A stretch of DNA of 64,000 nucleotides from contig CAZPNX010000012.1 in the NCBI GenBank assembly GCA_964588285.1, forward strand, positions 5,329 to 69,328. The letters are read 5' to 3'. The notes below the pieces were generated by a model that did not search any database, was not told the DNA's origin, and saw nothing but the letters and a program-made list of their open reading frames with translations. This DNA comes from an uncultured bacterium. GTDB lineage: Bacteria > Edwardsbacteria > AC1 > EtOH8. Position numbers and translations under genes: made by a program. Of the stretch, positions 1-64,000 are shown piece after piece (position 1 is the first letter of the stretch; every line of letters begins with the position of its first letter).

Positions 1-39
1 ATTGATTTTCTAAAATTACTGTGTTAGACTTTTCATATT

Positions 40-1545
40 ATGAGGGAAAAAGGTAAAATCATTATTTCCATCCTCTGCCTGATTGCATCTGCTGCCGGGG
101 CGGAATGGGGCAGCGAAGAGAACCTGACCGAGTGGTCGGTGGGGGGCTCTTGGACCACCCCAAACAACGCCAGAGGGATTGCCTGTTCAGGCGACACGGT
201 GTTCTTGTTGTGGCATGATTCCCGCATGGGCCCGGCGCCCAATCGCGGTTACAGGTTATTCTGCAAAATCTATGACGGCCAAACATGGTCCGGAGATATT
301 CTGGTGGGGGCCTTCAATAATTCAGCCTTCCACAACTGGAATCCCTCATGTGTCATAGATGATTATGGCAGGCTTCACGTAGTTTGGGAAAGCAACGATA
401 TCAATTATCCGGACCAGGGAAACGACGACATCGTCTATCGCATGTATCAGGGCAATGACTGGTCCTCGACTGTCAGGCTGACCAGCCATCCGTTGCATTC
501 ATGGCATCCTTCGATTACCAACGGACCGGGTGGACGGTTGGACGTTTTTTGGCAGGACGATAGGAACGGCGGCTTCCGCATATACGCTAGAACCTTCGAT
601 GGAGTCTCCTGGCAATCCGAGTATTGCTTGGATACGCTTTGCCGGGCAGCGTCTTTCCCCAGTGCCGCCACCTCGCTGGGCCGGCCGGCCGTGGCTTGGC
701 AGGACTTTCGCACCGGCATCAACCAGATATTTTTTATATCCCAAGGCTCAGGGGGGTGGGGCCTTGACAGCGCCGTCAGCCATTCCACCTTCGGAGCCTT
801 TACCCCATGCCTGGTTTCCGACGTTGCCGGCAATCTCCACCTGGCTTGGGAGGACTACCGCGACGGCAACGGCGAAATCTATTATCGACGGTTGTCGGCA
901 GCCACCGGCAGTTGGGGGCCGGAGGCCAGAATCACCTTCGATCCTTCGCATTCTTGTTGGCCGGTGATGGCCTGCCGGAGCGACAGCCTGGTGGATATAT
1001 TCTGGGCGGACGACCGGGAAGGCAATTATGAAATCTATACGGCCCGATGGTCCGGCGGAGTTTGGGGACCGGAAAGCAGACTGACCTATCAAAACGCGGC
1101 ATCCCTTATTCCATCGGTGGCGGCCGATTCCAGGGGCAACCTGCAGCTGGCCTGGACCGAGATGCGAGTAAACCAGGCTTACGCCCCCGATGTCTTTTTC
1201 ATGAGGAACATCATCAACCCTTGGCCTAAAGGGGCGTTGTCGGGCGATTCAAATTCAAGGATAATATCCGGATTCACCATCAATCCAAACCCATCCATCG
1301 GACGGGTCCGCTTTGATTTTACCCTGAAAAACCGAACATCGGACGGGACGGCCGAGCTGGCCATATACAACCTGTCCGGACAGCGCTTGGTGAACATTAA
1401 GAATAACAGAATAAAAGCGGGGATAAATTCTATTTTCTGGGACGGACTGTGCAGTGACGGTCTGCGTCCAGCATCGGGGGTTTACCTGGTCAGAATTACG
1501 GCCGACGGACAAAGCGCCAGCCGGAAGCTGGTCGTCTTGAGATAG
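40..1545 (+). CDS. Secreted beta-propeller (BNR/TolB-like repeat) protein with C-terminal FlgD-Ig/T9SS-CTD-like domain
   Basis: Signal peptide; repeated W-x-D-x-R-x-G-N-x-[DE]-I-Y blades; C-terminus NPNPS...IYNLSGQ...WDG...GVYLVRI...RKLVVLR. Confidence 0.75.
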   Translation: MREKGKIIISILCLIASAAGAEWGSEENLTEWSVGGSWTTPNNARGIACSGDTVFLLWHDSRMGPAPNRGYRLFCKIYDGQTWSGDILVGAFNNSAFHNWNPSCVIDDYGRLHVVWESNDINYPDQGNDDIVYRMYQGNDWSSTVRLTSHPLHSWHPSITNGPGGRLDVFWQDDRNGGFRIYARTFDGVSWQSEYCLDTLCRAASFPSAATSLGRPAVAWQDFRTGINQIFFISQGSGGWGLDSAVSHSTFGAFTPCLVSDVAGNLHLAWEDYRDGNGEIYYRRLSAATGSWGPEARITFDPSHSCWPVMACRSDSLVDIFWADDREGNYEIYTARWSGGVWGPESRLTYQNAASLIPSVAADSRGNLQLAWTEMRVNQAYAPDVFFMRNIINPWPKGALSGDSNSRIISGFTINPNPSIGRVRFDFTLKNRTSDGTAELAIYNLSGQRLVNIKNNRIKAGINSIFWDGLCSDGLRPASGVYLVRITADGQSASRKLVVLR

Positions 1546-1566
1546 TCCATCGACGACATCTTTCGC

Positions 1567-4500
1567 ATGATCATGATGACGGTCAAAAGCATACTGACAA
1601 CCATTTTCGTCCTTACCTCGGCCGCCTCGGCTTTTGAGATGACCTTGATGTCCAGCGGCCGCCAGGGCCTGGAGATAGATATTCGCTTCCAACGGCCGGA
1701 AACGACATCGGTAGTCATCGGTGAAAGAACATACCACCGGATCGTCATGGAGGGCTGCCGAGCCTCTGCCGATCCCGGCCAGCCGGAGTTGCCTCAGAAA
1801 AGCTTTATGGTGGCGGTACCCCCCAATCATCGTCTTGTAGCCGAGGTTTCGACCTCGGGGGGCGGTGAATTGAAAGGAATAAGACCTCTGCCGGCTCCAG
1901 GACTGAACGACGGAACCGAGAGGGCTTTTATTTTAGGGGATGGTTACCGGGTGGATGGAACGTATCCCAAAACTAAGCTCATGGTTTCCGAGCCGGCATG
2001 GATAGGCCGGATCAAAGTGGCCACGGTCACGGTCTTTCCTGTTGTCTTCCGGCCGGGACCGGAGGCGCTGCAATGGAGCGACCGCTTCAATATCTCAATA
2101 AAATACCTACCCGCCTACACACAGGACCGTCCGGCGGATCCTTGGCCCCCCCCCTTGCCAACCCCTTCCGAAAAAACGGCCCTCGATGTTCTGATTAACA
2201 GCGTACAGGCTGCAGAATGGTTCTGCCGGCCGACCGGGCAGAACCAGAAGGTCTCGACCGTATCTTCGGACACCCTGCCATTCAAGATGCTGGTGAGATC
2301 CGACGGTATCCATCGTGTCGGCTATGCCGATCTGGCCGCGGCCGGCATCGATCCCAGGCTTTTCGACCCCAGGAATTTGAAGGTTTTTTACCGGGGCCGG
2401 GAGGTGCCAATATATTTCCCAGGACAGGAGGACGGAATTTTCGATCTCCAGGATTATTTTGAATTTTTTGGACAAAGAGCAAAAGGAGAAAACACCCATT
2501 TCCATGCTTACACCGATAACCAAGTCTACTACCTCGGTTTCGGCGGGGCCAACGGGGCCAGGATGGTGGAGGAGGATGCCTTGCCTTCCTCGCACCACAG
2601 CTATGTTCCCTCGGAGTTCAACGACACCCTGCATTTTGAACACGACAGCATTTTTGTCAGGCTCAATAAAAGGGAGAGCGATCAGAGCGATCGCTGGTTC
2701 TGGCGCCGGGTGGACCAGGGAGACAGTTTGGTGGCCGTATTCGACCTGTCAGGGCTGAACGCTTCATCCCAATCGCCGGTCGAGTTTACCGTGGCTCTTC
2801 ACGGTTATACCTATGTAGATAACGGAACCGATCCGGACCACGGAGTGGCGGCCACCATTAACGGCCACGTCCTGCCGGCGCAGTTTTTCGACGGCCAGGC
2901 GCCTTACCTATATCGTGTTTCGATTCCTTCGCACTGGTGCCAACCGACATCCAACCGTCTGATTTTTTATCACGCGCAAGTTCCCTATACAAACGACAGC
3001 TATTTGCTGAATTGGATAGAGGTCTCATATTTCCGCCTCTATAAGCCAGAAGGCGATAGGTTGGAATTCATCCGGCCGTCAGGTACTCCGGATACCTTAT
3101 GCGAGTTTACGGTCGGCGGTTTCAGCAGTCATGTCATAGATATATATAAGCCCGGAACCAGCAAACTGACGGGGATTAAAATCGAAGCTGGGCCTTCCGG
3201 GCTTGATTATCAGGCAACTTTCCAAGACAAAAGCTTCGGCCCTGTCGGCTATGTGGCGGTGGACGGGGGGGCGGCAGCCAGATTGAAACCGGCGGCTATT
3301 ATCCCGAACAGGTCTTCTGATCTGAGAAACCTCACCAACCGCGGCTTATACTTGATAGTGGCTCCGGACACGCTTCGGTCCCAAGCCTTGGCTCTGGCAG
3401 CCCAGAGATCGGCCCAATTCCCCAGCGCTACAGTGGCCCTGACCTCGGACATCTACGACGAGTTCAACGGGGGACTCCCGTCGGATGCTGCCGTAAAGGA
3501 TTTCATAAGATACGCCTACGAGCATTGGGTCGAGCCTCCAGCCTATGTATTGCTTATGGGTGAGGGGTCGTACGATCCCAGGAATCTGCTGGGCAACAGT
3601 CGCATCGATTTTGTGCCGGTCCACTTCACCCGAACCGACGATTTCGGGCCGGTGGCCGATGACAACTGGTACGCTTGCGTTTCCGGAAGCGACCAGCTGC
3701 CCGACATCGCCTTGGGGCGGTTGGCGGTATCTACCGTACCGCAGTATGCCCAGTGGGAGAACAAGAGATATTTCTACGAGAACAGTCCGATCGTCGATCA
3801 ATGGCGGCGCGATTTTATGCTGGTGGCCGGTTGGCCTAAAGAACCTGGGGATGATTTCCATACCCCCAGCGATCAATTGGCCAGCTCTCTTGACCCCAGG
3901 TTCACTGTTTCCAAGGTCTATCACGGCCCGGGTCAGCACAGCACTCAGAACCTCATCGAACAGTTCAACGAGGGGTCGGCAGTTCTTTTCTATTATGGAC
4001 ATGGCGGCGGCCGAGTATGGTCGATGAGTTTTTTCTTTACCAACAATGAGATCCCTAGGCTCAACAACTGGGGCCGTTGGCCTTTTGTCACCGCCGCCAC
4101 TTGTTTCAGCGGCGCCTTCGACGTTCCGGATACCACCTCCCTGTCACAGGATCTGCTGCGGGCCCATGGTGGAGCCATCGGGGTGCTGGCTTCTAGCGGC
4201 CCCTCTTGGGGGAACACCATGGAATGGACGGTGGCTGGAGCCATTAATGAAAAGGGCAATAGGCGCTTGGGTGATATCGCTCTTTCCGCCAAATACCAGC
4301 TATCCGGAGGCCTGCCTCCCGGCGGGTACATATCCGAGATGATGAGCAGCTTCAACCTGCTGGGGGATCCGGCCACCAGCCTGGCTTTGGCCGACACCGG
4401 CCTCAGGCCCGCTCTGTCACCGTCCTCGGTGGCCCCGGGAGATTCACTTGGTTTGCTGTTGACGGGTGATTTTCCAGCATCATCCATAGGCCTGTTCTCT

Positions 4501-6375
4501 TTGGCCGACTTCACCGACACCGTCAGGCTGCAAAGGGCCTTCACCGTAACCCAGGCCGGCTTTGCTAAGGTGGTTTTAGCAGGGGACAGCACACTGGATT
4601 CCGGAAGCTATCGAGCGAGGGTGTATCTCAAGCATGGTCATAGAGACTGGGCAAGTTCAACCGATCTGGGTGTGGGCTGTCCGGCATTTTCCGGTTTCCG
4701 GGTTAACCCTGCCCGTCCCACCGACTTAGACAGCATTTCGATCTCGGCTTTGGCCTACAGCCAAAGCGGCATCGACAGCGTATGGTGCTCTTACGGTTTC
4801 GGGTCAAGAAACGACACTTTATCGGCCACAAACCGCGTAGCCATGGTGCCGTTAGGCGGGGATACCTTCAGCCTTTCATCAAGACTGGTTATGGCCGGGT
4901 ATCAGCCATATTTGATTTACCGTCTGTCACTGGCTGACACCCAAGGTCTGATCTGGAGCAGCGATTATCAAACCGTCCGCATCTGGAGGAGGCCGGACCT
5001 TGTGCCCGACCCCCTAGCAACCCCGGTATCCATGGGTGGATACAAAAGGCTGTCGTTGCAAGCCTGGATAAGAAACCGGGGGGAGATGGATGCTGTTGCC
5101 GTCCCAGTCCATTTCTATGCGGAAGGCAGCGATTCGCTGATCGGTGTGGTCATGGTTGACACCGTTAAGATCAACCAGGTGAAAAAGGCCGAACTGTCCT
5201 GGCCCCATGGAAACAGAAGGACGGATGTTTACATAAGAATCGATCCCCTGGGTGTCATGTCCCCGTCCGACCAGGACACCAGCAACAACCGGTCCGCGCC
5301 CTGCCGGGTTCCCAAGGAACCTTACTATTATTGGCAGCTGAACCAAACCGGCGGCAGCGGAGACACAGTCGTCCTGGATGGCGGCAGGTTCCGCTGGTTT
5401 CTTCCCGACTCCTGCCTGCCCGACAGCGCCGTAGCGTTTTACGGCGAGTTGGAGATAGACGGCAGCTCGCCTTATTATCCTTCACTTCAGCCAGGGCTTG
5501 TTCCTTTTGACACCATCTTGCCGTATTACGGGTTGATGGTTGGGCTTTGCGACTCCTCTCTCGGCTTGCTGCCGTCAAAAAGGATTTATGTGGCCATTGC
5601 CGACAGCGGACTGGACAGCGCCAATGTTAAGAATGCCGGAGTATATTGCCTTGGTAAGATGTCCGGACAGCACAAACTTATTGGAGAAGACCGCTTGTTT
5701 GGTTGGTGCTGGGGGAGATCCCAGTCAACCGGCCTGTTTTCTCTGCTCTGCAGAGCCGACACTACCGGTCCGACCATCGTTGCTCGAGTCGATCGGCGGG
5801 CTACGGGCTGGGGCAATTATGTTAGGACCTCCGCCCAGCTTTACCATATAATCGCCGAGGATCCAGACGGAGTGGATCCATTTTCGTTTCGCATCAGGCA
5901 GGATGGCGTCGAGATGCCGATCAGCAACTACTCGATCGATTTCAACCCGGCCGACTCCCGTTCGTTGCCGGTGCTGTACCCCGCTACCCTGGGCCAGGGA
6001 CACCATACCTTGGAATTCGAGGCAGCCGATCTTCTGGGAAACAGGTCGATCAGCAGGGACGAAGTCGACGTTCTGGTCGCCTTCGGCCTCTACGAGATCG
6101 CCAACTACCCCAATCCGGTGGACGGCGATCTGACCACCTTCTACTTCTTCGTGGGAGATCACGCCGACCGCTGGCGGACTGACATCTACACCGTGGCCGG
6201 CCGGCATCTCCGGACGCTGGAGGGCGGATACGCCTCCGGGGTCCACACCTTCGACTGGGACCTGACGGACAGGGAGGGGAGAAGGGTGGCCAACGGCGTC
6301 TATTTCTATGTAATGACGGTATGGGCCGGCGAGCGCGCCGAGAAGCGGACCGGCAAGCTGGCCATCCTCAGATAA
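1567..6375 (+). CDS. Peptidase C25 (gingipain/PorU-like) with propeptide, CARDB-like region and C-terminal FlgD-Ig/CTD-like domain
   Basis: YVLLMGEG, LPDIALGRL, YYGHGG (catalytic His), AATCFSG (catalytic Cys), FNLLGDP; ends NYPNP...WDLTDREGRRVANGVYFY; immediately upstream of a PorV-like gene. Confidence 0.85.
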   Translation: MIMMTVKSILTTIFVLTSAASAFEMTLMSSGRQGLEIDIRFQRPETTSVVIGERTYHRIVMEGCRASADPGQPELPQKSFMVAVPPNHRLVAEVSTSGGGELKGIRPLPAPGLNDGTERAFILGDGYRVDGTYPKTKLMVSEPAWIGRIKVATVTVFPVVFRPGPEALQWSDRFNISIKYLPAYTQDRPADPWPPPLPTPSEKTALDVLINSVQAAEWFCRPTGQNQKVSTVSSDTLPFKMLVRSDGIHRVGYADLAAAGIDPRLFDPRNLKVFYRGREVPIYFPGQEDGIFDLQDYFEFFGQRAKGENTHFHAYTDNQVYYLGFGGANGARMVEEDALPSSHHSYVPSEFNDTLHFEHDSIFVRLNKRESDQSDRWFWRRVDQGDSLVAVFDLSGLNASSQSPVEFTVALHGYTYVDNGTDPDHGVAATINGHVLPAQFFDGQAPYLYRVSIPSHWCQPTSNRLIFYHAQVPYTNDSYLLNWIEVSYFRLYKPEGDRLEFIRPSGTPDTLCEFTVGGFSSHVIDIYKPGTSKLTGIKIEAGPSGLDYQATFQDKSFGPVGYVAVDGGAAARLKPAAIIPNRSSDLRNLTNRGLYLIVAPDTLRSQALALAAQRSAQFPSATVALTSDIYDEFNGGLPSDAAVKDFIRYAYEHWVEPPAYVLLMGEGSYDPRNLLGNSRIDFVPVHFTRTDDFGPVADDNWYACVSGSDQLPDIALGRLAVSTVPQYAQWENKRYFYENSPIVDQWRRDFMLVAGWPKEPGDDFHTPSDQLASSLDPRFTVSKVYHGPGQHSTQNLIEQFNEGSAVLFYYGHGGGRVWSMSFFFTNNEIPRLNNWGRWPFVTAATCFSGAFDVPDTTSLSQDLLRAHGGAIGVLASSGPSWGNTMEWTVAGAINEKGNRRLGDIALSAKYQLSGGLPPGGYISEMMSSFNLLGDPATSLALADTGLRPALSPSSVAPGDSLGLLLTGDFPASSIGLFSLADFTDTVRLQRAFTVTQAGFAKVVLAGDSTLDSGSYRARVYLKHGHRDWASSTDLGVGCPAFSGFRVNPARPTDLDSISISALAYSQSGIDSVWCSYGFGSRNDTLSATNRVAMVPLGGDTFSLSSRLVMAGYQPYLIYRLSLADTQGLIWSSDYQTVRIWRRPDLVPDPLATPVSMGGYKRLSLQAWIRNRGEMDAVAVPVHFYAEGSDSLIGVVMVDTVKINQVKKAELSWPHGNRRTDVYIRIDPLGVMSPSDQDTSNNRSAPCRVPKEPYYYWQLNQTGGSGDTVVLDGGRFRWFLPDSCLPDSAVAFYGELEIDGSSPYYPSLQPGLVPFDTILPYYGLMVGLCDSSLGLLPSKRIYVAIADSGLDSANVKNAGVYCLGKMSGQHKLIGEDRLFGWCWGRSQSTGLFSLLCRADTTGPTIVARVDRRATGWGNYVRTSAQLYHIIAEDPDGVDPFSFRIRQDGVEMPISNYSIDFNPADSRSLPVLYPATLGQGHHTLEFEAADLLGNRSISRDEVDVLVAFGLYEIANYPNPVDGDLTTFYFFVGDHADRWRTDIYTVAGRHLRTLEGGYASGVHTFDWDLTDREGRRVANGVYFYVMTVWAGERAEKRTGKLAILR

Positions 6376-6382
6376 GGTCGAA

Positions 6383-7387
6383 ATGAGAGGGAACCTGGCT
6401 AACATAAAAATAGCCGCGGCGCTAGCAGCGCTTCTGTCCGCCGGAAATGCCGGGGCCGACCGTTACGGCGGCGAGTTTCTGAACATCCCGGTGGGAGCCA
6501 GGGCCCAGGCCCTGGGCGGGGCCTATGGTTCGGTGGCCGACGATCCCAGCGCCGTCTATTGGAATCCCGGGGCTCTTTCCCGACAGGCGGGCTACGAGCT
6601 GATGGCCGGACATAGCTCCCTTTTGGATGGCCTAGCCGATCACGATTTTCTGGCCGCCTCCGGCCCGGTATCATCCAAAATGTGGCTGGGCCTGGGTTGG
6701 GTGAGACTGGGCGTCGACGGCATCCCAAGGTTCTCCCATACGGTGGGCACGCCGCCCCAGGGTGATTTCAGCGACAACGAAAACGCACTCTTGGCCTCGG
6801 CCGCCTTCAAGCACCGGATCAGGCCGACCGGTCGGACCATCTGTCTTAACAGCGGGGTAAGCCTTAAATTGATCTACAACCGTCTGGACAACCATCAGGC
6901 CACCGGTTTGGGGATGGACGCCGGCTTAGTGGCGGTGGTCAGGCTGGCCGATGTTTTTTATCCGGCAAACGATTCAAAAGCTTTTGGGGAAATGATCGTT
7001 GATCCCCGGCGCCGCTTCCTGGGGACGCTCAGCCTTAGCCTGGCGATCACCGATATCGGCGGCACCGCCATCTCCTGGGACACGCCCCGCCAGCACCAGG
7101 ATGTTCGTCCCGCGGCCGCCAGAATCGGTGTCTCGTACCTTCAGCCGCTGGCTTTTCTGCGGAGCTCGGCTCTGGCCTGCTGGGAGACCTCGACCGAACC
7201 CTTGCAGAAGTCAAGGGCCGGGGCCGAGCTGGAGCTATACCGCCGGCTGTTCCTCAGGGGCGGATGGGACCGGGGCCAGGCGGTCTGGGGCGGGGGGGCG
7301 GCCGTCTGGCGGCTGAGGCTGGACTACGCCTGGAACGGGCACGACCTGGGAAACACCCACCGGGTCAGCATTGCTATAAAATTATAG
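6383..7387 (+). CDS. PorV/PorQ-family outer-membrane beta-barrel
   Basis: GEFLNIPVGARAQALGGAY...DPSAVYWNPGAL N-terminal signature; C-terminal LDYAW...LGNTHRVSI strands. Confidence 0.8.
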   Translation: MRGNLANIKIAAALAALLSAGNAGADRYGGEFLNIPVGARAQALGGAYGSVADDPSAVYWNPGALSRQAGYELMAGHSSLLDGLADHDFLAASGPVSSKMWLGLGWVRLGVDGIPRFSHTVGTPPQGDFSDNENALLASAAFKHRIRPTGRTICLNSGVSLKLIYNRLDNHQATGLGMDAGLVAVVRLADVFYPANDSKAFGEMIVDPRRRFLGTLSLSLAITDIGGTAISWDTPRQHQDVRPAAARIGVSYLQPLAFLRSSALACWETSTEPLQKSRAGAELELYRRLFLRGGWDRGQAVWGGGAAVWRLRLDYAWNGHDLGNTHRVSIAIKL

Positions 7388-7400
7388 TAATATAAACATC

Positions 7401-7430
7401 TTGCTCTAAAAGGCCCTTTTAGGGTGTAAT
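7401..7430 (+). promoter_or_regulatory. Putative sigma70 promoter of the riboswitch-tup operon
   Basis: TTGCTC-N18-TGTAAT ending about 6 nt before the riboswitch P1 stem. Confidence 0.45.
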
Positions 7431-7435
7431 CCATC

Positions 7436-7548
7436 ATCTCCGATTCCGCTTCCCTAAAGTCATTGGCCATGGTGAGTGGAACGGTTCCGCCAATGGCGGA
7501 CAAGGGTGCGGCGGGAAACAGCCGCGCCTCCCGTGTTCGGAAAGGAGA
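7436..7548 (+). ncRNA. Molybdenum/tungsten cofactor (Moco RNA motif) riboswitch
   Basis: P1 CTCC/GGAG; P2 TTCCGCT/AGTGGAA; P3 TCCGCC-AAT-GGCGGA; P4 GTGCGGC-GGGAAACA-GCCGCGC; conserved 3' CCTCCCGTnTTnGGAAAGG; lies upstream of tupABC-moeA-mobB. Confidence 0.85.
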
Positions 7549-7564
7549 GGTTGCCGGCACCGCG

Positions 7565-7591
7565 CCCCATCGACCTCGATGGGGTTTTTTT
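7565..7591 (+). terminator. Intrinsic terminator (riboswitch expression platform)
   Basis: CCCCATCGA-CC-TCGATGGGG followed by T7, 12 nt before the tupA ATG. Confidence 0.85.
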
Positions 7592-7603
7592 ACGACCGAG
7601 GCT

Positions 7604-8503
7604 ATGCTCTACACTTCATCGAAAATAGGACGTATACGCTCCAGGCTTTCTTTTAGGGTGGCGATCCCGGCTCTGGCGGCAGTTTTTCTATGGACGGCCT
7701 TGACCGCCTGTCAAAGCCGCCAGCCTAGTCTGGTGCTGGCCACCACCACCAGTCTGGTGGATTCGGGGCTGCTGGATTCTCTGACGCCGCTGTTCGAAAA
7801 AGAAAACGGATGTCGGGTGCAGGCCATAGCCGTCGGGACCGGGGCCGCCCTCCGGTGCGGTCGCCAGGGAAACGCCGACATTGTTTTGGTCCACGATCCG
7901 GAAGCCGAGCTGGAGGCTGTCAACGAGGGTTTTTTCACCGGCCGCCGCCTGGTGATGTCCAGCAATTTCATGATCATTGGTCCAGCCGAGGACCCGGCCG
8001 GGATCAAAGGGCAGGCCTCGGCTGTCGAGGCCCTGAAGAAGATCTACCATACCCGGGCCGTTTTCGTCTCCCGGGCCGATCAATCGGGCACCCATAAGAA
8101 GGAGCAGCGGCTTTGGCATTCGGCCGGCCTGTCGCCCAAGGGCTCCTGGTACCTTGAGGCCGGCGCCGGAATGGAGACGGTGTTGCGCCTGGCCAACGAA
8201 AAACGGGCTTACTGTCTGAGCGACCGGGGGACTTATTTTGTCCACCAAAAGGAGATCCATCTGAAAGTCTTGGTCTGGGGCGATTCCGTCCTCTTCAATC
8301 CCTATCACCTGATGTTGGTTTCGCCGGCCAGGCATCCCAAGGTAAACCACCGGCTGGCCGTCAAATTTTCTGACTTTATGCTTTTGCCTCGGGTGCAGGG
8401 CATGATCCGACGGTTCGGGTCCGGCCGCTTCGGACAATCTTTGTACCTTTCGGCGGCCGGTTCCGATTCAACCCCAATCAGGGCCGATGGGAGTAAAAGG
8501 TAA
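7604..8503 (+). CDS. tupA: Tungstate ABC transporter substrate-binding protein
   Basis: ATTTSLVDSGLL, AVGTGAAL, SRADQSGTHKKE, YCLSDRGTY, NPYH motifs; start moved to ATG 7604 (GAGG RBS, downstream of the terminator). Confidence 0.9.
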   Translation: MLYTSSKIGRIRSRLSFRVAIPALAAVFLWTALTACQSRQPSLVLATTTSLVDSGLLDSLTPLFEKENGCRVQAIAVGTGAALRCGRQGNADIVLVHDPEAELEAVNEGFFTGRRLVMSSNFMIIGPAEDPAGIKGQASAVEALKKIYHTRAVFVSRADQSGTHKKEQRLWHSAGLSPKGSWYLEAGAGMETVLRLANEKRAYCLSDRGTYFVHQKEIHLKVLVWGDSVLFNPYHLMLVSPARHPKVNHRLAVKFSDFMLLPRVQGMIRRFGSGRFGQSLYLSAAGSDSTPIRADGSKR

Positions 8504-9198
8504 TGGCGGGCCTTGGCCAAAGCCTCTTACAAGCCTTCGGCCTTCTGGCCGGGTTTGATACCGAGATCTGGAGCATCGTTTTGCTTTCGCTCGAAATCTC
8601 GCTTTCTTCCGCTCTGCTGGCTTCCTGCCTGGCCGCCCCATTGGCCTTGGCCATCACCCTGAACCGATTTTCCGGCAAGCGGGTCGTCATCGGTGCGGTG
8701 CAAAGCTTCATCGCCGTGCCGGCGGTGGTCATCGGATTGGTCTGTTACCTGTTGCTGTCGCGCTCCGGGCCGCTGGGATTCTGGCAACTGCTTTACACTC
8801 GGTGGGCCATGGTCATTGCCCAGACAGTTCTCATCGTTCCCCTGATGACCGGACTTTCCGTGGCCGCGCTCCAGGGGGTGGGCCAGAGGGTGAAAGAGAC
8901 CATGGTTACCCTGGGCGCCAGCCGCGCTCAGAGTATCCTGGGCATTATGCGGGAGGCCCGCTTCTCACTGGGGGCCGCCTTCATTGCCGGATTTTCCCGG
9001 GTGCTGGGCGAGACCGGGATGACCATGATGGTGGGCGGCAACATCAGGGGCCAGACCCGGGTGATGACCACGGCCATCGCCTTGGAGACCATGAAGGGCA
9101 ACTTCGAACTGGGGATCGCCCTGGGATTGATACTTCTCTTTATGGCTATCGGGGTGAACATCGTCCTGCAGCTGATCCAGGGGAGGGCAGGAAGGTGA
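8503..9198 (+). CDS. tupB: Tungstate ABC transporter permease
   Basis: Hydrophobic; LGETGMTMMVGGNIRGQTRVMTTAIALET; start overlaps the tupA stop. Confidence 0.9.
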   Translation: MAGLGQSLLQAFGLLAGFDTEIWSIVLLSLEISLSSALLASCLAAPLALAITLNRFSGKRVVIGAVQSFIAVPAVVIGLVCYLLLSRSGPLGFWQLLYTRWAMVIAQTVLIVPLMTGLSVAALQGVGQRVKETMVTLGASRAQSILGIMREARFSLGAAFIAGFSRVLGETGMTMMVGGNIRGQTRVMTTAIALETMKGNFELGIALGLILLFMAIGVNIVLQLIQGRAGR

Positions 9199-10265
9199 AG
9201 ATTGAAGCTTGCGGCCTCACAAAGAAATTTGACGGGACGTCGGTCCTGTCAGATGTCACGCTGTCGATCGATATCCCGGGGATATATGCCCTGGTGGGGC
9301 CCAACGGCTCCGGCAAGACAACACTATTGCGAATACTGGCCCTGCTGGAGAAACCGGACTCTGGTTCTCTCGAGATCAACGGTGAGGCGGCTGGAATCGT
9401 TTGTCGGAGAGCGGCTACGACTTGGCAGCGAAAAATGGTGCTGGTGCACAGCCCGGCGGTGATGCTGTCAGGAAGCGTCCGCTACAACGCCGAATATGGA
9501 CTGAGGGTCAGGGGACAACCCCGGGCAGGGCGCCGGGCCAGGGTGGCCGCCCTGATGGAGAAGTTGGGGCTTTCGGGGTTGGAGCAGAGGGAGGCCGGCT
9601 TGCTTTCGGCCGGAGAGGCCCAGCGTCTGGCATTGGTTCGGGCCTTGGCTTGGGAACCGGAGATAATTTTTTTGGACGAACCGACCGCCAACCTGGATCC
9701 GTTGAGCGCCAAGCTGATCGAGCAGGCCATCGTCGCTCTGGAACGAGCCGGCAGGACGGTGGTGCTGGCCTCGCACAACCTATGGCAGGTGGAGCGGCTG
9801 GCCCGGTGGATCTGGTTTCTGAACCAGGGTAGGATAGAATTGGCCGGTCCGGCCGAGCAGGTGCTGCATCAAGGAGATCGATCTTTCTGGAGCAAGTTTT
9901 TGGGCCGGGACAATGTTTTCTCGGGTTCGGTCGCCTGTCGTGAAGGCCGGAAGGTTTTCTCGGCCCCCGGGGCCAGCTTTGAGGTGGTCACCGGCCTGGA
10001 GGGACGGGCGGCCGCCAGCCTCAACCCGGCTGAGATCATTCTTTCACTGGAACCGCTGGCCAGCAGCGCCAGAAATGTTCTCCCCGGAACAATACAGGAA
10101 GTCATTTCCGAAGGCGGCCTCTATAAAGTGATGATGGATGCGGGGCTGCCGCTGGTCGCGGTCATCACCAAAGCCTCTTGGGAGGAGATGGGATTGAAAA
10201 AAGGGAAAAAGGTTTACGCGATTTTCAAGGCCAGCGCAGTACGCGTCTGGAGGGAGGAGCCATGA
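9195..10265 (+). CDS. tupC: Tungstate ABC transporter ATPase with C-terminal TOBE domain
   Basis: GTG start overlapping the tupB stop; GPNGSGKTT, LSAGEAQR, FLDEPT; C-terminal SSARNVL...AVITKAS...VYAIFKAS TOBE. Confidence 0.85.
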   Translation: MKIEACGLTKKFDGTSVLSDVTLSIDIPGIYALVGPNGSGKTTLLRILALLEKPDSGSLEINGEAAGIVCRRAATTWQRKMVLVHSPAVMLSGSVRYNAEYGLRVRGQPRAGRRARVAALMEKLGLSGLEQREAGLLSAGEAQRLALVRALAWEPEIIFLDEPTANLDPLSAKLIEQAIVALERAGRTVVLASHNLWQVERLARWIWFLNQGRIELAGPAEQVLHQGDRSFWSKFLGRDNVFSGSVACREGRKVFSAPGASFEVVTGLEGRAAASLNPAEIILSLEPLASSARNVLPGTIQEVISEGGLYKVMMDAGLPLVAVITKASWEEMGLKKGKKVYAIFKASAVRVWREEP

Positions 10266-11470
10266 TAATTTACATCGAGGCCCGCAATAAAGTATTGGCC
10301 GGCGTCCGGCTCTTGGGAAACGAGACCTGCCCGCTTGAAAACATTCTGGGCCGGATACTGGCCGAGGAAATCATCTCGCGCTTCGACATCCCTCCCAAAG
10401 ACAACTCGGCCATGGACGGGTTTGCCGTCCGTCAGGCCGACATTGCCGCCGCTTCCCCAAAATCACCGGTGCTGCTTGAAGTGATCGAGGACGTGCCGGC
10501 AGGTAAGGTGGCTTCCAAAGCGGTGGGCCAAGGGCAGGCCATAAGGATCATGACCGGGGCCCAGATACCGTTAGGGGCGGACTGTGTCGTGCCTGTGGAA
10601 GGCACAAAATCCCAAAATTCAAAATTCAAAATTCAAATCGAAGTATCCGTAGGAATGGGCGAACACATCCGCAGACGGGGGGAGGACGTGAGTGCCGGGG
10701 AGGTCTTGATAGTCAAAGGCACAAGACTAAGGCCGCAGGAGGTGGGACTGATGGCTTCGTTGGGGATGACCGGGGCCCTGGTTTCTAAAAGACCCGTGGT
10801 GGGGATTGTCTCCAGCGGCAACGAGATCGTGAACCCGGGAAAACCGCTGGGACCGGGGCAGATATACGACGCCAACCGCTACAGTTTGGCGGCTCAGGCG
10901 CGGTCGCTTAATGCCGAGGTCCGGGACTACGGCATCGTGGGGGACGATCTTGAAAAAATAATCGCTACGCTGGAGCGGGCGGCCGGCGAGTGCGACCTGC
11001 TGCTGACCTCGGGTGGGGTGTCGGTGGGCGATTACGACCTGATGAAGCAGGCTCTCTCTAAATTGGGGGAGATGAACTTCTGGCAGGTGGCCCAGAAGCC
11101 GGGTAAGCCGATGGCCTTCGGCTTCATCAAGGGCCAGCCGGTGTTGGGCCTGCCAGGCAACCCGGTCTCGGCCATGGTCATCTTCGAGCAATATGCCAGG
11201 CCATTGCTTTTGAAGATGCAGGGGGCGAATTCAATATTCAGAGAACAACTAACAGCTATCAGCGATCAAAAGATAGACAAGCCGGCTGGGAGGATGGAGT
11301 TCCTGCGGGTGGCGGTAGAATGGCGCAACGGGCGGTACCACGCCAAGCTTACCGGGCCACAGGGCTCGGGGATTCTGACCTCCATGGTGCGGGCCGACGG
11401 GTTGGCGATACTTCCGGAGAAGGCCGCCCATATCATGCCGGGAGACGCCTTGACGGTTGAACTGTTCTAG
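10262..11470 (+). CDS. moeA: Molybdopterin molybdo/tungstotransferase
   Basis: NSAMDGFAV, IMTGA, TSGGVSVGDYD, KPGKP, LPGNPVSA, GSGILTSM; ATG 10262 overlaps the tupC stop. Confidence 0.95.
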   Translation: MIIYIEARNKVLAGVRLLGNETCPLENILGRILAEEIISRFDIPPKDNSAMDGFAVRQADIAAASPKSPVLLEVIEDVPAGKVASKAVGQGQAIRIMTGAQIPLGADCVVPVEGTKSQNSKFKIQIEVSVGMGEHIRRRGEDVSAGEVLIVKGTRLRPQEVGLMASLGMTGALVSKRPVVGIVSSGNEIVNPGKPLGPGQIYDANRYSLAAQARSLNAEVRDYGIVGDDLEKIIATLERAAGECDLLLTSGGVSVGDYDLMKQALSKLGEMNFWQVAQKPGKPMAFGFIKGQPVLGLPGNPVSAMVIFEQYARPLLLKMQGANSIFREQLTAISDQKIDKPAGRMEFLRVAVEWRNGRYHAKLTGPQGSGILTSMVRADGLAILPEKAAHIMPGDALTVELF

Positions 11471-11479
11471 GAGTTTGGG

Positions 11480-12121
11480 ATGAACAACATTGTTTCCTTT
11501 GTGGGCCATTCGGATTCCGGCAAGACTCGCCTGATCGAAAAGATAGTCTCAATTTTACGGAACCAGGGCTACCGGGTCAGCGTCCTCAAACACACCCACG
11601 CCAAGATCAAGATCGACCGGCGGGGGACGGATACCGACCGTCTGCGCCGGGCTGGGGCCGAGGTCTCGGCCATCGTCGACGACCGGATGCTGGCGCGCTT
11701 TGAGAGGGCGGGGGAACCGGCGGCCCTGTTGGGGTCGCTGGCTAGCGAAGTGGATCTGCTGCTGGTCGAGGGATACAAGAAACTGCCTCTGCCCAAGGTC
11801 CTGATAACAAACTCGGGCTCTCCATCAAATCTAAAAGGGATAGCAGCCACCTACGGCAAAAAGCCGCCGGCTGCCGGCGCCGGCAAAGCCAGGCATTTCA
11901 ACCCCGGACAGACCAGACAGCTGGCTGAGTGGCTGATCGAATCCTTTTCGGAAAAAGGCCGGGGGCCGAGGATCAGGCTGACAGTGGATGGGAGGCCCTT
12001 GGGCCTAAAGCCCTTCGTGGCCGAGACCATGGCCGGTGTGGTGGCCGGGCTGGTGAGGCCGCTCAAGGGCGGTCGGGGCAGAAAGGTGGCGGTTTCTATT
12101 GACTTTGGCGGGAAAATATAG
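11480..12121 (+). CDS. mobB: Molybdopterin-guanine dinucleotide biosynthesis protein B with C-terminal extension
   Basis: GHSDSGKT P-loop, VSVLKH, DTDRLRRAGA, LLVEGYK; C-terminal LTVDGRPLGLKPFV domain. Confidence 0.9.
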   Translation: MNNIVSFVGHSDSGKTRLIEKIVSILRNQGYRVSVLKHTHAKIKIDRRGTDTDRLRRAGAEVSAIVDDRMLARFERAGEPAALLGSLASEVDLLLVEGYKKLPLPKVLITNSGSPSNLKGIAATYGKKPPAAGAGKARHFNPGQTRQLAEWLIESFSEKGRGPRIRLTVDGRPLGLKPFVAETMAGVVAGLVRPLKGGRGRKVAVSIDFGGKI

Positions 12122-12137
12122 TATCTTTATAATATAT

Positions 12138-12632
12138 ATGCCGCAAAAGATCGTAGGACTCTTATCGGGCATCGTTTTGGCCGTCCTAGCCGGCTGCAGT
12201 CGGCAGGAGCCGCCGAAATCATTTGCCCCAGCTCCCAAGGCCAAGGTAGTGGTGGCCACGGTCGGCTTTGTCAACGGCGAGGCCAAGGCCTTCTTCGAGA
12301 ACGCCTGGAAGCCGGCGTCCATCGGGTTGGAGTTGGAGGCCGCCGACAGCCTGGACCTGGCCAAGGGCTCCCAGGCCGAGCTCAAAGGAGCCGACGGTAG
12401 AACAGCCAAGCTGGAGGGGCCGGCCAGGGGTGCGGTCCAGGAACTGATGACGGCCGCAGCCGCCTCCGAGAGATCGGCTGCCGACAAGGTACTCTCCAAG
12501 GTGAGGAAACTCGAGGGCAAGAAGCAGACCTACAGCGTCCAGACGCCGACGGCGGTGGCCGGCATCAGGGGCGCAAAGGCCCGGGCCACGGCCCCGGACA
12601 CAACCAAGAAGGACTCCCTCCCCCAAAAATGA
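12138..12632 (+). CDS. Putative lipoprotein with FecR-like domain
   Basis: Lipobox VLAGC; [12 protein letters not shown] FecR-like motif; start set at ATG 12138. Confidence 0.6.
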
Positions 12633-12654
12633 CGCATTCCCCCCAGCCCGTCAG

Positions 12655-13920
12655 ATGAGCCCCCAGGAACAGCTGAACATCGCCTCCCTGAAGTCGAAGA
12701 CCGTTTCCGAGCTTTCGGCCATCGCCCGGGAATTGGACATTCAGGGAGCCAGCGGACTCAAAAAACAGGAGTTCATCTTCAAGATCCTGGAGGCCCAGGC
12801 CCAGCGCAACGGCCTGCTCTTCGGCGGCGGGGTGCTGGAGGTTTTGCCCGACGGCTTCGGCTTCTTGCGTTCGCCCGATTACAGCTATCTGCCGGGTCCG
12901 GACGACATCTACGTGGGGCCGACCCAGGTCAAGCGCTTCAACCTGTTGACCGGGGACCTGGTCACCGGCCAAATCCGGCCGCCCAAGGAGGGGGAGAAGA
13001 ATTTTGCCCTGCTCAAGGTGGAGGCGGTCGACCACGAGAGCCCGGAAGCCACCCGGGACCGGATACTGTTCGACAACCTGACGCCGCTTTACCCCCAGGA
13101 GCGCCTTGTGCTGGAGCGCGAGCCCCAGGAGATCTCCATGCGGATCATCGACCTGCTAGCGCCCATCGGCAAGGGGCAGCGCGGCCTGCTGGTCTCGCCG
13201 CCCCGGGCAGGAAAAACGGTGCTGCTGCAGAAGATCGCCAACAGCATCACCCAAAACCACCCCGAGGTGGTGCTGTTCATCCTGCTCATCGACGAGCGGC
13301 CGGAGGAGGTGACCGACATGCAGCGCCAGGTGAAGGCCGAGGTGGTCTCCTCCACCTTCGACGAGCCGCCGGAGCGGCACGTCCAGGTGGCCGACATGGT
13401 GCTGGAACGGGCCAAGCGCCTGGTGGAGCGCAAGAAGGACGTGGTCATCCTTTTGGACTCTATCACCCGGCTGGCCAGGGCCAACAACGCGGTTATCCCC
13501 CATTCGGGCAAGACCCTCTCCGGCGGGGTGGACTCCAACGCCCTGCAGCGGCCCAAAAGGTTCTTCGGCTCGGCCCGCAATGTGGAGGAGGGCGGCAGCC
13601 TGACCATCATGGCCACGGCTTTGGTGGACACCGGCAGCCGGATGGACGACGTCATCTTCGAGGAGTTCAAGGGCACGGGCAACATGGAGCTCATCTTAGA
13701 TCGAAAATTGGCCGATCGCCGGATCTTCCCGGCCTTGGACATCAACCGCTCCGGCACCCGCAAGGAGGAGCTTCTGTTGCCCCAGGAGGCCCTCAATCGT
13801 TGTTGGGTGCTCAGAAAATTCTTAAGCGAGCTCAATCCCATCGAGGCCATGGAACTGTTGCTTTCAAGGATGAAGGCCAGCAAGAGCAACAAGGCCTTTC
13901 TGGAGACCATGAACCAATAG
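12655..13920 (+). CDS. rho: Transcription termination factor Rho
   Basis: [50 protein letters not shown]. Confidence 0.98.
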
Positions 13921-14037
13921 GAGAAACCTTTTCCCAAAAACACCCGAAAGGCAAGAAATCTGTAAAAGTTCTATTCATTTTCGATCGTTTCGCTTTTTTT
14001 GGCGGGCAAATAAAGCAAATCAATCTATAGAGGGAAC

Positions 14038-14265
14038 ATGAAGAAGGACATCCATCCTAAGTATCAGGAGACCACCATCACCTGCGCCTGCGGCAACGTC
14101 ATCAAGACCAAGTCGACGGTCAAGGACATCCACGTCGAGATCTGCTCGGCCTGCCATCCGTTCTTCACCGGCAAGCAGAAGCTGGTGGACACCGCCGGCC
14201 GGGTGGAGCGCTTCAAGAAGCGCTACGCCAAAGAGGACAAAGCTCCGGCTAAATCCAAAGAGTAG
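14038..14265 (+). CDS. rpmE: 50S ribosomal protein L31 (Zn-binding type)
   Basis: [38 protein letters not shown]. Confidence 0.98.
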
Positions 14266-14319
14266 GATCTGTCTCCGATAGCGATTTGAGGTTGATTCCG
14301 ACCGATCGACAGGCCGCCC

Positions 14320-15591
14320 ATGTCCGTTTCCATACCCCAATCTCTCATCAAGCGGATAGCCGACGAGGAGAAGGTCCCGGCCGAGCATATCAGCCGGGGC
14401 CTGGCTCAAGGCACCATCGCCGTCCCCATGAACAAGAGCCGCAGGCTCTTGAAGCCGATGGCGGTGGGCGCGGGCCTGCGCGTCAAGGTCAATGCCAACA
14501 TCGGCACCTCACAGGACATCACCGATCCGGCCGGTGAGCTGGAGAAGCTGAGGGCCGCTTTGGGGGCCGGGGCCGACGCCGTCATGGACCTGTCCACCGG
14601 TGGCGACCTGGACGCCATCCGCCGGGAGATCATCGCCCAGTGCCCGGTGCCGCTGGGGACGGTGCCCATCTACCAGGCGGCGGTGGAGGCGGGGGAGAAG
14701 AAAAAATCCCTGGTGGAGATGACGGTCGAAGAGATATTCCAGGTGATCGAGCGCCAGGCCAAGGACGGGGTGGATTTCATGACCGTCCACTGCGGGGTCA
14801 CCCGGCAGACGCTGGAGCGCCTAAAGGAGCAGGGCCGCACCGTTGGGGTGGTCAGCCGGGGCGGGGCTTTGACCATCGAATGGATGGCCTATAACAAGAA
14901 GGAAAACCCGCTTTACGAGCATTACAACCGGCTGCTGTGGATCGCCAAGGAGTATGGGGTTACCCTGAGCCTGGGCGACGGCCTGAGGCCGGGCTGCCTG
15001 GCCGATGCCACCGACCGCTCGCAAGTCCAGGAACTAGTGCTGCTGGGAGAATTGGTCGATCGGGCCCGGGCGGCCGGGGTACAGACCATGGTCGAGGGGC
15101 CGGGGCACGTTCCCATCAACCAGATCGAGGCCAATATCCGCCTGCAGAAGGAGCTGTGTCGGGGCGCCCCCTTCTATGTCCTGGGGCCGCTGGTGACCGA
15201 CATTGCTCCGGGTTACGACCATATCACCGCGGCCATCGGCGGGGCCTGGGCCGCCTATTTCGGGGCCGATTTCCTATGCTACGTCACCCCGGCCGAGCAC
15301 CTGCGACTGCCGACGGCGGAGGACGTCCGGGAGGGGGTCATCGTCCTGCGCATCGCCGCCCATGCCGCCGACATCGCCAAGGGGGTGGCCGGGGCCGGTG
15401 ACTGGGACCTGGCCATGTCCAAAGCCCGCAAGGAGCTGGACTGGAAACGCCAGATCGAGCTGGCCATCAACCCGCCCCTGGCCCGGGAGATATTCGACTC
15501 GGCCCCCAAGAAAGACAGCGGCGAGTGCACCATGTGCGGACAGTACTGCGCTATGAAGCGGATGTCGGAGGTGGACAAGGGATCCAAGTGA
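14320..15591 (+). CDS. thiC: Phosphomethylpyrimidine synthase (short clostridial/archaeal form)
   Basis: [52 protein letters not shown]. Confidence 0.9.
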
Positions 15592-15675
15592 GTTCGGCAG
15601 GCGATTATCCGGCCCAACAAGCAGATGACGGCAAAAAAGAATAAAAGATCGGCGAAAACGAAGGCGAGGGAGGCG

Positions 15676-18450
15676 ATGGAATCCCTCGCCTTCGTGGCAT
15701 GGGACTTGGAGACCACCGGCCTGTCGCATTCCCAGGATTCGGTCATCGAGATCGGAGCCGTTTCCGTAAACGCCGAGGGAAAGCGGGAGACATTCCGCAC
15801 CTTCGTCAACACCGATAAAAAAATTCCCCTGCCGGTAAAGAAGCTGACAGGAATCAGCGAGGCCGACTTGGAGGGTGCTCCGGAGCTGGAGGAGGCTGTC
15901 CGCCAGTTCTCGGATTTTGCCGGGGACTGTCCCATGGTGCTGCACAATGCGGCCTTCGATCTAGGATTTCTGGAAAATCATTGGCTTCCCCAGGCTGAGG
16001 TCTGGGACAGCCTGGACCTGGCCCGGGCGGTTTTCCCTGGCTTGAGGTCTCACAGCTTGGAATACCTGGCCCGGCTTTTCGGCTTTCATCCCGGCCGCTC
16101 CCATCGGGCGCTGGATGACGCCACGGCCACGGCCGAATTGTTCCTTCTGCTGTGCGCCGTCCTGCAGGGGCAAAGCCAGGACCTGTTATCGGCCATGCAG
16201 GCGGTGGCACCGCCGCAGTATCGTTTGCTCTTAAGCCATCTGGCCGAAAGGGGACGCCAGGCCCGGCATTTCCATGACTTGGCCCATGTCGACGAAGCCG
16301 TTTTAGCAGAGGCCGTCAAGGTGGGAAAACAGCCGGATGTCCGTCCGGCCGGTCTCAAATCGGTGGATTCTATGGCCGAGGTTTTCGGACCTGGAGGAAC
16401 CCTGAGCCGGGTCATGGGCGGCGGTTTCGAGCAGCGCCGCGAGCAGGAGGAGATCGCAAAGGCCGTCAGCCGGGCGCTGGATGACGACCTGTTCCTAGCG
16501 GTGGAGGCCGGTACCGGGGTGGGAAAGAGCTTGGCCTATCTGGCTCCGGCTGCGTCGTGGGCCAGAAGGAACCGGGAGCGGGTGGTAATCGCCACCTATA
16601 CCCGCAATCTGCAGGAGCAGTTATACTATAAAGATATACCATTGGCGGCAGCCGCCATAGGCCCGTTCCGAGCCGCCCTGCTCAAGGGGCGGAACAACTA
16701 TCTCTGTTGGCGCAAATGGCGGGAGGCGGCCCAATATCCCGATCTGATGCTGGGCGGCCGGGAGCGGGACGAGGCCATGATCCTGGCGCTGTGGGCCGAG
16801 GCCACCCAGAGCGGAGACATCTCGGAGCACGGAGGATTCAATCCGGGCCGGGCCTCAAGCCTTTGGGCCAAGCTCTCGGCCGATTCCGCCACCTGTCAGG
16901 GCGGGCATTGTCCGTTTCAACGCCGCTGCTTTCTATACCGGGCGCGAAAGGCGGCCCAGGAGGCGGAACTGGTGGTCATCAACCACTCCCTGCTTTTCAC
17001 CGACCTGGCCTCCCAGAACCGGATTCTGCCGGAGTACCGGCGCTTGGTCTGCGACGAGGCTCACAACCTGGAGCAGGTGGCCACCGATTACCTGGGCTTC
17101 AGCCTCAACCGCTGGGAGGCGCACAACTTCCTGCAGAGCGTTTACACGCGCCAGGGAGGCGAATCGGGGCTGCTGGCCAAGCTCTCGGTCTGGCTAAAAG
17201 AGCATCGCCAGGCGGCCACAGCCGCCTGGCAGGGCTCCTTGCTGGAGCTGGGCGAGTCGGTTTTGGAATGCGCTAAGCTGGCCGACAGGCTTTTCCATTC
17301 GAAATGGAATCAAAAGTCAGGCACCAGGGAAAAGGTGAGATACCGACCGGGGGACAGGCTGCAGTTGGAGCTGCAGGAGGCGGCCGAAGGCTTGACGGAA
17401 GCGCTGCTTCTTTTAGCCGACCGCCTGCGGCTCCTGCACGAATTGGTGTCCCTGGCCTCAGGCCTGGATCGGGTGGAGCAGGAGGCTTTTGCCGACCAAC
17501 TATATGCCGCCGGCCAGCAGGCAGAGGGCATCTCCGACCAACTGTCCCGGCTGACAGGGGCCGAGGATCGGGAGTACGTCTACTGGGCCGAGTTTCGCGA
17601 GACCGGCCTTATCTTGGCGGCCGGCCCGCTTCAGGTGGGAAAGGTCATTGCCCAAAAGCTGCATCCCAGCCTGAAAACCATGGTCTACACCTCGGCCACC
17701 CTGTCGGTGGACGGCAAGTTCGATTATTTTATGGAGCGCTCCGGCCTGGCCCTGGCCGACCGGGACCGGACTGAGCACCTTCTCCTCAAGTCGCCCTTCG
17801 ACTATGCCTCCCAGGCAGGACTGGCGATTGTCAACTTCCTGCCTTCGCCCAAGGACAAGGACTTCAACGAACAGGTGTCGCGCCTCATCGAGGACATGCT
17901 CCATAAAATACGCACCGGCACCTTAGTTCTATTCACCTCTTTCGACCTGTTGCACCGCTGCTATTGGAAGCTGGTCAAGGCAGGCATTCCGGTCTTGGCC
18001 CAGGGATTGGACGGCAGCCCAGCACAGATACTGGAGACGGCCCGCCGCTCCAAAAACACCATTGTTTTGGGCACCAACTCGTTCTGGGAGGGGGTGGATT
18101 TGCCCGGGCAGGCCCTGGAGCTTTTGGTGATCACCAAGCTGCCTTTCTCGGTGCCCACCGAGCCTTTGGTCGAGGCCCGTTGCCAGGCCATCGAACAGGA
18201 GGGGGGCAGCGCCTTCCACCGCTATCTGCTGCCCGAGGCCGTTATCCGGCTGCGCCAGGGATTCGGCCGGCTGATCCGCAACAAGACCGACCGCGGGCTG
18301 GCGGTGCTTTGCGACCCCAGGGCGGTGGGCAGCGACTACGGCCAGGTGTTCCTTCGTTCCCTGCCGGTCATGCCCACCGACATCTGCCAGAATCCGGAAC
18401 AGCTGTGGCAAGCCCTTTCGTTTCTGGATGAGGGCGCATATAACGGTTGA
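15676..18450 (+). CDS. dinG: DinG-family helicase with N-terminal DEDDh 3'-5' exonuclease
   Basis: WDLETTG, HNAAFD, HRALDDA; EAGTGVGKS, DEAHN, GTNSFWEGVD, QGFGRLIR; Fe-S Cys cluster; start probably ATG 15676 (GGGAGG RBS) rather than 15625. Confidence 0.9.
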   Translation: MESLAFVAWDLETTGLSHSQDSVIEIGAVSVNAEGKRETFRTFVNTDKKIPLPVKKLTGISEADLEGAPELEEAVRQFSDFAGDCPMVLHNAAFDLGFLENHWLPQAEVWDSLDLARAVFPGLRSHSLEYLARLFGFHPGRSHRALDDATATAELFLLLCAVLQGQSQDLLSAMQAVAPPQYRLLLSHLAERGRQARHFHDLAHVDEAVLAEAVKVGKQPDVRPAGLKSVDSMAEVFGPGGTLSRVMGGGFEQRREQEEIAKAVSRALDDDLFLAVEAGTGVGKSLAYLAPAASWARRNRERVVIATYTRNLQEQLYYKDIPLAAAAIGPFRAALLKGRNNYLCWRKWREAAQYPDLMLGGRERDEAMILALWAEATQSGDISEHGGFNPGRASSLWAKLSADSATCQGGHCPFQRRCFLYRARKAAQEAELVVINHSLLFTDLASQNRILPEYRRLVCDEAHNLEQVATDYLGFSLNRWEAHNFLQSVYTRQGGESGLLAKLSVWLKEHRQAATAAWQGSLLELGESVLECAKLADRLFHSKWNQKSGTREKVRYRPGDRLQLELQEAAEGLTEALLLLADRLRLLHELVSLASGLDRVEQEAFADQLYAAGQQAEGISDQLSRLTGAEDREYVYWAEFRETGLILAAGPLQVGKVIAQKLHPSLKTMVYTSATLSVDGKFDYFMERSGLALADRDRTEHLLLKSPFDYASQAGLAIVNFLPSPKDKDFNEQVSRLIEDMLHKIRTGTLVLFTSFDLLHRCYWKLVKAGIPVLAQGLDGSPAQILETARRSKNTIVLGTNSFWEGVDLPGQALELLVITKLPFSVPTEPLVEARCQAIEQEGGSAFHRYLLPEAVIRLRQGFGRLIRNKTDRGLAVLCDPRAVGSDYGQVFLRSLPVMPTDICQNPEQLWQALSFLDEGAYNG

Positions 18451-18475
18451 CAATCTAGCATTTACCGGTTAAAAT
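18447..18475 (+). promoter_or_regulatory. sigma70 promoter of the yhaM-like gene
   Basis: TTGACA-N17-TAAAAT, 9 nt before the ATG. Confidence 0.7.
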
Positions 18476-18484
18476 CATTACCCG

Positions 18485-19480
18485 ATGGCTAAAGTATTCG
18501 TAAGGGAGCTGAAAGAAGCCGCCTGGCAGGGGCGGGAGGTGATTTCCTGCTTCGCCCTGCGAAAGATTGAGCTGCGGACCAAGGATTCGGACGGCAAGCA
18601 GTTTCTTTCCCTGGAGCTGGGGGACGCCACCGGACGGATCGACGGGGTGATGTGGAACGAGGCGGCCGAGGCCCATGCCCGGCTGTCTCTAGGAGACGTT
18701 GTCCAGATAAAGGCCTCGGTGGGGACTTATCGTGATACTGCCCAACTCAAAGTGGAATCAATCGTCAGGGCCAAGCCGGAAGACTGGAGGCCCGATGATT
18801 TTCTGGCACAATCCCCAATAAGCCGGACCGACCGGGAGGCGTTCGTCAGGGCCGAGGCCAAGGCAGTCAAGGATCCGCACCTGTCCAAGCTGCTTTCTAT
18901 GTTCTTCGACGACCGGGAGTTTCTGTCCCGGTTTCTGGAGGCGCCGGCCGCCAAACTTTGGCACCACGCTTATATCGGCGGTCTTTCGGAACACACCGCG
19001 GCCGTCTGCCGCCTGGCCCATGCCGCCGCCGCCAACTACGAACTTCTGGACACCGACCTGCTGATGGCCGGCTGCCTGCTGCACGATGTGGGCAAGGTCC
19101 CCGAATACCAAGTAGGAACCTATATAGACTATTCGGATCAGGGACGGCTTTTGGGACACATCGTTCTGGGGGACCAAATGCTCAGGGAGAGGCTGGGCCG
19201 GATCCGGGATTTTCCGGCGGAAAAGGCCTTGAGGCTTCGCCACATGGTTCTGTCGCATCACGGGGAAAGGGATCGAGGCTCCCCGGTGACCCCGGCCACC
19301 CTGGAGGCCTTGGTGCTGCACCACTGCGACTACCAGGATTCCCATGCCGGCGCCTTCACCCGGATCATCAAACGCGAGGGCGGACAAAACCGCCGCTGGA
19401 GCGAATACGTCAACCTGATCGACCGCTACATCTATCTGCCGGAAACCGTTGAAGATAACGGCCAGCCCAAGCTTTTATAG
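18485..19480 (+). CDS. yhaM: OB-fold/HD-domain 3'-5' exoribonuclease (YhaM/Cbf1 family)
   Basis: N-terminal OB fold (LGDATGRID); WHHAYIGGLSEHT, LLHDVGK, HMVLSHHG. Confidence 0.85.
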   Translation: MAKVFVRELKEAAWQGREVISCFALRKIELRTKDSDGKQFLSLELGDATGRIDGVMWNEAAEAHARLSLGDVVQIKASVGTYRDTAQLKVESIVRAKPEDWRPDDFLAQSPISRTDREAFVRAEAKAVKDPHLSKLLSMFFDDREFLSRFLEAPAAKLWHHAYIGGLSEHTAAVCRLAHAAAANYELLDTDLLMAGCLLHDVGKVPEYQVGTYIDYSDQGRLLGHIVLGDQMLRERLGRIRDFPAEKALRLRHMVLSHHGERDRGSPVTPATLEALVLHHCDYQDSHAGAFTRIIKREGGQNRRWSEYVNLIDRYIYLPETVEDNGQPKLL

Positions 19481-19494
19481 GCCGCCAACCGATA

Positions 19495-19755
19495 ATGTCC
19501 ATCATAAACATCGAGGAGGAAAAAGTGGAAGATCTTAAACTTGCCAAGAAACTGGTGAAGGCGCTGGACATGGCCATCAAGTACGAACGGATGGCCCAGC
19601 AGCGCTATTCCCGTGAGGCCACCTACTCCTATGAGTACGACGTCAAGGCCCTGTTCAAGAGCCTGGTGTCCGAGGAACTGAAGCACGAGCGCCTGCTGAG
19701 CCTGAAGAAGGCGGCGGTGCTCAAGGACATCGCCCGTTTATCAAAAAAGAAATAA
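19495..19755 (+). CDS. Small ferritin/rubrerythrin-like protein (single helix pair)
   Basis: ALDMAIKYERMAQQRY...LFKSLVSEELKHE. Confidence 0.7.
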   Translation: MSIINIEEEKVEDLKLAKKLVKALDMAIKYERMAQQRYSREATYSYEYDVKALFKSLVSEELKHERLLSLKKAAVLKDIARLSKKK

Positions 19756-19769
19756 CAGGAGGATCATCC

Positions 19770-19970
19770 ATGCCCAAGAAGAGCCTGCCCAAGATAGACC
19801 TGGACACCTGCATCGGCTGCAGCGCCTGCGTTTCGGCCTGCCCGGCCGGCGTGCTGGAGATGGACGGAGACAAGGCCAAGCTCAAGGATGCCGCCGGCTG
19901 CACCAGCTGCGGAGCCTGCGTCGATTCCTGTCCGGTGACGGCCATCGCCATGGAAGACCGGAACATCTAG
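19770..19970 (+). CDS. 2[4Fe-4S] ferredoxin
   Basis: CIGCSACVSACP and CTSCGACVDSCP; AGGAGG RBS. Confidence 0.92.
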   Translation: MPKKSLPKIDLDTCIGCSACVSACPAGVLEMDGDKAKLKDAAGCTSCGACVDSCPVTAIAMEDRNI

Positions 19971-20006
19971 GTTGTCATCCGATTGCTAAAGACAAAGGAA
20001 TCAGAA

Positions 20007-20636
20007 ATGAAAAAAAGCTTAATCCTGGCTTCAACCTTAGTCCTGGCCCAGCTGGCCGGAGCCCTGACCCTGACCGGCGGCGCCAGCTACTTCAACCCGT
20101 CGGGAGTAGAGGGCAGCGGCGGGGTGATGCTGAGCCTGGGTCTGGGCCAGCGGGTGGACGAGATGGTGATGGCCACCCTGGAGTTGGATTTCTTCAACAA
20201 GACCTTCAAAAAGGAATCGATAGTTCCGGTGGATACCGCCGCCGGCTCCATCGTCAGCGTGGAGAACCGTTCGGTCTTGTTCGAACACTCGGTGAAATAC
20301 CTGCCGCTGACGGCCGGGGTGGTGGTCACCCTGCCCATGGGCGGCCGGGTCAATCCGTTCCTCGAAGGCCGGCTGGGATACGGCCTGGCCAGCGTCAGCT
20401 ACAAGTATAATGCCGAAATACCTTCGGCCAGCAAGCCCAATGACGGGACCTACACCGGATTCGGCTGGAGGATAGGCGGAGGCGCCAGAATGAAGCTGGG
20501 GTTCCGCAGCGCCCTTCTGGCCGGTCTCTACTACAACGGCAACACGGTTTCCAAATCGCAGGCCGAGAACCTGTTCACCGATCTCAAGATGTCCGGCATA
20601 GGATTCGGCGCCGGACTGGAGCTGAGCGGATTTTAG
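20007..20636 (+). CDS. Outer-membrane beta-barrel protein (OmpA-like membrane domain)
   Basis: Signal peptide; alternating strands (VNPFLEGRLGYG, FGWRIGGG); C-terminal Phe. Confidence 0.7.
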   Translation: MKKSLILASTLVLAQLAGALTLTGGASYFNPSGVEGSGGVMLSLGLGQRVDEMVMATLELDFFNKTFKKESIVPVDTAAGSIVSVENRSVLFEHSVKYLPLTAGVVVTLPMGGRVNPFLEGRLGYGLASVSYKYNAEIPSASKPNDGTYTGFGWRIGGGARMKLGFRSALLAGLYYNGNTVSKSQAENLFTDLKMSGIGFGAGLELSGF

Positions 20637-20718
20637 CTCGAAACTTTTACCCTCTAAACACACTGAACAGGCGAAGAGATTGATCTGAAATACCAAGAAC
20701 AACAGCCCCGTATCCAGC

Positions 20719-20752
20719 AAGAAGCCCTCCGGTTGATGCCGGAGGGCTTCTT
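20719..20752. terminator. Bidirectional terminator between convergent genes
   Basis: AAGAAGCCCTCCGG-N6-CCGGAGGGCTTCTT. Confidence 0.75.
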
Positions 20753-20770
20753 CCTATAATGCGGAAAAGC

Positions 20771-22825
20771 TTATCCCACCCCCAATAGACTGCCGGCACG
20801 GCCGAAATATTGACCGATCAACTTTTTTAAATCGGGCCGGGATGCCAGCAGTGGGTCGTCTGCCGTCAAGCGGCAGGCATCCTCCTTAGCCAGCGGCACC
20901 AAAGCGGCGTCGGCTGCCAGGTTGGCCAGCCGCAGCTCGGGCAGCCCGTGCTGGCGCGAGCCCCAGAACTCGCCTGGTCCCCGCAGTTTGAGATCCTCCT
21001 CGGCGATGCGGAATCCGTCCGAGCTTTGCTGCATGGCCTCCAGCCTGGCCCGGGCCTCAGGACCCAGCCGCTCCCCGGCCATCAGGATGCAATAAGATTT
21101 ATGTGTGCCCCGGCCTATCCGTCCCCGCAGCTGGTGCAGTTGGGAAAGGCCGAAGCGCTCGGCCTGTTCCACCACCATCACCGTGGCGTTGGGGACATCG
21201 ATGCCGACCTCGATTACCGTAGTGGCGGCCAACACCTGCACCCGGTTGTTCCGGAAGCTTTCCATCACCCGGCGCCGCTCGTCCAGCTTGAGCCGGCCGT
21301 GGAGCAGGCCGACCGAAAACCCGTCAAATCTGCGGCTCAGCTGCTGATGGAGTTTTGTGACCGCCTTGATATCCCGGGATTCGTCCTCCTCAATCACCGG
21401 ACAGACGAAGAAAGCCTGGCGCCCCAGGGCTAGCTGTTTGGCCACGAAATCGAGCATCCGGACGCGGTTGTGCTCGGTGGTCCATCGGGTAACGACCGGG
21501 ACGCGGCCCGGAGGCAGCTGATCGATAACCGAAAGGTCCAAGTCTCCGTATATGGCCATTGACAGGGTGCGGGGAATGGGGGTGGCGGTCATCACTAAAA
21601 CATGGGGACGGACACCCTTGGCCGCCATGGCCGCCCGCTGGCGGACGCCGAAACGGTGCTGTTCGTCAATAACCGCCAGGCCCAATTTGGAAAACTCGAC
21701 GCGCTCTTGGATCAGGGCATGGGTGCCGATACAGACATCTACGATCCCGGAGATCAATTTTCCCAGGATGCGCTCACGTTCGGGCCGTCTGGTTCTGCTG
21801 GTCAACAGCTCGACCGAAAGGCCCAGGCTCTTAAGCCATGGCCCCAAAACCAGGAAGTGCTGTTCGGCCAGGATCTCGGTGGGGGCCATGACCGCCGACT
21901 GGAAACCGCTGCGGGCCGACTTGGCCAAGGCCGCCAGGGCTACCAGGGTCTTGCCCGAGCCGACATCGCCTTGGAGCAGGCGGTACATGGGCCGGTCGGA
22001 TTCCAGGTCGGATCCGATCTCGGCGATGGCCTTTTCCTGAGAGGCAGTCGGGCGGAAGGGAATTATCTTACGGAAATCTCCTTCCCAAGTGCGGTCGCCG
22101 AGCGGGCGGGCGCGTTCCAAGCTGCGGCGGGTGTGGCGACGCAGGGCCAGCAAAAGCTGAAGGGCCAGCAATTCGTCATAGGCCAGACGGCGGCGGGCCC
22201 GGGCCACGCTGTTCATGTCATCGGGAAAATGCAGGTCCCGAAGGGCCGGCCGAATGCCGGTCAGGCTGCGGGCGGCGATCAGGTCATGGGGGAGCAGCTC
22301 GGCAAAAGAATCCAGATGAGACTCCAAAGCGCCCTTGATGACGGTGCGGAGCTGGCGGTTGGTGAGGCCGGCGGTCGACGGATAAAGCGGGACGATGCGT
22401 CCGGTGTGAATCAGCTCGGCATCGTCGTTGTCGATGATCTCGTACTCGGGATTGGCCAGGGAGGGGCCGCCATCCCACCGCACCTGGCCGCTGACCACTA
22501 CGGACTGTTCTCGGGCGAACCGTTCCTTGAGATAGGGCTGGTTGAACCACAGGCAGCGGAGCAATCCGCTGCCGTCACCCAAGATAAGGGAGAAGATGGT
22601 CAGCCCGCGCCGGGTGCGGGCCAGCGCGTATTCGGCCACCCGGCCATAGACAGTGACCGTTTCTCCGGGACGCAGGTCGGAGATTGGTTTTGTCAGGGAG
22701 CGATCCAGATAGCGTCTAGGGGGATAAAGAAGAAGGTCGCGGACAGACTTGATGCCTAGTTTGGCCATCAGGGAGGCCCGACGCGGACCCACTCCCTTTA
22801 GGTATTGGACGTCGCTGTCAAGCAT
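20771..22825 (-). CDS. recG: ATP-dependent DNA helicase RecG
   Basis: LLQGDVGSGKT, IDEQHRFG, MTATPIPRTL, QLHQLRGRIGRG, DLKLRGPGE. Confidence 0.97.
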   Translation of the reverse strand: MLDSDVQYLKGVGPRRASLMAKLGIKSVRDLLLYPPRRYLDRSLTKPISDLRPGETVTVYGRVAEYALARTRRGLTIFSLILGDGSGLLRCLWFNQPYLKERFAREQSVVVSGQVRWDGGPSLANPEYEIIDNDDAELIHTGRIVPLYPSTAGLTNRQLRTVIKGALESHLDSFAELLPHDLIAARSLTGIRPALRDLHFPDDMNSVARARRRLAYDELLALQLLLALRRHTRRSLERARPLGDRTWEGDFRKIIPFRPTASQEKAIAEIGSDLESDRPMYRLLQGDVGSGKTLVALAALAKSARSGFQSAVMAPTEILAEQHFLVLGPWLKSLGLSVELLTSRTRRPERERILGKLISGIVDVCIGTHALIQERVEFSKLGLAVIDEQHRFGVRQRAAMAAKGVRPHVLVMTATPIPRTLSMAIYGDLDLSVIDQLPPGRVPVVTRWTTEHNRVRMLDFVAKQLALGRQAFFVCPVIEEDESRDIKAVTKLHQQLSRRFDGFSVGLLHGRLKLDERRRVMESFRNNRVQVLAATTVIEVGIDVPNATVMVVEQAERFGLSQLHQLRGRIGRGTHKSYCILMAGERLGPEARARLEAMQQSSDGFRIAEEDLKLRGPGEFWGSRQHGLPELRLANLAADAALVPLAKEDACRLTADDPLLASRPDLKKLIGQYFGRAGSLLGVG

Positions 22826-22959
22826 GGAGCTCAGCTAACTTATAAGGAAAACAGGAATGTTTGAAAATCACTCCATGTTGCGGACAACTGTCAAACGAGC
22901 CAGATCTTGATGAAAAAGGCCAACCCGCAAAAGCGAATCGGCCTGTTATTTCCATCGCA

Positions 22960-23556
22960 TCAAAGGGAGGCCTTGCGGCCGATGCTGCCCAAGACCATTT
23001 TAGCCACCTGCTTCAAGGTCTCCATCACCCCGTAGCCCTGGGAGGCCACCGATTCGAAACTGGGGAAGCGGCCCTGGGGGTCGATCTTGGACTTGAGGAC
23101 GTCCAAAGGCACGATATTGGGCAAGTCCCGCTTGTTGTACTGGATGACCAGGGGCACGGTTTCCAGGGACAGGGACATCTCGGCCAGGTTCTCCCCCAAA
23201 TTCTTGAAGCTCTCCAAGGTGGCCTCTAAGCATTCGGTCTGGGAGTCGGCCACGAAGACCACGCCATCGACGCCCCGCAGCACCAGCTTGCGACTAGCGT
23301 TGTAGAAAACCTGGCCGGGGACGGTGTAGAGATGAAACTTGGTCTTATAGCCCTGGATGGTGCCCAGATCCAGCGGCATGAAGTCGAAGAAAAGGGTGCG
23401 GTCCAGCTCGGTGGCCAGGGATATCAGCTGGCCCTTGGCTTCGGGGGAGATCTTCTCATAGATGTGGCGCAGGTTGGTGGTCTTGCCTCCCAGGCCGGGT
23501 CCGTAATAGACGATCTTGCAGCTGATTTCGTGCGAGGCGCGGTTTATTAGAGCCAT
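22960..23556 (-). CDS. mglA: MglA-family small Ras-like GTPase
   Basis: KIVYYGPGLGGKTTNL, DRTLFFDF, YTVPGQVFY, QYNKRD. Confidence 0.93.
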   Translation of the reverse strand: MALINRASHEISCKIVYYGPGLGGKTTNLRHIYEKISPEAKGQLISLATELDRTLFFDFMPLDLGTIQGYKTKFHLYTVPGQVFYNASRKLVLRGVDGVVFVADSQTECLEATLESFKNLGENLAEMSLSLETVPLVIQYNKRDLPNIVPLDVLKSKIDPQGRFPSFESVASQGYGVMETLKQVAKMVLGSIGRKASL

Positions 23557-23773
23557 GTCATCATTGAAATCGATTTAGTTTTTTCTGAAAAAGGCCTGCT
23601 GGTTGCGAAACCACCCCGCCTGGGCGGGGGGCAAGTACGCGAATACTTGTCCTGAGTCGTGTGGTAGAAACATGAAATAAAAGTATTTGATAAGCTATTG
23701 TTATCTGCAGCTTTGTTCTGGTTGTATATTTATCCGATTTAGAGTGTTTAGCTGGTTTTTCAAGGGCAACTAT

Positions 23774-24775
23774 TTAAGGGACTGCTATCTGACGCAGATA
23801 ACCGGCTGCCTCCTCGGGCGGAGTGGGGTTGATGTAGAAGCCGGAGCCTCGTTCGAATCCGGCCACCCGGGTGATGCGGGGCATGATCTCGATGTGCCAG
23901 TGGAACCACTCGGGCCCGGGCTGGTTGCAGGGCGAGGTGTGGATGACGAAGTTGTAGGGCGGACGGGAGATAGAAAGGTTGAGGCGCATCAGGGATTCCT
24001 TGAGAATGGCTGCCAGGCGGGGGATCTGCTCCGGCGGACAGGCCTCGAAGCTGGGCTGGTGCCTTTTGGGCAGTATCCAGGTCTCGAAGGGGAAGCGGGC
24101 GGCGAAGGGGACCACGGCCAGAAAATCGGGATTCTCGGCCACCAGCCGGCGGCGGTCCTCCAGCTCCTGGCGGACGATATCGCAGAAGATGCAGCGCTCT
24201 TTGTAACGGTAATAGTCCTGGGCCCCGTACATCTCCTCCTTGATGGCCTTGGGCACGATGGGAGTGGCGATCAACTGGCTGTGGCCGTGGTGGAGGGAGG
24301 CCCCGGCCCGGAAGCCGTGGTTCTTGAAGACCATCAGGTACTGGAGGCGGATGTCCTTCTTGAGATCCTGCATCCGGGCCACGAAGGCCGACAGCACCTT
24401 CTCGATATGGGAGGCCTCCTGGTCGGCCAGGGAGCGGTCGTGCTCCGGGGATTCGATGATGACCTCGTGGGCACCGACGCCGTTCATCTTGTCGTAAAGG
24501 CCCTCGCCGGTCTTGTCCAGCTCGCCCTCAACCTTGAGGGTGGGGAACTTGTTGGAGATGACCCTTACCTGCCAGCCCGGGCCGTTGGGCGGAGACCCCG
24601 GCTCCCGATAGGCCAGGATCTCGGGAGGGGTGGCCTGCTCGTTTCCCGGGCAGAAGGGACAGGGTCCGGCGGCCGCCTGGTCGGGGATCGTTTCATAGTC
24701 CATGGGGCGGCGGGTGCGCTCGGTGGCGATGATCACCCAGCGGCTGACGATGGGGTCCTTGCGTAGTTCGGGCAT
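23774..24775 (-). CDS. galT: Galactose-1-phosphate uridylyltransferase (class I GalT family)
   Basis: MPELRKDP, CPFCPGNE, GAHEVIIE, GASLHHGHSQ. Confidence 0.9.
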   Translation of the reverse strand: MPELRKDPIVSRWVIIATERTRRPMDYETIPDQAAAGPCPFCPGNEQATPPEILAYREPGSPPNGPGWQVRVISNKFPTLKVEGELDKTGEGLYDKMNGVGAHEVIIESPEHDRSLADQEASHIEKVLSAFVARMQDLKKDIRLQYLMVFKNHGFRAGASLHHGHSQLIATPIVPKAIKEEMYGAQDYYRYKERCIFCDIVRQELEDRRRLVAENPDFLAVVPFAARFPFETWILPKRHQPSFEACPPEQIPRLAAILKESLMRLNLSISRPPYNFVIHTSPCNQPGPEWFHWHIEIMPRITRVAGFERGSGFYINPTPPEEAAGYLRQIAVP

Positions 24776-24781
24776 AGGGGG

Positions 24782-24810
24782 ATTATAACGGTTCTGAAAG
24801 ATGATGTCAA
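24782..24810 (-). promoter_or_regulatory. Consensus sigma70 promoter of galT, probably leaderless
   Basis: Minus-strand TTGACA-N17-TATAAT with the ATG 6 nt downstream and no RBS. Confidence 0.8.
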
Positions 24811-24815
24811 CTAAA

Positions 24816-24848
24816 CGACAGAGGCTGATGGACCATCAGCCTCTGTCG
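24816..24848 (-). terminator. Terminator of the PPIase gene (16-bp inverted repeat)
   Basis: CGACAGAGGCTGATGG-A-CCATCAGCCTCTGTCG. Confidence 0.65.
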
Positions 24849-24877
24849 TCGTCCTAATGGCAGGGCCGGCCGGTTTC

Positions 24878-26287
24878 TTACTTTTCCGGCTGGGCCGGCT
24901 CGGCCGGGTATTCGATCTTGGCCCTGGCCTTTAGATCCTCCATGTATTTCTCATAGACCGCCTTCTGGCGCTCCCGGGCCAGGTTGCCGCTTATCTGGCC
25001 CCTCACCTGATCCAGCGGCTTGATGGAGGATGGGATTTTATCCTCCACCTTGAAGACGGCGAATTTGGTATGAAGCTCCACCGGTTTGCGGGTGTAGGCG
25101 CCGGGCTTAAGCCTGGCCGCGGCGGCAAAAACCGCCTCTTCCACCTCGCCCTTGGCCACCAAGCCCAAGTCGCCGCCCTTGTCCTTGGAGGGGTCGATCG
25201 AGTTTTTCCGGGCCAGGCTGTCGAACCCGGCCGCATCGGCCTGAAGGGCCTCCAGCAATTTGGTGGCCTCGGCCATGGTTTTGACCACGATCCACTTGAG
25301 GTGGAGCTTCTTGCCCTCCTTGGCCTCAAGCTTGACGATGGCGAACTTTGACTCGATAGGCACCGGCTTGCCGATTTTGCCCTTGGCCAGGGTGAAAAGG
25401 CCGGCCTCCAACTCCGGACGCTGCCCCTTGGAGACCAGTCCCAAATCTCCGCCCGACTTGGCCGAGGGGTCGGTCGAATGCAACTTAGCCAGGCTGTCGA
25501 ACGGCAGACCCTTCTTCTTGACGGCCTCGCGGTAGATCTCTTCGGCCTTGGCCTTGGAGGCGACGGCGATCATCCGGGCCTTCACCTGGTCGGGGGTGGT
25601 GAAATCCTTCTGGTTTTCCTTGTAATGCTTTTTGATCTCGGCCTCGGTGGGCTGGGCCTTCTGGCTGACCTCCTGGTCTATCAGGGCCCGGATGAGCACG
25701 TTCTGGCGGGTTTCCTCCAGCCGGGCATGGACCTCTGGTTTGTTGGCCACCCCCAGACGCATGGCCTCGGCCATCAGCAGCTTGCGTTCTATCAGTTGCT
25801 GGAGGAATTTGCGGCGGCCCTCCTCGCTGTCGAACTGGCCGCGGTAGAACGGCGGCACCTTCTCCAGCTCGGCGTCCACCTCCAGCTTGGTGATGGGCTG
25901 GCCGTTGATGACCACCGCGTACTCCTTGAAGTTCTTGTTGAAGCAGCGCCCGACTCCTTCCATGGCCAGGCTGTCGATGCCGGCTAGGTTACTCTTCTTA
26001 CCCTTGTGTTTGGTGACCACGTCCTGGTACATCTCGGCCGCCTTCTGGGTGTCCCCCAGCCTCTCCAGGGACATGGCCAGGTGGTAGGTGTAGTCCTTCA
26101 CTTGGACGGATTTGGGAAAGGCCTCCAAAAGCTTTTGGTAGGCAGCAGCGGCCTCGCCGTAATCCTGGTATTTGAAAGCCATGGCGGCGGTGGTGGCCAG
26201 GACGGCCTCGTTTGGTTTTTCGACGGCCAAAGCAGCGGCCGACAGGCTGAGGATGACCAGCAGGGTTAGGGCGGTAAACCGGTTCAT
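24878..26287 (-). CDS. Periplasmic foldase: N-terminal TPR plus tandem parvulin PPIase domains (SurA/PrsA-like)
   Basis: Signal peptide; TPR helices; FDSLAK...STDPSAKSGGDLG and FDSLARKNSIDPSKDKGGDLG. Confidence 0.8.
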   Translation of the reverse strand: MNRFTALTLLVILSLSAAALAVEKPNEAVLATTAAMAFKYQDYGEAAAAYQKLLEAFPKSVQVKDYTYHLAMSLERLGDTQKAAEMYQDVVTKHKGKKSNLAGIDSLAMEGVGRCFNKNFKEYAVVINGQPITKLEVDAELEKVPPFYRGQFDSEEGRRKFLQQLIERKLLMAEAMRLGVANKPEVHARLEETRQNVLIRALIDQEVSQKAQPTEAEIKKHYKENQKDFTTPDQVKARMIAVASKAKAEEIYREAVKKKGLPFDSLAKLHSTDPSAKSGGDLGLVSKGQRPELEAGLFTLAKGKIGKPVPIESKFAIVKLEAKEGKKLHLKWIVVKTMAEATKLLEALQADAAGFDSLARKNSIDPSKDKGGDLGLVAKGEVEEAVFAAAARLKPGAYTRKPVELHTKFAVFKVEDKIPSSIKPLDQVRGQISGNLARERQKAVYEKYMEDLKARAKIEYPAEPAQPEK

Positions 26288-26437
26288 GTTCTCCTCCTTG
26301 ATTAGTTTATAAATTTATGTTGCTCTAAACAGCAGGAAGCCAGGAATGCATGAAAACTGATAAGACATCGGATTTTTGCACGGCTGCCGGTTGAGGGGGA
26401 TAATCACCGATATCTTGGCGTCAGCTTTGGTCAACTC

Positions 26438-27034
26438 TCAGAAAAGAAGATGCATGACCGCGCCCGAGGCCAGGGGTATCCTGATGTTGTCGTCCAGAGG
26501 TATGGGCAGCATCTCGACGGCGATGGCGGTCATGGCGCCGGCGGCCATCTGCAGCCAGCCGAGTTCGGTGCCCGGCAGGTTGACGATCAGAGAGCCCACC
26601 GCCAGGCAGCCCACCAGGCCGGCTCCGGCCCCCTCAAAAGATTTCTCGAAGAACTTGGTGCGGCCCAGGCTGCGCCCCACCAACGCCGCCAGGGAGTCGC
26701 CGATAACCAGGTAGGAGATGGCGGCTATGGCCACGCTGTCGGTGTAGATCAGCACGCAGACCAGGGAGGAGATCATCAGATAAGTGGCGCCGGTCAGGGC
26801 CGAGATCTCATGCCGCCGCATCATCGGCCCGAAGAAATCGATGAAGATTATCTTGACGAACTGGTGCCGCAGCCGGATGATATCCACCGCCAGGATGCAC
26901 AAGGCGGCCGCCAGTAGAATCCAGGTGGCCAGCCAGGTCTGGTCCAACACCATGAAAACATAGTAAAAGACCGGTATGCTCATACCGGCCATAATGTGGA
27001 AAGCCTTGCGCCGGATCTCCCGCTGCAGTTTCAT
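26438..27034 (-). CDS. CTP-dependent diacylglycerol/polyprenol (dolichol/phytol) kinase family membrane protein
   Basis: RKAFH, IGDSLAALVGR, KSFEGA, DDNIRIP. Confidence 0.8.
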   Translation of the reverse strand: MKLQREIRRKAFHIMAGMSIPVFYYVFMVLDQTWLATWILLAAALCILAVDIIRLRHQFVKIIFIDFFGPMMRRHEISALTGATYLMISSLVCVLIYTDSVAIAAISYLVIGDSLAALVGRSLGRTKFFEKSFEGAGAGLVGCLAVGSLIVNLPGTELGWLQMAAGAMTAIAVEMLPIPLDDNIRIPLASGAVMHLLF

Positions 27035-27037
27035 CCG

Positions 27038-28000
27038 CTAAAAGCCGTAAGAGGCTGAGATCCTGGTGCTGCCCTTGAGCTCGGCGTGGCCCAAGTAGGC
27101 GTAATCGAAGCAGAAGCGTCCCAGCCTGAGGCCGGCTCCGGCGGCCAAGAAGCCCTGATCCGAGCCCAGCCTGAGGGCCACCCGGCGCCTGATCCAATAT
27201 TCGGCCCCGGCCCTGAGATCGGCGCTGGCCGGCCCCAGGCTGAGGTTGGCGGCCTGACCCCGGTTTTCCAATCTGAGGTCGGCATCCAGGGACAAAATGA
27301 GCGCGCCCAGAAACGGCGGGTTGACCGAGGCCCCCAGCTTGGCGGTGGGGGTGATCACCTCGCGGGCGCCGGTGTCCCAGGCCAGGTAGGTGGTGGTGGC
27401 ATCCTGGAGGTTGATTCCCAGACGAATCCGGTGGGCCATCTCGGCCAGCAAACCGGCGTCCAGTCCCAGGCCCCAGGCCGCATTGTCTCCTACCGACTTG
27501 TTGACTACCTTGGCGTTGACTCCCCAGCTAAGGCCCACAGCCAGCCGCCGGCTGTAATTCAGTAGCAGGGCGGTCTCGGCATCGCTGGTGGTGGTGATCT
27601 TGGAGTAATCCAACCTTTCGCCCGGATCCATGACGCCGTTGCCGTTGAGGTCTATCAGGGCCTGATCGGTGTAGGGAATGTCACCTACCGACAGCCTCAG
27701 GACCGCCAAGCCCAGGCCATATCCCCGGCCGGGGCGGGCATAGCCCAGGGCATCGTAAGCCACCAGATTGTCGAAGTTGCTGGCATGGGTGAACTCCAGC
27801 CGATGCTCGGTGCCGACTGTAGCCGCCGGGTTCCAATAACAGGCAAAACCGCCCTCTGCCATGGAGACAAAGGCACTGCCCATGCCCTGGGCCCGGGAAC
27901 CGTAGCCGATGCTCAAGAATTCACCGGCATACTTGGCGCCTGAAAGCGGGGAGGCCAGGGTAAAGGCCCCTATCAAAATGGCATAAAGAAAATTTCTCAT
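27038..28000 (-). CDS. Second PorV/PorQ-family outer-membrane beta-barrel
   Basis: GEFLSIGYGSRAQGMGSAF...ACYWNPAA; C-terminal FDYAY...RISASYGF. Confidence 0.8.
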   Translation of the reverse strand: MRNFLYAILIGAFTLASPLSGAKYAGEFLSIGYGSRAQGMGSAFVSMAEGGFACYWNPAATVGTEHRLEFTHASNFDNLVAYDALGYARPGRGYGLGLAVLRLSVGDIPYTDQALIDLNGNGVMDPGERLDYSKITTTSDAETALLLNYSRRLAVGLSWGVNAKVVNKSVGDNAAWGLGLDAGLLAEMAHRIRLGINLQDATTTYLAWDTGAREVITPTAKLGASVNPPFLGALILSLDADLRLENRGQAANLSLGPASADLRAGAEYWIRRRVALRLGSDQGFLAAGAGLRLGRFCFDYAYLGHAELKGSTRISASYGF

Positions 28001-28030
28001 AACTTATTGCCTGGTAGGCATTAGATATTA

Positions 28031-28059
28031 AGTATAACCAAATTTCTCTGCCTTGTCAA
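28031..28059 (-). promoter_or_regulatory. sigma70 promoter of the PorV-like/kinase operon
   Basis: Minus-strand TTGACA-N17-TATACT. Confidence 0.7.
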
Positions 28060-28069
28060 GGTAGTGATG

Positions 28070-30244
28070 TTAAGGCCTGGCTGTTTTTCCGAAAAGCGAG
28101 GCAAAAGCCATTAAATCCGAAGCATAAGCCACACCCGGCAAGCATCCGCCTGTCTCAGGCCGTCGGCTGACATAAAGAGTCAACCTTCCCATCCATCTAT
28201 TGAAAACCGATTCTGGCAGGCTGTCCCTTCCCACCACCACCAGCTGGCGGTATTTGTGCTCCAAACCCGGCTCCAAGCTGTCCCAAGGCACCCGGTTAAC
28301 CGAGAACCCCTGGGAGCGGAGATAACGCCCCAGCGAGTCAACTACCGCCGAGCCCCGGCTACCGGCGGCATCGGCCAAAAGCACATCGCCTCCGGCCCTA
28401 AACGATTGCAGCTTGCGGAACGGCTGTTGCCCATAGGCTCGTGGGAAGTAGGTAAAAAGGACATACTGGTCGCGAGGCCCCCGGCCCCAGGAAAGCCGGT
28501 AGGCTGCCAGCCCGCGGGCTGGGGTTTTCCCCAAGACGAACATCGTATCCGCCTTTAAGCTATCGACCATTTTCACTTGGGTTGGCGAGGTCGGGGTCAG
28601 GGCCTCTAACCTAAGCCCGGCCAGCGGTTTTTGGCATGAGATACGCAGTCCCAGCCGGCCGTTTTGATCCCAGAGTCGGGCCGAAATCGGCATCAGGCCC
28701 AACTCGTCGCGGATTTTGGTGAAGGCGGCGGCGCCGGCCACCAACCATTCCCGGCTGGTATGCGGCCCCTTGCGGCCTCTGATGCCGCGGAACATATCGT
28801 GCCAGAACAGGCCCTTGATCGGCTGGCGGCTGGTAAACCCCCGGATGGCGTCGGTGTGGCGGATATACATCTCCTCCGGGGCCGGGGGAGATGTGCTCTT
28901 CTGCAGCAGGTCCCAGTCCACCTGCTGGCCGGCGATGATCTGGGCTTCGTCGCCCTTTAGATATTTCGACCATTGATTGGTCATATTGAAGCAATGCCAG
29001 GCATTGGACTCGTAGAGCATAACGGCGTCAAGGTCCAATCCGGCGTCGTTTATCATGGCCGGGTCCTGGCCGTGCTCGTGTCCCTTGTCCCACCCCAGGG
29101 TGAAGCCCCAGACAGGCTTGGTGACATTGGCCTCGGACAAAATCCTTTCGACGGCCATGGCCGAGCGGTGGGCCTGCCACCACTGCCAGCGTAGGTGGAT
29201 TGGGGTGTAGGAGAGGGGCCTGACGCGCTGGGCCACCCATAAAATGCGCCGGCGTTTGTCCATCCGGCTCCAGTCGTGCGGGACGTCGATGTTCATCAAG
29301 GCAGCGAAGGAGTCCACCGTCTCGAAGCCGCCGGCGCCCGGCCGAATATAATCCAGGCCGATGAAGTCCACATTAGGATCGGACTCCAGCAGCTTGATTA
29401 CCGTGACGATATCTGCCCGGCGCTTGGGGTCGTCCAAGTTCACGTGGTGGTTGGGATAGATTTTTCCTTTAGAAGATTCCAGGGAGTAATGGTACTTGAG
29501 CTTCCTGAGATAAGGCCCCCACAGCAGGTAGCTGCCGACGTAGCCGCCGAACTTGAGGCCCTGCGCCCGGCACTCCTCGGCCAGCTTGGGATAAACCTTA
29601 AAGTTGTCCCTTATCCAGGGGTTCTGGTCGGAAATGCCCCGGGCCCCCTCGATAGTCCAGCCCACCGAGTACCAGACGGCATCGGCCCCCAGGAATTTGG
29701 CCCAGTCAGTAAAATTTCGCCAATCTCGTCTAGGGGAGTCGTAGAGCGAGGGCAGCTTGGCATTGAGCATGTTGCCGGCGCTCTCGATGGTCATGACGCA
29801 GAAGCCGTCGTCGATCTTCTTTGGCTGCCGGGACCTAAGCAAGAAGGTGGCCGAGTCCCGCAATTGCTGGGTGTCTGACAGCGCCAACGCGACCAGGACC
29901 TTGTAAGTTCCCAGCGGCGGGTTCCAAGGAGGGGCCCACGTCCCCCGCCAGGCGCGGGCCGCCGGGTCCCATTTCAGCCCCACCGAGTCCATTTGCCCGG
30001 GACCCGCCGCCAGAGTGTCGGCGTGGTAGATTCTGGCCACGGGGGAGCGGAGACTATCAATAAATAGCGATGTATCCGGGCGGACAGAGAGCCTTACCAG
30101 CTGGTAGCGGTAATACTCGGCCCGGTCGGTGGCTACCGAAAGGCCGGAACCCTGGCGGCTCCCGTTCAGGCTGAGAGACAGCATGGCCAGGGCCAGGGCG
30201 CAGGACAGGATGGCGAGACGATGAATATGGGAAATGCTGTTCAT
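28070..30244 (-). CDS. Exported protein with putative glycoside-hydrolase-like TIM barrel (DUF4015-like)
   Basis: N-terminal signal/TM segment; IGLDYIRP resembles the DYIRF motif of DUF4015/GH-like barrels. Confidence 0.45.
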   Translation of the reverse strand: MNSISHIHRLAILSCALALAMLSLSLNGSRQGSGLSVATDRAEYYRYQLVRLSVRPDTSLFIDSLRSPVARIYHADTLAAGPGQMDSVGLKWDPAARAWRGTWAPPWNPPLGTYKVLVALALSDTQQLRDSATFLLRSRQPKKIDDGFCVMTIESAGNMLNAKLPSLYDSPRRDWRNFTDWAKFLGADAVWYSVGWTIEGARGISDQNPWIRDNFKVYPKLAEECRAQGLKFGGYVGSYLLWGPYLRKLKYHYSLESSKGKIYPNHHVNLDDPKRRADIVTVIKLLESDPNVDFIGLDYIRPGAGGFETVDSFAALMNIDVPHDWSRMDKRRRILWVAQRVRPLSYTPIHLRWQWWQAHRSAMAVERILSEANVTKPVWGFTLGWDKGHEHGQDPAMINDAGLDLDAVMLYESNAWHCFNMTNQWSKYLKGDEAQIIAGQQVDWDLLQKSTSPPAPEEMYIRHTDAIRGFTSRQPIKGLFWHDMFRGIRGRKGPHTSREWLVAGAAAFTKIRDELGLMPISARLWDQNGRLGLRISCQKPLAGLRLEALTPTSPTQVKMVDSLKADTMFVLGKTPARGLAAYRLSWGRGPRDQYVLFTYFPRAYGQQPFRKLQSFRAGGDVLLADAAGSRGSAVVDSLGRYLRSQGFSVNRVPWDSLEPGLEHKYRQLVVVGRDSLPESVFNRWMGRLTLYVSRRPETGGCLPGVAYASDLMAFASLFGKTARP

Positions 30245-30317
30245 CAGGGGCTATAATCGTTTAATAATTGATAAATCAAACTGAGAATGTCAGCGGTTAC
30301 AGGCCAAATCCGCCAAA

Positions 30318-30623
30318 TCAGCGTTCCAGCTTTTTCGATTTAGCTGCTCGCTGCCGCACCATGTCATCCAGCTTGAGCCAAAGCAGGATCAGATTCAGGG
30401 CGATGGTCAGACCGTTGGCCACGATCAGCGGCAACTGGCCCAGCATGAAACCATAGACCATCCACAGCACCAGGCCGGCCAGCATCAGCACGATGAACAG
30501 CAGATTGAAGTCGTCCATATGGCGGGTGCGCAGGCTCTTGACCACCTGGGGCAGGAAGCTGAAGGTGGTCAGGAAGCCGGCCAGGAAGCCGATGAGCTTT
30601 ATAAGAGTGAGTTTGTCGTTCAT
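30318..30623 (-). CDS. SemiSWEET/PQ-loop sugar transporter
   Basis: GFLAGFLTTFSFLPQVVKS, LWMVYG, IVANG. Confidence 0.85.
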   Translation of the reverse strand: MNDKLTLIKLIGFLAGFLTTFSFLPQVVKSLRTRHMDDFNLLFIVLMLAGLVLWMVYGFMLGQLPLIVANGLTIALNLILLWLKLDDMVRQRAAKSKKLER

Positions 30624-30686
30624 AAACATTTACCTTATCACATTTACAGAGCGTAAGTCAACAGAAATCGGCTTTTATCGAGCCGC

Positions 30687-30716
30687 TTGACAGACACCGG
30701 AGAAATTGATTATAAT
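30687..30716 (+). promoter_or_regulatory. sigma70 promoter of tRNA-Asn
   Basis: TTGACA-N18-TATAAT. Confidence 0.7.
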
Positions 30717-30766
30717 TAAAGAATGGAGAAGCCGGATATACCGGTTCCTCTCTTTAAAAAGAAAGA

Positions 30767-30841
30767 TCCAGCGTAGCTCAATGGTAGAGCTCCCGGCTGT
30801 TAACCGGGCTGTTGGAGGTTCGAGCCCTCCCGCTGGAGCCA
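30767..30841 (+). tRNA. tRNA-Asn (GTT)
   Basis: Acceptor TCCAGCG/CGCTGGA; D-arm AGCTCAATGGTAGAGC; anticodon arm CCCGG-CTGTTAA-CCGGG; GGTTCGAG T-loop; encoded CCA. Confidence 0.97.
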
Positions 30842-30886
30842 GGTTTTTTATGGACAGAACTTCAATATGAAGTTCTGTCTTTTTTG

Positions 30887-30915
30887 TTGACAAACAGGGC
30901 AGAGGATGATAGTAT
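30887..30915 (+). promoter_or_regulatory. sigma70 promoter (extended -10) of the HEAT-TPR operon
   Basis: TTGACA-N17-TAGTAT with TG at the extended -10 position. Confidence 0.55.
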
Positions 30916-31004
30916 TTCAGCGGGCGATTTCTTTAGCGACCACAGTATTGAAATAGATAGAACTGACAGATCAAAGCTTGAATTACTCCAAACGGGAAAA
31001 CCAA

Positions 31005-32384
31005 ATGAGAAGTACAAAGGCTATGTATGCTGTGGTTCTGCTGGCCGTCCTCTTGTCCGCCAACCTGCCGGCCCAGAGCCAGCCGGATAGGCTCTACCAG
31101 GCCATCGTAAAAGAGGGCTTCCTGCACAAGAAAAGGGAGCTGGGACGTCAGCTGGGAAGGCTGGGCACGGCCGAGGCCAAATCGTATCTGCTCAAACTAA
31201 TAGAAGACGGCCATTACTGGAACCAGTACGCCGCCATCGAAGGTCTGTTTCTTTACGATGAGCCCGAGGTCAGGCGCCGCCTGGTGCGGGAGATGATGGA
31301 CAACCACATGGTGCGGAGCGAGATCGCCGCAGGCCTTAAGACCCGGATGCCAAAATTTTCCGGGGAGGTGGCCGATGCCTATCGAATGGAGGTCGAAGAT
31401 AAAAAGCGCGAGAACCTGATGGCCGACGTAGCCGCCACCAAGACCCGGGAGGGGGAGTCTTTTCTCAAAAGCGTGGTGGCCGACCAAGCTTCGCCCGACC
31501 GGAGGAAGGCCGCCGGCCTTTTAGCCAAGAACTACCCGGACAACTATCAGTACTTTGTCGGGCTGGTTGACGATTCCGAAATTCGTATAGTGGCCCTGGG
31601 CTTCATTTCCGAGAAAGGAAGCGTCCGCGACCTGCCGCTTTTCATAAGCATCCTCGAGAGAGGCGGCGAGGATGCCGAGGTGGTGGTGGCCTACCAGGCA
31701 GTGGCCAAATGGGGCGATGCCGCCCTAAGGGAGAAAACTTATCTGGATGCGCTCTCTTCGGGAAACGAGGTGCTGGCCAGGGGCGGCATGGCTGCGTTTC
31801 GCACTCTTTACAACCCTGAGATCTCGGCCAAGCTGGGCGGTTTGGCCCGGCAGGCCAAGGAGCAACGCACCCGAATGACGGCCGGGGTGCGGCTGGCCGA
31901 GCTGGGACGGACCGAGGCCGTGCCCTATTTGGTGCCGCTTCTGGACGAGGAGTACCGGGAGCACCAATCGGCCACCTTCAACGCCATCGCCTCGATCATG
32001 ACCGCCGGCATCTGGACGGTGCTCGACGGACTGAGCCAGAGCTTCAACCGCAGGAGCTTCGATAACAGCCGATCGGCCATCCTGGCCGGGCTGAGGAGGA
32101 TAACCGGGGCCGACGCCGGCACCAGCTACCAGTCTTGGAAGGAATGGGCGGTGCTGCACGGACACGTCATCCGGGGCGAGAACATCGTTCAGCAGTTGTT
32201 TTCATCGGATCGGAGACGGAGGCATCTGGCCATAGCCGCCTCCTTTGAATTGCTGGGTTATAAAGATGCCAGGGATTTTGCCAATAGGAAAAAAGTGGCC
32301 CCAGGCGAAATGGAGCTGGCTCTGGCCCTGGCCCGGGAGCTGGCGGAGAAGGGGTTTATGGGCGGTGAGATTGAACAACCATGA
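31005..32384 (+). CDS. Exported HEAT/ARM-repeat protein
   Basis: Signal peptide; repeated helix pairs (LAELGRTEAVPYLVPLLD); start set at ATG 31005. Confidence 0.65.
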   Translation: MRSTKAMYAVVLLAVLLSANLPAQSQPDRLYQAIVKEGFLHKKRELGRQLGRLGTAEAKSYLLKLIEDGHYWNQYAAIEGLFLYDEPEVRRRLVREMMDNHMVRSEIAAGLKTRMPKFSGEVADAYRMEVEDKKRENLMADVAATKTREGESFLKSVVADQASPDRRKAAGLLAKNYPDNYQYFVGLVDDSEIRIVALGFISEKGSVRDLPLFISILERGGEDAEVVVAYQAVAKWGDAALREKTYLDALSSGNEVLARGGMAAFRTLYNPEISAKLGGLARQAKEQRTRMTAGVRLAELGRTEAVPYLVPLLDEEYREHQSATFNAIASIMTAGIWTVLDGLSQSFNRRSFDNSRSAILAGLRRITGADAGTSYQSWKEWAVLHGHVIRGENIVQQLFSSDRRRRHLAIAASFELLGYKDARDFANRKKVAPGEMELALALARELAEKGFMGGEIEQP

Positions 32385-33598
32385 GTCGCATGAAAACATA
32401 TCCTGCGATCTATTGGATAGAGACCAGAGAAAAAAAGTACTATCCCCTACAGGTGATACTGGGGAAAGCCGAAGTGCTTTTTCGCATCGGCGATTGGGAG
32501 TCGGCCGAGAATATCTATCGCCAGGGAATGTGCGAGGTTGAAGGTGGAGATCGACGGACAGCGGCCAGCCTTAGGAACCGCTTGGCCATGTTGCTGGGTT
32601 ATCGGGGGTTTAACCAAGAGGCCTTGTATTTGCTTCAAGAGACGGTAGAAACTTTTAAGGATGCTATCGATGAAACGCTGGAGTCGGATATATTTAAGAA
32701 TTTCGGTTTTTTCTACGAGGATCTAGGACAACACATTAAGGCCATAGAATGTTACCAGAGGTCTCTGGATATATGTCAGCGGCAGGGAAACAAGCGAGGT
32801 GTGGCCAGTTGCAACGGTAATCTTGGCATCATGTACGCCAAGTTGGGGGAGTTTGATAAATCTTTGGAAAAATTCAGCGAATTGCTACGCATCTCCGAGG
32901 AGTTGGGAGACATCCACGGTATTTCTCTGGCTCATGGAAACCTGGGACTGCTGTTCATTCAGATAGGGGAATTCACCAAGGCTATGGAATCGCTGGATAT
33001 AAAACTCCGATTGTCGGAGCGAATGGGCGACCGGCTGGGGCTGCTTCAGGCATTGGGCAGCGCCGGCGATCTGAAGCTTAACCTTGGAGAGTATAAACAA
33101 GCCTACTTTTTTTTTGAAAAAGCATTGGAGCACGCCAGGGCCATGGAAAACCATCAGTTCGTTTTGCTGGCCCTGCAGCGCATGGGCGAGGCTAAGCTTA
33201 GAATGGGTGAAGATGTTCTGGGCTTGGATTTAATTGATCAAGCCGTGGAGATAGCCAGCAAATACGGCATGGAATCGTTCCAGGCTAATGCCCTGCTGGT
33301 CAAAGGAAAAGCCCTAAAGAGTCTGGGAAAATCGGAAGAGGCAGCACAAGAACTGGGACGAGCGTTGGCGCTGGCCGAGGAACTGGGGAACATCATCATA
33401 AAACTGGAGGCGGCTCTGCTATTGGCCGAGATACTGCTCCAAAGCGGGGAAAACGCTAAGTGTGTGGAACTTGTTAAAAGAGCCGCCCCCCTTTGTGCCA
33501 CAGTCAAACATCAGGAATTGACCGAGCTTTGTGCCGCTCTTTGCGCTAAGTTGGGCATCGAGGTCGGCCCGGACCTATCTTCAAATGACAGCACTTGA
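32381..33598 (+). CDS. Tetratricopeptide-repeat protein
   Basis: About 40-aa TPRs (GNLGIMYAKLGEFDKSLE, GNLGLLFIQIGEFTKAME); ATGA overlap with the upstream gene; visibly AT-richer than neighbours. Confidence 0.8.
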   Translation: MSRMKTYPAIYWIETREKKYYPLQVILGKAEVLFRIGDWESAENIYRQGMCEVEGGDRRTAASLRNRLAMLLGYRGFNQEALYLLQETVETFKDAIDETLESDIFKNFGFFYEDLGQHIKAIECYQRSLDICQRQGNKRGVASCNGNLGIMYAKLGEFDKSLEKFSELLRISEELGDIHGISLAHGNLGLLFIQIGEFTKAMESLDIKLRLSERMGDRLGLLQALGSAGDLKLNLGEYKQAYFFFEKALEHARAMENHQFVLLALQRMGEAKLRMGEDVLGLDLIDQAVEIASKYGMESFQANALLVKGKALKSLGKSEEAAQELGRALALAEELGNIIIKLEAALLLAEILLQSGENAKCVELVKRAAPLCATVKHQELTELCAALCAKLGIEVGPDLSSNDST

Positions 33599-33707
33599 GG
33601 GGATACTTCGGTTTCCCTGAATATTGGGCTTGACTTCATAATTAGTTTTATAGTAAATTTATTATGCAACGCAAGAAGATGCAAATCAAATTAACAAAGG
33701 AGCTAAT

Positions 33708-34415
33708 ATGAAACAAACTGCTGTGCTGTCAAGTTTCTGCCTTCTGACCTGCCTGCTCCAGCCTCAAATATTGTGGGCCCAGGGGACTCCAGCACGGACA
33801 GGCTCGGCACCGGCTCGAACCTCGGTGGCCATCTTGGAACTGGAGCCCAAGGGGGTGCCCGAGGTCGAGGTCTCGGCCCTGTCCGACCGGCTGCGTTCTG
33901 AGCTGCTGAACACCGGTTCCTTTGACGTCATGGAGCGGGGCAAGATGCAGGACATTCTGCGCGAGCAGGGCTTCCAGCAGTCGGGAGCCTGCAACACCGA
34001 CGCCTGCGCCGTGGAGGTGGGCCAGCTGATAGGGGTGGAGAAGATGATCGCCGGAAGCTTGGGCAAGGTGGGCCGCACCTATACCGTCAACCTGCGGCTG
34101 ATCAGCGTCAAGACCGGGCGGATAGAGCGCAGCGTCACCCGGGACTATGCCGGGGAGATAGACAAGCTGCTGACTATGGAGATGAAACAGGTGGCCCAGA
34201 TCCTGGCGGCCTCGGTGGGCGGCAAACAGGTGACGCCCCAGTCCAAACCTGCGGCCGTCTCCAAGCCCATCTACAAAAAATGGTGGTTCTACGCCGGAAT
34301 CGGGGCGGTGGCCGCCGGTGGTGCGGCCGCGGCCCTGGCGGGCGGGAGCTCGTCCAACGACGGCACCGAGACGCCGGTGGACAATACCATACCCCTGCCG
34401 CCGGCGCGGCCATAA
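33708..34415 (+). CDS. CsgG/LpoB-like domain exported protein with C-terminal hydrophobic tail
   Basis: VAILEL...VMERGKMQDILREQGFQQSGAC...CAVEVGQLIGV; tail KWWFYAGIGAVAAGG; AAGGAG RBS. Confidence 0.6.
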   Translation: MKQTAVLSSFCLLTCLLQPQILWAQGTPARTGSAPARTSVAILELEPKGVPEVEVSALSDRLRSELLNTGSFDVMERGKMQDILREQGFQQSGACNTDACAVEVGQLIGVEKMIAGSLGKVGRTYTVNLRLISVKTGRIERSVTRDYAGEIDKLLTMEMKQVAQILAASVGGKQVTPQSKPAAVSKPIYKKWWFYAGIGAVAAGGAAAALAGGSSSNDGTETPVDNTIPLPPARP

Positions 34416-34427
34416 GGAGGGACGAAG

Positions 34428-37400
34428 ATGAAATACGCATTATATATAGCATTGGCAGCCATGATGGCGGCCGTCCCGGCCCTGGCCGACTGGCCCCAGG
34501 GGGGCATTCCGGTGGGGGCGGCGCCCGGCAACGACATCGGGGCGGCAGTGGTTCCGGACGGGCAGGGCGGGGTCATTTATATCTGGCTGAGTTCTGGTGA
34601 AAATGCCATCAAAGCCAGGCGCATCGACCGCTATGGACACGATGTCTGGATGTCTGGCCAGGTGGCGATCAGCCCCATGGGCTCAACCGCGCCAGGTGGC
34701 TTCTCGGCCGTCAGCGACGGGCAAGGCGGGGCCATAATAGCTTGGCAGGAAAGAACTGTTTCTCCCTACGAGGTGAGGATACAGCGGGTCGATCAAGACG
34801 GCAACCTTGTCTGGCCGGCCAACGGTATCCCCATGTGGAACGGAACCACCCTCAGGGAGCAGTCGAATCCAGTGCTGGTCAAGGGGCCCAGCCGCGTCTT
34901 TGCTGTGTACCATCAGAACAACCCGGTTCCTCCGAACTCTATAGACCTCTTCGCCCAGTGTTTCGATCTTAACGGCAATAGGCAGTGGGGCGACTACGGG
35001 GCCGTGGTCTGCACCACCGCTGTCGGCGACAACAGGAATCCCGCGACCATCGCCCGCGGCGACAGTTCGATCATGGTGGCCTGGGAGGACTTCCGTAGCG
35101 GCAACGGCGACATCTATGCCAACGCCCTGGTCAATGCAACAGCCTGGGTTATCAATGGAACACCGGTCTGCGATCTGGCCGGCAACCAGCTTAAACCGGT
35201 AGCCACCCTTGACGGCACCGGAGGGATGTTCATAGCCTGGGAGGACTTCCGTTCCGGCGCCGGGTCTGATATCTACGCCCAGAGGTACACTTCAGGAGGC
35301 ATCATGGCTTGGGTGCCTACGGGCGGTGTACCGGTTTGTACTTTAAGCGGGGACCAAAAGGAGTTGGACATCTGCCGGACAGCCGGCAACAGGGCCCTTT
35401 TGGTATGGACCGACCAGCGTCTGGGCGCCGGCAACGAGGACATCTATGCCATGGTCCTCAACGACAACGGCAGCCAGCACTGGGCGGAAACCGGCGGCTT
35501 GATGATCACCAACGCCAGCGGCCTACAGCAGCTGCCCCGGATAGCTCACTCGGCCGACGGCACCAAATTCGTCATCGCCTGGGAGCATCCCCTCGCTTCA
35601 TTTAACGCAGGCGTTTATGCCCAGAGGATCAACCTGGATGAAAGCTTTGGCTGGGGCACATTCGTCCGACAACCGGATGCGACCCATGCCAGGAAACCGA
35701 TGCTGGTCCGGGGAAGCGATGAGCACGTTTTCTTCGCTTGGGAGGACGACCATAACGGCGACTGGGATATCTACGGCCAGCGGGCCCATTGGGAGGGCGG
35801 GGGGTACATAGGCAGTGTCGTGGCCCCGCAACTGGCCGAACCGGCCAATATGGGAGTTGTCGGCACCGATCAAATTACCTTCTATTGGCGTCGGTCTCCG
35901 TTCCCGCCGGGAGCCGAGGCATACAGGCTCTACGCGGAGGATGCCGGAAACCCGGCCATTAACTTCGGCGCCAACTCAAGCGATACCTTTGCGCAACTCA
36001 CCCTTCCGCCTGGGGCAACCTACAACTGGAAGGTGAGAGCCGTGAACGGTTCCATTCCCGATTCCTCCGACTGGTCCGAGGTGTGGCAGTTCACCATAGA
36101 CACCTCGGTGCCGGCCACGCCCACCCTGATATCGCCGCCCAACGCCAGCCATGTCGACTCGAACATCGTCATCTTCGAATGGTCGCTGGACACCAGCGCC
36201 GCCATGCACCATATCCAGATAGATAACGACATGGGCTTCTCTTCCCCCATAGTCAACGACTCCATGATCGGCATGCCGCCCTACGGCTACGATTTCACCT
36301 TCCAGCCGAACGGGAAGTATTACTGGCGGGTGCGGGCCGGCAGCTCCGCCCACGTCTGGTCGAACTGGTCCCAAATATGGTCGGTGACGGTGGACACGGT
36401 TCCGGCCGGGGTCGACAGCACCAAGCCGGCCAACAACAACAACAACGTTCCGGTGACTTCAATCGTCCGGGTGTTCTTCACCGAACCGGTGCGGACCGAC
36501 ACCTCGCTCCACTTCTCCTGCCAGCCCGATCCAGGCAACTGGCAGATTACCCAGACCGGCAGCATACTGGACTTCGATCCCCAGTCTAGTTTCGGCTATG
36601 GCACGCTCTACAGGATCAACCTAACGGCCAGGGACTCGGCCGGCAACCAGACGGTGGTGCCCGAATTCTCATTTACCACCGAAAATATCACCGACACCGT
36701 CCCGCCGCGGCTGACGGTGCTGGCCAACGGGGTGGACATGATCTTGGGTCAGCAGTTCGTGTTCGAATGTTATGCCAAGGACGAACACAAACTAAACCTG
36801 GTTCACTTGACCTACGGCCCGGCCGGCTCCGGCACCGCCACCGGCAACGTGGACATGGCGCCGGTGTCCGGCTCGGACAGCTTGTGGCGCTATGTTATAC
36901 CCGCCAATCACATCACCGCCCGGGGGCTGCAGTACCAGGTTTGGGCCCAGGATTCGATCCTGGCGGGAGGCCTTAGCAATGTCACTAATTTTCCGCCCGA
37001 CCCCACCGACTTCCACGTCCACGCCGTCAGCTTCCCGGGCGGGGCCTACAACACCACCTATGCGAGCGACCAGTGGCTGATGCTCTCGGTTCCCGGGGAC
37101 TACACCGGCGTTTCCTTGTTCGACATGCTGTCCGACGACCTGGGGGCTTACGACAATACCAAGTGGAGGCTGTTCGACTACCAGAACACCACCCTGGTGG
37201 AGCAGGGCACGGGCGGCTCGGGCGTCATCCGCACCGGCCAGGCCATGTGGCTCAGGCAGAGGGTGAGCGCGAACATCGTTCTGGATTTCCAGGGTGTCCA
37301 CAAATCCTACGGCGACCGGCTGCGCTCCCAGCCGGCCCAGGTAACGCTGGTTCCCGGCTGGAGCGACGTGGGCAACCCCCTGGCCTTCGATGTGCGCTGG

Positions 37401-38339
37401 GACACCACCATGGCGCTGAGCGACACCGCCAGCGTGGCCGGGCCCTACCAATTCAACGGCACCTCCTGGCTGCTGCCCAACCAGCTGATGGGTGGGACCA
37501 TGTCCCCTTACGCCGGCTACTCGTTCAGGAACACCCGGGCCACCAACGCCATGCTGAGGGTGCCATACCACCAGGCTTGGAAGGGCAAGGACGACGGTAA
37601 GGCCCTGTGGCCCGAGGGCTGGCAGGTGCGGGTAACGGCCAGGTCTGGAGAAGGCCATGACGACGCCTGGTTCGGCATAGGCAATGGCGCGGCACAGGGG
37701 ATCGACCGCTGGGACTTCCCGGAACCGCCAAACGGCCTGGTGCCGGCGGCCGGATATTTCTATGTTGCTGACGAGAAATGCGCCGTGGACCTGAGGCCGG
37801 AACTGGGCCAGGGCCAGGTCTGGTACTACGAGTTGGCGGCCGGCGGACCGGTTTCTATGGAATTCGGGCTGTCCACGGGGATTCCGCCCGAGACCGCTAT
37901 CTGGCTGCTGGACCCGGTCAGGCAGTCATCGTTTCCGATATCCGAGGGTTTTGCCTACCAGTACTCGCCCGAACCCGGCGAGACAGCCCGTCGCTTCAGG
38001 CTGGTGGCCGGGGCCGAGGAATACGTTCACGCTGTCCTGGCCGGAGCCTTCGGTCTGCCTCCCGCCACATTAATGGAGCACGGCCGGCCCAACCCGTTTT
38101 CTCAGACAACGACCATCAGCTATCAGTTGGCAACGGGCGGGCCGGTGCGGATGGCGGTCTACAACGTGGCCGGCCAGATGGTGAGGACGCTGGTAGACAG
38201 GACGCAGCAGCCGGGACGCTACGGAGTGCGCTGGGACGGCCGGGACGACCGGGGGCAGAGGGCGGCCAACGGCGTCTACTTAGTTAGGATGACGGCCGGG
38301 GGAGTAACTGCCAACCAGCGGTTGACGTTGATCAGGTAG
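34428..38339 (+). CDS. Large secreted multidomain protein (beta-propeller, FN3/Ig-like, SbsA-Ig) with C-terminal FlgD-Ig/CTD-like domain
   Basis: Signal peptide; AWEDFRSGxxDIY blades; STKPANNNNNVPVTSIVRVFFTEP (Big_5-like); PNPFS...YNVAGQMVRTL...WDGRDD...GVYLVRM. Confidence 0.75.
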   Translation: MKYALYIALAAMMAAVPALADWPQGGIPVGAAPGNDIGAAVVPDGQGGVIYIWLSSGENAIKARRIDRYGHDVWMSGQVAISPMGSTAPGGFSAVSDGQGGAIIAWQERTVSPYEVRIQRVDQDGNLVWPANGIPMWNGTTLREQSNPVLVKGPSRVFAVYHQNNPVPPNSIDLFAQCFDLNGNRQWGDYGAVVCTTAVGDNRNPATIARGDSSIMVAWEDFRSGNGDIYANALVNATAWVINGTPVCDLAGNQLKPVATLDGTGGMFIAWEDFRSGAGSDIYAQRYTSGGIMAWVPTGGVPVCTLSGDQKELDICRTAGNRALLVWTDQRLGAGNEDIYAMVLNDNGSQHWAETGGLMITNASGLQQLPRIAHSADGTKFVIAWEHPLASFNAGVYAQRINLDESFGWGTFVRQPDATHARKPMLVRGSDEHVFFAWEDDHNGDWDIYGQRAHWEGGGYIGSVVAPQLAEPANMGVVGTDQITFYWRRSPFPPGAEAYRLYAEDAGNPAINFGANSSDTFAQLTLPPGATYNWKVRAVNGSIPDSSDWSEVWQFTIDTSVPATPTLISPPNASHVDSNIVIFEWSLDTSAAMHHIQIDNDMGFSSPIVNDSMIGMPPYGYDFTFQPNGKYYWRVRAGSSAHVWSNWSQIWSVTVDTVPAGVDSTKPANNNNNVPVTSIVRVFFTEPVRTDTSLHFSCQPDPGNWQITQTGSILDFDPQSSFGYGTLYRINLTARDSAGNQTVVPEFSFTTENITDTVPPRLTVLANGVDMILGQQFVFECYAKDEHKLNLVHLTYGPAGSGTATGNVDMAPVSGSDSLWRYVIPANHITARGLQYQVWAQDSILAGGLSNVTNFPPDPTDFHVHAVSFPGGAYNTTYASDQWLMLSVPGDYTGVSLFDMLSDDLGAYDNTKWRLFDYQNTTLVEQGTGGSGVIRTGQAMWLRQRVSANIVLDFQGVHKSYGDRLRSQPAQVTLVPGWSDVGNPLAFDVRWDTTMALSDTASVAGPYQFNGTSWLLPNQLMGGTMSPYAGYSFRNTRATNAMLRVPYHQAWKGKDDGKALWPEGWQVRVTARSGEGHDDAWFGIGNGAAQGIDRWDFPEPPNGLVPAAGYFYVADEKCAVDLRPELGQGQVWYYELAAGGPVSMEFGLSTGIPPETAIWLLDPVRQSSFPISEGFAYQYSPEPGETARRFRLVAGAEEYVHAVLAGAFGLPPATLMEHGRPNPFSQTTTISYQLATGGPVRMAVYNVAGQMVRTLVDRTQQPGRYGVRWDGRDDRGQRAANGVYLVRMTAGGVTANQRLTLIR

Positions 38340-38500
38340 CGAGGCGGCCGACAGGTAATCAAGAGAAAGCATTTCGCTTCAGCAAGTCGGGCAAGTAAAC
38401 CAGCCTCGGGGTGACAGGAATATCGGAACAGGTTGAGGAAGGGACGTCACCCGTTCGACTTGTCAGGCATGGTGACGGACTCAGGTTTAAAGGCTTGGTA

Positions 38501-38531
38501 AGGGCCGGGGCAAAACGCCCCGGCCCTTTTT
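38501..38531 (+). terminator. Intrinsic terminator of the upstream operon
   Basis: AGGGCCGGGGC-AAAAC-GCCCCGGCCCT followed by a T-tract. Confidence 0.8.
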
Positions 38532-38605
38532 GCTCCGGTCCGCTTGCAATCTCTCACTTTTTTACGTTATCATTATTCCCGAAACGCAGAAAAGGAGCCG
38601 CCAGC

Positions 38606-39940
38606 ATGGCCGGGCGAGAGAAGAAAAAGCTGTTCATCCTGGACACCAACGTCATCCTCTACGACCACAGCTGCCTCTACAACTTCCAGGAGCACGACGT
38701 GGTGGTGCCCATCGTGGTGCTGGAGGAGCTGGACAAGTTCAAGAAGGGCGGAGACCTCATCAACTACGAAGCCCGGGAGTTCGTTCGCGAGCTGGACCGG
38801 CTGGCCGGCGACCAACTCTTCACCCGCGGCGTTGCCTTGGGCAAGGGGCGGGGCAGGCTCTACGTCAAGGTGGAGGATCCGCATTCCGAGGTCATTTACC
38901 ATTCCTTTTCGGCCAACAAGTCGGACCACCGCATCCTGGCCCTGGCCGAGCAGCTGTCGGGCAAGCTCAAGGAGCGGCGGGTGATCATAGTCAGCAAGGA
39001 CATCAACCTGAGGATGAAGGCCAAAAGCCTGGGGCTGCAGGCCGAGGACTACGAGACCGGCAAGATCCAAAATGTGGACAAACTCTACGGCCAGACCCCG
39101 GTGCTGGAGGACCTGGACAAGGCGGCCATCTCCAAGTTCTACGAGGAGCCGCATCGGGTGCCGCTGGCCGAGCTGCCCGAGCTCAAGAATCCCCTGCCCA
39201 ACCAGTACTTCATTTTAAAGAACAACAGCTCCAGCGTCCTGGCCCATTACAACGCCGAGCTGAACTCCCTGGAGAGGGTAGCCAAGCGTCCGGCCTACGG
39301 CATCGAGCCGCGCAACGCCGAGCAGATATTCTCCCTGGACGCCCTGATGCGGCCCGAGGTCCAGCTGGTGGCCCTCACCGGCAAGGCCGGCACCGGCAAG
39401 ACCCTGCTGGCCCTGGCGGCGGCTCTGGAACAAAGACGAAGCTTCCACCAGATCTACCTGGCCCGGCCGGTGGTGCCCTTAGCCAATAGGGACATCGGTT
39501 TTCTGCCCGGGGACATCAAGTCCAAGATCGATCCCTACATGGAGCCGTTGTGGGACAACCTCTCGGTCATCAAGCACCGTTTTGCTCCGGAGAGCAAGGA
39601 GCACGCCAAGATCAACGAGCTGGTGCAGAACGAGAAGCTGATCATCACCGCCCTGGCCTTCATCCGCGGGCGCAGCCTGTCCAACATCTGCTTCATCGTG
39701 GACGAGGCCCAGAACCTGACGCCGCTGGAGGTGAAAACCATCATCACCCGGGCCGGCGAGGGGGCCAAGATCGTGTTCACCGGGGACGTCTACCAGATAG
39801 ACTCCCCATACTTGGACGCCCAGTCCAACGGGCTGACCTACCTCATCGACCGCATGAAGGGCCAGAAACTTTTCGCCCACGTCAACCTGGTCAAGGGCGA
39901 ACGATCGCACCTGGCCGAGCTGGCTTCGGACCTGCTGTGA
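38606..39940 (+). CDS. PIN-PhoH (PhoH2/YlaK-like) RNase-ATPase
   Basis: ILDTNVIL PIN motif; SKDINLRMKA; GKAGTGKT; IGFLPG; FIRGRS; DEAQN; AAGGAG RBS before ATG 38606. Confidence 0.92.
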   Translation: MAGREKKKLFILDTNVILYDHSCLYNFQEHDVVVPIVVLEELDKFKKGGDLINYEAREFVRELDRLAGDQLFTRGVALGKGRGRLYVKVEDPHSEVIYHSFSANKSDHRILALAEQLSGKLKERRVIIVSKDINLRMKAKSLGLQAEDYETGKIQNVDKLYGQTPVLEDLDKAAISKFYEEPHRVPLAELPELKNPLPNQYFILKNNSSSVLAHYNAELNSLERVAKRPAYGIEPRNAEQIFSLDALMRPEVQLVALTGKAGTGKTLLALAAALEQRRSFHQIYLARPVVPLANRDIGFLPGDIKSKIDPYMEPLWDNLSVIKHRFAPESKEHAKINELVQNEKLIITALAFIRGRSLSNICFIVDEAQNLTPLEVKTIITRAGEGAKIVFTGDVYQIDSPYLDAQSNGLTYLIDRMKGQKLFAHVNLVKGERSHLAELASDLL

Positions 39941-39943
39941 TGT

Positions 39944-40077
39944 CTCTCACCAAGGCACGGAGGCACCAAGGCTTTTTACTCAATAGCCCCGTTCCCTGGT
40001 GAGATAAGAAAGGTCCGGAGGAAAGATGTTCGAGAAATATTTTTCATCGTCTTTGTGTCTTGGTGCCTTTGTGAGAG
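39944..40077. repeat. Imperfect 27-bp inverted repeat with internal 9-nt periodicity (MITE/REP-like remnant)
   Basis: 39944-39970 CTCTCACCAAGGCACGGAGGCACCAAG versus the reverse complement of 40051-40077 CTCTCACAAAGGCACCAAGACACAAAG (22/27 identical). Confidence 0.6.
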
Positions 40078-40083
40078 TGAAGT

Positions 40084-40449
40084 ATGGCCAATAAGAAGCA
40101 GATAATCATGATCGGGGACCGGGTGCTGATAGATCCCGAGGCCGGACCGGATCGCACCCAGACCGGGCTCTATCTTCCGCCAACCGTCAAGGAAAAGGAC
40201 AAGGTCCAGGGAGGCTTTGTGGTCAAGGTGGGGCCGGGCTATCCCTTCCAGGATCCCAACAAATGCGACGAACCCTGGTCGGCCAAGAGGTCCGGAGATC
40301 TCCGCTACATCCCACTCCAGATCTACGAGGGGGACTACGCCCTGTTCCTGCGCGACGCGGCCTTCGAGATCGAGTTCGAGGAAAAAAAGTATCTGATCGT
40401 GCCCTACGGTTCCATCCTGGCGGTGGTGCGGGGCGAGCTGGGGCTGTGA
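40084..40449 (+). CDS. Co-chaperonin GroES (Cpn10)-family protein, stand-alone
   Basis: IGDRVLI, TGLYLP, VVKVGPG, FEEKKYLIV...ILAVV. Confidence 0.8.
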   Translation: MANKKQIIMIGDRVLIDPEAGPDRTQTGLYLPPTVKEKDKVQGGFVVKVGPGYPFQDPNKCDEPWSAKRSGDLRYIPLQIYEGDYALFLRDAAFEIEFEEKKYLIVPYGSILAVVRGELGL

Positions 40450-40527
40450 CATCTTTGCCAGGGATCGGCACGGATCATATATGAAAGAATACCGGAAAAA
40501 TCCGCGGAAATCTGTGGCAGAAAAGAT

Positions 40528-41169
40528 ATGCTGCAAGCCGTCATCTTCGACGCCGACGGCGTCATCATAGACTCGGAGAAGATATGGGACCTGGCCCAGG
40601 AAGAATTCCTGCGTCGTCGGGGAATATCCTACGAAAGGGAGCGGGTAAAGCTTGTCTGCACCGCCAATTCACCGGTGGGGGCCATAAGGGCATTGCAGGA
40701 GATGTACGGTTTTTCCGGCGACCCGGAGCAGATGTCCGAGGAGAGGATCGCCATCGTTCGAGAGCACTACCAGAAGCAGGGAGTCCCGCTGGTTCCCGGT
40801 TTCACCGACTTCTTCGCCAAGGTCAGAAAAAAATACCTGGCGGCCGTGGCCACGGCCATGGAGCAGGGGTTGTTGGGTCTGGTGGCGGAGAGGCTGGAAC
40901 TACGAGGTCTTTTCGGTGAGCACATATACTCTATTTCCGAGATCGGCTACGTGCCCAAGCCCAATCCCGACATCTTCCTCTACGCCGCCAACAGGCTTGG
41001 GGTCAAACCAGGGAACTGCCTGGTGATAGAGGACTCGCCTAACGGCATCGAGTCGGCCCGGCGGGCCGGGATGCGCTGCGTGGCTCTGACCACTACCTTC
41101 GGGCGGGAGAGGCTGGGGGGAGCGGACCAGGTGGTTGACGGCTTCGAGGAGATAGACTTAGTCTTCTGA
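40528..41169 (+). CDS. HAD-family phosphatase (beta-PGM-like)
   Basis: IFDADGVIIDSE, KPNPDIFL, IEDSPNG. Confidence 0.9.
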   Translation: MLQAVIFDADGVIIDSEKIWDLAQEEFLRRRGISYERERVKLVCTANSPVGAIRALQEMYGFSGDPEQMSEERIAIVREHYQKQGVPLVPGFTDFFAKVRKKYLAAVATAMEQGLLGLVAERLELRGLFGEHIYSISEIGYVPKPNPDIFLYAANRLGVKPGNCLVIEDSPNGIESARRAGMRCVALTTTFGRERLGGADQVVDGFEEIDLVF

Positions 41170-41193
41170 TACCATTATAGCTTTATCTATAAA

Positions 41194-41229
41194 AAACAGG
41201 AGAGCCCGCAGATGCGGGCTCTCCTGTTT
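41194..41229. terminator. Bidirectional terminator
   Basis: AAACAGGAGAGCCCGCA-GA-TGCGGGCTCTCCTGTTT between convergent genes. Confidence 0.8.
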
Positions 41230-41243
41230 AATCCAATCCTTTT

Positions 41244-41654
41244 CTATTCTACATAGACTTCCACCCGGTCGCCGGACTCTTCGTCCTCGACGTCCACCAT
41301 CTGGTAGCGGCCGTTGACGGCGAACTGGTCGAACAGGCTCTCGATGTCCTCGAAGCTTTCGGCGTCCAGCCTGATGCCCTTGGCCTCCATCTTTTCCTTG
41401 GCCTGCTCCGGCATCATCATGTGGAATTTGCCGCCCAGCTTTCCGGCGATCTTTAAAAGGGAGAGGGGCACGGTCACCCTGACCTTGGGCCTCTCCGAAC
41501 CCTTTTCGAAAACCCGGACCTTTAGCCAGTGGGCTCGGCCGTTCTGCAGGCCGGAACCGGGCGACTCGATGGCCGCCAAGAGCTTGGCTCCCTCCTCGGC
41601 GGTTATCTTCTTCTCCTCGACCATGCGTAGGATGCGGATGCGTTCTTCAGACAT
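41244..41654 (-). CDS. SHOCT-like domain protein (YvlB/LiaX N-terminus-like)
   Basis: MSEERIRILRMVEEKKITAEEGAKLL; WLKVRV...VRVTVPLSL; start set at ATG 41654. Confidence 0.75.
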   Translation of the reverse strand: MSEERIRILRMVEEKKITAEEGAKLLAAIESPGSGLQNGRAHWLKVRVFEKGSERPKVRVTVPLSLLKIAGKLGGKFHMMMPEQAKEKMEAKGIRLDAESFEDIESLFDQFAVNGRYQMVDVEDEESGDRVEVYVE

Positions 41655-41682
41655 GTGACTATTTCCTTTCAAAAACATTATC

Positions 41683-41785
41683 CAGGGCCTGCGTCATCCT
41701 GAGATGCCTTCCGTGCCCAACGGGTTGAAGGATGACAGCATCATCCCTCAACTTGCCTGGCGTGGAGCAAACTCGGGGTGACATT
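41683..41785. repeat. Tandem REP-like hairpins
   Basis: GTCATCCT...AGGATGAC followed by a second imperfect hairpin ending CTCGGGGTGACA; the same 12-mer is intergenic at 38405-38416. Confidence 0.4.
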
Positions 41786-41811
41786 TATGAGTAAGATTGT
41801 CGGCATAACGT

Positions 41812-43080
41812 TCACCGAAGTTCTGTTTGGACCGCCGGGTCGAACCCGATGAAGCGGCGGAACGGTTCGGAGAACAGCAGGGGCAGGGCGATGAACCCGG
41901 GGATGATCATGCAGGCGGAGATGATGAGCCTGACCGGCAGGAACTCGGCCAGCACCCCGCCCAGGGCCATGCCCAGCGGCATCAGGCCGCCGGTGACCGT
42001 GCCCATCAGGGAGAAGACCTTGCCCCGCATGTCGGCCGGGGTGGCCATTTGCATCACCGAGCTGATGAGGGTGTTGACCACCGAGTTGCAGGCGGCCCCC
42101 AGCAGGCCCACGGCCAGCATGGGGTAGAACCCCACCAAGGGGAAAAGGGCCCACAGCAGACAGGTCAGGCCCAGGCCGGCGTTGAAGACGGCGAAACGCC
42201 GCTTTGGCGGTACCGGCAACGCCGACAGGGCCAGAAGGCCGGCCAGGAAACCGGCGGTGACCACGGCCATGGCCAGGCCGTACCTGGCCGGGCCCAGCCC
42301 GGCCGTCTTTTGGAACATGGGCAGTATCAGGATGAAGCCCATGTTGCCGAAGAGGTTCATGCCGGCGGCCAGCAGTATCAGGTCGCGCAAGCCGCGGATG
42401 CGCCAGACGAAATCCAGGCCGCCCTTGAAGTCCTTCCAGAAATGGAACTCGGGGGCGGCGTGGAACACCTTGGGGACGCGGATGAACAGCGAGGCCGCCC
42501 CGGCGTAGATGTAGGAAAGCCCGTTGAAAAGGAACAGCAGGGGGGGCCCCAGGAACTGGTAAATGAGGCCGCCGGCCGAGTTGCCCAGGATGCCGGTCGA
42601 GGTGCCGATCAGGCCGAACACCGAGTTGGCCCGGACTATTTGGTCGCGCTTGACTATATCCGGCAGCACCGAACCCACCGCCGGATTGAAGAAGGCGCCG
42701 CCCAGTCCCATGACCGTGCCGGCGGCGAAGACCATCCACACCTGGCAGCGCCCGGCCAGGGCGGCGGCGCCAACCAGGACCACGGCCAGGCCGCGGGCCA
42801 TGTCCGACCAGGCCAGAACCAGGCGGCGGTCGGCGCGGTCCACCCAGACGCCAGCGGCCGGGGAGACCAGGATGCGAGGCAGTGCGGTGGCGGCCATCAG
42901 GGCTCCCATGACGGCGGTGGAGCCGGTGGCGGCCAGGACCCAGAAGCCTAGGGCGATCTCATACACTACGTCCCCCAGCGAGGAGACCAGCTGTCCCTGC
43001 CACAGCAGCAGGAAGTTCCGATTCCAGAGCCCGGCGCACGCAGCGGCGGACGGCGGAGCAACGGCGGCGGCCTCGGCCAT
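41812..43080 (-). CDS. MFS transporter (DHA3/macrolide-efflux-like)
   Basis: RNFLLLWQGQLVSSLGD, GVWVDRADRR, RGKVFSL; 12-TM pattern. Confidence 0.88.
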   Translation of the reverse strand: MAEAAAVAPPSAAACAGLWNRNFLLLWQGQLVSSLGDVVYEIALGFWVLAATGSTAVMGALMAATALPRILVSPAAGVWVDRADRRLVLAWSDMARGLAVVLVGAAALAGRCQVWMVFAAGTVMGLGGAFFNPAVGSVLPDIVKRDQIVRANSVFGLIGTSTGILGNSAGGLIYQFLGPPLLFLFNGLSYIYAGAASLFIRVPKVFHAAPEFHFWKDFKGGLDFVWRIRGLRDLILLAAGMNLFGNMGFILILPMFQKTAGLGPARYGLAMAVVTAGFLAGLLALSALPVPPKRRFAVFNAGLGLTCLLWALFPLVGFYPMLAVGLLGAACNSVVNTLISSVMQMATPADMRGKVFSLMGTVTGGLMPLGMALGGVLAEFLPVRLIISACMIIPGFIALPLLFSEPFRRFIGFDPAVQTELR

Positions 43081-43087
43081 GTGTGCC

Positions 43088-43447
43088 TCAGGCGCCTCTC
43101 AGCTTTTTAGCCGCCTCGTCGGCCGACATCCGGCCCTCCTCGACTGCCTTAAGGATCTCGGCCCGACCGCTATCCGCCGTTTCCCCATGGTCCTTACTGA
43201 GGTCTTCTCCATGGCAGCAGCCTTCCCGGACGATCTTGAATTTATGCGAGGGGCGTCCGTCCCTCCAGGCCACCAGGTCGAGGATCTTCATCAGACCCCA
43301 GGCGATGAGCAGTATGGGCCAGTCCCTGGAGAAGGAGAAGTCGAAGCCAAGCAGGCCGTGGTTGGAGAGCAGCAGGAATATTCCCAGCAGAATCCAGAAA
43401 AGGCCCCACATGATCTTGCGGGGGCGGCTGAAGGAGAACCAGAACAT
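43088..43447 (-). CDS. LiaI/LiaF-like (DUF5668) membrane protein with C-terminal SHOCT-like domain
   Basis: WGLFWILLGIFLLLSNHG...WPILLIAWGL; C-terminal RAEILKAVEEGRMSADEAAKKL. Confidence 0.75.
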   Translation of the reverse strand: MFWFSFSRPRKIMWGLFWILLGIFLLLSNHGLLGFDFSFSRDWPILLIAWGLMKILDLVAWRDGRPSHKFKIVREGCCHGEDLSKDHGETADSGRAEILKAVEEGRMSADEAAKKLRGA

Positions 43448-43538
43448 TCGCGCTTCCTTTCATCTTGCCCGCCGGGGCAGGAGGGACGATGTCCCTTTTC
43501 GTCCGGGGCGGGATGTTTTCGGTTGTTGGGCGGCGCCC

Positions 43539-43715
43539 TCAGATGCTGTCCAGGAGTTCCGATACGCCTATCAGGACCAGGATGACCGGCCAGTCCTGGC
43601 GGAATGAGAACCGGGCGTCGATGACGCCGTGGTTCGACAGCAGGATCAGAGTCCCGGCGGCCATGAAGGCCAGCCCCCAGACTGCCTTGCTGACGATGCG
43701 TTTTATGTGGCTCAT
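43539..43715 (-). CDS. Small DUF5668-like membrane protein (58 aa, not in the ORF track)
   Basis: Hand translation MSHIKRIVSKAVWGLAFMAAGTLILLSNHGVIDARFSFRQDWPVILVLIGVSELLDSI; AAGGAGG RBS; paralogous to the N-terminus of 43088-43447. Confidence 0.8.
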   Translation of the reverse strand: MSHIKRIVSKAVWGLAFMAAGTLILLSNHGVIDARFSFRQDWPVILVLIGVSELLDSI

Positions 43716-43733
43716 GTTACCTCCTTGTTGATG

Positions 43734-43925
43734 TCAGATCCCCAGAAGGGGGCGGCCCGACCCTGTCGATGCGGACCCGCCGGCCGCATCCCGGCCATTA
43801 CCATGCTCCCGGCCGGGCGCGCCATCCTGGCCGTCGTCGGCCGTCCTTGAAGATGTCCCGCCCCACGATGACTCGTCGTGGGGGGTGAGGTAGAGGAATC
43901 CATCGGCATCCGGCATGATGGCCAT
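43734..43925 (-). CDS. Small acidic Gly-rich hypothetical protein (63 aa)
   Basis: GGAG RBS overlapping the upstream stop; fills the operon gap; no recognisable domain. Confidence 0.45.
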   Translation of the reverse strand: MAIMPDADGFLYLTPHDESSWGGTSSRTADDGQDGAPGREHGNGRDAAGGSASTGSGRPLLGI

Positions 43926-43934
43926 GGCGCTCTC

Positions 43935-45197
43935 CTATCCGATGCTGATGTCGCCGCTGGTGGTTCTGACCGAGACGGCCACCCGGCCGGCGCCCAGCCT
44001 TCCCGTAAGCCTCCGGCTGGTCTGGTTCCGCTCTGCCAGCTCCAGGCTGCAGTCGATGTCCCCGCTGGCGGTGGAGGCCTCGAGCGACATGTCCGAACCG
44101 TCCGGGACCTCGAGCTCCACGTCCCCGCTGACGCTGGCCAGACGGATGTCGCCGCCCGGGGACGACCGGAGTTCTACGGAGATGTCGCCGGAGGTGGTGG
44201 AAGCCTTCAGGCCCTCCAGCATTTCCGCCTCTAGCTCCAGGTCCCCGGAGACGGTGCTCACCTCCGCCCGCCCGCGCTCCAGCTTCAGGGATAGGTCGCC
44301 GCTCACGGACTGGGCGACCAGCTCGCCGGAGAAATCGGCCGCCTCGATATCGCCGCTGGCTGTCTGTATCCTGACAGAGGCCTGGATGCACTTGGCCAAC
44401 TCGATGTCCCCCGAAGCGGTTGAGATCTCAATGGTCCCGGAGCAGCCGTCTAGCGATACCTCGCCCGAGGTGGAATTGATCTTGGCCCCGCCGGCGGCGC
44501 CGGTCACCTCGATCTCGCCCGAGGCCGTCCCCAGCTCCAGGGCCAGCCCCTTCGGCACCTCCAGTTCGAAGTCCACCTGGGCCCGGCGTTTCTTGGTCCA
44601 GGGCGGGCCCTCCAGCTTGACGCGCAGCGTGCCACCGTCGTTCTCGGCCACCACCTTTAGGGATTTCAGCCTTTCCTGGGCCTCGCCCTCGTCGTCGCCG
44701 TAAACGTGGACCTGGGCCTTGATAACGATCTGGTCGGTATCATTTCCGGTCACAGAGATCTCGCTGCGGGGCTGGCTCAGGGACAGCGCCCTGATCCCCT
44801 CGGCCGGGACGGTGACCACCTGCTCCTCCTCGGCGTGGTGGGCGCCGAAGCAGCACTCCACAATCTTGGGGAGGTCGGGCACCCGGGGCACCTTGGGGAC
44901 CCGGGGGATCCGGAAATGGATGTGCCTCTCCCGGTGCCGTTCCATCCTCTCCCGGGCCAGCTCCATCTTCTCCCGGGCGCGCTCCATGGCCTCGGCGGCC
45001 ACCAGGCCGGGGTTGACCTCGTCCATCACCCGGGCCACGATCCGGGCCGGGTCGGGGCCGTGTTCCCGGTATTCATCCTCATCACTGCTGGCCGGGGCAG
45101 GGGGCTCCTTGATGGCCGCCAGCAGCCCCTCGGCCTCCTGGGAGGTGATCTTGCCGGACTCCAGGAGCTTCAATATCCTCAAAGTTTCGTCAGACAT
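43935..45197 (-). CDS. DUF4097 beta-strand-repeat protein with N-terminal SHOCT-like domain (LiaX/YvlB-like)
   Basis: MSDETLRILKLLESGKITSQEAEGLL; repeated [ST][ATV]SG[DE][IV]x[LV] strands. Confidence 0.85.
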   Translation of the reverse strand: MSDETLRILKLLESGKITSQEAEGLLAAIKEPPAPASSDEDEYREHGPDPARIVARVMDEVNPGLVAAEAMERAREKMELARERMERHRERHIHFRIPRVPKVPRVPDLPKIVECCFGAHHAEEEQVVTVPAEGIRALSLSQPRSEISVTGNDTDQIVIKAQVHVYGDDEGEAQERLKSLKVVAENDGGTLRVKLEGPPWTKKRRAQVDFELEVPKGLALELGTASGEIEVTGAAGGAKINSTSGEVSLDGCSGTIEISTASGDIELAKCIQASVRIQTASGDIEAADFSGELVAQSVSGDLSLKLERGRAEVSTVSGDLELEAEMLEGLKASTTSGDISVELRSSPGGDIRLASVSGDVELEVPDGSDMSLEASTASGDIDCSLELAERNQTSRRLTGRLGAGRVAVSVRTTSGDISIG

Positions 45198-45236
45198 TTT
45201 CTGTTCCTTCTTCTGAATGTTTTCAGGCGTCCCCGC

Positions 45237-45329
45237 CTAGATGAACAGCATCAGGAACAAAGAGGAGATGACGCCCAGGGGGATCAGGCCCCCCAGGTCC
45301 ACCTGCCTCAGCCAGTTCGTGTGCTTCAT
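45237..45329 (-). CDS. 30-aa single-TM micro-protein (not in the ORF track)
   Basis: Hand translation MKHTNWLRQVDLGGLIPLGVISSLFLMLFI; GGAGAG RBS; sits between DUF2089 and DUF4097. Confidence 0.6.
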   Translation of the reverse strand: MKHTNWLRQVDLGGLIPLGVISSLFLMLFI

Positions 45330-45361
45330 TGTTCTCTCCAAATTATAAGGTTTTTAGAATG

Positions 45362-45727
45362 TTAGCTTCTGAGCTTGTTCAGCTCCTCGATGGCCTGGGC
45401 GGCGGTCAGCCGGCCCTCCTCCAGCTCCCTGAGTATCTCCTCGCGGCTGCGTCCGGCGGCGTCCATCCTTGAGAGGGCAGCGATGACCTCGTCCAGCCTG
45501 GCCCGGACGGTGGGGTAGGAGACCTGCAGCCTTTTCTCCATCTCCCTGATGCTGCCGCGTGAGATGACGAAGGTCCTGATGAAGGACAGCTGCTCCTCGG
45601 ACAGGCTGCCCAGCGGGGTGGGGGTGAACTCGCCGCGGACCACGGTGTCGCACGAGGTGCACTTGAGCTCGGAGACCATGGTGGGCGAACCGCAGGAGGG
45701 GCAGAGGTGCGGCATCTGCTTCGGCAT
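45362..45727 (-). CDS. DUF2089-family protein (Zn ribbon + HTH + SHOCT-like tail)
   Basis: CPSCG...CTSCDTVVRGEF; FIRTFVISRGSIREMEKRLQVSYPTVRARLDEVI; REEILRELEEGRLTAAQA. Confidence 0.9.
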   Translation of the reverse strand: MPKQMPHLCPSCGSPTMVSELKCTSCDTVVRGEFTPTPLGSLSEEQLSFIRTFVISRGSIREMEKRLQVSYPTVRARLDEVIAALSRMDAAGRSREEILRELEEGRLTAAQAIEELNKLRS

Positions 45728-45739
45728 GTCCGTCTACCT

Positions 45740-45880
45740 TCAGGCGGATTTGTTGGGGGAGGGAAGGCCGAGGATCATGCCGGCCAGCGACGCCCAAAGG
45801 AGGACGTTAAACTGGTCCCTTTGTGCGGATTCGGCAATGGTGCCGGCGATAGAGGGTGTGGCGAAGGGTTGGGTGTTCAT
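45740..45880 (-). CDS. 46-aa micro-peptide, paralog B (not in the ORF track)
   Basis: Hand translation MNTQPFATPSIAGTIAESAQRDQFNVLLWASLAGMILGLPSPNKSA; GAGG RBS; similar to paralog A. Confidence 0.65.
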   Translation of the reverse strand: MNTQPFATPSIAGTIAESAQRDQFNVLLWASLAGMILGLPSPNKSA

Positions 45881-45892
45881 GGCTTGACCTCT

Positions 45893-46030
45893 TCAGTTTG
45901 ATTTGTTCGAGGCGGGGTTCAGGATGCCGTTTATTATGGATGTCCAGAGGAAGACTTCGAAGGATGCGGAACTGGAGTCGGACACAGGTGCTACCGATGC
46001 TGTCAGAGCTTTTCGAATCATCTGATCCAT
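45893..46030 (-). CDS. 45-aa micro-peptide, paralog A (not in the ORF track)
   Basis: Hand translation MDQMIRKALTASVAPVSDSSSASFEVFLWTSIINGILNPASNKSN; GGAG RBS; first ORF after a consensus promoter. Confidence 0.65.
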   Translation of the reverse strand: MDQMIRKALTASVAPVSDSSSASFEVFLWTSIINGILNPASNKSN

Positions 46031-46087
46031 CTTCGCGTCTCCATTTAAAGTTTAATACGGTTAATACTTCTTGCTTGTTTCATTATA

Positions 46088-46116
46088 ATTATACCATAAA
46101 TAATAAACATTGTCAA
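46088..46116 (-). promoter_or_regulatory. Perfect-consensus sigma70 promoter of the micro-peptide/DUF2089 operon
   Basis: Minus-strand TTGACA-ATGTTTATTATTTATGG-TATAAT (17-nt spacer) with an AT-rich UP-element-like tract upstream. Confidence 0.85.
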
Positions 46117-46172
46117 GTATAATATTAAAAATTTTAATAATAAAATTAAATTAATTTAAGTAAATTCACAAT

Positions 46173-46196
46173 AAAAAACAGCCTTTCGGCTGTTTT
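46173..46196 (-). terminator. Intrinsic terminator of the ROK gene
   Basis: Minus-strand AAAACAGCC-GAAA-GGCTGTTTTTT. Confidence 0.8.
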
Positions 46197-46213
46197 CTGT
46201 AAAATATTTAATT

Positions 46214-47158
46214 TCAATCTGTTACAGAGATAAGAGCTGCTCCCAGAGCTCCAGCTGTCTGGCCAAGGATGGCTGGTAGAATCTTGATTCTTTTAATGTT
46301 GTAAGGCATGGCTCTCTTTGTCATTTCATCGATGGCCGGCTTCAGAATGATTTTTCCGGCCTGGGCTACTCCACCGCCAATGACCACAGCCTGAGGATTG
46401 AAGATATTGGCTATGTTTGCCAGCCCTACTCCCAAAAGCCGGCCGGTTTCGCCCAAGGCAAGCGCGGCTTGGCTGTCCCGCCTTCTGGCTCGTTCCACTA
46501 TTTCCTTGACGGTGATGCCGGTTTCGATCCTCAGATGTGCTCTGAATCTGAGGTCGTTATAACGATTGATTATGGCTTGGGCGCCGATCAAAGACTCCAA
46601 GCATCCCTGGTTGCCGCATTTGCACTTGGGCCCGTCGCTCTTTATCGCCATGTGTCCCAGTTCGCCGGCGCCGCCGCTTGCTCCCCGATAGAGTCGGCCA
46701 TTTATAATGATTCCGCCGCCGACTCCGGTGCCCAAGGTCAGGCCGATGACGTTGTCAAGCCCCTTGGCCGCGCCCAGCCTCTGTTCGGCCACCACAAAGG
46801 CATTGGCGTCGTTTTCAATGGTAATCTGCAGGCGGTGTTTGAAAAGCCGTTTTTCCAAGAGGCGTTTCAAGGGCACGGCGCCCTGCCAGCCCGGCAGGTT
46901 GGGCGAGTTACGTACCACGCCTCGGTCCACCAGCCCGGCCGAGCCAATGCCTGCTGATTTGACCTGATACCCTGCATTTTGGGCATCTGACAGGCGGGAC
47001 TCAATCTCCAGGGCGATGTTCTCCACCACCCGGGCCACGCCGGCCTGGGCCTGGGTGGGGCGGGAGCCGCGGTATAGGATGCGGGGGGAGGGGAGGGCCA
47101 GCAGCACCGACTTGATGTTGGTGCCCCCTAGGTCGATCCCGATGACGGCCTTTTTCAT
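46214..47158 (-). CDS. ROK-family sugar kinase (glucokinase-like)
   Basis: GIDLGGTNIK, ENDANA, LGTGVGGG, GELGHM...CKCGNQGCLE. Confidence 0.92.
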   Translation of the reverse strand: MKKAVIGIDLGGTNIKSVLLALPSPRILYRGSRPTQAQAGVARVVENIALEIESRLSDAQNAGYQVKSAGIGSAGLVDRGVVRNSPNLPGWQGAVPLKRLLEKRLFKHRLQITIENDANAFVVAEQRLGAAKGLDNVIGLTLGTGVGGGIIINGRLYRGASGGAGELGHMAIKSDGPKCKCGNQGCLESLIGAQAIINRYNDLRFRAHLRIETGITVKEIVERARRRDSQAALALGETGRLLGVGLANIANIFNPQAVVIGGGVAQAGKIILKPAIDEMTKRAMPYNIKRIKILPAILGQTAGALGAALISVTD

Positions 47159-47249
47159 CTTTGCCTCTTATGCTTTACATGAGAATAGCATGTTCAGCTT
47201 CATTTTTCAAGAAAGATCGTAAAGGCTAATGAATTCTTGTATATTTATC

Positions 47250-47278
47250 TTGATATAGGGGGGGTGATATGGTAGAAT
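47250..47278 (+). promoter_or_regulatory. sigma70 promoter, probably leaderless
   Basis: TTGATA-N17-TAGAAT with the ATG 7 nt downstream and no RBS. Confidence 0.6.
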
Positions 47279-47285
47279 TCAAAAC

Positions 47286-48428
47286 ATGAAAAACATTTTA
47301 ATATTTATCTTGCTCTGCCTGGCTATGTTCACCGGCTGTAGCTGCCGTAAGAAGCCCTGTGACACCCCGCCGCCGGACAATTATGACCCCAGGAACGTCA
47401 GCCGCAATACCAGTAATTCATACAGCGGTACGTTGGCGGTTGGCTCTGACGGTACCGTGCATGTTGTCTGGTGCGACGACGCCTCGGGACAGTTTAAAAC
47501 ATATTACGCCAGCAAGCCTTCAGGTGGCACGTGGTCCTCGGCAGTAGATATTGCCGGCAACACCACCAGGGCCTGCAGCGCACCGCAGATATCGGCCGAT
47601 CCCGCAGGCAGTCTGCATGTGGTGTGGGACGAATTGGGAACGGTTCCCGGCAGCCATGCCATATATGTTAACAAGCCGCAAGGCGGAAGCTGGTCAACGC
47701 CCTTGGACATAAGCAGCCCAACAACATCAAACGGTTCATTACCGCAAATAGGGATAGATGACGAAGGAAAAGTTTATGTGGTTTATGATGGAGGGGGGGG
47801 GGCTTTATATTATACAATTAGGAATATAAATGGTTTATGGGATACCCCATTAGAGTTTGGAGGCTTAAGTACTTTCGGAAATCCTTCGTTAGCCGTCAGC
47901 TCTGATGGTCAGATACATGTTGTTTATGAGAATAACTCGCATTGGGTCATGTACATGCACCGTTCAGCCGCTGGTGTTTGGGATTCGGCAGTGGATATTT
48001 CCAAAATGCCAGGGCAATATTGTTCCATTTCCAATATAACGGTTGACAACGCGGGCAATGTCTATGCCGCTTGGACTGACCGGACTGCCAGGGAAGTATA
48101 TTTTTCCATGAAGGCGGCCGGGGATACGGCCTGGAGCCAACCCTTGAACGTTTCCAACAGCGAGGCAGGGTCTTGGATTCCGAAGATGGCAGTAGCTTCT
48201 GATGGAACCTTGCATTACATCTGGGCCGAGGACATAACGCCCGGGGTGGCGGATATTTATTACAAACAAAGGTCGCCTACGGGTGTGTGGACAGCGGCCG
48301 TGAACATCTCGAACACGCAGGGAGACACACGCATCAGTGGACTGACCATTGGCGCCGACGGAAAATTGCACATTCTCTGGACCGAAGTGCCTGATAATGA
48401 TGTGTATTGTGACAGCTATCCCAAATAA
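47286..48428 (+). CDS. Lipoprotein with BNR-like beta-propeller repeats
   Basis: Lipobox FTGC; repeats of P-x-[IL]-A-V-x-x-D-G-x-[LV]-H-[VI]-V-W. Confidence 0.7.
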   Translation: MKNILIFILLCLAMFTGCSCRKKPCDTPPPDNYDPRNVSRNTSNSYSGTLAVGSDGTVHVVWCDDASGQFKTYYASKPSGGTWSSAVDIAGNTTRACSAPQISADPAGSLHVVWDELGTVPGSHAIYVNKPQGGSWSTPLDISSPTTSNGSLPQIGIDDEGKVYVVYDGGGGALYYTIRNINGLWDTPLEFGGLSTFGNPSLAVSSDGQIHVVYENNSHWVMYMHRSAAGVWDSAVDISKMPGQYCSISNITVDNAGNVYAAWTDRTAREVYFSMKAAGDTAWSQPLNVSNSEAGSWIPKMAVASDGTLHYIWAEDITPGVADIYYKQRSPTGVWTAAVNISNTQGDTRISGLTIGADGKLHILWTEVPDNDVYCDSYPK

Positions 48429-48461
48429 CCATCTTGTATCATAAGAAAGAAAGAATCTAGG

Positions 48462-48885
48462 ATGAAACTAACGATAATGGTGATATTTTTGAACATGCTC
48501 TTAGCTGTATGCGCATCAACGCAGCCCATGGTAAGCATCTACGAAAAAGTATCAACGAACCGAGAAGATAGTGTTGATAGTACAATTACCGCTAAGCCTG
48601 CAGACGGGAACAATGAACTGCGAGATTTTGACATAATAGCCGTAAACGGCGCTTACAGCTATACAAGGCAAAAACAAAATAGCACATACTTTGGCGATTA
48701 CTTCTTTACAACAACAATCCTGTCGACCGAATTAACGTGGAAGCGCTTCTTCCTGCCTAACATAGCCGCTGGGGCAACTTTGGCGCATTTTCGCCGCTCT
48801 TTCAGCCGTTCTTACGAAGGTTACAGCAATGTGGAAAGTTACAGCATGGTTGGGCCTATTGCTGGTTATTATTGGGGGAAAAAGG
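48462..48885 (+). pseudogene. Exported/outer-membrane barrel-like gene truncated by IS3
   Basis: Signal peptide and amphipathic strands; the frame runs into the IS terminal repeat at 48886. Confidence 0.6.
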
Positions 48886-48925
48886 TGACATGCCCCCATT
48901 GTTAGTGCCAGTTTGAGTGTTACGC

Positions 48926-49783
48926 CTAGGCCGCTAAACATATGGGCAGCGGTTCTTTTGTTTCCGGGGCCGGCGGCCTGTAGCCCAGGGAGCTGTGAGG
49001 CCGAAACGTATTGTAGTCTTGCCGCCACCGCGCCGTCAGGACCCGCGCTTCCAATACCGTGTCCAACAACTCCCGGTTGAGGAGCTCGTCCCGGAACTTG
49101 CCGTTGAATGATTCGATGTACCCGTTCTCCCAGGGACTGCCCGGCTCAATAAACAGCGTCCTGACCCCGATCCGCCCGAACCATTCCCTGACCTTGCGGG
49201 CGGTAAACTCGGCCCCGTTGTCCGATCGTATGCACTCCGGCAAGCCACGCCTCATAAACAAATCCTGCAGCCGCTCCAGCACGTCTTCGGCCCTGAGGCT
49301 CCGGGCCACGTCTATGGCCAGGCATTCCCTGGTGTACTCGTCGATTATGGTCAGGAACCTAAGCGGCAGCCCGTCGCTGGTCCGCCTGTGGACGAAGTCG
49401 TAGCTCCACACGTGATTGGGCCTTTGTGGCCTCAGCCGGACGCAGGTGCCGTCGTTCAGCCAAAGCCGTCGCCGAGGTTTCTGCTTCTGCAGCACCTTCA
49501 GGCCCTCGGCCCGCCAGATCCGCTCCACCCGCTTGTGGTTGACTCGCCAGCCGCCTTGTTTCAAAAGAGCCGTGATCCGGCGGTAACCGTACCGCCCGTA
49601 GTCCTTGGCCAGACGGACTATGTCCGCTGTTAACCTTGGTTCGTCGTCCGCCTCCCGGGGCCGGTAGCCTTGGGTCGACCGCGCCTGCCCCAGCGCACGG
49701 CAGGCCCGACGTTCGGAAACGGCCAGCTTGGTACATGCCTCGGTGATCGCCCGGCGCCGTTTGGCCGGGCTCAGAAGTTTCCC
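48926..49783 (-). CDS. IS3 transposase OrfB (DDE), expressed by -1 frameshift
   Basis: YGYRRI, WSYDFV, IRSDNG, NGYIESFNG; slippery G-GGA-AAC at 49777-49783 followed by a GCCCGGC/GCCGGGC hairpin. Confidence 0.9.
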   Translation of the reverse strand, partial: GKLLSPAKRRRAITEACTKLAVSERRACRALGQARSTQGYRPREADDEPRLTADIVRLAKDYGRYGYRRITALLKQGGWRVNHKRVERIWRAEGLKVLQKQKPRRRLWLNDGTCVRLRPQRPNHVWSYDFVHRRTSDGLPLRFLTIIDEYTRECLAIDVARSLRAEDVLERLQDLFMRRGLPECIRSDNGAEFTARKVREWFGRIGVRTLFIEPGSPWENGYIESFNGKFRDELLNRELLDTVLEARVLTARWRQDYNTFRPHSSLGYRPPAPETKEPLPICLAA

Positions 49784-50049
49784 GAGGCCGCCTCCTTGAG
49801 TATCTGGTTGTCCAAAGACAGGTTGGCCACCAGCTTCTTCAGCCGGGCGTTCTCCTGCTCCATTTCCTTCATCCGCCTGGCCTGGTCCACCCGCAGGCCT
49901 CCGTATTCCTTGCGCCACCGGTAGTAGGTCAGCTTGCTCACCCCGATCTTACGGCTGGCCTCCTCGACGCTGGTCCCCTGGTTTATCAGCAACTCCGCCT
50001 CCCGCAGCTTGCCGATGATCTCCTCCGGCTTGTACTTGACCTGTGGCAT
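49771..50049 (-). CDS. IS3 transposase OrfA
   Basis: KYKPEEIIGKLREAE...TYYRWRKEYGGL...EQENARLKKLVANLSLDNQILKE (HTH + leucine zipper). Confidence 0.9.
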   Translation of the reverse strand: MPQVKYKPEEIIGKLREAELLINQGTSVEEASRKIGVSKLTYYRWRKEYGGLRVDQARRMKEMEQENARLKKLVANLSLDNQILKEAASGNF

Positions 50050-50126
50050 TGGTTCACCCCCATTTCGTGTTTGATCCTGGCTCTATTGTAACATAGAACC
50101 TGGACCAGTTTCAGGGGGTCAGGTCA

Positions 50127-50316
50127 CATAAAGGTGTACAATACCCTGGGGCAGGCGGTGAGGACGTTGGTGGATGGCGAGAAACCAGCAGGCTATCACC
50201 AGGCGGTTTGGGACGGCAGGAACGAACAGGGGAGGAGGGTTTCGGCCGGCGTCTATTTCTACCAGATCAAAGCCGGTGAATTCAGCGGCATCAAGAAGAT
50301 GGCGGTCGTAAAGTAA
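50127..50316 (+). pseudogene. Orphan C-terminal FlgD-Ig/CTD-like fragment abutting the IS end
   Basis: IKVYNTLGQAVRTLVDGEKPAGYHQAVWDGRNEQGRRVSAGVYFYQIKAGEFSGIKKMAVVK; no credible start; followed by a terminator. Confidence 0.8.
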
Positions 50317-50334
50317 CATACCGGCCGCAGCGCG

Positions 50335-50365
50335 AATGAGGCCTCGTCAGAGGCCTCATTTTTTT
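50335..50365 (+). terminator. Intrinsic terminator
   Basis: AATGAGGCCTC-GTCA-GAGGCCTCATT followed by T5. Confidence 0.85.
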
Positions 50366-50400
50366 ACTTAGCGGGCCTTTGGCACGACAGCTTCCGTCTA

Positions 50401-50429
50401 TTGACTATGGCCGCCCGTTGTCGTAAAAT
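50401..50429 (+). promoter_or_regulatory. sigma70 promoter of valS
   Basis: TTGACT-N17-TAAAAT. Confidence 0.65.
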
Positions 50430-50458
50430 TGAGATCGTTAATGAAACGGTAGATAGAT

Positions 50459-53122
50459 ATGAGACTGGATAAGAACAGGATACCCGAAAAATACGATTTC
50501 GCCGAATCCGAGAAAAGGCGGATGGCCGACTGGGAGCAGTGGGGGATCTACCGCTGGGATCCGTCCCGGGGACGGGAGGAGACCTTCGCGGTGGACACCC
50601 CGCCGCCCACCGTCTCCGGCTCGCTGCACGTGGGCTCGGCCTTCGGCTACATACAGCAGGATGTCATCGTCCGCCAGCGCCGCATGCTGGGGATGAACAT
50701 CTTCTATCCCATGGGCTGGGATGATAATGGCCTGCCCACCGAGCGGAGGGTGCAGAACTACTTCAACGTGCGCTGCAACGCCCGGCTGCCCTACGTCAAG
50801 GGCTTCGAGCCGAGGAACGAAAAAAAGTCGCCGCCCGAGGAGGTCAACCGGGACAACTTCATCGAGCTGTGCCATCGGGTGACCGGCGAGGACGAGAAGG
50901 CCTTCAAGGCCCTGTGGCAGCATCTGGGGCTTTCGGTGGACTGGGGGCTGGAGTACGCCACCATCGACGACCACTGCCGGAAAACCTCGCAGCTGTCTTT
51001 TCTGAAGCTTTTCCGCGACGGCCATGTCTACTCGGCCTTCGCCCCGCACCTGTGGGATGTGGACTTCCAGACCGCGGTCTCCCAGGCCGAGGTGGAGGAC
51101 CGGACCATCCCCGGGCACTTCCACTACGTCCGGTTCGGTGTCGAGGATGGCGGTTCTTTCGTCATCGCCACCACCCGGCCGGAGCTGCTGGCCTCGTGCG
51201 TGGCGGTCATCGCCCACCCGGACGACGAACGCTACCAAAAACTGTTCGGCAAAAAGGCGGTGACCCCGCTCTTCCGGATGCCGGTGCCCATCATCGCCGA
51301 CCAGGGGGCCGACCCGGAGAAGGGGACCGGGATACTGATGGTCTGCACCTTCGGCGACGTCATGGACGTGGAGTGGTGGAGGAAGTATAATCTGCCCCTG
51401 AGGCAGACCATCGGACGCGACGGAAGGATGATGGCGCTGGAGAAGCCACTGCCCATAAGGCTGCCCTCGCAAAAATCCGTCAGCGATGAGAGGAGCTTTT
51501 TCGCTGACAGCCTGAACTCGGAGAAGGCCAATCATTTCTACAGCCAGCTGGCCGGTCGAACGGTCAAACAGGCCCAGAAGGAGATCGTCGAGCTTTTAAA
51601 GCACGCGGCCGGCGAGGCTTTGCCCGGCTTGGGGGCGCCCCTGGTTGAGGAACCCAGGCCCATCGAGCATCCGGTCAAGATGTACGAGAAGGGGGAGCAT
51701 CCCTTAGAGATCATTCCCACCCGGCAATGGTACGTCAGGATCATGGACAAGAAGGACGAACTGCTGGAACAGGGCCGTAAAATAAAATGGCATCCGGAGC
51801 ATATGCGGGTGCGCTACGAGGACTGGGTGCGGGGCCTGAACCAGGACTGGTGCATCAGCCGCCAGCGCTATTTCGGAGTGCCATTTCCCCTGTGGTACCG
51901 GCTGGACGGGGAGGGCAAGCCGGACTATAACCATCCGATTTTGGCCGACGAGGATTCCCTGCCCATCGACCCACAGTCCAAGCCGGCCCCGGGCTTCGAC
52001 GAATCGCAACGGGACCAGCCGGGCGGCTTCTGCGGCGACCCAGACGTCATGGACACCTGGGCCACCAGCTCCCTGACCCCGCAGATAGCCAGCCACTGGG
52101 CGCTGGACGACGGCCGTCACGAGAAGGTCTATCCCATGGACATCCGTCCCCAGGGGCCGGAGATCATCCGCACCTGGGCCTTCTACACCATAGTCAAAGC
52201 CCGGCTGCACGACGGCTCCGTTCCCTGGAGGAATGTTCTGATAAACGGCTGGATACTGGATCCCGACCGCAAGAAGATGTCCAAGAGCCACGGCAACGTG
52301 GTCACCCCGGAGCACCTGCTGCAAAAGTACTCATCGGACGGCGTCCGCTACTGGGCGGCCAAGGCCCGGCTGGGCGTGGACACGGCCTACGACGAGGCCA
52401 TGTTCCAGAACGGCAAGAGGCTGGTGACCAAGCTCTACAATGCTGCCAAGTTCGCCGCCGGCCATCTGCTGGAAAACGAGCTGTCGAACCTGACGCCTGA
52501 TAAAATCACCGAGGAGCTGGACAAGAGTTTCCTGGAGCACCTGGCCGTTATGGTGGAGAGGGCCGGAAAGGATTTCGCGGATTTCGGCTATGCCGACGCC
52601 CTGCAGGAGATCGAAGCCTTCTTCTGGGAGAAGTTCTGCGACAATTATCTGGAGCTGATCAAGGTCAGGGCCTATCACGGGCAGATGTCCCCGGCCAAGG
52701 TCTCGGCCCTGGCCACCCTCAAGCTTGCGCTCTCGGTCCTGTTGAGGCTGTTCGCACCGTTCATCCCCTTCTTCACCGAGGAGGCCTGGGGCTGGCTGTT
52801 CGCCGGCGGGGGAAAGGGGCGCTCGGTGCACACCTCGGATTGGCCGTCCCGGAAGGACTTTGCCGGGATCGCCAAACCCGAAAAGGACGATGCCTTCGGG
52901 GCGGCGGTGGAGGTGCTGGCAGCGGTGCGCAAGGCCAAGTCAGAGGCTAAGGTCAGCGTCAAAACGCCGCTCAAGGGCCTTTCCGTCTCTGGGGCGGCCG
53001 GCGACCTGGCGGCGCTAAGGGCTGTCTGGAACGATATGCTGGGGACGGTGGGGGCCGAAGGCGCGGATACTGCGGAGAAAAATGTGGCCGAGGGCAGGTT
53101 CGAGGTCAAGGTGATATTATAG
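50459..53122 (+). CDS. valS: Valine--tRNA ligase (type 2, archaeal-like)
   Basis: DTPPPTVSGSLHVGS (HIGH-like), WCISRQR, DVMDTWATSS, KMSKS; lacks the C-terminal coiled-coil arm. Confidence 0.95.
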   Translation: MRLDKNRIPEKYDFAESEKRRMADWEQWGIYRWDPSRGREETFAVDTPPPTVSGSLHVGSAFGYIQQDVIVRQRRMLGMNIFYPMGWDDNGLPTERRVQNYFNVRCNARLPYVKGFEPRNEKKSPPEEVNRDNFIELCHRVTGEDEKAFKALWQHLGLSVDWGLEYATIDDHCRKTSQLSFLKLFRDGHVYSAFAPHLWDVDFQTAVSQAEVEDRTIPGHFHYVRFGVEDGGSFVIATTRPELLASCVAVIAHPDDERYQKLFGKKAVTPLFRMPVPIIADQGADPEKGTGILMVCTFGDVMDVEWWRKYNLPLRQTIGRDGRMMALEKPLPIRLPSQKSVSDERSFFADSLNSEKANHFYSQLAGRTVKQAQKEIVELLKHAAGEALPGLGAPLVEEPRPIEHPVKMYEKGEHPLEIIPTRQWYVRIMDKKDELLEQGRKIKWHPEHMRVRYEDWVRGLNQDWCISRQRYFGVPFPLWYRLDGEGKPDYNHPILADEDSLPIDPQSKPAPGFDESQRDQPGGFCGDPDVMDTWATSSLTPQIASHWALDDGRHEKVYPMDIRPQGPEIIRTWAFYTIVKARLHDGSVPWRNVLINGWILDPDRKKMSKSHGNVVTPEHLLQKYSSDGVRYWAAKARLGVDTAYDEAMFQNGKRLVTKLYNAAKFAAGHLLENELSNLTPDKITEELDKSFLEHLAVMVERAGKDFADFGYADALQEIEAFFWEKFCDNYLELIKVRAYHGQMSPAKVSALATLKLALSVLLRLFAPFIPFFTEEAWGWLFAGGGKGRSVHTSDWPSRKDFAGIAKPEKDDAFGAAVEVLAAVRKAKSEAKVSVKTPLKGLSVSGAAGDLAALRAVWNDMLGTVGAEGADTAEKNVAEGRFEVKVIL

Positions 53123-53144
53123 CAACACATATGGGAGAAAAGAC

Positions 53145-54707
53145 ATGAGGAGGTCAGTTTTATCAGCTTTGTTTGTTCTCCTTATTGCCGGCCCGGCCTG
53201 GGGACAGCGCCGGGTGACGGTCTCGGTAATGGACCTCAACGTCACCGAGGGGGTGTCGGCCAAAGAGGCGGTGATGCTGACCGACAAGCTTTTGAACAGC
53301 TTGGTGGAGTTCCGGGTCTACGAGGTGGTGGAGCGCTCCAAGCGGGACGAGATCCTCAAAGAACAGGGTTTCCAGATGACCGGGGCCTGCAGCGAGGCCT
53401 CCTGTCTGGTGGAGGTGGGGCAGCTTTTGGGCGCCCAGAAGATGATCGGGGGAACGTTGGGCCGGCTGGGTAATCTCTATGCGGTGGAATTACGGATGAT
53501 AGACATCCAGACCGGCAAGATAGATCTGGTGTTCTCCAAAAACTACAGCGGAGACATCTCCAATCTGCTGGTGGCCATGAAACAGGCGGCCGAGACCTTC
53601 TCCCGCTGGCGTCCGGGGCCGGAGGGGGCGGCGCCCAAGGGCGGGCTGGTGATCTATTCCAAGCCGGACCAGGCCAAGGTGATCGTGGACGATAAGGAAT
53701 ACGGCTATACGCCCACCTATGTCTATCCCTTGGATATCGGGCTGCATCAGGTGGTGATATTGAAGGAGGGATACAATCTCTATAGCCAGGGAATGACCAT
53801 CAAGCCGGGCGGGGTGGATACTCTGGAGGCGGTGCTGTCAAAGACCGTGGGCAGTCTGAGGGTTGTTTCCCATCCGGCCGGGGCCAGGGTCTATTTGAAC
53901 CGGGAATACAGGGGGAAGGCCTCGGGCAAGGGCTTGCTGATTGAGAACCTGAAACTACAGCCCTATCTTCTTAAACTGGACCGAGCCGGCTATGGTTCGC
54001 ATCAGGAGGAGATCAACCTGGATGTCGGCCAGGAGAAGAAGGTGGAGATAACCTTGAAGCCGAGACACTGGTGGCTGAGCCTGGACGGGGGATTGATCGC
54101 CCAGGGGGTGACCGGTAAAGTGGAGTATGGCAACATAGCTGCAATAACCGGCGAGGGCGGCGGCGGACCGGAATATCAATTCGGGCTTTTACTGGGGCGA
54201 CGTATAACTAAAAATCTCTCGGCCTTTTTAGGATGGCAGTATCACACTGCCTATGCCGGCAATGATGATTTAATAATAATACCGGCTAATTCGGTTTATG
54301 TCGAGCATACCCAGGAAATCTCGATGAGCTTCAGCCTGCCGGCCATTACCGCCGGGATGCAGGTTTCCACCCTGTGGGGCCGGTTTGAGCCCTATGCCGA
54401 GATAAGGTATGGTTTCGGTATGCCGAAACCGGAGGCGAAGGAAAAAGTCGAGTATTTCAATTGGAATTCCAGCGGTCCCGTCCCGTTGAGCACCGATAGG
54501 GAATATGATTGCCAAGGCTACTCCAACTTTCAGGCCGGCCTAGGCGGCAAGGTGTGGTTCAATTCCACCGTGGCCTACGTCTTTTCCTTCCAGTACAATT
54601 ACGAAAAGATTAAGGAAGTGCCCAATTCTTTCAACCCACAGATTGATGATAAGAGCCTGGCCTCCTGGAATTTTTCCAACTACTGGGGCCTGGAGTTCGC
54701 CTGGTGA
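53145..54707 (+). CDS. PEGA-domain protein with N-terminal CsgG-like domain and C-terminal beta-barrel
   Basis: VVERSKRDEILKEQGFQMTGAC; two PEGA repeats (SKPDQAKVIVD, SHPAGARVYLN); ends with an aromatic residue (GLEFAW). Confidence 0.7.
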   Translation: MRRSVLSALFVLLIAGPAWGQRRVTVSVMDLNVTEGVSAKEAVMLTDKLLNSLVEFRVYEVVERSKRDEILKEQGFQMTGACSEASCLVEVGQLLGAQKMIGGTLGRLGNLYAVELRMIDIQTGKIDLVFSKNYSGDISNLLVAMKQAAETFSRWRPGPEGAAPKGGLVIYSKPDQAKVIVDDKEYGYTPTYVYPLDIGLHQVVILKEGYNLYSQGMTIKPGGVDTLEAVLSKTVGSLRVVSHPAGARVYLNREYRGKASGKGLLIENLKLQPYLLKLDRAGYGSHQEEINLDVGQEKKVEITLKPRHWWLSLDGGLIAQGVTGKVEYGNIAAITGEGGGGPEYQFGLLLGRRITKNLSAFLGWQYHTAYAGNDDLIIIPANSVYVEHTQEISMSFSLPAITAGMQVSTLWGRFEPYAEIRYGFGMPKPEAKEKVEYFNWNSSGPVPLSTDREYDCQGYSNFQAGLGGKVWFNSTVAYVFSFQYNYEKIKEVPNSFNPQIDDKSLASWNFSNYWGLEFAW

Positions 54708-54967
54708 GTCCTTGAGTATTATGATGTAAAGAGATCGCTTAGGTTTTTTTGATTCTATAACCAAAACTCATTGGGCTTAGGCTTATATATTAAGTTTCCA
54801 GCCAGCCGTGAAATGCAGAGCCGCATCCATGGGAGAGCATTAAGCCTTATGGGGGATAGAATGCGGTGTCGATGTCCACGCCAAACATGAAGAGTGAATC
54901 GAAACCAGCAATGCCTGCCAAGGTTTGTTCGGATGGCATCTGAAAGGCTGACGACAGCTAAGCCGCG

Positions 54968-55004
54968 AAAAAAAAGCCCTGGCGGTAGTATCTCCGCCAG
55001 GGCT
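54968..55004 (-). terminator. Intrinsic terminator
   Basis: AGCCCTGGCGG-N8-CCGCCAGGGCT with an A8 tract on the plus strand (T8 on the minus strand). Confidence 0.8.
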
Positions 55005-55015
55005 CTCTCGTTAGC

Positions 55016-55657
55016 TTAGGCGCAGATCAGCTTTCCCGAGAGCCAGCGGAACACCCTGGCGTATCCGTTGAACAGGTGGAAGCTGAGCACCAGCAGCAAC
55101 AGGCCGAAGACGACGATCCCGGCAGCCTGCCAGGGGCCGGAGATGGCCAGCAGCTGTACGTCGTCGACGTGGACCAGGCCGTTGTGCTTTATGAAAGGCA
55201 CCGCCACCAGCGACAGGGAGACCGAAAGCATGACCATCATCAGGACGAAGGCGCCCAGCCCCAGGGGGAACTTGAGGAACAGGAACCCCAGCCCCTTCCA
55301 GGTGAGGCTGCTGGAGAGCCTGGCGCGAAACCACGGCCAGGCTCTCTTGGCCTCGGCCCAGCGTAGGATGGGCTCCGGCCTGGTCTCCAAGTTCAGCAGC
55401 CACTTGGCCTGGAGCCGCTCCAGCTTAACCAACTGCCGCCAGAGCATCAGCACCATGACCAATAAGGGGAGGCCGACCACCACCAAGTACAGCCCGATCC
55501 CAAGCGAGATGCCGGTGATCAGCAGAATGAAATAGACAAGCCCCAGGGGAAAGGCCAGCAGCAGGTACAGCATGTTGCCGTAGGTTTCCGGCCTGGCCAC
55601 CACGCCGAAGACGTTCTTGAGACCGGTGACGAACCCGCCGACGTTTCTTCCATCCAT
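55016..55657 (-). CDS. Stand-alone putative sensor-domain (PF13796-like) membrane protein
   Basis: YLLLAFPLGLVYF...VGLPLL...LERLQAKWLL pattern; GGAGGA RBS before ATG 55657. Confidence 0.7.
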   Translation of the reverse strand: MDGRNVGGFVTGLKNVFGVVARPETYGNMLYLLLAFPLGLVYFILLITGISLGIGLYLVVVGLPLLVMVLMLWRQLVKLERLQAKWLLNLETRPEPILRWAEAKRAWPWFRARLSSSLTWKGLGFLFLKFPLGLGAFVLMMVMLSVSLSLVAVPFIKHNGLVHVDDVQLLAISGPWQAAGIVVFGLLLLVLSFHLFNGYARVFRWLSGKLICA

Positions 55658-55847
55658 CGGTATATCCTCCATTATTAATGACATCTGGAAGTATTACGAA
55701 TCGACGGCTGGAATGTTACAAGCAGGGGTAAACCCTTTTCATCAAAGTACCGGTTAAAAAAACTACGCAACCTAAAGCAATTAATTTCATTACAGATTGA
55801 CTTGAACGGCGTTGCTTTTCCCGTGGCAAATCATTTATACTTACATC

Positions 55848-56807
55848 ATGGATCTGAAGAGAAAGCTTAGACAGGATTATCAGGCCAGGGTCAACCGGGC
55901 CATGGACCACATCGGGGTTCATCTAGACCAGGAGCTGAGGCTCGATGATCTGGCCCGGGTGGCCTGCTTCTCGCCCTTCCACTTCCACCGCATCTTCGCC
56001 GCCATGGCCGGCGAGACCCTGGGCGACCACATCCGCCGGCGGAGGCTGGAGGCGGCGGCCATCCTGCTGCGCGACCGGCCGGACGAGCCGGTGATTGAGA
56101 TCTCCCTGGCCTGCGGGTTCCAGTCTCCGGCTGCCTTCGCCAGGGCGTTCCGGGAGAGGTTCGGCATGAGCCCCAGCCGCTGGCGGCAGGGCGGCCACCG
56201 CTCCTGGAGCAACTCTGGCAAAGCTCGAAGCAAGAGCGGCAAAGCGGAGCGCAAGCCGGGGAAAGCATCCGGTCTTCCATCCGCGTATAATTCCTCCGTC
56301 AACAGAACGGGAACAAAACGGAGGAGGAGGTGGACCATGAATATCACCATCAGGGAGCTGCCCGGCTACCACGTGGCCTACTCGCGGCACATCGGGCCTT
56401 ACGGCCCGGGCGTCTCCAGGCACTGGGAGGCTTTCCGCAAGTGGAGGCGGGCCCGCGGCCTGGTTGGCGCCGGGTCCGTAGCTCTGGGGATCAGCCACGA
56501 CGACCCCAGCATCACCCCGCCGGACAAGTGCCGCTACGACGCCTGCGTCACCGTGCCCGCGGATTTCAGGGCGGAATCGGGGGTGAACGTCACCGACATT
56601 CCGGGCGGCAGATACGCGGTGCTGCGCTTTTGCGGCACCGACCGGCAGATAGGCGAGGCCTGGAACTCGATATACCGGGACTGGCTCCCGGAAAGCGGGT
56701 TTCAGTGCGACGACCGGCCGTGCTTCGAGCTCTACACCGACGAGCACCAGTACCATCCCGACGGCAGCTGGGAGTGCGACATCTGCGTGCCGGTGAGGCC
56801 GCTGTAG
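55848..56807 (+). CDS. AraC-family regulator with C-terminal GyrI-like effector domain
   Basis: LDDLARVACFSPFHFHRIF, CGFQSPAAFARAFRERFGMSPS; C-terminal CRYDAC, YRDWLPESG, FELY; start set at ATG 55848. Confidence 0.92.
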   Translation: MDLKRKLRQDYQARVNRAMDHIGVHLDQELRLDDLARVACFSPFHFHRIFAAMAGETLGDHIRRRRLEAAAILLRDRPDEPVIEISLACGFQSPAAFARAFRERFGMSPSRWRQGGHRSWSNSGKARSKSGKAERKPGKASGLPSAYNSSVNRTGTKRRRRWTMNITIRELPGYHVAYSRHIGPYGPGVSRHWEAFRKWRRARGLVGAGSVALGISHDDPSITPPDKCRYDACVTVPADFRAESGVNVTDIPGGRYAVLRFCGTDRQIGEAWNSIYRDWLPESGFQCDDRPCFELYTDEHQYHPDGSWECDICVPVRPL

Positions 56808-56820
56808 CTACACCAAGTTG

Positions 56821-56846
56821 AAAGCCCCCGTTAAGGCGGGGGCTTT
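56821..56846 (+). terminator. Terminator
   Basis: AAAGCCCCCG-TTAAGG-CGGGGGCTTT. Confidence 0.75.
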
Positions 56847-56935
56847 GTCATTGAGCAGGGGATGAGTGGAGAACTTGTTTTTCATATAGGTATCTGATAT
56901 AGTTATCATTTATGTGATATCTATGCGAGGACGGA

Positions 56936-58015
56936 TTGAAAGCGAATAACAACGCCATCTTGGTCGGCCTCTGCCGAGACGCCAGGGAACTGAGGGCCGA
57001 GGAGGAGTCATTAGAGGAGTTGGCACGGCTGGCCCAGACCGCCGGGGCTTCGGTTTTAGATATAGTGCTGCAACGGCGGCCCCGGCCCGATCCGGCGCTT
57101 TTCATCGGAAAGGGTAAGGCACAGGAGCTGGCTCGGGATGTGGTCCGAACCGGAGCCGGTTTGGCGATCTTCGACCACAACCTCTCGCCCGGCCAGGCCC
57201 ATAATCTTTCAAAGATTCTGAGCTGCCGGGTGCTGGACCGGGCCGAGCTCATCATGGACATCTTCGCCCTGCACGCCCGCTCGGCCGAGGCTAAGATACA
57301 AGTGGAGCTAGCCCAGCTGCAGTACCGTTTCTCCCGTCTGGTGGGGGCCGGCCTAGAGATGACCGATCCCGGCGCCGGCATCGGCACCCGGGGGCCGGGC
57401 GAAAAGCAGCTGGAGTTGGACCGCCGCAAGATTCGTCATCGGCTGGCGCGCCTTAAGCAGGATTTAAAAAAAATTGAGACCCAGCGCCGCACCCAGCGCC
57501 AGTCCCGCTCAGGCATGTTCCGCGCCGCCTTGGTGGGCTATACCAACGCCGGCAAGTCCAGTCTGATGAATTTGCTTTCAAAATCCGGGGTCAAAGTGGC
57601 CGACCAGCTTTTTGCCACTTTGGACCCGGCCACCAGGGTGGCGGCTCTGCCCTCGGGCCAAAGGTACCTACTGACCGACACCGTGGGCTTTATCCGGCGC
57701 CTGCCGCACCAGCTGGTGGCCTCGTTCCGATCCACCTTGGAGGAAGCGGTCGAGGCCGACCTGGTGCTCCATGTAGTGGACTGCGCCCATCCGGCCCGCG
57801 ACCAGCAGATGCAGACGGTTCGGCAGGTGCTGCATGAGATCGGAGTCAGCGCCGAGGAGCTGACGGTGTTCAATAAGATCGATCTGGCCGATGGCCGCCT
57901 TTTGGATGAGCTCGGCCAGAGGGAACCGGGATCCTGCTTTATCTCTGCTCGGACGGGGCAGGGGAGAAAGGATTTAGAGATGGGCCTGGCCAGCAGGATG
58001 ATGTCAGGGCGCTGA
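56936..58015 (+). CDS. hflX: Ribosome-splitting GTPase HflX
   Basis: FIGKGK, GTRGPGE, VGYTNAGKSSL, QLFATLD, DTVGFI, NKID; TTG start uncertain. Confidence 0.95.
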   Translation: MKANNNAILVGLCRDARELRAEEESLEELARLAQTAGASVLDIVLQRRPRPDPALFIGKGKAQELARDVVRTGAGLAIFDHNLSPGQAHNLSKILSCRVLDRAELIMDIFALHARSAEAKIQVELAQLQYRFSRLVGAGLEMTDPGAGIGTRGPGEKQLELDRRKIRHRLARLKQDLKKIETQRRTQRQSRSGMFRAALVGYTNAGKSSLMNLLSKSGVKVADQLFATLDPATRVAALPSGQRYLLTDTVGFIRRLPHQLVASFRSTLEEAVEADLVLHVVDCAHPARDQQMQTVRQVLHEIGVSAEELTVFNKIDLADGRLLDELGQREPGSCFISARTGQGRKDLEMGLASRMMSGR

Positions 58016-58019
58016 AGGC

Positions 58020-59312
58020 ATGAGGCGGATATATCATCTTATATCCAACTATCCGGCGGCTGTCGCCGCGTTCACCCGCAATGCCAGGCTCTATTTGGCG
58101 GCCAATTTTCTCATCGGTCTGAGCTTCGCCTTCTCCGGCGTCATCTTCAACCTCTATCTGGCCCAAGCCGGATTCCAGGAGGGTTTCATCGGCACCATTC
58201 TCTCCTTGGGCGGCCTGGCCTTGGTGCTGTCAGCGGTCCCGGCCGGCATGGCCTCGGATCGTTTTGGCCGAAAAAAGACCATGGTCTGGGGGGTGGCGGC
58301 CGGCAGTTTGATCGTGCTGCTCCGGGCCTTAACCGTGGACCGGATCGCTTTGATAACTCTGGGCTTCATGGGAGGCATCTCGGGAACAGTCTTCAACATT
58401 TCGGCGGCCCCGTTCATGATGGACAACAGCCGCCCCCAGGAGAGGACCCAGTTGTTCTCCATGTCGTTCGCCGTGATGCTGGCGGCCGGGATACTGGGCA
58501 ACCTGATAGCCGGAAAGTTGCCCGGGATATGGGGACTGATGCTGCCGGGGACGAACATCTTCCAAAGATACCGGCTGACCCTGCTGATGGGAGCCCTGTT
58601 GTCGTTCGCAGCCCTGATTCCACTTTTGCGGATAGAAGAACGGCCGGTTGAAGCCGGCCCCAAGTCTAAGCAAGATTCTCCGCAGAGCCGCAGTGGTTTT
58701 ATTCAGATCGCCAGATTTTCCTGGTGCAACTGGTGGATTGGCCTGGGCGCCGGTTTGGTCATCCCTTTCTTCAACCTGTACTTCTCCAAGCGATTCAACG
58801 CCTCCAGCGGGCAGATAGGCCTCTACTTCTCGGTTTCCCAGGTGGTGACCCTGGCGGCAGTACTGGCCGGGCCGGCCCTGGCCCGGAGGCTGGGCAAGGT
58901 GCGGACGGTGGCTCTGATGGAGCTTTTATCCCTGCCCTTTCTGATAACCCTGGGGTTCGAGCGAAATCTAGGTATAGCGGTGATCTCCTTTTGGATGCGG
59001 GCCAGCCTGATGCAGATGGCCTCGCCCATATCCAACAGCTTCACCATGGAGCTGATCCCGGAAGGGATGAGGGCCCAGGCCAACAGCTGGACCATGATCG
59101 CCTGGAACCTTTCGTGGACGGTGTCGGCTGCGGCTTCGGGGTGGATGATGCAGCGCTGGGGTTATGCGGTGCCCTATTACCTGACGGCCGCCTGCTATGC
59201 GGTATCGGCCGTGTCCTATTACCTGATGTTCAGACGCTATGATAAGATGGGGACGGGCGGGTCTCAGGTTTTGGCCGTCCCGGCCGTTATCAAGGAGGTA
59301 GTCAGTGGCTAA
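58020..59312 (+). CDS. MFS transporter
   Basis: GMASDRFGRKK motif A; 12-TM pattern. Confidence 0.85.
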   Translation: MRRIYHLISNYPAAVAAFTRNARLYLAANFLIGLSFAFSGVIFNLYLAQAGFQEGFIGTILSLGGLALVLSAVPAGMASDRFGRKKTMVWGVAAGSLIVLLRALTVDRIALITLGFMGGISGTVFNISAAPFMMDNSRPQERTQLFSMSFAVMLAAGILGNLIAGKLPGIWGLMLPGTNIFQRYRLTLLMGALLSFAALIPLLRIEERPVEAGPKSKQDSPQSRSGFIQIARFSWCNWWIGLGAGLVIPFFNLYFSKRFNASSGQIGLYFSVSQVVTLAAVLAGPALARRLGKVRTVALMELLSLPFLITLGFERNLGIAVISFWMRASLMQMASPISNSFTMELIPEGMRAQANSWTMIAWNLSWTVSAAASGWMMQRWGYAVPYYLTAACYAVSAVSYYLMFRRYDKMGTGGSQVLAVPAVIKEVVSG

Positions 59313-60162
59313 GGCGACTTTTGCCATATTTGGTGCGGGACGGGTGGGCAGTTCACTGGCCCTGGCGTTTACTGGTGCCGGAAACCGGGTGCTCTCGATC
59401 TATGATGGCAACTTGGCGCTGGCCAAGGAGACCGCCGAAAGGGTGGGAGCCGAAAAGTCCGGTACCGCCCCGCCTGAAGGCATGGACGGCTCGAACATAG
59501 TGCTGTTGGCCGTGCCCGACAGTGAAATCAGGCCGCTGGCATCAAGGCTAGCCGACTGCGGATTTGTCGGCCCGGGCCAGATCGTCTGCCATGCCTCCGG
59601 ACTGCTGCCGGCTGCGGAGTTGTCTCCGGTCAAGCGATCGGACGCCGTTATCGCCTCCATGCATCCCATGTTCAGCCTAGCCTCAAGATTCTCAGCCCTT
59701 CCGGCAAAACCCTACTTCGGGCTGGAGGGAGAACCGGAAGCTTTGATAAAGCTCCGGAGGCTTACGGCCGACAGCGGATGGTCGGCCGTGGAACTAAAGC
59801 CGGAACAGAAAGCTCTTTATCATGCCTGTTGCGTCTTGGCCACCGGAATGAACACGGCCCTGCTGGGGCTTTCGCAAAAAATATTTCAGAAACTGGGCTT
59901 TGGTGCCGAATCATTGGGGATGGTACGCTCCTTGGCCTCAAGCGCCGCGGCCAATATGGTGGAATCAAAGATAGCTGACGCTGTGACCGGTCCGTTGATC
60001 AGAGGTGAGGCCGGGGCCGTGGCCAGACACTTAGAGGCGCTCGATAAAACAGATCTCCAGGCCGGGGCTGTCTATCGGGCGTTGGGAAGAGTGATGCTGG
60101 AGGTAGCGGAGGAGAGAATGGACAGCGAGTCAATGGATAAAATAAAAAAACTTCTTGCCTGA
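59305..60162 (+). CDS. Rossmann-like/DUF2520 oxidoreductase (PanG-like)
   Basis: GAGRVG, LLAVPD, HASG, SMHP, YHACC, TGPLIRG. Confidence 0.85.
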   Translation: MAKATFAIFGAGRVGSSLALAFTGAGNRVLSIYDGNLALAKETAERVGAEKSGTAPPEGMDGSNIVLLAVPDSEIRPLASRLADCGFVGPGQIVCHASGLLPAAELSPVKRSDAVIASMHPMFSLASRFSALPAKPYFGLEGEPEALIKLRRLTADSGWSAVELKPEQKALYHACCVLATGMNTALLGLSQKIFQKLGFGAESLGMVRSLASSAAANMVESKIADAVTGPLIRGEAGAVARHLEALDKTDLQAGAVYRALGRVMLEVAEERMDSESMDKIKKLLA

Positions 60163-60188
60163 ATTTAATCCCGGCATTTATAAACTTG

Positions 60189-60216
60189 AAAGCCCCCCGA
60201 TAACTCGGGGGGCTTT
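60189..60216. terminator. Bidirectional terminator
   Basis: AAAGCCCCCCGA-TAAC-TCGGGGGGCTTT between convergent genes. Confidence 0.8.
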
Positions 60217-60234
60217 CTGTCGCCAGTTGTTTGA

Positions 60235-63200
60235 TTATTTAACCAGGATCATCTTCCTCGAGAGCAACCCGCTCTCGGACTCCAGAGCGCAGAAGTAGAC
60301 GCCGGCCGAGACGTGCTTGCCCGCGTCGTCCCTGCCGTCCCAGGCCAACGAATGGTTCCCGGCCTCCTGGACGCCGTTCATCAGTGTTCTCACCCGCTGT
60401 CCGGCCACGTTGTAAACGCTCACCCGGACATGCTGCTTGGACGGCAGCTGGTAGGCCAGGGCGGTGGCATTGCTGAACGGGTTGGGCCGGTTCTGATAGA
60501 GTAAGGCCCGGCCCGGAACCAGGGGCTGCATAGGCCCGCCGGCCACCCCGGTGAGGAAGGTGCGGTCGTAGACGGCCTGGGCCGAGTCGCACATGGACCA
60601 GAACTCGACCGAGGTGTCGGCGGCCACGAAGGCGAAGGCCACCATGGTGGAGTCGCCTGGGCTAAGGCTGAACGGTCCGGCCGAGATCCACAGCGAGTAG
60701 TCGGCCGAGTCGGTGGCCGCCATAGCGCTGGCCTTCTTCAGGGTGCCGTTGAGGAACTTGAGGGCGGTGGAGTCGTTCCAAAGGTTGACGGTGCTGTAGA
60801 CGTAGCCCGGGTAGGTGGCGTTGACGTGGTTGTTGCGCATCAGCGAGGCGTTGCGGTAGGTGCCCTCCAGCAGCTTGAGGCCGACGCAGGGGTTCTGGGT
60901 GGTGCGCTGCCTCATGTAGACGGCCTTGCGCACCAAGGTGTCGGCCTCGCCGATGTTGGTGGCGGCCGCGGCCCCCATGTCGAAGTCGGCCACGATGCCG
61001 GCGTACATGTTGTTCAGGGCTGAAGCGCCGCCGTTCTTGAGCTTGTAGCGCAAAACCACGAAGTCGTAGGGGGCGATCCAGGCGTAGCCCATCTGGGTGA
61101 CCTGCAGGCCCTGGGTCCGGGCGGAGCCGCCGAACCAGGCGCTGGAGTCGTTGAACTCGGCCCAGCTGTCCTGGTTGGAGATAATGGAGCCCAACATGGT
61201 GACTCCGCTATCGGGCCGGGTGTAACACTTCCAATCGGTGTTGCCGCTGTCGGAGCCTGTCTGTCCGGTGCTGGGGTAGAAGCGGTCCACCACATAGTTG
61301 TTGGCATTGCCGGCCACGAAGGAGGAGTGATAAAGCCAGGAGGTGGACGATGACGGGTATTTCATTCCGTTGCCGGTTGTATTCACGGTAAGATAACCGA
61401 TGGAGCCCCACTTGGTCACCGACAGGGTGACGTTGCCCACGTTATGGTCGGCCCAGGCGTAGCGGGCGATGCCGCAAACCAGGTTGAAGTTGATGTCGGA
61501 GCTGTCGCCGGTGGCGCTCACCCAGTGAAGGACAAAGGGGATGGTGGTCCCCTCGGGGGTGGCGGCGCTCATGGTCACCAAAAAGGCGTCGCCGGCCGAG
61601 GTGCCGCCGCCGGCAGCGATATTGCCGTAGTCGGCGGTGGAGTCAACCCGGGTGACATAGCCGGAGGTGGTCCGCAGCTTGGCATTAACGTTGGTGGCGT
61701 CCACCGGCCCGCTGTTCACCAGCACGATGCGGATGGTGTCGGTTTCTGACGGGTCCAGACGGCCGTTGGGCCTGACCTGGCCGGCGTCATGTACGGTGGT
61801 GGAGTTTATTCCGACCAGCGGAGCCGGGGTCCAGCTCAGCTGACCTGAGAGCCTGCCGGTGACGGCCACGGCATAAGGCTGGGGCCCCTGCGGGGTGTTC
61901 TTGGCCGAGACCTTCAGCTTCCAGGCGCCGGGGCGGTAGGCCCCGGACAGGCGGCGGAAGTTCTCCTCGACGTTGAGCGAGTCGTAGTTGCCGCTGTTGG
62001 GAGTGGAGACGCTGGAGCCGAAGACGTTGCCTTTGTAGGTGGTGCCGTAGGGGTCGGTCAGCATCATGTCCAGGTCGTTGACCAGCTGGCGGCCGGCGCC
62101 GGGCTGTCCCGGATAGTCGGTCCAGCAGAGGGCGGCCCGGAACTGGCCAAGGCTGTCGGCCACGGTGAAGGTGTACTCCTTGTACTGGCCGGTCTGCAGG
62201 CCGGTGGCGTCGTCTACCACCGCCAGCTTGCGGGCATCGCCGTCAAAGAACAGGGAGCTGTCCAAATTCACCCGGCCCCAGCCGTACCGGGTATCGGGAA
62301 TGGCAGGGGTGCCCTTGTCGGCGCCGGCCAGCAGGGTGGCCTTCATCAGGGCGGCCGAGGGGACGAAGGCGTCGGCCGGGGTCTTTATTCCAGATGGGTA
62401 CCAGCCCTCGGTATAGTACTGGCGGACCAGCACCGTGGCGCCGGCCGCGGCCGGGCAGGACATGCTGGTGCCCATCATCTGGATGTAGCCGGTGTTGCCC
62501 GAGCCGTTGACCGACCACAGTCCGGTGTTGGCGGTCTGGCCGTCGCCTGGGGCCACCACCATGGGCTTGGTGCGGCCGTCCTGGGTGGGGCCGTACACCG
62601 AGAAGGTGGCCAGGGTGGCGGCATTGGCGCCGTTTCTGCTGGCACCCACTGAGATACAGTTCTTGGAGACGGCCGGCCGGCCCACATAGTTGCCGCCATC
62701 GGTGTTGCCCTGAGAGAAGAAGGGCAAAAAATCCTTGTTGGCCCAGGTATACTGGTCCAGGCTCATGCACTGGGCATCGTAGGGCATGGGGCCCGAGGTC
62801 TGCTGGCTGCCCCAGCTGTTGGACATGATATAGGCCCGGGTCTCGGGGTAGCCGGAGACCCCGCCGTGGGGCGGGCCGAACAGGTAGGCCAGGTCGTTGT
62901 AGCCCCAGATGCCGGAGGTGGAGCCGCCGCCGTCCATGAAGTAGATGCGGGCCTTGTAGGCCATGCCGTCGTAGGCGCTGCTCCCGCCGTTGATGGAGTC
63001 GTCACCGCACAGGGTTCCCCCGGTGTGCGATCCGTGATAGTAGTTGACGGCCTCGTCGCCGAAGGTGGCTTCGCCGATCTGTTTATAGGCCACCACCTTG
63101 CGGTGGGTGGGATAGTCGCCCCAGGTGGTCAACGGCACCGATGAGTCGTAGAACATGTTGTGGGTCACCCGTATGCCCGAGTCAGAGGACGAAAGCACCT

Positions 63201-63969
63201 GGCCCTCGCCGCGGAGTCCTTTGTTCCAAATCCTCCGGCTGGTAGAATCGTTCGCCTGGACCACCCACTGGCAAAGGGCGTTGTGCAGCCGGTTGGGATA
63301 CCAAGGTTCGATCCAGGAAATCTGGCGCATTCCGGCCACGGACTCCAGGGCCTCAAGCGGCAGGTCGGTCTTGATCATCTTGTTGAACTCGGAGACGGTG
63401 GACTCGAGCACCTCGACGCCCATGGCCTTGAGGCCGTCCAATACCAGGTTGATATCCTCGTCATAGTGGACCAGGATGACCGTTGTCAGCCGGCCCTCTC
63501 TGGCCTTGAGCTCGGGCTGGCCCGAAATCTTGTAGGCCGGTTGGTAGAGTCCCAGCCACCGCACTGCCGGGTGCAGGCGGGCCTGGTTCTCCAAGCTTGG
63601 ATCCATCCTCACCACGAAGGCGTAATTGGGCAGGTACCAGAGGAACTTGACGCCGCGTTCCGACAGGTCGCGCTTCCAGGCCTCCTGGATAGGGCCGGCG
63701 AACTGGATGACATAATAGCCGGGCTGTCCCTCCTGGTAGCTTTTGATGGTCAGGGATGGGGGCAGGTCCGGCTCCGGCCGGTCGGTGTCGATGACGATGC
63801 CGTTGGACAGGAGGATGAGGTTGGCCCCGCCCAGGGGCTCGGGCTGGAACTGGCCGGAGGCCGATTCGGAGATCAGGGCCGCAGGGTGGCTGGCGGAGCC
63901 CGCTGCCATAAGCGAAGCACAGGCTAGTGCCAGGGCCGCCGCAGCCAACAGAGTTCGTTTGGAAACCAT
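60235..63969 (-). CDS. Secreted S8 subtilase (KP-43/kexin-like) with Ig-like domains and C-terminal FlgD-Ig/CTD-like domain
   Basis: Triad SSDSGI / HGSHTGG / GTSMSCP; SAALMKATL, GWGRVNL, LVNDLD; ends NRPNPFS...YNVAGQRVRTL...WDGRDD...GVYF...RKMILVK. Confidence 0.9.
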   Translation of the reverse strand: MVSKRTLLAAAALALACASLMAAGSASHPAALISESASGQFQPEPLGGANLILLSNGIVIDTDRPEPDLPPSLTIKSYQEGQPGYYVIQFAGPIQEAWKRDLSERGVKFLWYLPNYAFVVRMDPSLENQARLHPAVRWLGLYQPAYKISGQPELKAREGRLTTVILVHYDEDINLVLDGLKAMGVEVLESTVSEFNKMIKTDLPLEALESVAGMRQISWIEPWYPNRLHNALCQWVVQANDSTSRRIWNKGLRGEGQVLSSSDSGIRVTHNMFYDSSVPLTTWGDYPTHRKVVAYKQIGEATFGDEAVNYYHGSHTGGTLCGDDSINGGSSAYDGMAYKARIYFMDGGGSTSGIWGYNDLAYLFGPPHGGVSGYPETRAYIMSNSWGSQQTSGPMPYDAQCMSLDQYTWANKDFLPFFSQGNTDGGNYVGRPAVSKNCISVGASRNGANAATLATFSVYGPTQDGRTKPMVVAPGDGQTANTGLWSVNGSGNTGYIQMMGTSMSCPAAAGATVLVRQYYTEGWYPSGIKTPADAFVPSAALMKATLLAGADKGTPAIPDTRYGWGRVNLDSSLFFDGDARKLAVVDDATGLQTGQYKEYTFTVADSLGQFRAALCWTDYPGQPGAGRQLVNDLDMMLTDPYGTTYKGNVFGSSVSTPNSGNYDSLNVEENFRRLSGAYRPGAWKLKVSAKNTPQGPQPYAVAVTGRLSGQLSWTPAPLVGINSTTVHDAGQVRPNGRLDPSETDTIRIVLVNSGPVDATNVNAKLRTTSGYVTRVDSTADYGNIAAGGGTSAGDAFLVTMSAATPEGTTIPFVLHWVSATGDSSDINFNLVCGIARYAWADHNVGNVTLSVTKWGSIGYLTVNTTGNGMKYPSSSTSWLYHSSFVAGNANNYVVDRFYPSTGQTGSDSGNTDWKCYTRPDSGVTMLGSIISNQDSWAEFNDSSAWFGGSARTQGLQVTQMGYAWIAPYDFVVLRYKLKNGGASALNNMYAGIVADFDMGAAAATNIGEADTLVRKAVYMRQRTTQNPCVGLKLLEGTYRNASLMRNNHVNATYPGYVYSTVNLWNDSTALKFLNGTLKKASAMAATDSADYSLWISAGPFSLSPGDSTMVAFAFVAADTSVEFWSMCDSAQAVYDRTFLTGVAGGPMQPLVPGRALLYQNRPNPFSNATALAYQLPSKQHVRVSVYNVAGQRVRTLMNGVQEAGNHSLAWDGRDDAGKHVSAGVYFCALESESGLLSRKMILVK

Positions 63970-64000
63970 CGCCTTCCTTTCGAAATTGAGTTGTTTTTTT

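Follow-up and report, generated by a model that had tools for sequence, protein, structure and literature searches.

The window, the whole 64-kb stretch of DNA that was analyzed, carries on its minus strand a run of genes that is best explained as one transcription unit, a six-gene operon predicted to extend from a promoter at 46116 to a terminator near 41190. The predicted promoter (46088-46116) is of the sigma-70 type; it reads TTGACA-17 nt-TATAAT, carries a TG extension, agrees with the consensus at 12 of 12 positions and lies directly past the terminator of a ROK gene. The relatives L089 and L091 keep its -35, TG and -10 elements; of L009 just the -10 side can be read. It is likely the promoter of the operon and a candidate site of autoregulation; as a perfect consensus conserved in the clade, it fits a promoter that needs repression. 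At the other end, a hairpin read in the sequence (41189-41228), with a 15-bp GC-rich stem leading into a run of T, forms an intrinsic terminator that ends the operon; the terminator scan called the inner part of its stem at 41209-41196.

Two small ORFs lie between this promoter and the regulator gene. The upstream one, sORF1 (45893-46030, 45 aa, read from the sequence with its own ribosome-binding site), has an orthologue in L089 and is a paralogue of sORF2 (45740-45880, 46 aa); both contain F-x-V-x-LW-x-S-[IL]-x-G-[IM]-IL. sORF2 is a clade-specific small protein with a single hydrophobic stretch (Kyte-Doolittle 15-residue maximum of 1.94), conserved and gene-called in the records of L089, L009 and L091 and represented by just two clusters among 5.8 billion proteins. 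The arrangement recalls leaderless-bacteriocin loci such as that of enterocin DD14, in which two ORFs of ~44 aa directly precede a DUF2089 gene and are followed by membrane and transport genes (PMC7332713). However, the DUF2089 protein of that locus has 89 aa, too short for a C-terminal module beyond the Zn-ribbon and HTH; the enterocin peptides are cationic (pI ~10), whereas the sORFs are uncharged overall and show no evident similarity to them; and there is no bPH or ABC transporter here.

The regulator (45362-45727) is a DUF2089 protein that, by Pfam, AF2 and Foldseek, combines a Zn-ribbon, an HTH and a C-terminal SHOCT-like module (PF09862, 75.6 bits; PF22747, 43.4 bits). The HTH is modeled as LuxR/GerE-like or sigma-region-4-like: the best Foldseek matches of the AF2 model (pLDDT 77) are domains of these two kinds, at E-values that are not significant (0.23 or higher). 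The available evidence supports DUF2089 as the only DNA-binding component of the conserved unit described below. The original prediction had held that there is no two-component system here, and indeed the window ORFs that were scanned yielded no histidine kinase (HisKA/HATPase) or response regulator/receiver, nor any sigma factor, PspA, anti-sigma or PspC domain.

Downstream lies the gene for a soluble protein (43935-45197) in which a charged linker joins an N-terminal module to a Toastrack (DUF4097) beta-helix (PF13349, 112.5 bits); no TM segment was found in the part tested, its N-terminal 134 residues. It was considered as a LiaG or LiaX orthologue and rejected, since it reaches 110.5 bits against an NCBIfam cut-off of 285 for LiaG and 38.3 against one of 350 for LiaX, with only the Toastrack part aligning. 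A possible 63-aa low-complexity ORF follows (43734-43925); it is uncertain, as only its N-terminus (MAIMPD) and C-terminus resemble a 53-aa gene annotated at the corresponding position of L089. Next come two LiaI-LiaF-TM (LiaTM) genes, which also adjoin each other in L089, L091 and L009. The first encodes a 58-aa protein with two TM helices and no module (43539-43715; PF18917, 42.5 bits), and the second a 119-aa membrane anchor with a C-terminal module (43088-43447; PF18917, 33.8 bits), whose two hydrophobic segments are flanked N- and C-terminally by basic residues. As read from sequence, the modules are placed on the cytoplasmic side. The original prediction had correctly assigned the DUF2089, DUF4097/Toastrack and LiaI-LiaF-like_TM1 (formerly DUF5668) families, as the Pfam profile matches attest; the 58-aa gene, both sORFs, the promoter and the terminator were absent from it.

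The last two genes encode an MFS_3/DHA3-like H+ antiporter and an uncharacterized protein. The former (41812-43080) matches PF07690 at 107 bits and PF05977 at 95.7 bits, above the cut-off of 27 for the latter family, but at 208 bits falls below the cut-off of 319.6 for the subfamily TIGR00900. The latter (41244-41654) is a soluble protein of 136 aa in which an N-terminal module precedes an uncharacterized domain, here termed X (~41247-41537); the AF2 model of the protein (pLDDT 71) has two helices and a four-stranded alpha/beta domain. No PDB relative was found for this protein by sequence or by fold, and none of its 99 homologues has any other Pfam family. Since these homologues are 133-136 aa long and begin at the same Met, the start at 41654 is right.

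The shared SHOCT-like module

The four proteins that carry a module were originally linked by the motif IL-x2-[LV]-E-x-[GK]-x-[ILM]-[TS]-x2-[EQ]-[AG], said to lie at the C-termini of the regulator and the 119-aa anchor and at the N-termini of the Toastrack and X proteins. Exactly four matches exist in the six-frame translation of the window, all in this one minus-strand operon and all in the proteins named (45392-45436, 45132-45176, 43112-43156 and 41589-41633, in the order regulator, Toastrack protein, anchor and X protein). None of 200 residue shuffles matched the expression, and the analytic chance expectation is 3.6e-5, a figure that is not independent evidence because the expression was built from these same four copies. 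Independent of it, the Pfam profile PF22746 (SHOCT-like_DUF2089-C) matches all four proteins at the right termini. The X (40.7 bits) and Toastrack (30.2 bits) copies pass the gathering score of 27, and those of the anchor (22.5 bits) and the regulator (15.0 bits) fall short. A purpose-built HMM matches all four, which were among its seeds, at 1e-7 to 1e-12, and finds no further match in any window ORF. The modules, of about 26 residues, occupy ~45371-45448 in the regulator, where they are kept in orthologues, ~45102-45197 in the Toastrack protein, ~43091-43165 in the anchor and ~41556-41645 in the X protein.

A chance or compositional resemblance among unrelated neighboring genes might be suspected from the shortness of the module and from the two copies of four that score below the gathering threshold. 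This reading can be set aside as already refuted: besides the expectation quoted above, both sub-threshold copies are kept in orthologues and across phyla, and modules recur at the same termini across phyla in loci that largely keep their gene order (74 of 80, see below).

The module resembles the classical SHOCT domain (PF09851; Eberhardt et al. 2013, PMC3581485) in being a short two-helix terminal element attached to many unrelated domains, and the pattern L-x2-L-x3-G-x-[IL]-[TS]-x2-E is common to both. They differ in that the window copies are matched by PF22746 alone, with no PF09851 match at E <= 0.1.

Two module classes tied to partner domains

Comparison of the modules across loci shows that their sequences form two separable classes, a D-type on the regulator and the LiaI-LiaF-TM anchors and a TX-type on the soluble Toastrack and X proteins. 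Leave-one-out scoring misclassified none of 79 regulator modules and one of 68 Toastrack and X modules. The separation was repeated on other sequences from the protein searches, some of which were HMM seeds (99/99 for X and 111/113 for DUF2089). The module of the 119-aa anchor falls on the D-type side. D-type scores were also obtained for all 21 cluster representatives of LiaTM proteins with a module and for all five membrane-anchored modules in the loci, and they hold on the shared core columns alone. By sequence, class tracks the partner domain rather than the terminus: among eight Toastrack modules at the C-terminus, five are clearly TX, and the two modules found N-terminally in TM-X proteins fall on the D side, one of them marginally (+3.0). 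A swap of charges at the turn (K/R-G-E in D, E/D-G-K in TX) is common across loci and absent in the window's own clade.

These classes bear on the published reading of the module, deduced from domain architectures, as a membrane anchor (Ravi et al. 2024, PMC11237479). On that account each module would act independently, its hairpin binding the inner leaflet and so recruiting its protein to the membrane, and the proteins would meet through Toastrack surfaces instead of module-module contacts. The presence of modules at either terminus of many unrelated globular domains and the amphipathic helices, modeled by AF2 at high pLDDT, speak for it. Yet the 119-aa protein and 21 further LiaTM proteins carry the module despite having two TM helices of their own, and inspection of the sequences finds the modules net acidic, with no basic or aromatic belt; a pure membrane-anchor role is unlikely for these two reasons. 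Nor would two clean classes tied to partner type be expected of a generic lipid anchor, and most of the loci that pair the regulator with an X gene bearing a module have no membrane protein by our HMMs. Taken together, we consider the anchor reading improbable, although worth keeping in view.

Conservation across loci and natural fusions

We surveyed 80 DUF2089 loci, each from a different GTDB species. The regulator carries the module in 75 of them, and in 74 a gene with a SHOCT-like module, an X domain or a Toastrack lies directly downstream on the same strand. Conserved co-occurrence, on which the original prediction had staked itself, is thus strongly borne out. A Toastrack and/or a SHOCT-like+X protein lies downstream of DUF2089 in 68/80 loci, the window having both, and a SHOCT-like X gene in 52/80; the two-gene pair of DUF2089 and TX-X with no anchor is the commonest form. 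The full set of DUF2089, Toastrack, TM protein and X is found also in the window's clade, in L001 (Anaerolineae) and in L004, and DUF2089 with Toastrack and X in L045, L052 (Latescibacterota) and L073. In L098 and L099 the order is DUF2089, LiaTM-D and TX-X with overlapping stop and start codons, and L096 has the same parts. The module system, as judged from sequence, is widely conserved and spans many phyla.

The exporter is less constant. The window and L089 have it, and the close relatives L091, L092 and L009 lack it. In the survey it was found in only 6/80 loci, lying inside the operon in L004, L023, L045, L073, L080 and L085; in L047 it lies ~6 kb downstream. The original coupling of the circuit to an MFS exporter is therefore overstated, the gene being a recurrent, optional accessory.

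A different kind of link comes from proteins in which the LiaTM region is fused directly to the X domain, both modules being dispensed with. In P0250 the LiaTM part aligns with 119-aa anchor residues 5-60 at 38% identity (E = 2e-14) and the X part with X-protein residues 39-136 at 57% identity (E = 2e-42); P0259 and P0240 have the same architecture. Such natural fusions are, at the sequence level, a Rosetta-stone link from anchor to X. P0240, the only fused gene with a readable context, does not adjoin a DUF2089 gene, and therefore the fusion links anchor and X, not the regulator.

The original prediction had envisaged SHOCT-SHOCT contacts that tether the regulator to the membrane or release it. 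If such contacts form between like modules only, D:D pairing would make the regulator a dimer or sequester it on the LiaTM tail, TX:TX pairing would join Toastrack to X, and the switch would be release of the regulator from the anchor. In keeping with this, regulator and anchor share one class, as do the window's Toastrack and X proteins, and LuxR-type regulators usually act as dimers. However, pairing of like with like gives the modules no role in the commonest DUF2089 and TX-X pair, leaves the fusions that replace a D and a TX module unexplained, and sits poorly with the one published test, in which a classical SHOCT domain did not self-associate or oligomerize (PMC3581485). We accordingly think it unlikely. 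After that failed test its authors raised nucleic-acid binding as a possibility (PMC3581485), and the modules might bind neither each other nor the membrane but a common third party, be it nucleic acid in a helix-hairpin-helix-like manner, a small ligand or some hub protein whose gene lies elsewhere; in this lineage, the clade-specific sORFs could be such a partner. Yet the sORFs are limited to one clade whereas the module system occurs in many phyla, neither a membrane anchor nor a beta-helix scaffold has an obvious need to bind DNA, and the two-class pattern and the fusions go unexplained, which makes a third party a decidedly poor candidate.

A possible partner switch and its relation to known systems

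The reading that we prefer, though we place it somewhat short of an even chance, is that TX modules dock on D modules, either on the anchor or on the regulator, giving a kinase-free, PspA-like partner switch. We infer physical contact between D and TX modules, and likewise the switch's direction, signal and DNA target; the two complementary classes and the LiaTM-X fusions are indirect, sequence-level support for contact between SHOCT-like modules. LiaF consists of a TM region and a Toastrack (PMC11237479), fused in one protein, whereas in the window these are separate genes (43088-43447 and 43935-45197), with LiaF_C reaching only 17.6 bits. Under the preferred model, the modules would be docking tags of two kinds, the TX tag binding the D tag. 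A Toastrack or X protein on the anchor would restore at the membrane a "split LiaF", composed of TM plus Toastrack or of TM plus X, and the same protein on the regulator would fix it in one activity state. On sensing a membrane change, the soluble partner would move between anchor and regulator and so alter transcription. The most likely target would be the operon's own very strong predicted promoter, with the regulator as repressor, and the exporter would be an optional output gene in some lineages. Counting against this model are the Toastrack modules of L047 and L083, which are ambiguous or D-like, the lack of the charge swap in the window's own clade, the non-significant Foldseek E-values of the HTH and the failure to identify an operator for DUF2089; a search for covariation gave no convincing signal, and the sequencing runs that turned up for this organism were of DNA only. 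The published non-oligomerization of a SHOCT domain (PMC3581485) was also counted against docking.

In the PspA-PspF-PspBC system of Proteobacteria, one soluble partner binds now a transcription regulator, now a pair of small membrane proteins, with no phosphorylation. The proposed switch would follow the same logic, with contact made via dedicated two-helix tags, but there is no sequence relationship between the two, and here there is no AAA+ enhancer-binding protein, no sigma-54 promoter and, in the window ORFs scanned, no PspA. "Partner switching" is meant as an analogy of logic only: the RsbV/RsbW type was considered and rejected, there being no STAS anti-anti-sigma or serine kinase anti-sigma protein in the operon or the window ORFs scanned. 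With the LiaFSR-LiaIH(G)/LiaX systems of Firmicutes the window shares the LiaI/LiaF-type TM domain and the Toastrack beta-helix, and the HTH of LiaR and VraR is of the LuxR/GerE class, as the DUF2089 HTH is modeled to be; it differs in having no LiaS kinase, LiaR receiver or LiaH/PspA in the ORFs scanned. A role in envelope stress, also overstated in the original prediction, would be a possible one at most, borrowed by analogy from the Lia and Psp systems.

The kinase-free circuit centered on DUF2089 stands as a proposal, with a conserved unit, a sole DNA-binding component and an HTH model in its favor, but the general idea is not new. Ravi et al. (2024, mSystems, PMC11237479) divided DUF2089 into ZnR, HTH and SHOCT-like parts and outlined computationally a Lia-like relay from membrane to transcription with Toastrack and LiaI-LiaF-TM. 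Their neighborhoods resemble ours in the DUF2089 gene, the adjacent Toastrack with a SHOCT-like module and the LiaI-LiaF-TM partners. Their four-gene core, however, includes an ECF sigma factor together with a zf-HC2 anti-sigma receptor, neither of which turned up in the window ORFs scanned, and the window, unlike that core, has Toastrack, two LiaTM proteins, MFS exporter and X in one operon; it fits the sigma-free dyad variant in their Table S4, where DUF2089 followed by SHOCT-like+X is listed for Bacillus megaterium. The two module classes and the LiaTM-X fusions are not noted there. What is added here is these classes, the fusions lacking modules and the MFS exporter as a recurrent, optional insert.

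More generally, we tentatively suggest, as a possibility that we rate below the switch itself, that SHOCT-like modules form a two-class heterotypic docking code in which the D tags of regulators and anchors are read by the TX tags of Toastrack and X scaffolds. If this is true, bacteria of many phyla would build kinase-free, PspA-style partner-switch circuits from separate genes, and the SHOCT superfamily, with a role left open ever since 2013, would gain its first defined function.

The DUF2089 operon and its shared module

All proteins of the window that bear the SHOCT-like two-helix module are encoded in a single minus-strand gene row flanked by housekeeping genes. Directly after the terminator of the ROK gene lies an extended sigma-70 promoter (TTGACA-17-TATAAT with TG; 46116-46088), which agrees with the consensus at 12 of 12 positions, sits in a very AT-rich 150-nt island and is kept in related genomes; such strength is unusual for a regulatory operon. 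Downstream of it, all on the minus strand, are a tandem pair of paralogous small ORFs, 45 and 46 aa in length (45740-46030), each with its own ribosome-binding site and both with the motif F-x-V-x-LW-x-S-[IL]-x-G-[IM]-IL; the gene for the 121-aa DUF2089 protein (45727-45362; Zn-ribbon PF22747, 43.4 bits; HTH PF09862, 75.6 bits); that for a 420-aa Toastrack/DUF4097 β-helix protein (45197-43935; 112.5 bits); a possible low-complexity ORF of 63 aa (43734-43925), the ends of which match a 53-aa gene called in L089, one of the loci surveyed from other genomes; and genes for a 58-aa LiaI-LiaF-TM (LiaTM) protein absent from the original list (43715-43539), a 119-aa LiaTM protein termed the anchor (43447-43088), a 422-aa MFS_3-type transporter (43080-41812) and a 136-aa protein combining the module with an uncharacterised domain, X (41654-41244). 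The start methionine first assigned to the last of these is upheld by homologues of 133-136 aa that begin at the same residue. A strong hairpin with a T-run 3' of the last gene (~41228-41189) constitutes the terminator. A further hydrophobic ORF of 30 aa (45237-45329, minus strand), preceded by a GGAG ribosome-binding site, is probably spurious: relatives lack it, the corresponding gap being just 43-57 nt long in them. Of the window ORFs scanned, none encodes a kinase, response regulator, sigma factor, PspA or PspC.

The original prediction held that four of these products share the module, at the C termini of the DUF2089 protein and the anchor and the N termini of the Toastrack and X proteins, and this is confirmed. 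Its motif has exactly four matches in the six-frame translation of the window, all within the operon, against a chance expectation of 3.6e-5 that is not independent, the motif having been derived from the same four copies. Independent support comes from the Pfam model PF22746 (SHOCT-like_DUF2089-C), which detects all four at these termini, with 40.7 and 30.2 bits for the two copies that exceed its gathering score and 22.5 and 15.0 bits for the two that fall short of it; orthologues and distant relatives retain these weaker two as well. In AF2 models the module comprises two short helices meeting at a conserved glycine, with high local confidence. A merely chance resemblance among the four copies is exceedingly improbable.

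The anchor has two hydrophobic segments with basic residues on their N- and C-terminal sides, which places its module in the cytoplasm. The X protein and the first 134 residues of the Toastrack protein contain no hydrophobic segment. Superposition of the regulator HTH on LuxR/GerE and sigma region 4 extends over 48 columns at about 2 Å, with Foldseek E-values that are not significant. For the X domain, Pfam and PDB contain no relative, by sequence or fold: it matches no Pfam or NCBIfam family, Foldseek with its AF2 model returns nothing below E 0.9, and hhalign (probability 0.13%) indicates that it is unrelated to Toastrack. Sequence profiles run against the PDB picked up designed TIM barrels, all of them spurious matches.

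Conservation of the gene set

DUF2089 operons are widespread. Scanning GTDB with a single genome for each species yielded at least 598 confirmed matches, and the best 80 of these loci, annotated with our own HMMs, include representatives of Bacillota (many of them gut clostridia), Anaerolineae, Bacteroidota, Spirochaetota, Elusimicrobia and candidate phyla. Cultivable carriers are Clostridium carboxidivorans (L080), Neobacillus drentensis (L086) and Extibacter muris (L011), among others. Within this best 80, the regulator carries the module in 75, and a partner bearing the module, X domain or Toastrack follows on the same strand within 1 kb in 74, which bears out the expected co-occurrence of the genes. 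The partner is a module+X protein in 52 of these 80 and a Toastrack protein in 20, with both present in 4; the loci classed as “other” mostly encode divergent β-helix/Toastrack-like proteins with an N-terminal module. The order DUF2089, Toastrack+module, optional genes and module+X was recovered in three unrelated lineages starting from the 136-aa protein, and a compact three-gene form, DUF2089 followed by LiaTM-D and TX-X (D and TX being the module classes described below) with overlapping stop and start codons, also exists. The DUF2089 unit is thus conserved. In some Clostridia (L031, L034, L035), the partner instead joins an N-terminal module to long G-x-[VI]-x-G-D repeats, which suggests a bactofilin-like β-helix rather than Toastrack; the modules of these partner proteins score between the two classes.

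Among the matches listed, the closest relatives of the window belong to Candidatus Edwardsbacteria and UBP2 and derive from metagenomes of freshwater or groundwater; they have the whole row in common with it, promoter and small ORFs included. The small ORFs are conserved in L089, L009 and L091 and form two clusters restricted to this clade, and therefore lie outside the general system. In layout they resemble the peptide pair that precedes DUF2089 in leaderless-bacteriocin loci, although the peptides here, unlike those, are not cationic. The original prediction had further coupled the system to an MFS exporter. Such a gene does recur in the operon, always downstream of DUF2089 on the same strand, but as an optional accessory: it is present in the window and L089, missing from L091, L092 and L009, and found elsewhere in 6 of the best 80 of the at least 598 loci, and the MFS model gave no further matches in the remaining locus DNA examined. 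At the operon edge, a HAD hydrolase gene (40528-41169, plus strand) between the terminator and the Cpn10 gene is missing at the equivalent position in L091 and L092 and, like the MFS gene, is a lineage-specific insertion.

At the other side of the operon, a BNR-repeat gene (47286-48428) and a transposase, assigned to the IS3 type from reading its translation (48926-50049, minus strand; overlapping orfA 49771-50049 and orfB 48926-49918), separate the ROK gene from a tRNA synthetase gene; these two genes are adjacent in L089, and the intervening pair therefore looks like an insertion. Elsewhere the window encodes two very large secreted proteins, one of 1602 aa with a gingipain-like Peptidase_C25 and a propeptide domain (1567-6375, plus strand) and one of 1303 aa (34428-38339, plus strand) with a counterpart in L091 that has a FlgD-Ig domain, as well as CsgG/LpoB-like and PEGA lipoprotein genes (33708-34415 and 53145-54707).

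Two module classes and LiaTM-X fusions

A leave-one-out position-specific score separates the modules into two classes. The D-type, typified by the regulator, has the consensus R-x-E-I-L-x-x-L-E-x-G-E-I-T-x-x-E-A-x-x-x-L, and the TX-type, found on Toastrack and X proteins, has E-E-[RK]-[LM]-x-I-L-K-M-[VL]-E-E-G-K-I-T-A-E-E-A-x-x-L-L-x-A-L. Discrimination between them lies in module columns 6, 11, 23 and 25 and in the LLxAL extension. Leave-one-out classification misplaces none of 79 regulator modules and one of 68 Toastrack/X modules, and the separation is kept in other protein searches (99 of 99 X, 111 of 113 DUF2089), some proteins of which were HMM seeds. Anchor modules are D-type throughout, in the five from the loci as in the 21 LiaTM+module representatives that an exhaustive search across 1.84 billion cluster representatives yielded, and they remain so if scoring is confined to the shared core columns. 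The window follows the same division: D-type modules are carried by its regulator and its 119-aa anchor, TX-type modules by its Toastrack and X proteins. The class goes with the attached domain and not with the terminus: C-terminal Toastrack modules are clearly TX in 5 of 8 cases, and the two TM-X proteins have N-terminal modules on the D side, one marginally (+3.0). The modules of L047 and L083 are ambiguous. None of 281 retrieved proteins has both a D and a TX module. Charge complementarity at the turn was rejected as evidence for pairing, since the trend, though real across loci, does not extend to the clade of the window, as was D-to-partner covariation, in which a clean compensatory pattern is missing.

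Ravi et al. 2024 (PMC11237479) had divided DUF2089 into ZnR, HTH and SHOCT-like parts, reported Toastrack, LiaI-LiaF-TM, B-box and PspC proteins among its neighbours, usually with an ECF sigma and anti-sigma pair, and proposed that the SHOCT-like modules serve as inner-leaflet membrane anchors. The window operon is a sigma-free, expanded variant of their prediction, which the original prediction therefore largely re-derives; it is partly supported here and was largely anticipated in print. We found no experimental work on DUF2089 in the literature searched. What is added here are the two module classes, the LiaTM-X fusions, the compact three-gene forms and the placement and fold data. That each module independently anchors its protein to lipid seems unlikely to us: integral membrane proteins carry the tag too, the modules are acidic, and two classes are unexpected of a generic anchor.

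In P0250, a 183-aa protein from the cluster search, a LiaTM region (38% identical to the anchor, E 2e-14) is joined directly to an X domain (57% identical to that of the window protein, E 2e-42), and neither module is present. P0259 and P0240 are built in the same way (loci L093-L095); one of the three fused genes stands alone and the other two are on contigs too short to give context. A separate module-TM-X architecture occurs in L001 (7176-7889) and L004 (7459-7986). The LiaTM-X fusion is a counterpart of LiaF, itself an equivalent fusion of TM and Toastrack, with X in place of Toastrack. By Rosetta-stone logic, these fusions predict that the anchor functions together with X or Toastrack as a single physical unit; where the proteins are split, the D and TX modules occupy the ends that the fused form joins.

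The original prediction invoked contacts between the SHOCT-like modules, with the regulator tethered to the membrane. A direct tether of regulator to anchor through like-with-like contacts would fit the D class of both, but it leaves the modules without a role in the commonest, two-gene form and the fusions unexplained. In the one published test, a classical SHOCT domain showed no self-association (PMC3581485); this result counts mildly against like-with-like contacts and has no bearing on pairing between unlike modules. We regard such a tether, too, as improbable.

A proposed docking model and its implications

The reading that we tentatively favour, at somewhat less than even confidence, is that the TX module docks on the D module. 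With the anchor as docking partner, the Toastrack or X protein would make up a non-covalent, LiaF-like assembly at the membrane; with the regulator as partner, it would set the activity of the latter, and a membrane signal would shift the balance between the two. PspA likewise alternates between PspF and PspBC, and the model is an analogy to this logic. Binding of the modules to a shared third-party ligand appears considerably more doubtful than any of these direct roles. That the promoter is both perfect and conserved suggests autorepression of the operon by DUF2089. A search for operators in the AT-rich promoter region gave weak inverted repeats only, none convincingly conserved, and the sequence was found in three DNA runs, all freshwater metagenomes, and in no RNA run.

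The analysis yields a more precise hypothesis on the function of the SHOCT-like tag, one that can be put to direct test. For annotation, it offers naming rules for three types of “hypothetical” genes, namely, SHOCT-like+X, LiaTM+SHOCT-like and LiaTM+X. If the tags dock, the function of the SHOCT-like family would become directly testable, Toastrack and LiaF-type proteins would gain a concrete mechanism as scaffolds recruited via the tag, and the system would represent a second, sequence-unrelated case of the PspA/PspF/PspBC logic.

Follow-up and report, generated by a model that had tools for sequence, protein, structure and literature searches.

The window analysed here, the whole 64,000-nucleotide stretch of DNA from an uncultured bacterium, carries on its minus strand an operon that begins with two small open reading frames (sORF1 and sORF2) and continues with genes for a DUF2089 regulator and for Toastrack, LiaI-LiaF-TM, MFS and SHOCT-like proteins (Table 1; related loci are given by their L numbers). 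A 12-nt spacer follows sORF1 and a second 12-nt spacer follows sORF2, after which comes the ATG of the DUF2089 gene at 45727. A sequence-only reading had proposed two tandem minus-strand ORFs, each with its own ribosome-binding site, behind a perfect TTGACA-N17-TATAAT promoter; the ORFs and the promoter were both confirmed. It had also called the ORFs unannotated, which stood in the sense that they belong to no described family, but not in the sense of gene prediction, as both were called by gene callers in a public Logan assembly. JGI records list relatives of the sORFs under the name 'hypothetical protein', and NCBI contains further ones.

Table 1. Features of the sORF operon and its upstream region, in the direction of transcription
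Feature	Position	Strand	Length	Details
Intrinsic terminator belonging to the preceding ROK-kinase gene	46173..46192	minus		CAGCC-GAAA-GGCTG then T6; read directly
AT-rich stretch 5' of the -35 hexamer	46117..46172	minus		~26-29% GC; AATATTTTAATAT-type block
Sigma-70-type promoter	46088..46116	minus		TTGACA, 17-nt spacer, TG-extended TATAAT; 12/12 match
Initial transcribed region and 5' UTR	46031..46087	minus		Conserved block ATAATGaAACAAGCAAGAA...CGTA; sORF1 Shine-Dalgarno GGAG
sORF1	45893-46030	minus	45 aa	Shine-Dalgarno GGAG 9 nt 5' of ATG
sORF2	45740-45880	minus	46 aa	Shine-Dalgarno GAGG 8 nt 5' of ATG
DUF2089 regulator	45362..45727	minus	121 aa	Zn-ribbon, HTH and SHOCT-like C-terminal tail; PF22747, PF09862 (2.3e-21)
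Toastrack (DUF4097, LiaG-like)	43935..45197	minus	420 aa	PF13349 2.8e-32; N-terminal SHOCT-like domain PF22746
Further conserved small ORF (MAIMPDA...GRPLLGI)	43734..43925	minus	63 aa	Between the Toastrack and LiaI genes; called in L001
LiaI-LiaF-TM small membrane protein	43539..43715	minus	58 aa	PF18917 6.8e-11
LiaF-TM protein with C-terminal SHOCT-like domain	43088..43447	minus	119 aa	PF18917 (3.5e-8), PF22570, PF22746
MFS transporter (MFS_1/MFS_3)	41812..43080	minus	422 aa	Pfam; variable operon part
SHOCT-like-domain protein, last gene	41244..41678	minus	144 aa (ORF); 136 aa (gene call in L001)	PF22746 1.5e-10

Promoter region and operon content

Promoter-like sites with at most one mismatch occurred four times in the 64 kb, against 0.07 expected, and the promoter, including its spacer bases (TTGACAaTtTTGAtTtTTTATGnTATAAT), was kept in all ten relatives (10/10) with unmasked upstream DNA on the contig. 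Further upstream, the hairpin and T-run of the ROK-kinase terminator were kept in L002, L004, L016 and L095. This terminator, which was not listed by the consensus scanner, sets the sORF operon apart as a transcription unit of its own. The block within the AT-rich stretch was conserved in alignments of relatives, and the stretch possibly functions as a UP element. Across an alignment of nine loci, the 5' UTR was conserved in sequence and yielded no consensus RNA fold; a role of its conserved block as an operator is only a guess. Folding of the whole leader and sORF RNA gave z = -1.4, and a known RNA element was rejected, as an Rfam scan of positions 45000-46700 returned only sub-threshold chance matches.

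Among the downstream genes, the DUF2089 regulator, whose SHOCT-like tail was recognised by eye, had 132 homologues. The Toastrack protein also matched the NCBIfam LiaG model (8.6e-32), with a score under the cut-off of the model. The LiaI-LiaF-TM domain was formerly known as DUF5668. L004 carried a 53-aa and L095 a 65-aa homologue of the 63-aa ORF, which was absent from L007 and L011, while the MFS gene was present in L004 and L006 and absent from L007, L011 and L095. The SHOCT-like protein encoded by the last gene was conserved in L004, L007, L011 and L095.

By its Pfam domains, the operon, as distinct from the sORFs, is a PspA-free module of the Toastrack/LiaI-LiaF-TM/SHOCT-like type. Such PspA-free neighbourhoods with an HTH regulator are described in the part of Ravi et al. 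(mSystems 2024, PMC11237479) used here, and the present operon resembles them in combining DUF4097/Toastrack, two LiaI-LiaF-TM proteins, SHOCT-like proteins and a DNA-binding regulator. It differs in that no small protein is described at the head of such operons in that part of the article. A link of the operon to envelope stress is suggested by the domain families of the neighbouring genes.

Sequence family, distribution and coding selection of the sORFs

The two sORFs represent different paralogue types, sORF1 the more divergent one, ending in ...GILN[P/L]xSxNSN, and sORF2 the conserved one (DQFNVLLWxSLAxxILGLP). The resemblance of their C-terminal halves, already noticed in the sequence-only reading, was recovered with MAFFT, which aligned the two peptides with 16 identical columns, concentrated in F-x-V-x-L-W-x-S-x4-I-L-x-P-x2-N-K-S, and the Smith-Waterman score of the pair (48) was reached in 3 of 20,000 shuffles. 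As BLASTP with default statistics reported no match between the two, the similarity had to be shown through shuffling and through the family. Their proposed paralogy was likewise supported, each type having apparent orthologues in L004 and L095. Copies of the sORF1 type were found in L002, L004 and L095, and copies of the sORF2 type in L002, L004, L095, L096, L015 and L016, their orthology being presumed from shared motifs. The tandem paralogues were kept as distinct copy types in the window, L002, L004 and L095, and also in L175. sORF1 matched the family HMM with E=6.5e-14, and this HMM detected two copies and no others in the window. Within the window, sORF1, sORF2 and the DUF2089 ORF all lie in one frame; in relatives the spacers measure 11, 12 or 13 nt, so that the common frame is not kept, and stop-codon readthrough or fusion of the sORFs was ruled out.

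The family comprised about 21 distinct peptides of 42-47 aa, occurring as a single copy or as a tandem pair. A word-index search retrieved 14 proteins. When 1.84 billion representatives were searched exhaustively with HMMER, 13 of them matched at E<1e-3, all of 43-60 aa, and nothing beyond the family was retrieved. When 179 loci were scanned in six frames with the family HMM, matches were restricted to Edwardsbacteria/UBP2-like loci; about 150 DUF2089 loci from other phyla contained no member. The search for a conserved ORF upstream of DUF2089 genes in relatives, which the sequence-only reading had suggested as a check, was run and found conserved ORFs. Every member with a downstream gene on its contig was followed by a DUF2089 regulator gene, in Edwardsbacteria/UBP2-like contigs, a count that leaves out two short contigs (P0137 and P0141/L176) whose downstream gene was unidentified or cut off. 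The spacers between the sORF copies and to DUF2089 were 11-13 nt in relatives, and each copy had its own Shine-Dalgarno sequence. In L011, L018 and L177, 240-340 nt and another ORF separated the sORF from DUF2089, so tight coupling of sORF and regulator is not universal.

A general rule of small ORFs 5' of DUF2089 genes was rejected: some ORF ended nearby in 35 of 127 distant loci, in a random-looking manner, and the only family relations among these 35 small ORFs were those between duplicate or nearly identical loci and between L075 and L078. The latter two carry one possible pair of 78-aa membrane proteins near DUF2089. For the sORFs themselves, the earlier statement that no family was known held, as none was found in Pfam, NCBIfam, PADLOC or the PDB, and the family profile gave only an insignificant match to solved structures (E=0.43). 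Anti-phage defence was discarded as a candidate role, as PADLOC gave a weak LmuB-like match on DUF2089 (E=7e-4) and nothing else. A divergent standalone SHOCT-like domain was considered on account of the resemblance of 'ILDSKSTTPEK...LLW' to 'ILxxLEEGKITxEEAxxLL', and was also discarded, since hhalign found no relation. The family profile aligned to the SHOCT-like domains of the operon (PF22746) with a probability of 0.07% over one column, and hmmscan of the sORFs at E up to 10 returned no SHOCT family.

In the 18-codon core of the family, pN/pS was mostly 0.1-0.4, with pS up to 0.85 and synonymous sites near saturation, and the differences fell on third, first and second codon positions in 166, 75 and 41 cases, respectively. 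The sequence-only reading had regarded nucleotide conservation without codon bias as a sign of an RNA or DNA repeat; when examined, the substitutions proved codon-biased, and a DNA repeat without coding constraint was ruled out by the codon-position bias together with pN/pS. The C-terminal halves were constrained about as strongly as DUF2089 and the N-terminal halves were more relaxed; between the C-terminal half of sORF1 and its counterpart in L002 there was one synonymous change and no non-synonymous change. Purifying selection on the core argues that the peptides are translated and that their sequence matters, in agreement with the earlier proposal that both sORFs are translated. Overall, both sORFs are genuine genes, and the proteins that they encode belong to an undescribed family, of 42-47 residues, that is confined to one uncultured lineage; within the module, this family is a lineage-specific addition.

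Peptide architecture and predicted structure

In each peptide, a flexible N-terminal half with little conservation preceded a conserved, predicted C-terminal helix of about 19 residues, with the family consensus F/L-N-V-L-L-W-T-S-L-A-x-R/Q-I/M-L-G-L-P. Relative to an invariant Trp, located at residues 27-31 and followed by 14-17 residues to the end, the pattern read hydrophobic (-5), Asn/Asp (-4), three hydrophobic residues, Trp, x, Ser, Leu, Ala, x, x, Ile/Met, Leu, Gly, Leu and Pro (+11). This Pro was present in 17 of the 21 aligned members; it was missing or displaced in the other four, namely three sORF1-type copies and the sole sORF of L007, and sORF1 of the window had it at +10. The columns followed a helical pattern, hydrophobic at -5, -3, -2, -1, 0, +3, +4, +7, +8 and +10 and polar at -4, +1, +2, +5, +6 and +9, which would fit a helix packed against a partner. 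Conservation reached to about -14 from the Trp, with helical periodicity. For sORF2, AF2 predicted a single helix at residues 18-36 (pLDDT ~75), with moderate confidence overall (mean pLDDT 65), and for the other subfamily it predicted helices at 4-12 and 19-37.

A transmembrane (TM) helix is usually taken at a Kyte-Doolittle mean of roughly 1.6. The best 19-residue mean in the family, over the C-terminal helix, was at most 1.4, and the family is predicted from its sequences to have no TM segment. Several members carried D, K, R, E or Q inside the helix, and the helices of L175 sORF-a and L011 were quite polar. On inspection, the N-terminal halves were polar or rich in Pro, Ser and Gly, with no hydrophobic stretch visible. 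The net charge was about 0 in most members (-2 to +2 in 18 of the 19 computed) and the pI was about 5-6.5 in most. The hydrophobic moment of the helix was low (0.09-0.30), so the label 'amphipathic' is weakly supported.

Possible modes of action

We favour, at about an even chance of being correct, the reading that the sORFs encode small cytoplasmic helical proteins that are made together with the regulator and act in trans within the DUF2089/Toastrack/LiaI-LiaF-TM/SHOCT module. Trans action is suggested by the maintenance of distinct tandem paralogue types across lineages, by the Shine-Dalgarno sequence that each copy has of its own together with the 11-13-nt spacers, and by the lack of selection for masking the downstream Shine-Dalgarno sequence. 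The very strong conserved promoter would transcribe the sORFs as the first cistron or cistrons of the operon, and they would be translated in tight series with the Zn-ribbon-HTH regulator. The peptides would then serve as cytoplasmic or peripherally membrane-associated helical partners in the PspA-free module, most likely by using the hydrophobic helix face to bind the co-translated regulator, either directly or after first binding one another. Such binding would tune the activity of the regulator or its capture by the membrane scaffold.

The place at the head of the operon, the conserved C-terminal block behind a variable N-terminus and the Trp-x10-Pro spacing also fit a regulatory nascent peptide, of the arrest type exemplified by SecM and TnaC. 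The 19-residue block of such a cis-acting leader would meet the exit tunnel and cause a pause at or after Leu-Pro, so that elongation or termination within the sORF and, in turn, re-initiation at DUF2089, 12 nt downstream, would depend on a signal, a scenario that we consider rather unlikely. The small and constant size, the invariant Trp and the near-invariant Pro agree with it. In the sORFs, F, W, I and P are followed by a few codons before the stop, and the arrest motif of SecM is presumably likewise followed by a few more codons. The F-x4-W-x10-P spacing equals that of SecM 150-FxxxxWIxxxxGIRAGP-166, in which Arg163 and Pro166 are critical (PMC10951299); however, the family has L-G-L in place of RAG, and thus no Arg163, it has no N-terminal signal or TM segment that could act as a force sensor, and the Pro is missing or displaced in the four members mentioned above. 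In the window, the G-M-I-L-G-L codons of sORF2 pair with the Shine-Dalgarno sequence and AUG of DUF2089 (-33.6 kcal/mol for the 93-nt segment folded), but a conserved masking hairpin was rejected, as Shine-Dalgarno/AUG accessibility across 14 junctions was no different from that of synonymous recodings (mean rank 0.51) and the pairing partner shifted between loci; masking was neither conserved nor selected, and the leader has no conserved RNA structure. Moreover, the 12-nt spacer is too short for a terminator/antiterminator or a Rho-loading region, long-kept and diverged tandem duplicates are unusual for leader peptides, and the helical periodicity of conservation, up to about -14 from the Trp, also speaks against a nascent peptide. 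The broader proposal, that the sORFs form a new class of regulatory nascent peptide in which the Trp and the Leu-Pro eleven residues later pause translation and make re-initiation at DUF2089 signal-dependent, a SecM/TnaC-like logic that would have arisen independently in an uncultured candidate phylum to control a Toastrack-type stress operon, has a low probability.

In a variant of the favoured reading with another target, the peptides might instead be peripheral membrane-binding helices that directly sense lipid-packing defects and recruit or release the Toastrack/SHOCT scaffold, and not partners of DUF2089. In its favour, the helix is hydrophobic, with a Trp at its centre and Ser/Thr at its flanks, and the Toastrack, SHOCT-like and LiaI-LiaF-TM domains of the neighbours are proposed, in the part of PMC11237479 used here, to assemble sub-membrane complexes; yet the low hydrophobic moment, the polar helices of L175 sORF-a and L011, and the lack of the cationic flank common in membrane-targeting helices make this quite improbable. 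Least probable, and by our estimate very unlikely, is a role as exported peptides, either of a leaderless bacteriocin-like kind or for signalling, which the MFS transporter would secrete and the Lia-like proteins would sense or neutralise, much as the sequence-only reading had proposed. RiPP precursors combine a conserved leader and a variable core with a neighbouring modification enzyme or peptidase-containing transporter. The variable N-terminus and conserved C-terminus of the sORFs are the reverse of this leader-core pattern, the operon proteins, as scanned with Pfam, included neither a modification enzyme nor a peptidase-type transporter domain, and a RiPP precursor was rejected. For leaderless peptides there are precedents next to DUF2089 genes, as BawC of the bawcin cluster is a DUF2089 protein encoded with the 48-aa BawA (PMC10707071), and orf9 of the saprophyticin S cluster is a DUF2089 protein homologous to one of the aureocin A53 genes, which full resistance requires (PMC13176088). 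Like the sORF operon, these systems place a DUF2089 gene near a leaderless peptide gene of about 45-50 codons, and the operon of the window has an MFS_3-type transporter. However, the producers are Gram-positive and the sORF lineage is an uncultured candidate phylum, hhalign found no sequence relation to bawcin (probability 0.3%), and the near-neutral sORF peptides with one or two predicted helices differ from bawcin, which has a pI of 10.12, eight cationic residues and four helices (PMC10707071) in a saposin fold. The Pfam scan of the operon proteins revealed no ABC, HlyD or PH-domain protein, several operons with an sORF (L007, L011 and L095) lack the MFS gene, and neither an N-terminal hydrophobic stretch nor a double-glycine motif was visible in the sequences. 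A leaderless bacteriocin was rejected on the grounds of sequence, charge, fold and cluster content, and the sequence-only suggestion of membrane-active peptides, signals or precursors on which the Lia-like proteins and the MFS exporter act found no support in view of the modest hydropathy, the near-zero charge and the variable presence of the MFS gene.

Read as small trans-acting proteins, the sORFs have two points of comparison. Many characterised small proteins that modulate signalling are single-pass membrane proteins. The sORF family, which would have no TM segment, differs from these in this respect and is unrelated in sequence to bacterial small proteins (≤50 aa) that modulate signalling systems, such as the stress-induced E. 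coli small proteins; it shares with them, as far as the part of PMC11429745 used here describes them, the size class, the stress-linked context and the presumed binding to larger regulators. In Staphylococcus aureus, vraU is the first gene of the vraU-vraT-vraS-vraR cell-wall-stress operon, with no role found (PMC3893269), and is likewise an uncharacterised first cistron before LiaF-like (VraT/YvqF) stress-signalling genes. That operon has a two-component regulator in place of DUF2089, and no homology is expected.

If the nascent-peptide reading were true, the candidate signals would include metabolites, compounds that target the ribosome and the state of the membrane, and the tandem copies would be two checkpoints in series. 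Unless that is so, the general impact is moderate, given a family of ~21 sequences from one uncultured lineage, a function that is so far only proposed, and the fact that stress systems with attached small proteins are already familiar. The finding also illustrates that genes of fewer than 50 codons can be validated by comparative genomics alone, through synonymous saturation combined with amino-acid conservation. For the module, the new component is a selected family of micro-proteins of about 45 residues, always first in the operon, and a small obligate partner of this kind could give a handle on DUF2089 and Toastrack through pull-downs, co-folding and reporter assays.

The head of the DUF2089 operon

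The sequence-only reading had described sORF1 and sORF2, ahead of the DUF2089 gene, as unannotated tandem ORFs of 45 and 46 aa on the minus strand, each with its own RBS, behind a perfect TTGACA-N17-TATAAT promoter. This layout (45740-46116) and the promoter were both confirmed, while "unannotated" held only in part, because gene callers predict both ORFs in a public assembly of the same organism. Four promoter-type sites with at most one mismatch were present in the 64-kb window, against 0.07 expected, and sORF1 started about 50 nt downstream of the operon's promoter. An intrinsic terminator closes the upstream ROK-kinase gene, so that the promoter and the sORFs open a transcription unit of their own.

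Positions of features in the window, all on the minus strand
Feature	Position	Details
Promoter TTGACA-17-TATAAT of the sORF operon	46116-46088	TG-extended -10; 12/12 match
Intrinsic terminator of the ROK-kinase gene	46192-46173	
Block TATAATnATAATGaAACAAGCAAGAA...CGTA	46031-46093	directly 3' of the -10 hexamer
sORF1	46030-45893	45 aa; GGAG 9 nt upstream
sORF2	45880-45740	46 aa; GAGG 8 nt upstream; 12 nt past sORF1 stop
DUF2089 gene ATG	45727	12 nt past sORF2
Frame shared by sORF1, sORF2 and DUF2089	45365-46030	separated by TGA and TGA-AGG-TAG
Hydrophobic ORF between DUF2089 and Toastrack genes	45237-45341	34 aa
Small ORF between Toastrack and LiaI genes	43734-43925	53-65 aa; also L095 4812-5009, L004 7711-7872
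Second perfect TTGACA-17-TATAAT promoter	24782-24810	
Galactose-1-phosphate-uridylyltransferase-like ORF	23774-24775	333 aa
Transposase ORFs (overlapping)	49771-50049; 48926-49918	92 aa; 330 aa

The promoter, spacer bases included, and the block just 3' of it (ATAATGaAACAAGCAAGAA...CGTA) were conserved along with the sORFs in relatives. As sequence, this block was conserved at the same place in L002 (the closest relative of the window) and in the DUF2089 loci L004, L095, L015, L016, L096, L007 and L175, and the -10 hexamer was tandemly repeated there. No consensus RNA structure was found for it in the window and relatives; it might serve as an operator, perhaps one bound by DUF2089 itself, or its sequence might be constrained as the initial transcribed region. 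The frame shared by the two sORFs and DUF2089 is probably a coincidence, since relatives with 11-13 nt spacers do not keep it.

Elsewhere in the window, the ATG of the uridylyltransferase-like ORF (recognised by eye through a motif of the HxHxQ type) lay only 6 nt past the -10 hexamer of the second perfect promoter, a distance that suggests a leaderless mRNA. The two-ORF transposase arrangement (48926-50049), some 2 kb away from ROK, was, as judged by eye, of the kind usual for IS3-family elements with programmed frameshifting.

Downstream of the sORFs, Pfam searches identified a Zn-ribbon plus HTH protein (DUF2089), a DUF4097/Toastrack protein that carries a SHOCT-like domain at its N-terminus, a LiaI-LiaF-TM protein of 58 aa, a LiaF-TM protein of 119 aa that has a SHOCT-like domain at its C-terminus, an MFS transporter and a SHOCT-like protein of 144 aa. 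The same domains make up the 'PspA-free' Toastrack/LiaI-LiaF-TM/SHOCT-like neighbourhoods that PMC11237479 describes from comparative genomics, proposing sub-membrane signalling complexes. The small ORF between the Toastrack and LiaI genes (MAIMPDA..., a low-complexity middle, ...GR(P/I)(L/P)L(G/S)I) started about 10 nt past the Toastrack stop and was lacking in L007 and L011; with it the operon may have another micro-protein that had gone unrecognised. The 34-aa hydrophobic ORF, called as 30 aa in L001 (a public Logan assembly), is probably not a conserved gene, the DUF2089-Toastrack gap of 43-57 nt in L004, L007 and L011 leaving no room for it.

Relatives and coding constraint

The sORF1 and sORF2 peptides shared 16 identical columns, mostly in their C-terminal halves, with a Smith-Waterman score of 48 that was equalled in 3 of 20,000 shuffles, which bears out their proposed likeness; BLASTP with default statistics reported nothing. 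A profile of the two matched only themselves and one close relative. With the DUF2089 protein as query, a graded series of homologues was obtained, on contigs keeping the order ROK - gap - DUF2089 - Toastrack - LiaI - LiaF-TM/SHOCT - (MFS) - SHOCT, and the ROK-DUF2089 gap held motif-bearing sORFs in every contig with this synteny.

Two sORFs were present in L004 and L095 (DUF2089 identity 81-86%) and in L175, and one in L015 and L016 (84%), in L179 and, in divergent form, in L007 (65%); L096 (83%) had at least one, the sequence further upstream being N-masked. L011, L018 and L177 (62-66%) had one sORF followed by an unrelated 50-68-aa ORF. This was a 50-aa ORF in L011. L018 (753-956) and L177 (2154-2360), of the sub-lineage further removed, shared another, conserved ORF of 67-68 aa (...SIDRPxxSTxxxIWI), which stood where a second family copy would be.

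The distribution of the family is narrow. A 14-member profile retrieved 14 proteins from a 5.8-billion-sequence index, and when 1.84 billion cluster representatives were searched exhaustively with HMMER, 13 reached E<1e-3, all of 43-60 aa; with so few returns, the family is tiny, at about 21 distinct sequences. The records that carry names indicate Candidatus Edwardsbacteria and 'UBP2'. On six-frame translations of 179 loci, family HMM matches were confined to Edwardsbacteria/UBP2-like lineages, with none at about 150 DUF2089 loci of Bacillota, Binatia, Chloroflexota, Elusimicrobiota, Armatimonadota and others, and only sORF1 and sORF2 matched in the window.

Comparison with relatives shows that both sORFs are coding, as had been proposed. 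Seven copies of the sORF2 type were compared over the 18-codon core: synonymous differences neared saturation (pS up to 0.85) while non-synonymous ones stayed at or below 0.25, pN/pS was mostly 0.1-0.4, and differences were biased by codon position (166 at third, 75 at first and 41 at second positions). Two outcomes that the sequence-only reading had named as refuting it, a lack of conserved ORFs in relatives and conserved nucleotides with no codon bias, were thus both contradicted. Between the window and L002, the C-terminal halves had 4 synonymous and 1 non-synonymous changes and the N-terminal halves 5 and 11; constraint on the former was similar to that on DUF2089 itself (pN/pS 0.14-0.25), and the latter were relaxed. 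In each of the two paralogues, amino-acid changes clustered immediately ahead of the helix (45945-45985 and 45815-45830, minus), from VSDSS to GSEAG in L002 at sORF1 residues 16-20 and from ESAQR to DPVRK at sORF2 residues 17-21. The sORF1 N-terminal half had 5 non-synonymous and 0 synonymous changes, counts too small for calling positive selection.

Predicted structure and possible roles

Family peptides were 42-47 aa long, with an invariant Trp at residues 27-31 followed by 14-17 residues. Relative to Trp, positions -5, -3, -2, -1, 0, +3, +4, +7, +8 and +10 were hydrophobic, with Asn/Asp at -4, Ser/Lys at +2, Gly at +9 and Pro at +11 (17/21), which is the periodicity of a helix, capped by Gly-Leu-Pro. 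Given the family alignment, AF2 predicted a single helix in sORF2 (residues 18-36; pLDDT ~75, mean 65) and helices at 4-12 and 19-37 in a second subfamily. The best 19-residue hydropathy was at most 1.4, several members had charged residues inside the helix, and net charge was about 0 in most; the peptides are therefore neither transmembrane nor cationic. The hydrophobic moment was low, and no N-terminal hydrophobic stretch was visible in family sequences. The sequence-only reading had recognised no family for the peptides, and they had no match in Pfam, NCBIfam, PADLOC or PDB.

We give an even chance to the sORFs being trans-acting small helical proteins of the DUF2089/Toastrack module. This is favoured because helical-face conservation spans about 30 residues, because diverged tandem paralogues persist as distinct copy types across lineages, because conserved cis-regulatory RNA was not found, and because every cistron comes with a Shine-Dalgarno of its own and a spacer of 11-13 nt. 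Such a layout is common for co-made proteins, often for mutually binding ones. The most economical partner would be the DUF2089 regulator, translated immediately afterwards.

The main rival, that the sORFs are regulatory nascent peptides, seems rather improbable. The spacing in the family's F-x4-W-x10-P skeleton is exactly that of SecM FxxxxWIxxxxGIRAGP (PMC10951299), and in the window codons of sORF2 base-pair with the Shine-Dalgarno and AUG of DUF2089; however, SecM's critical RAG motif and a force-sensing N-terminus are absent, several members lack the Pro or have it at another position, and Shine-Dalgarno masking was no greater than in synonymous recodings (14 junctions, mean rank 0.51). 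The sequence-only reading's idea of exported or precursor peptides is not supported: although leaderless bacteriocin clusters with a DUF2089 gene offer a precedent (bawcin, PMC10707071; saprophyticin S, PMC13176088), sequence, charge, predicted fold and cluster content all speak against export, and relatives can do without the MFS gene.

The observation stands, on firmer ground than the sequence-only reading could have had: the sORFs belong to a new micro-protein family that is under selection and linked to DUF2089 operons, adding to the already-known theme of small accessory proteins in stress-signalling operons.
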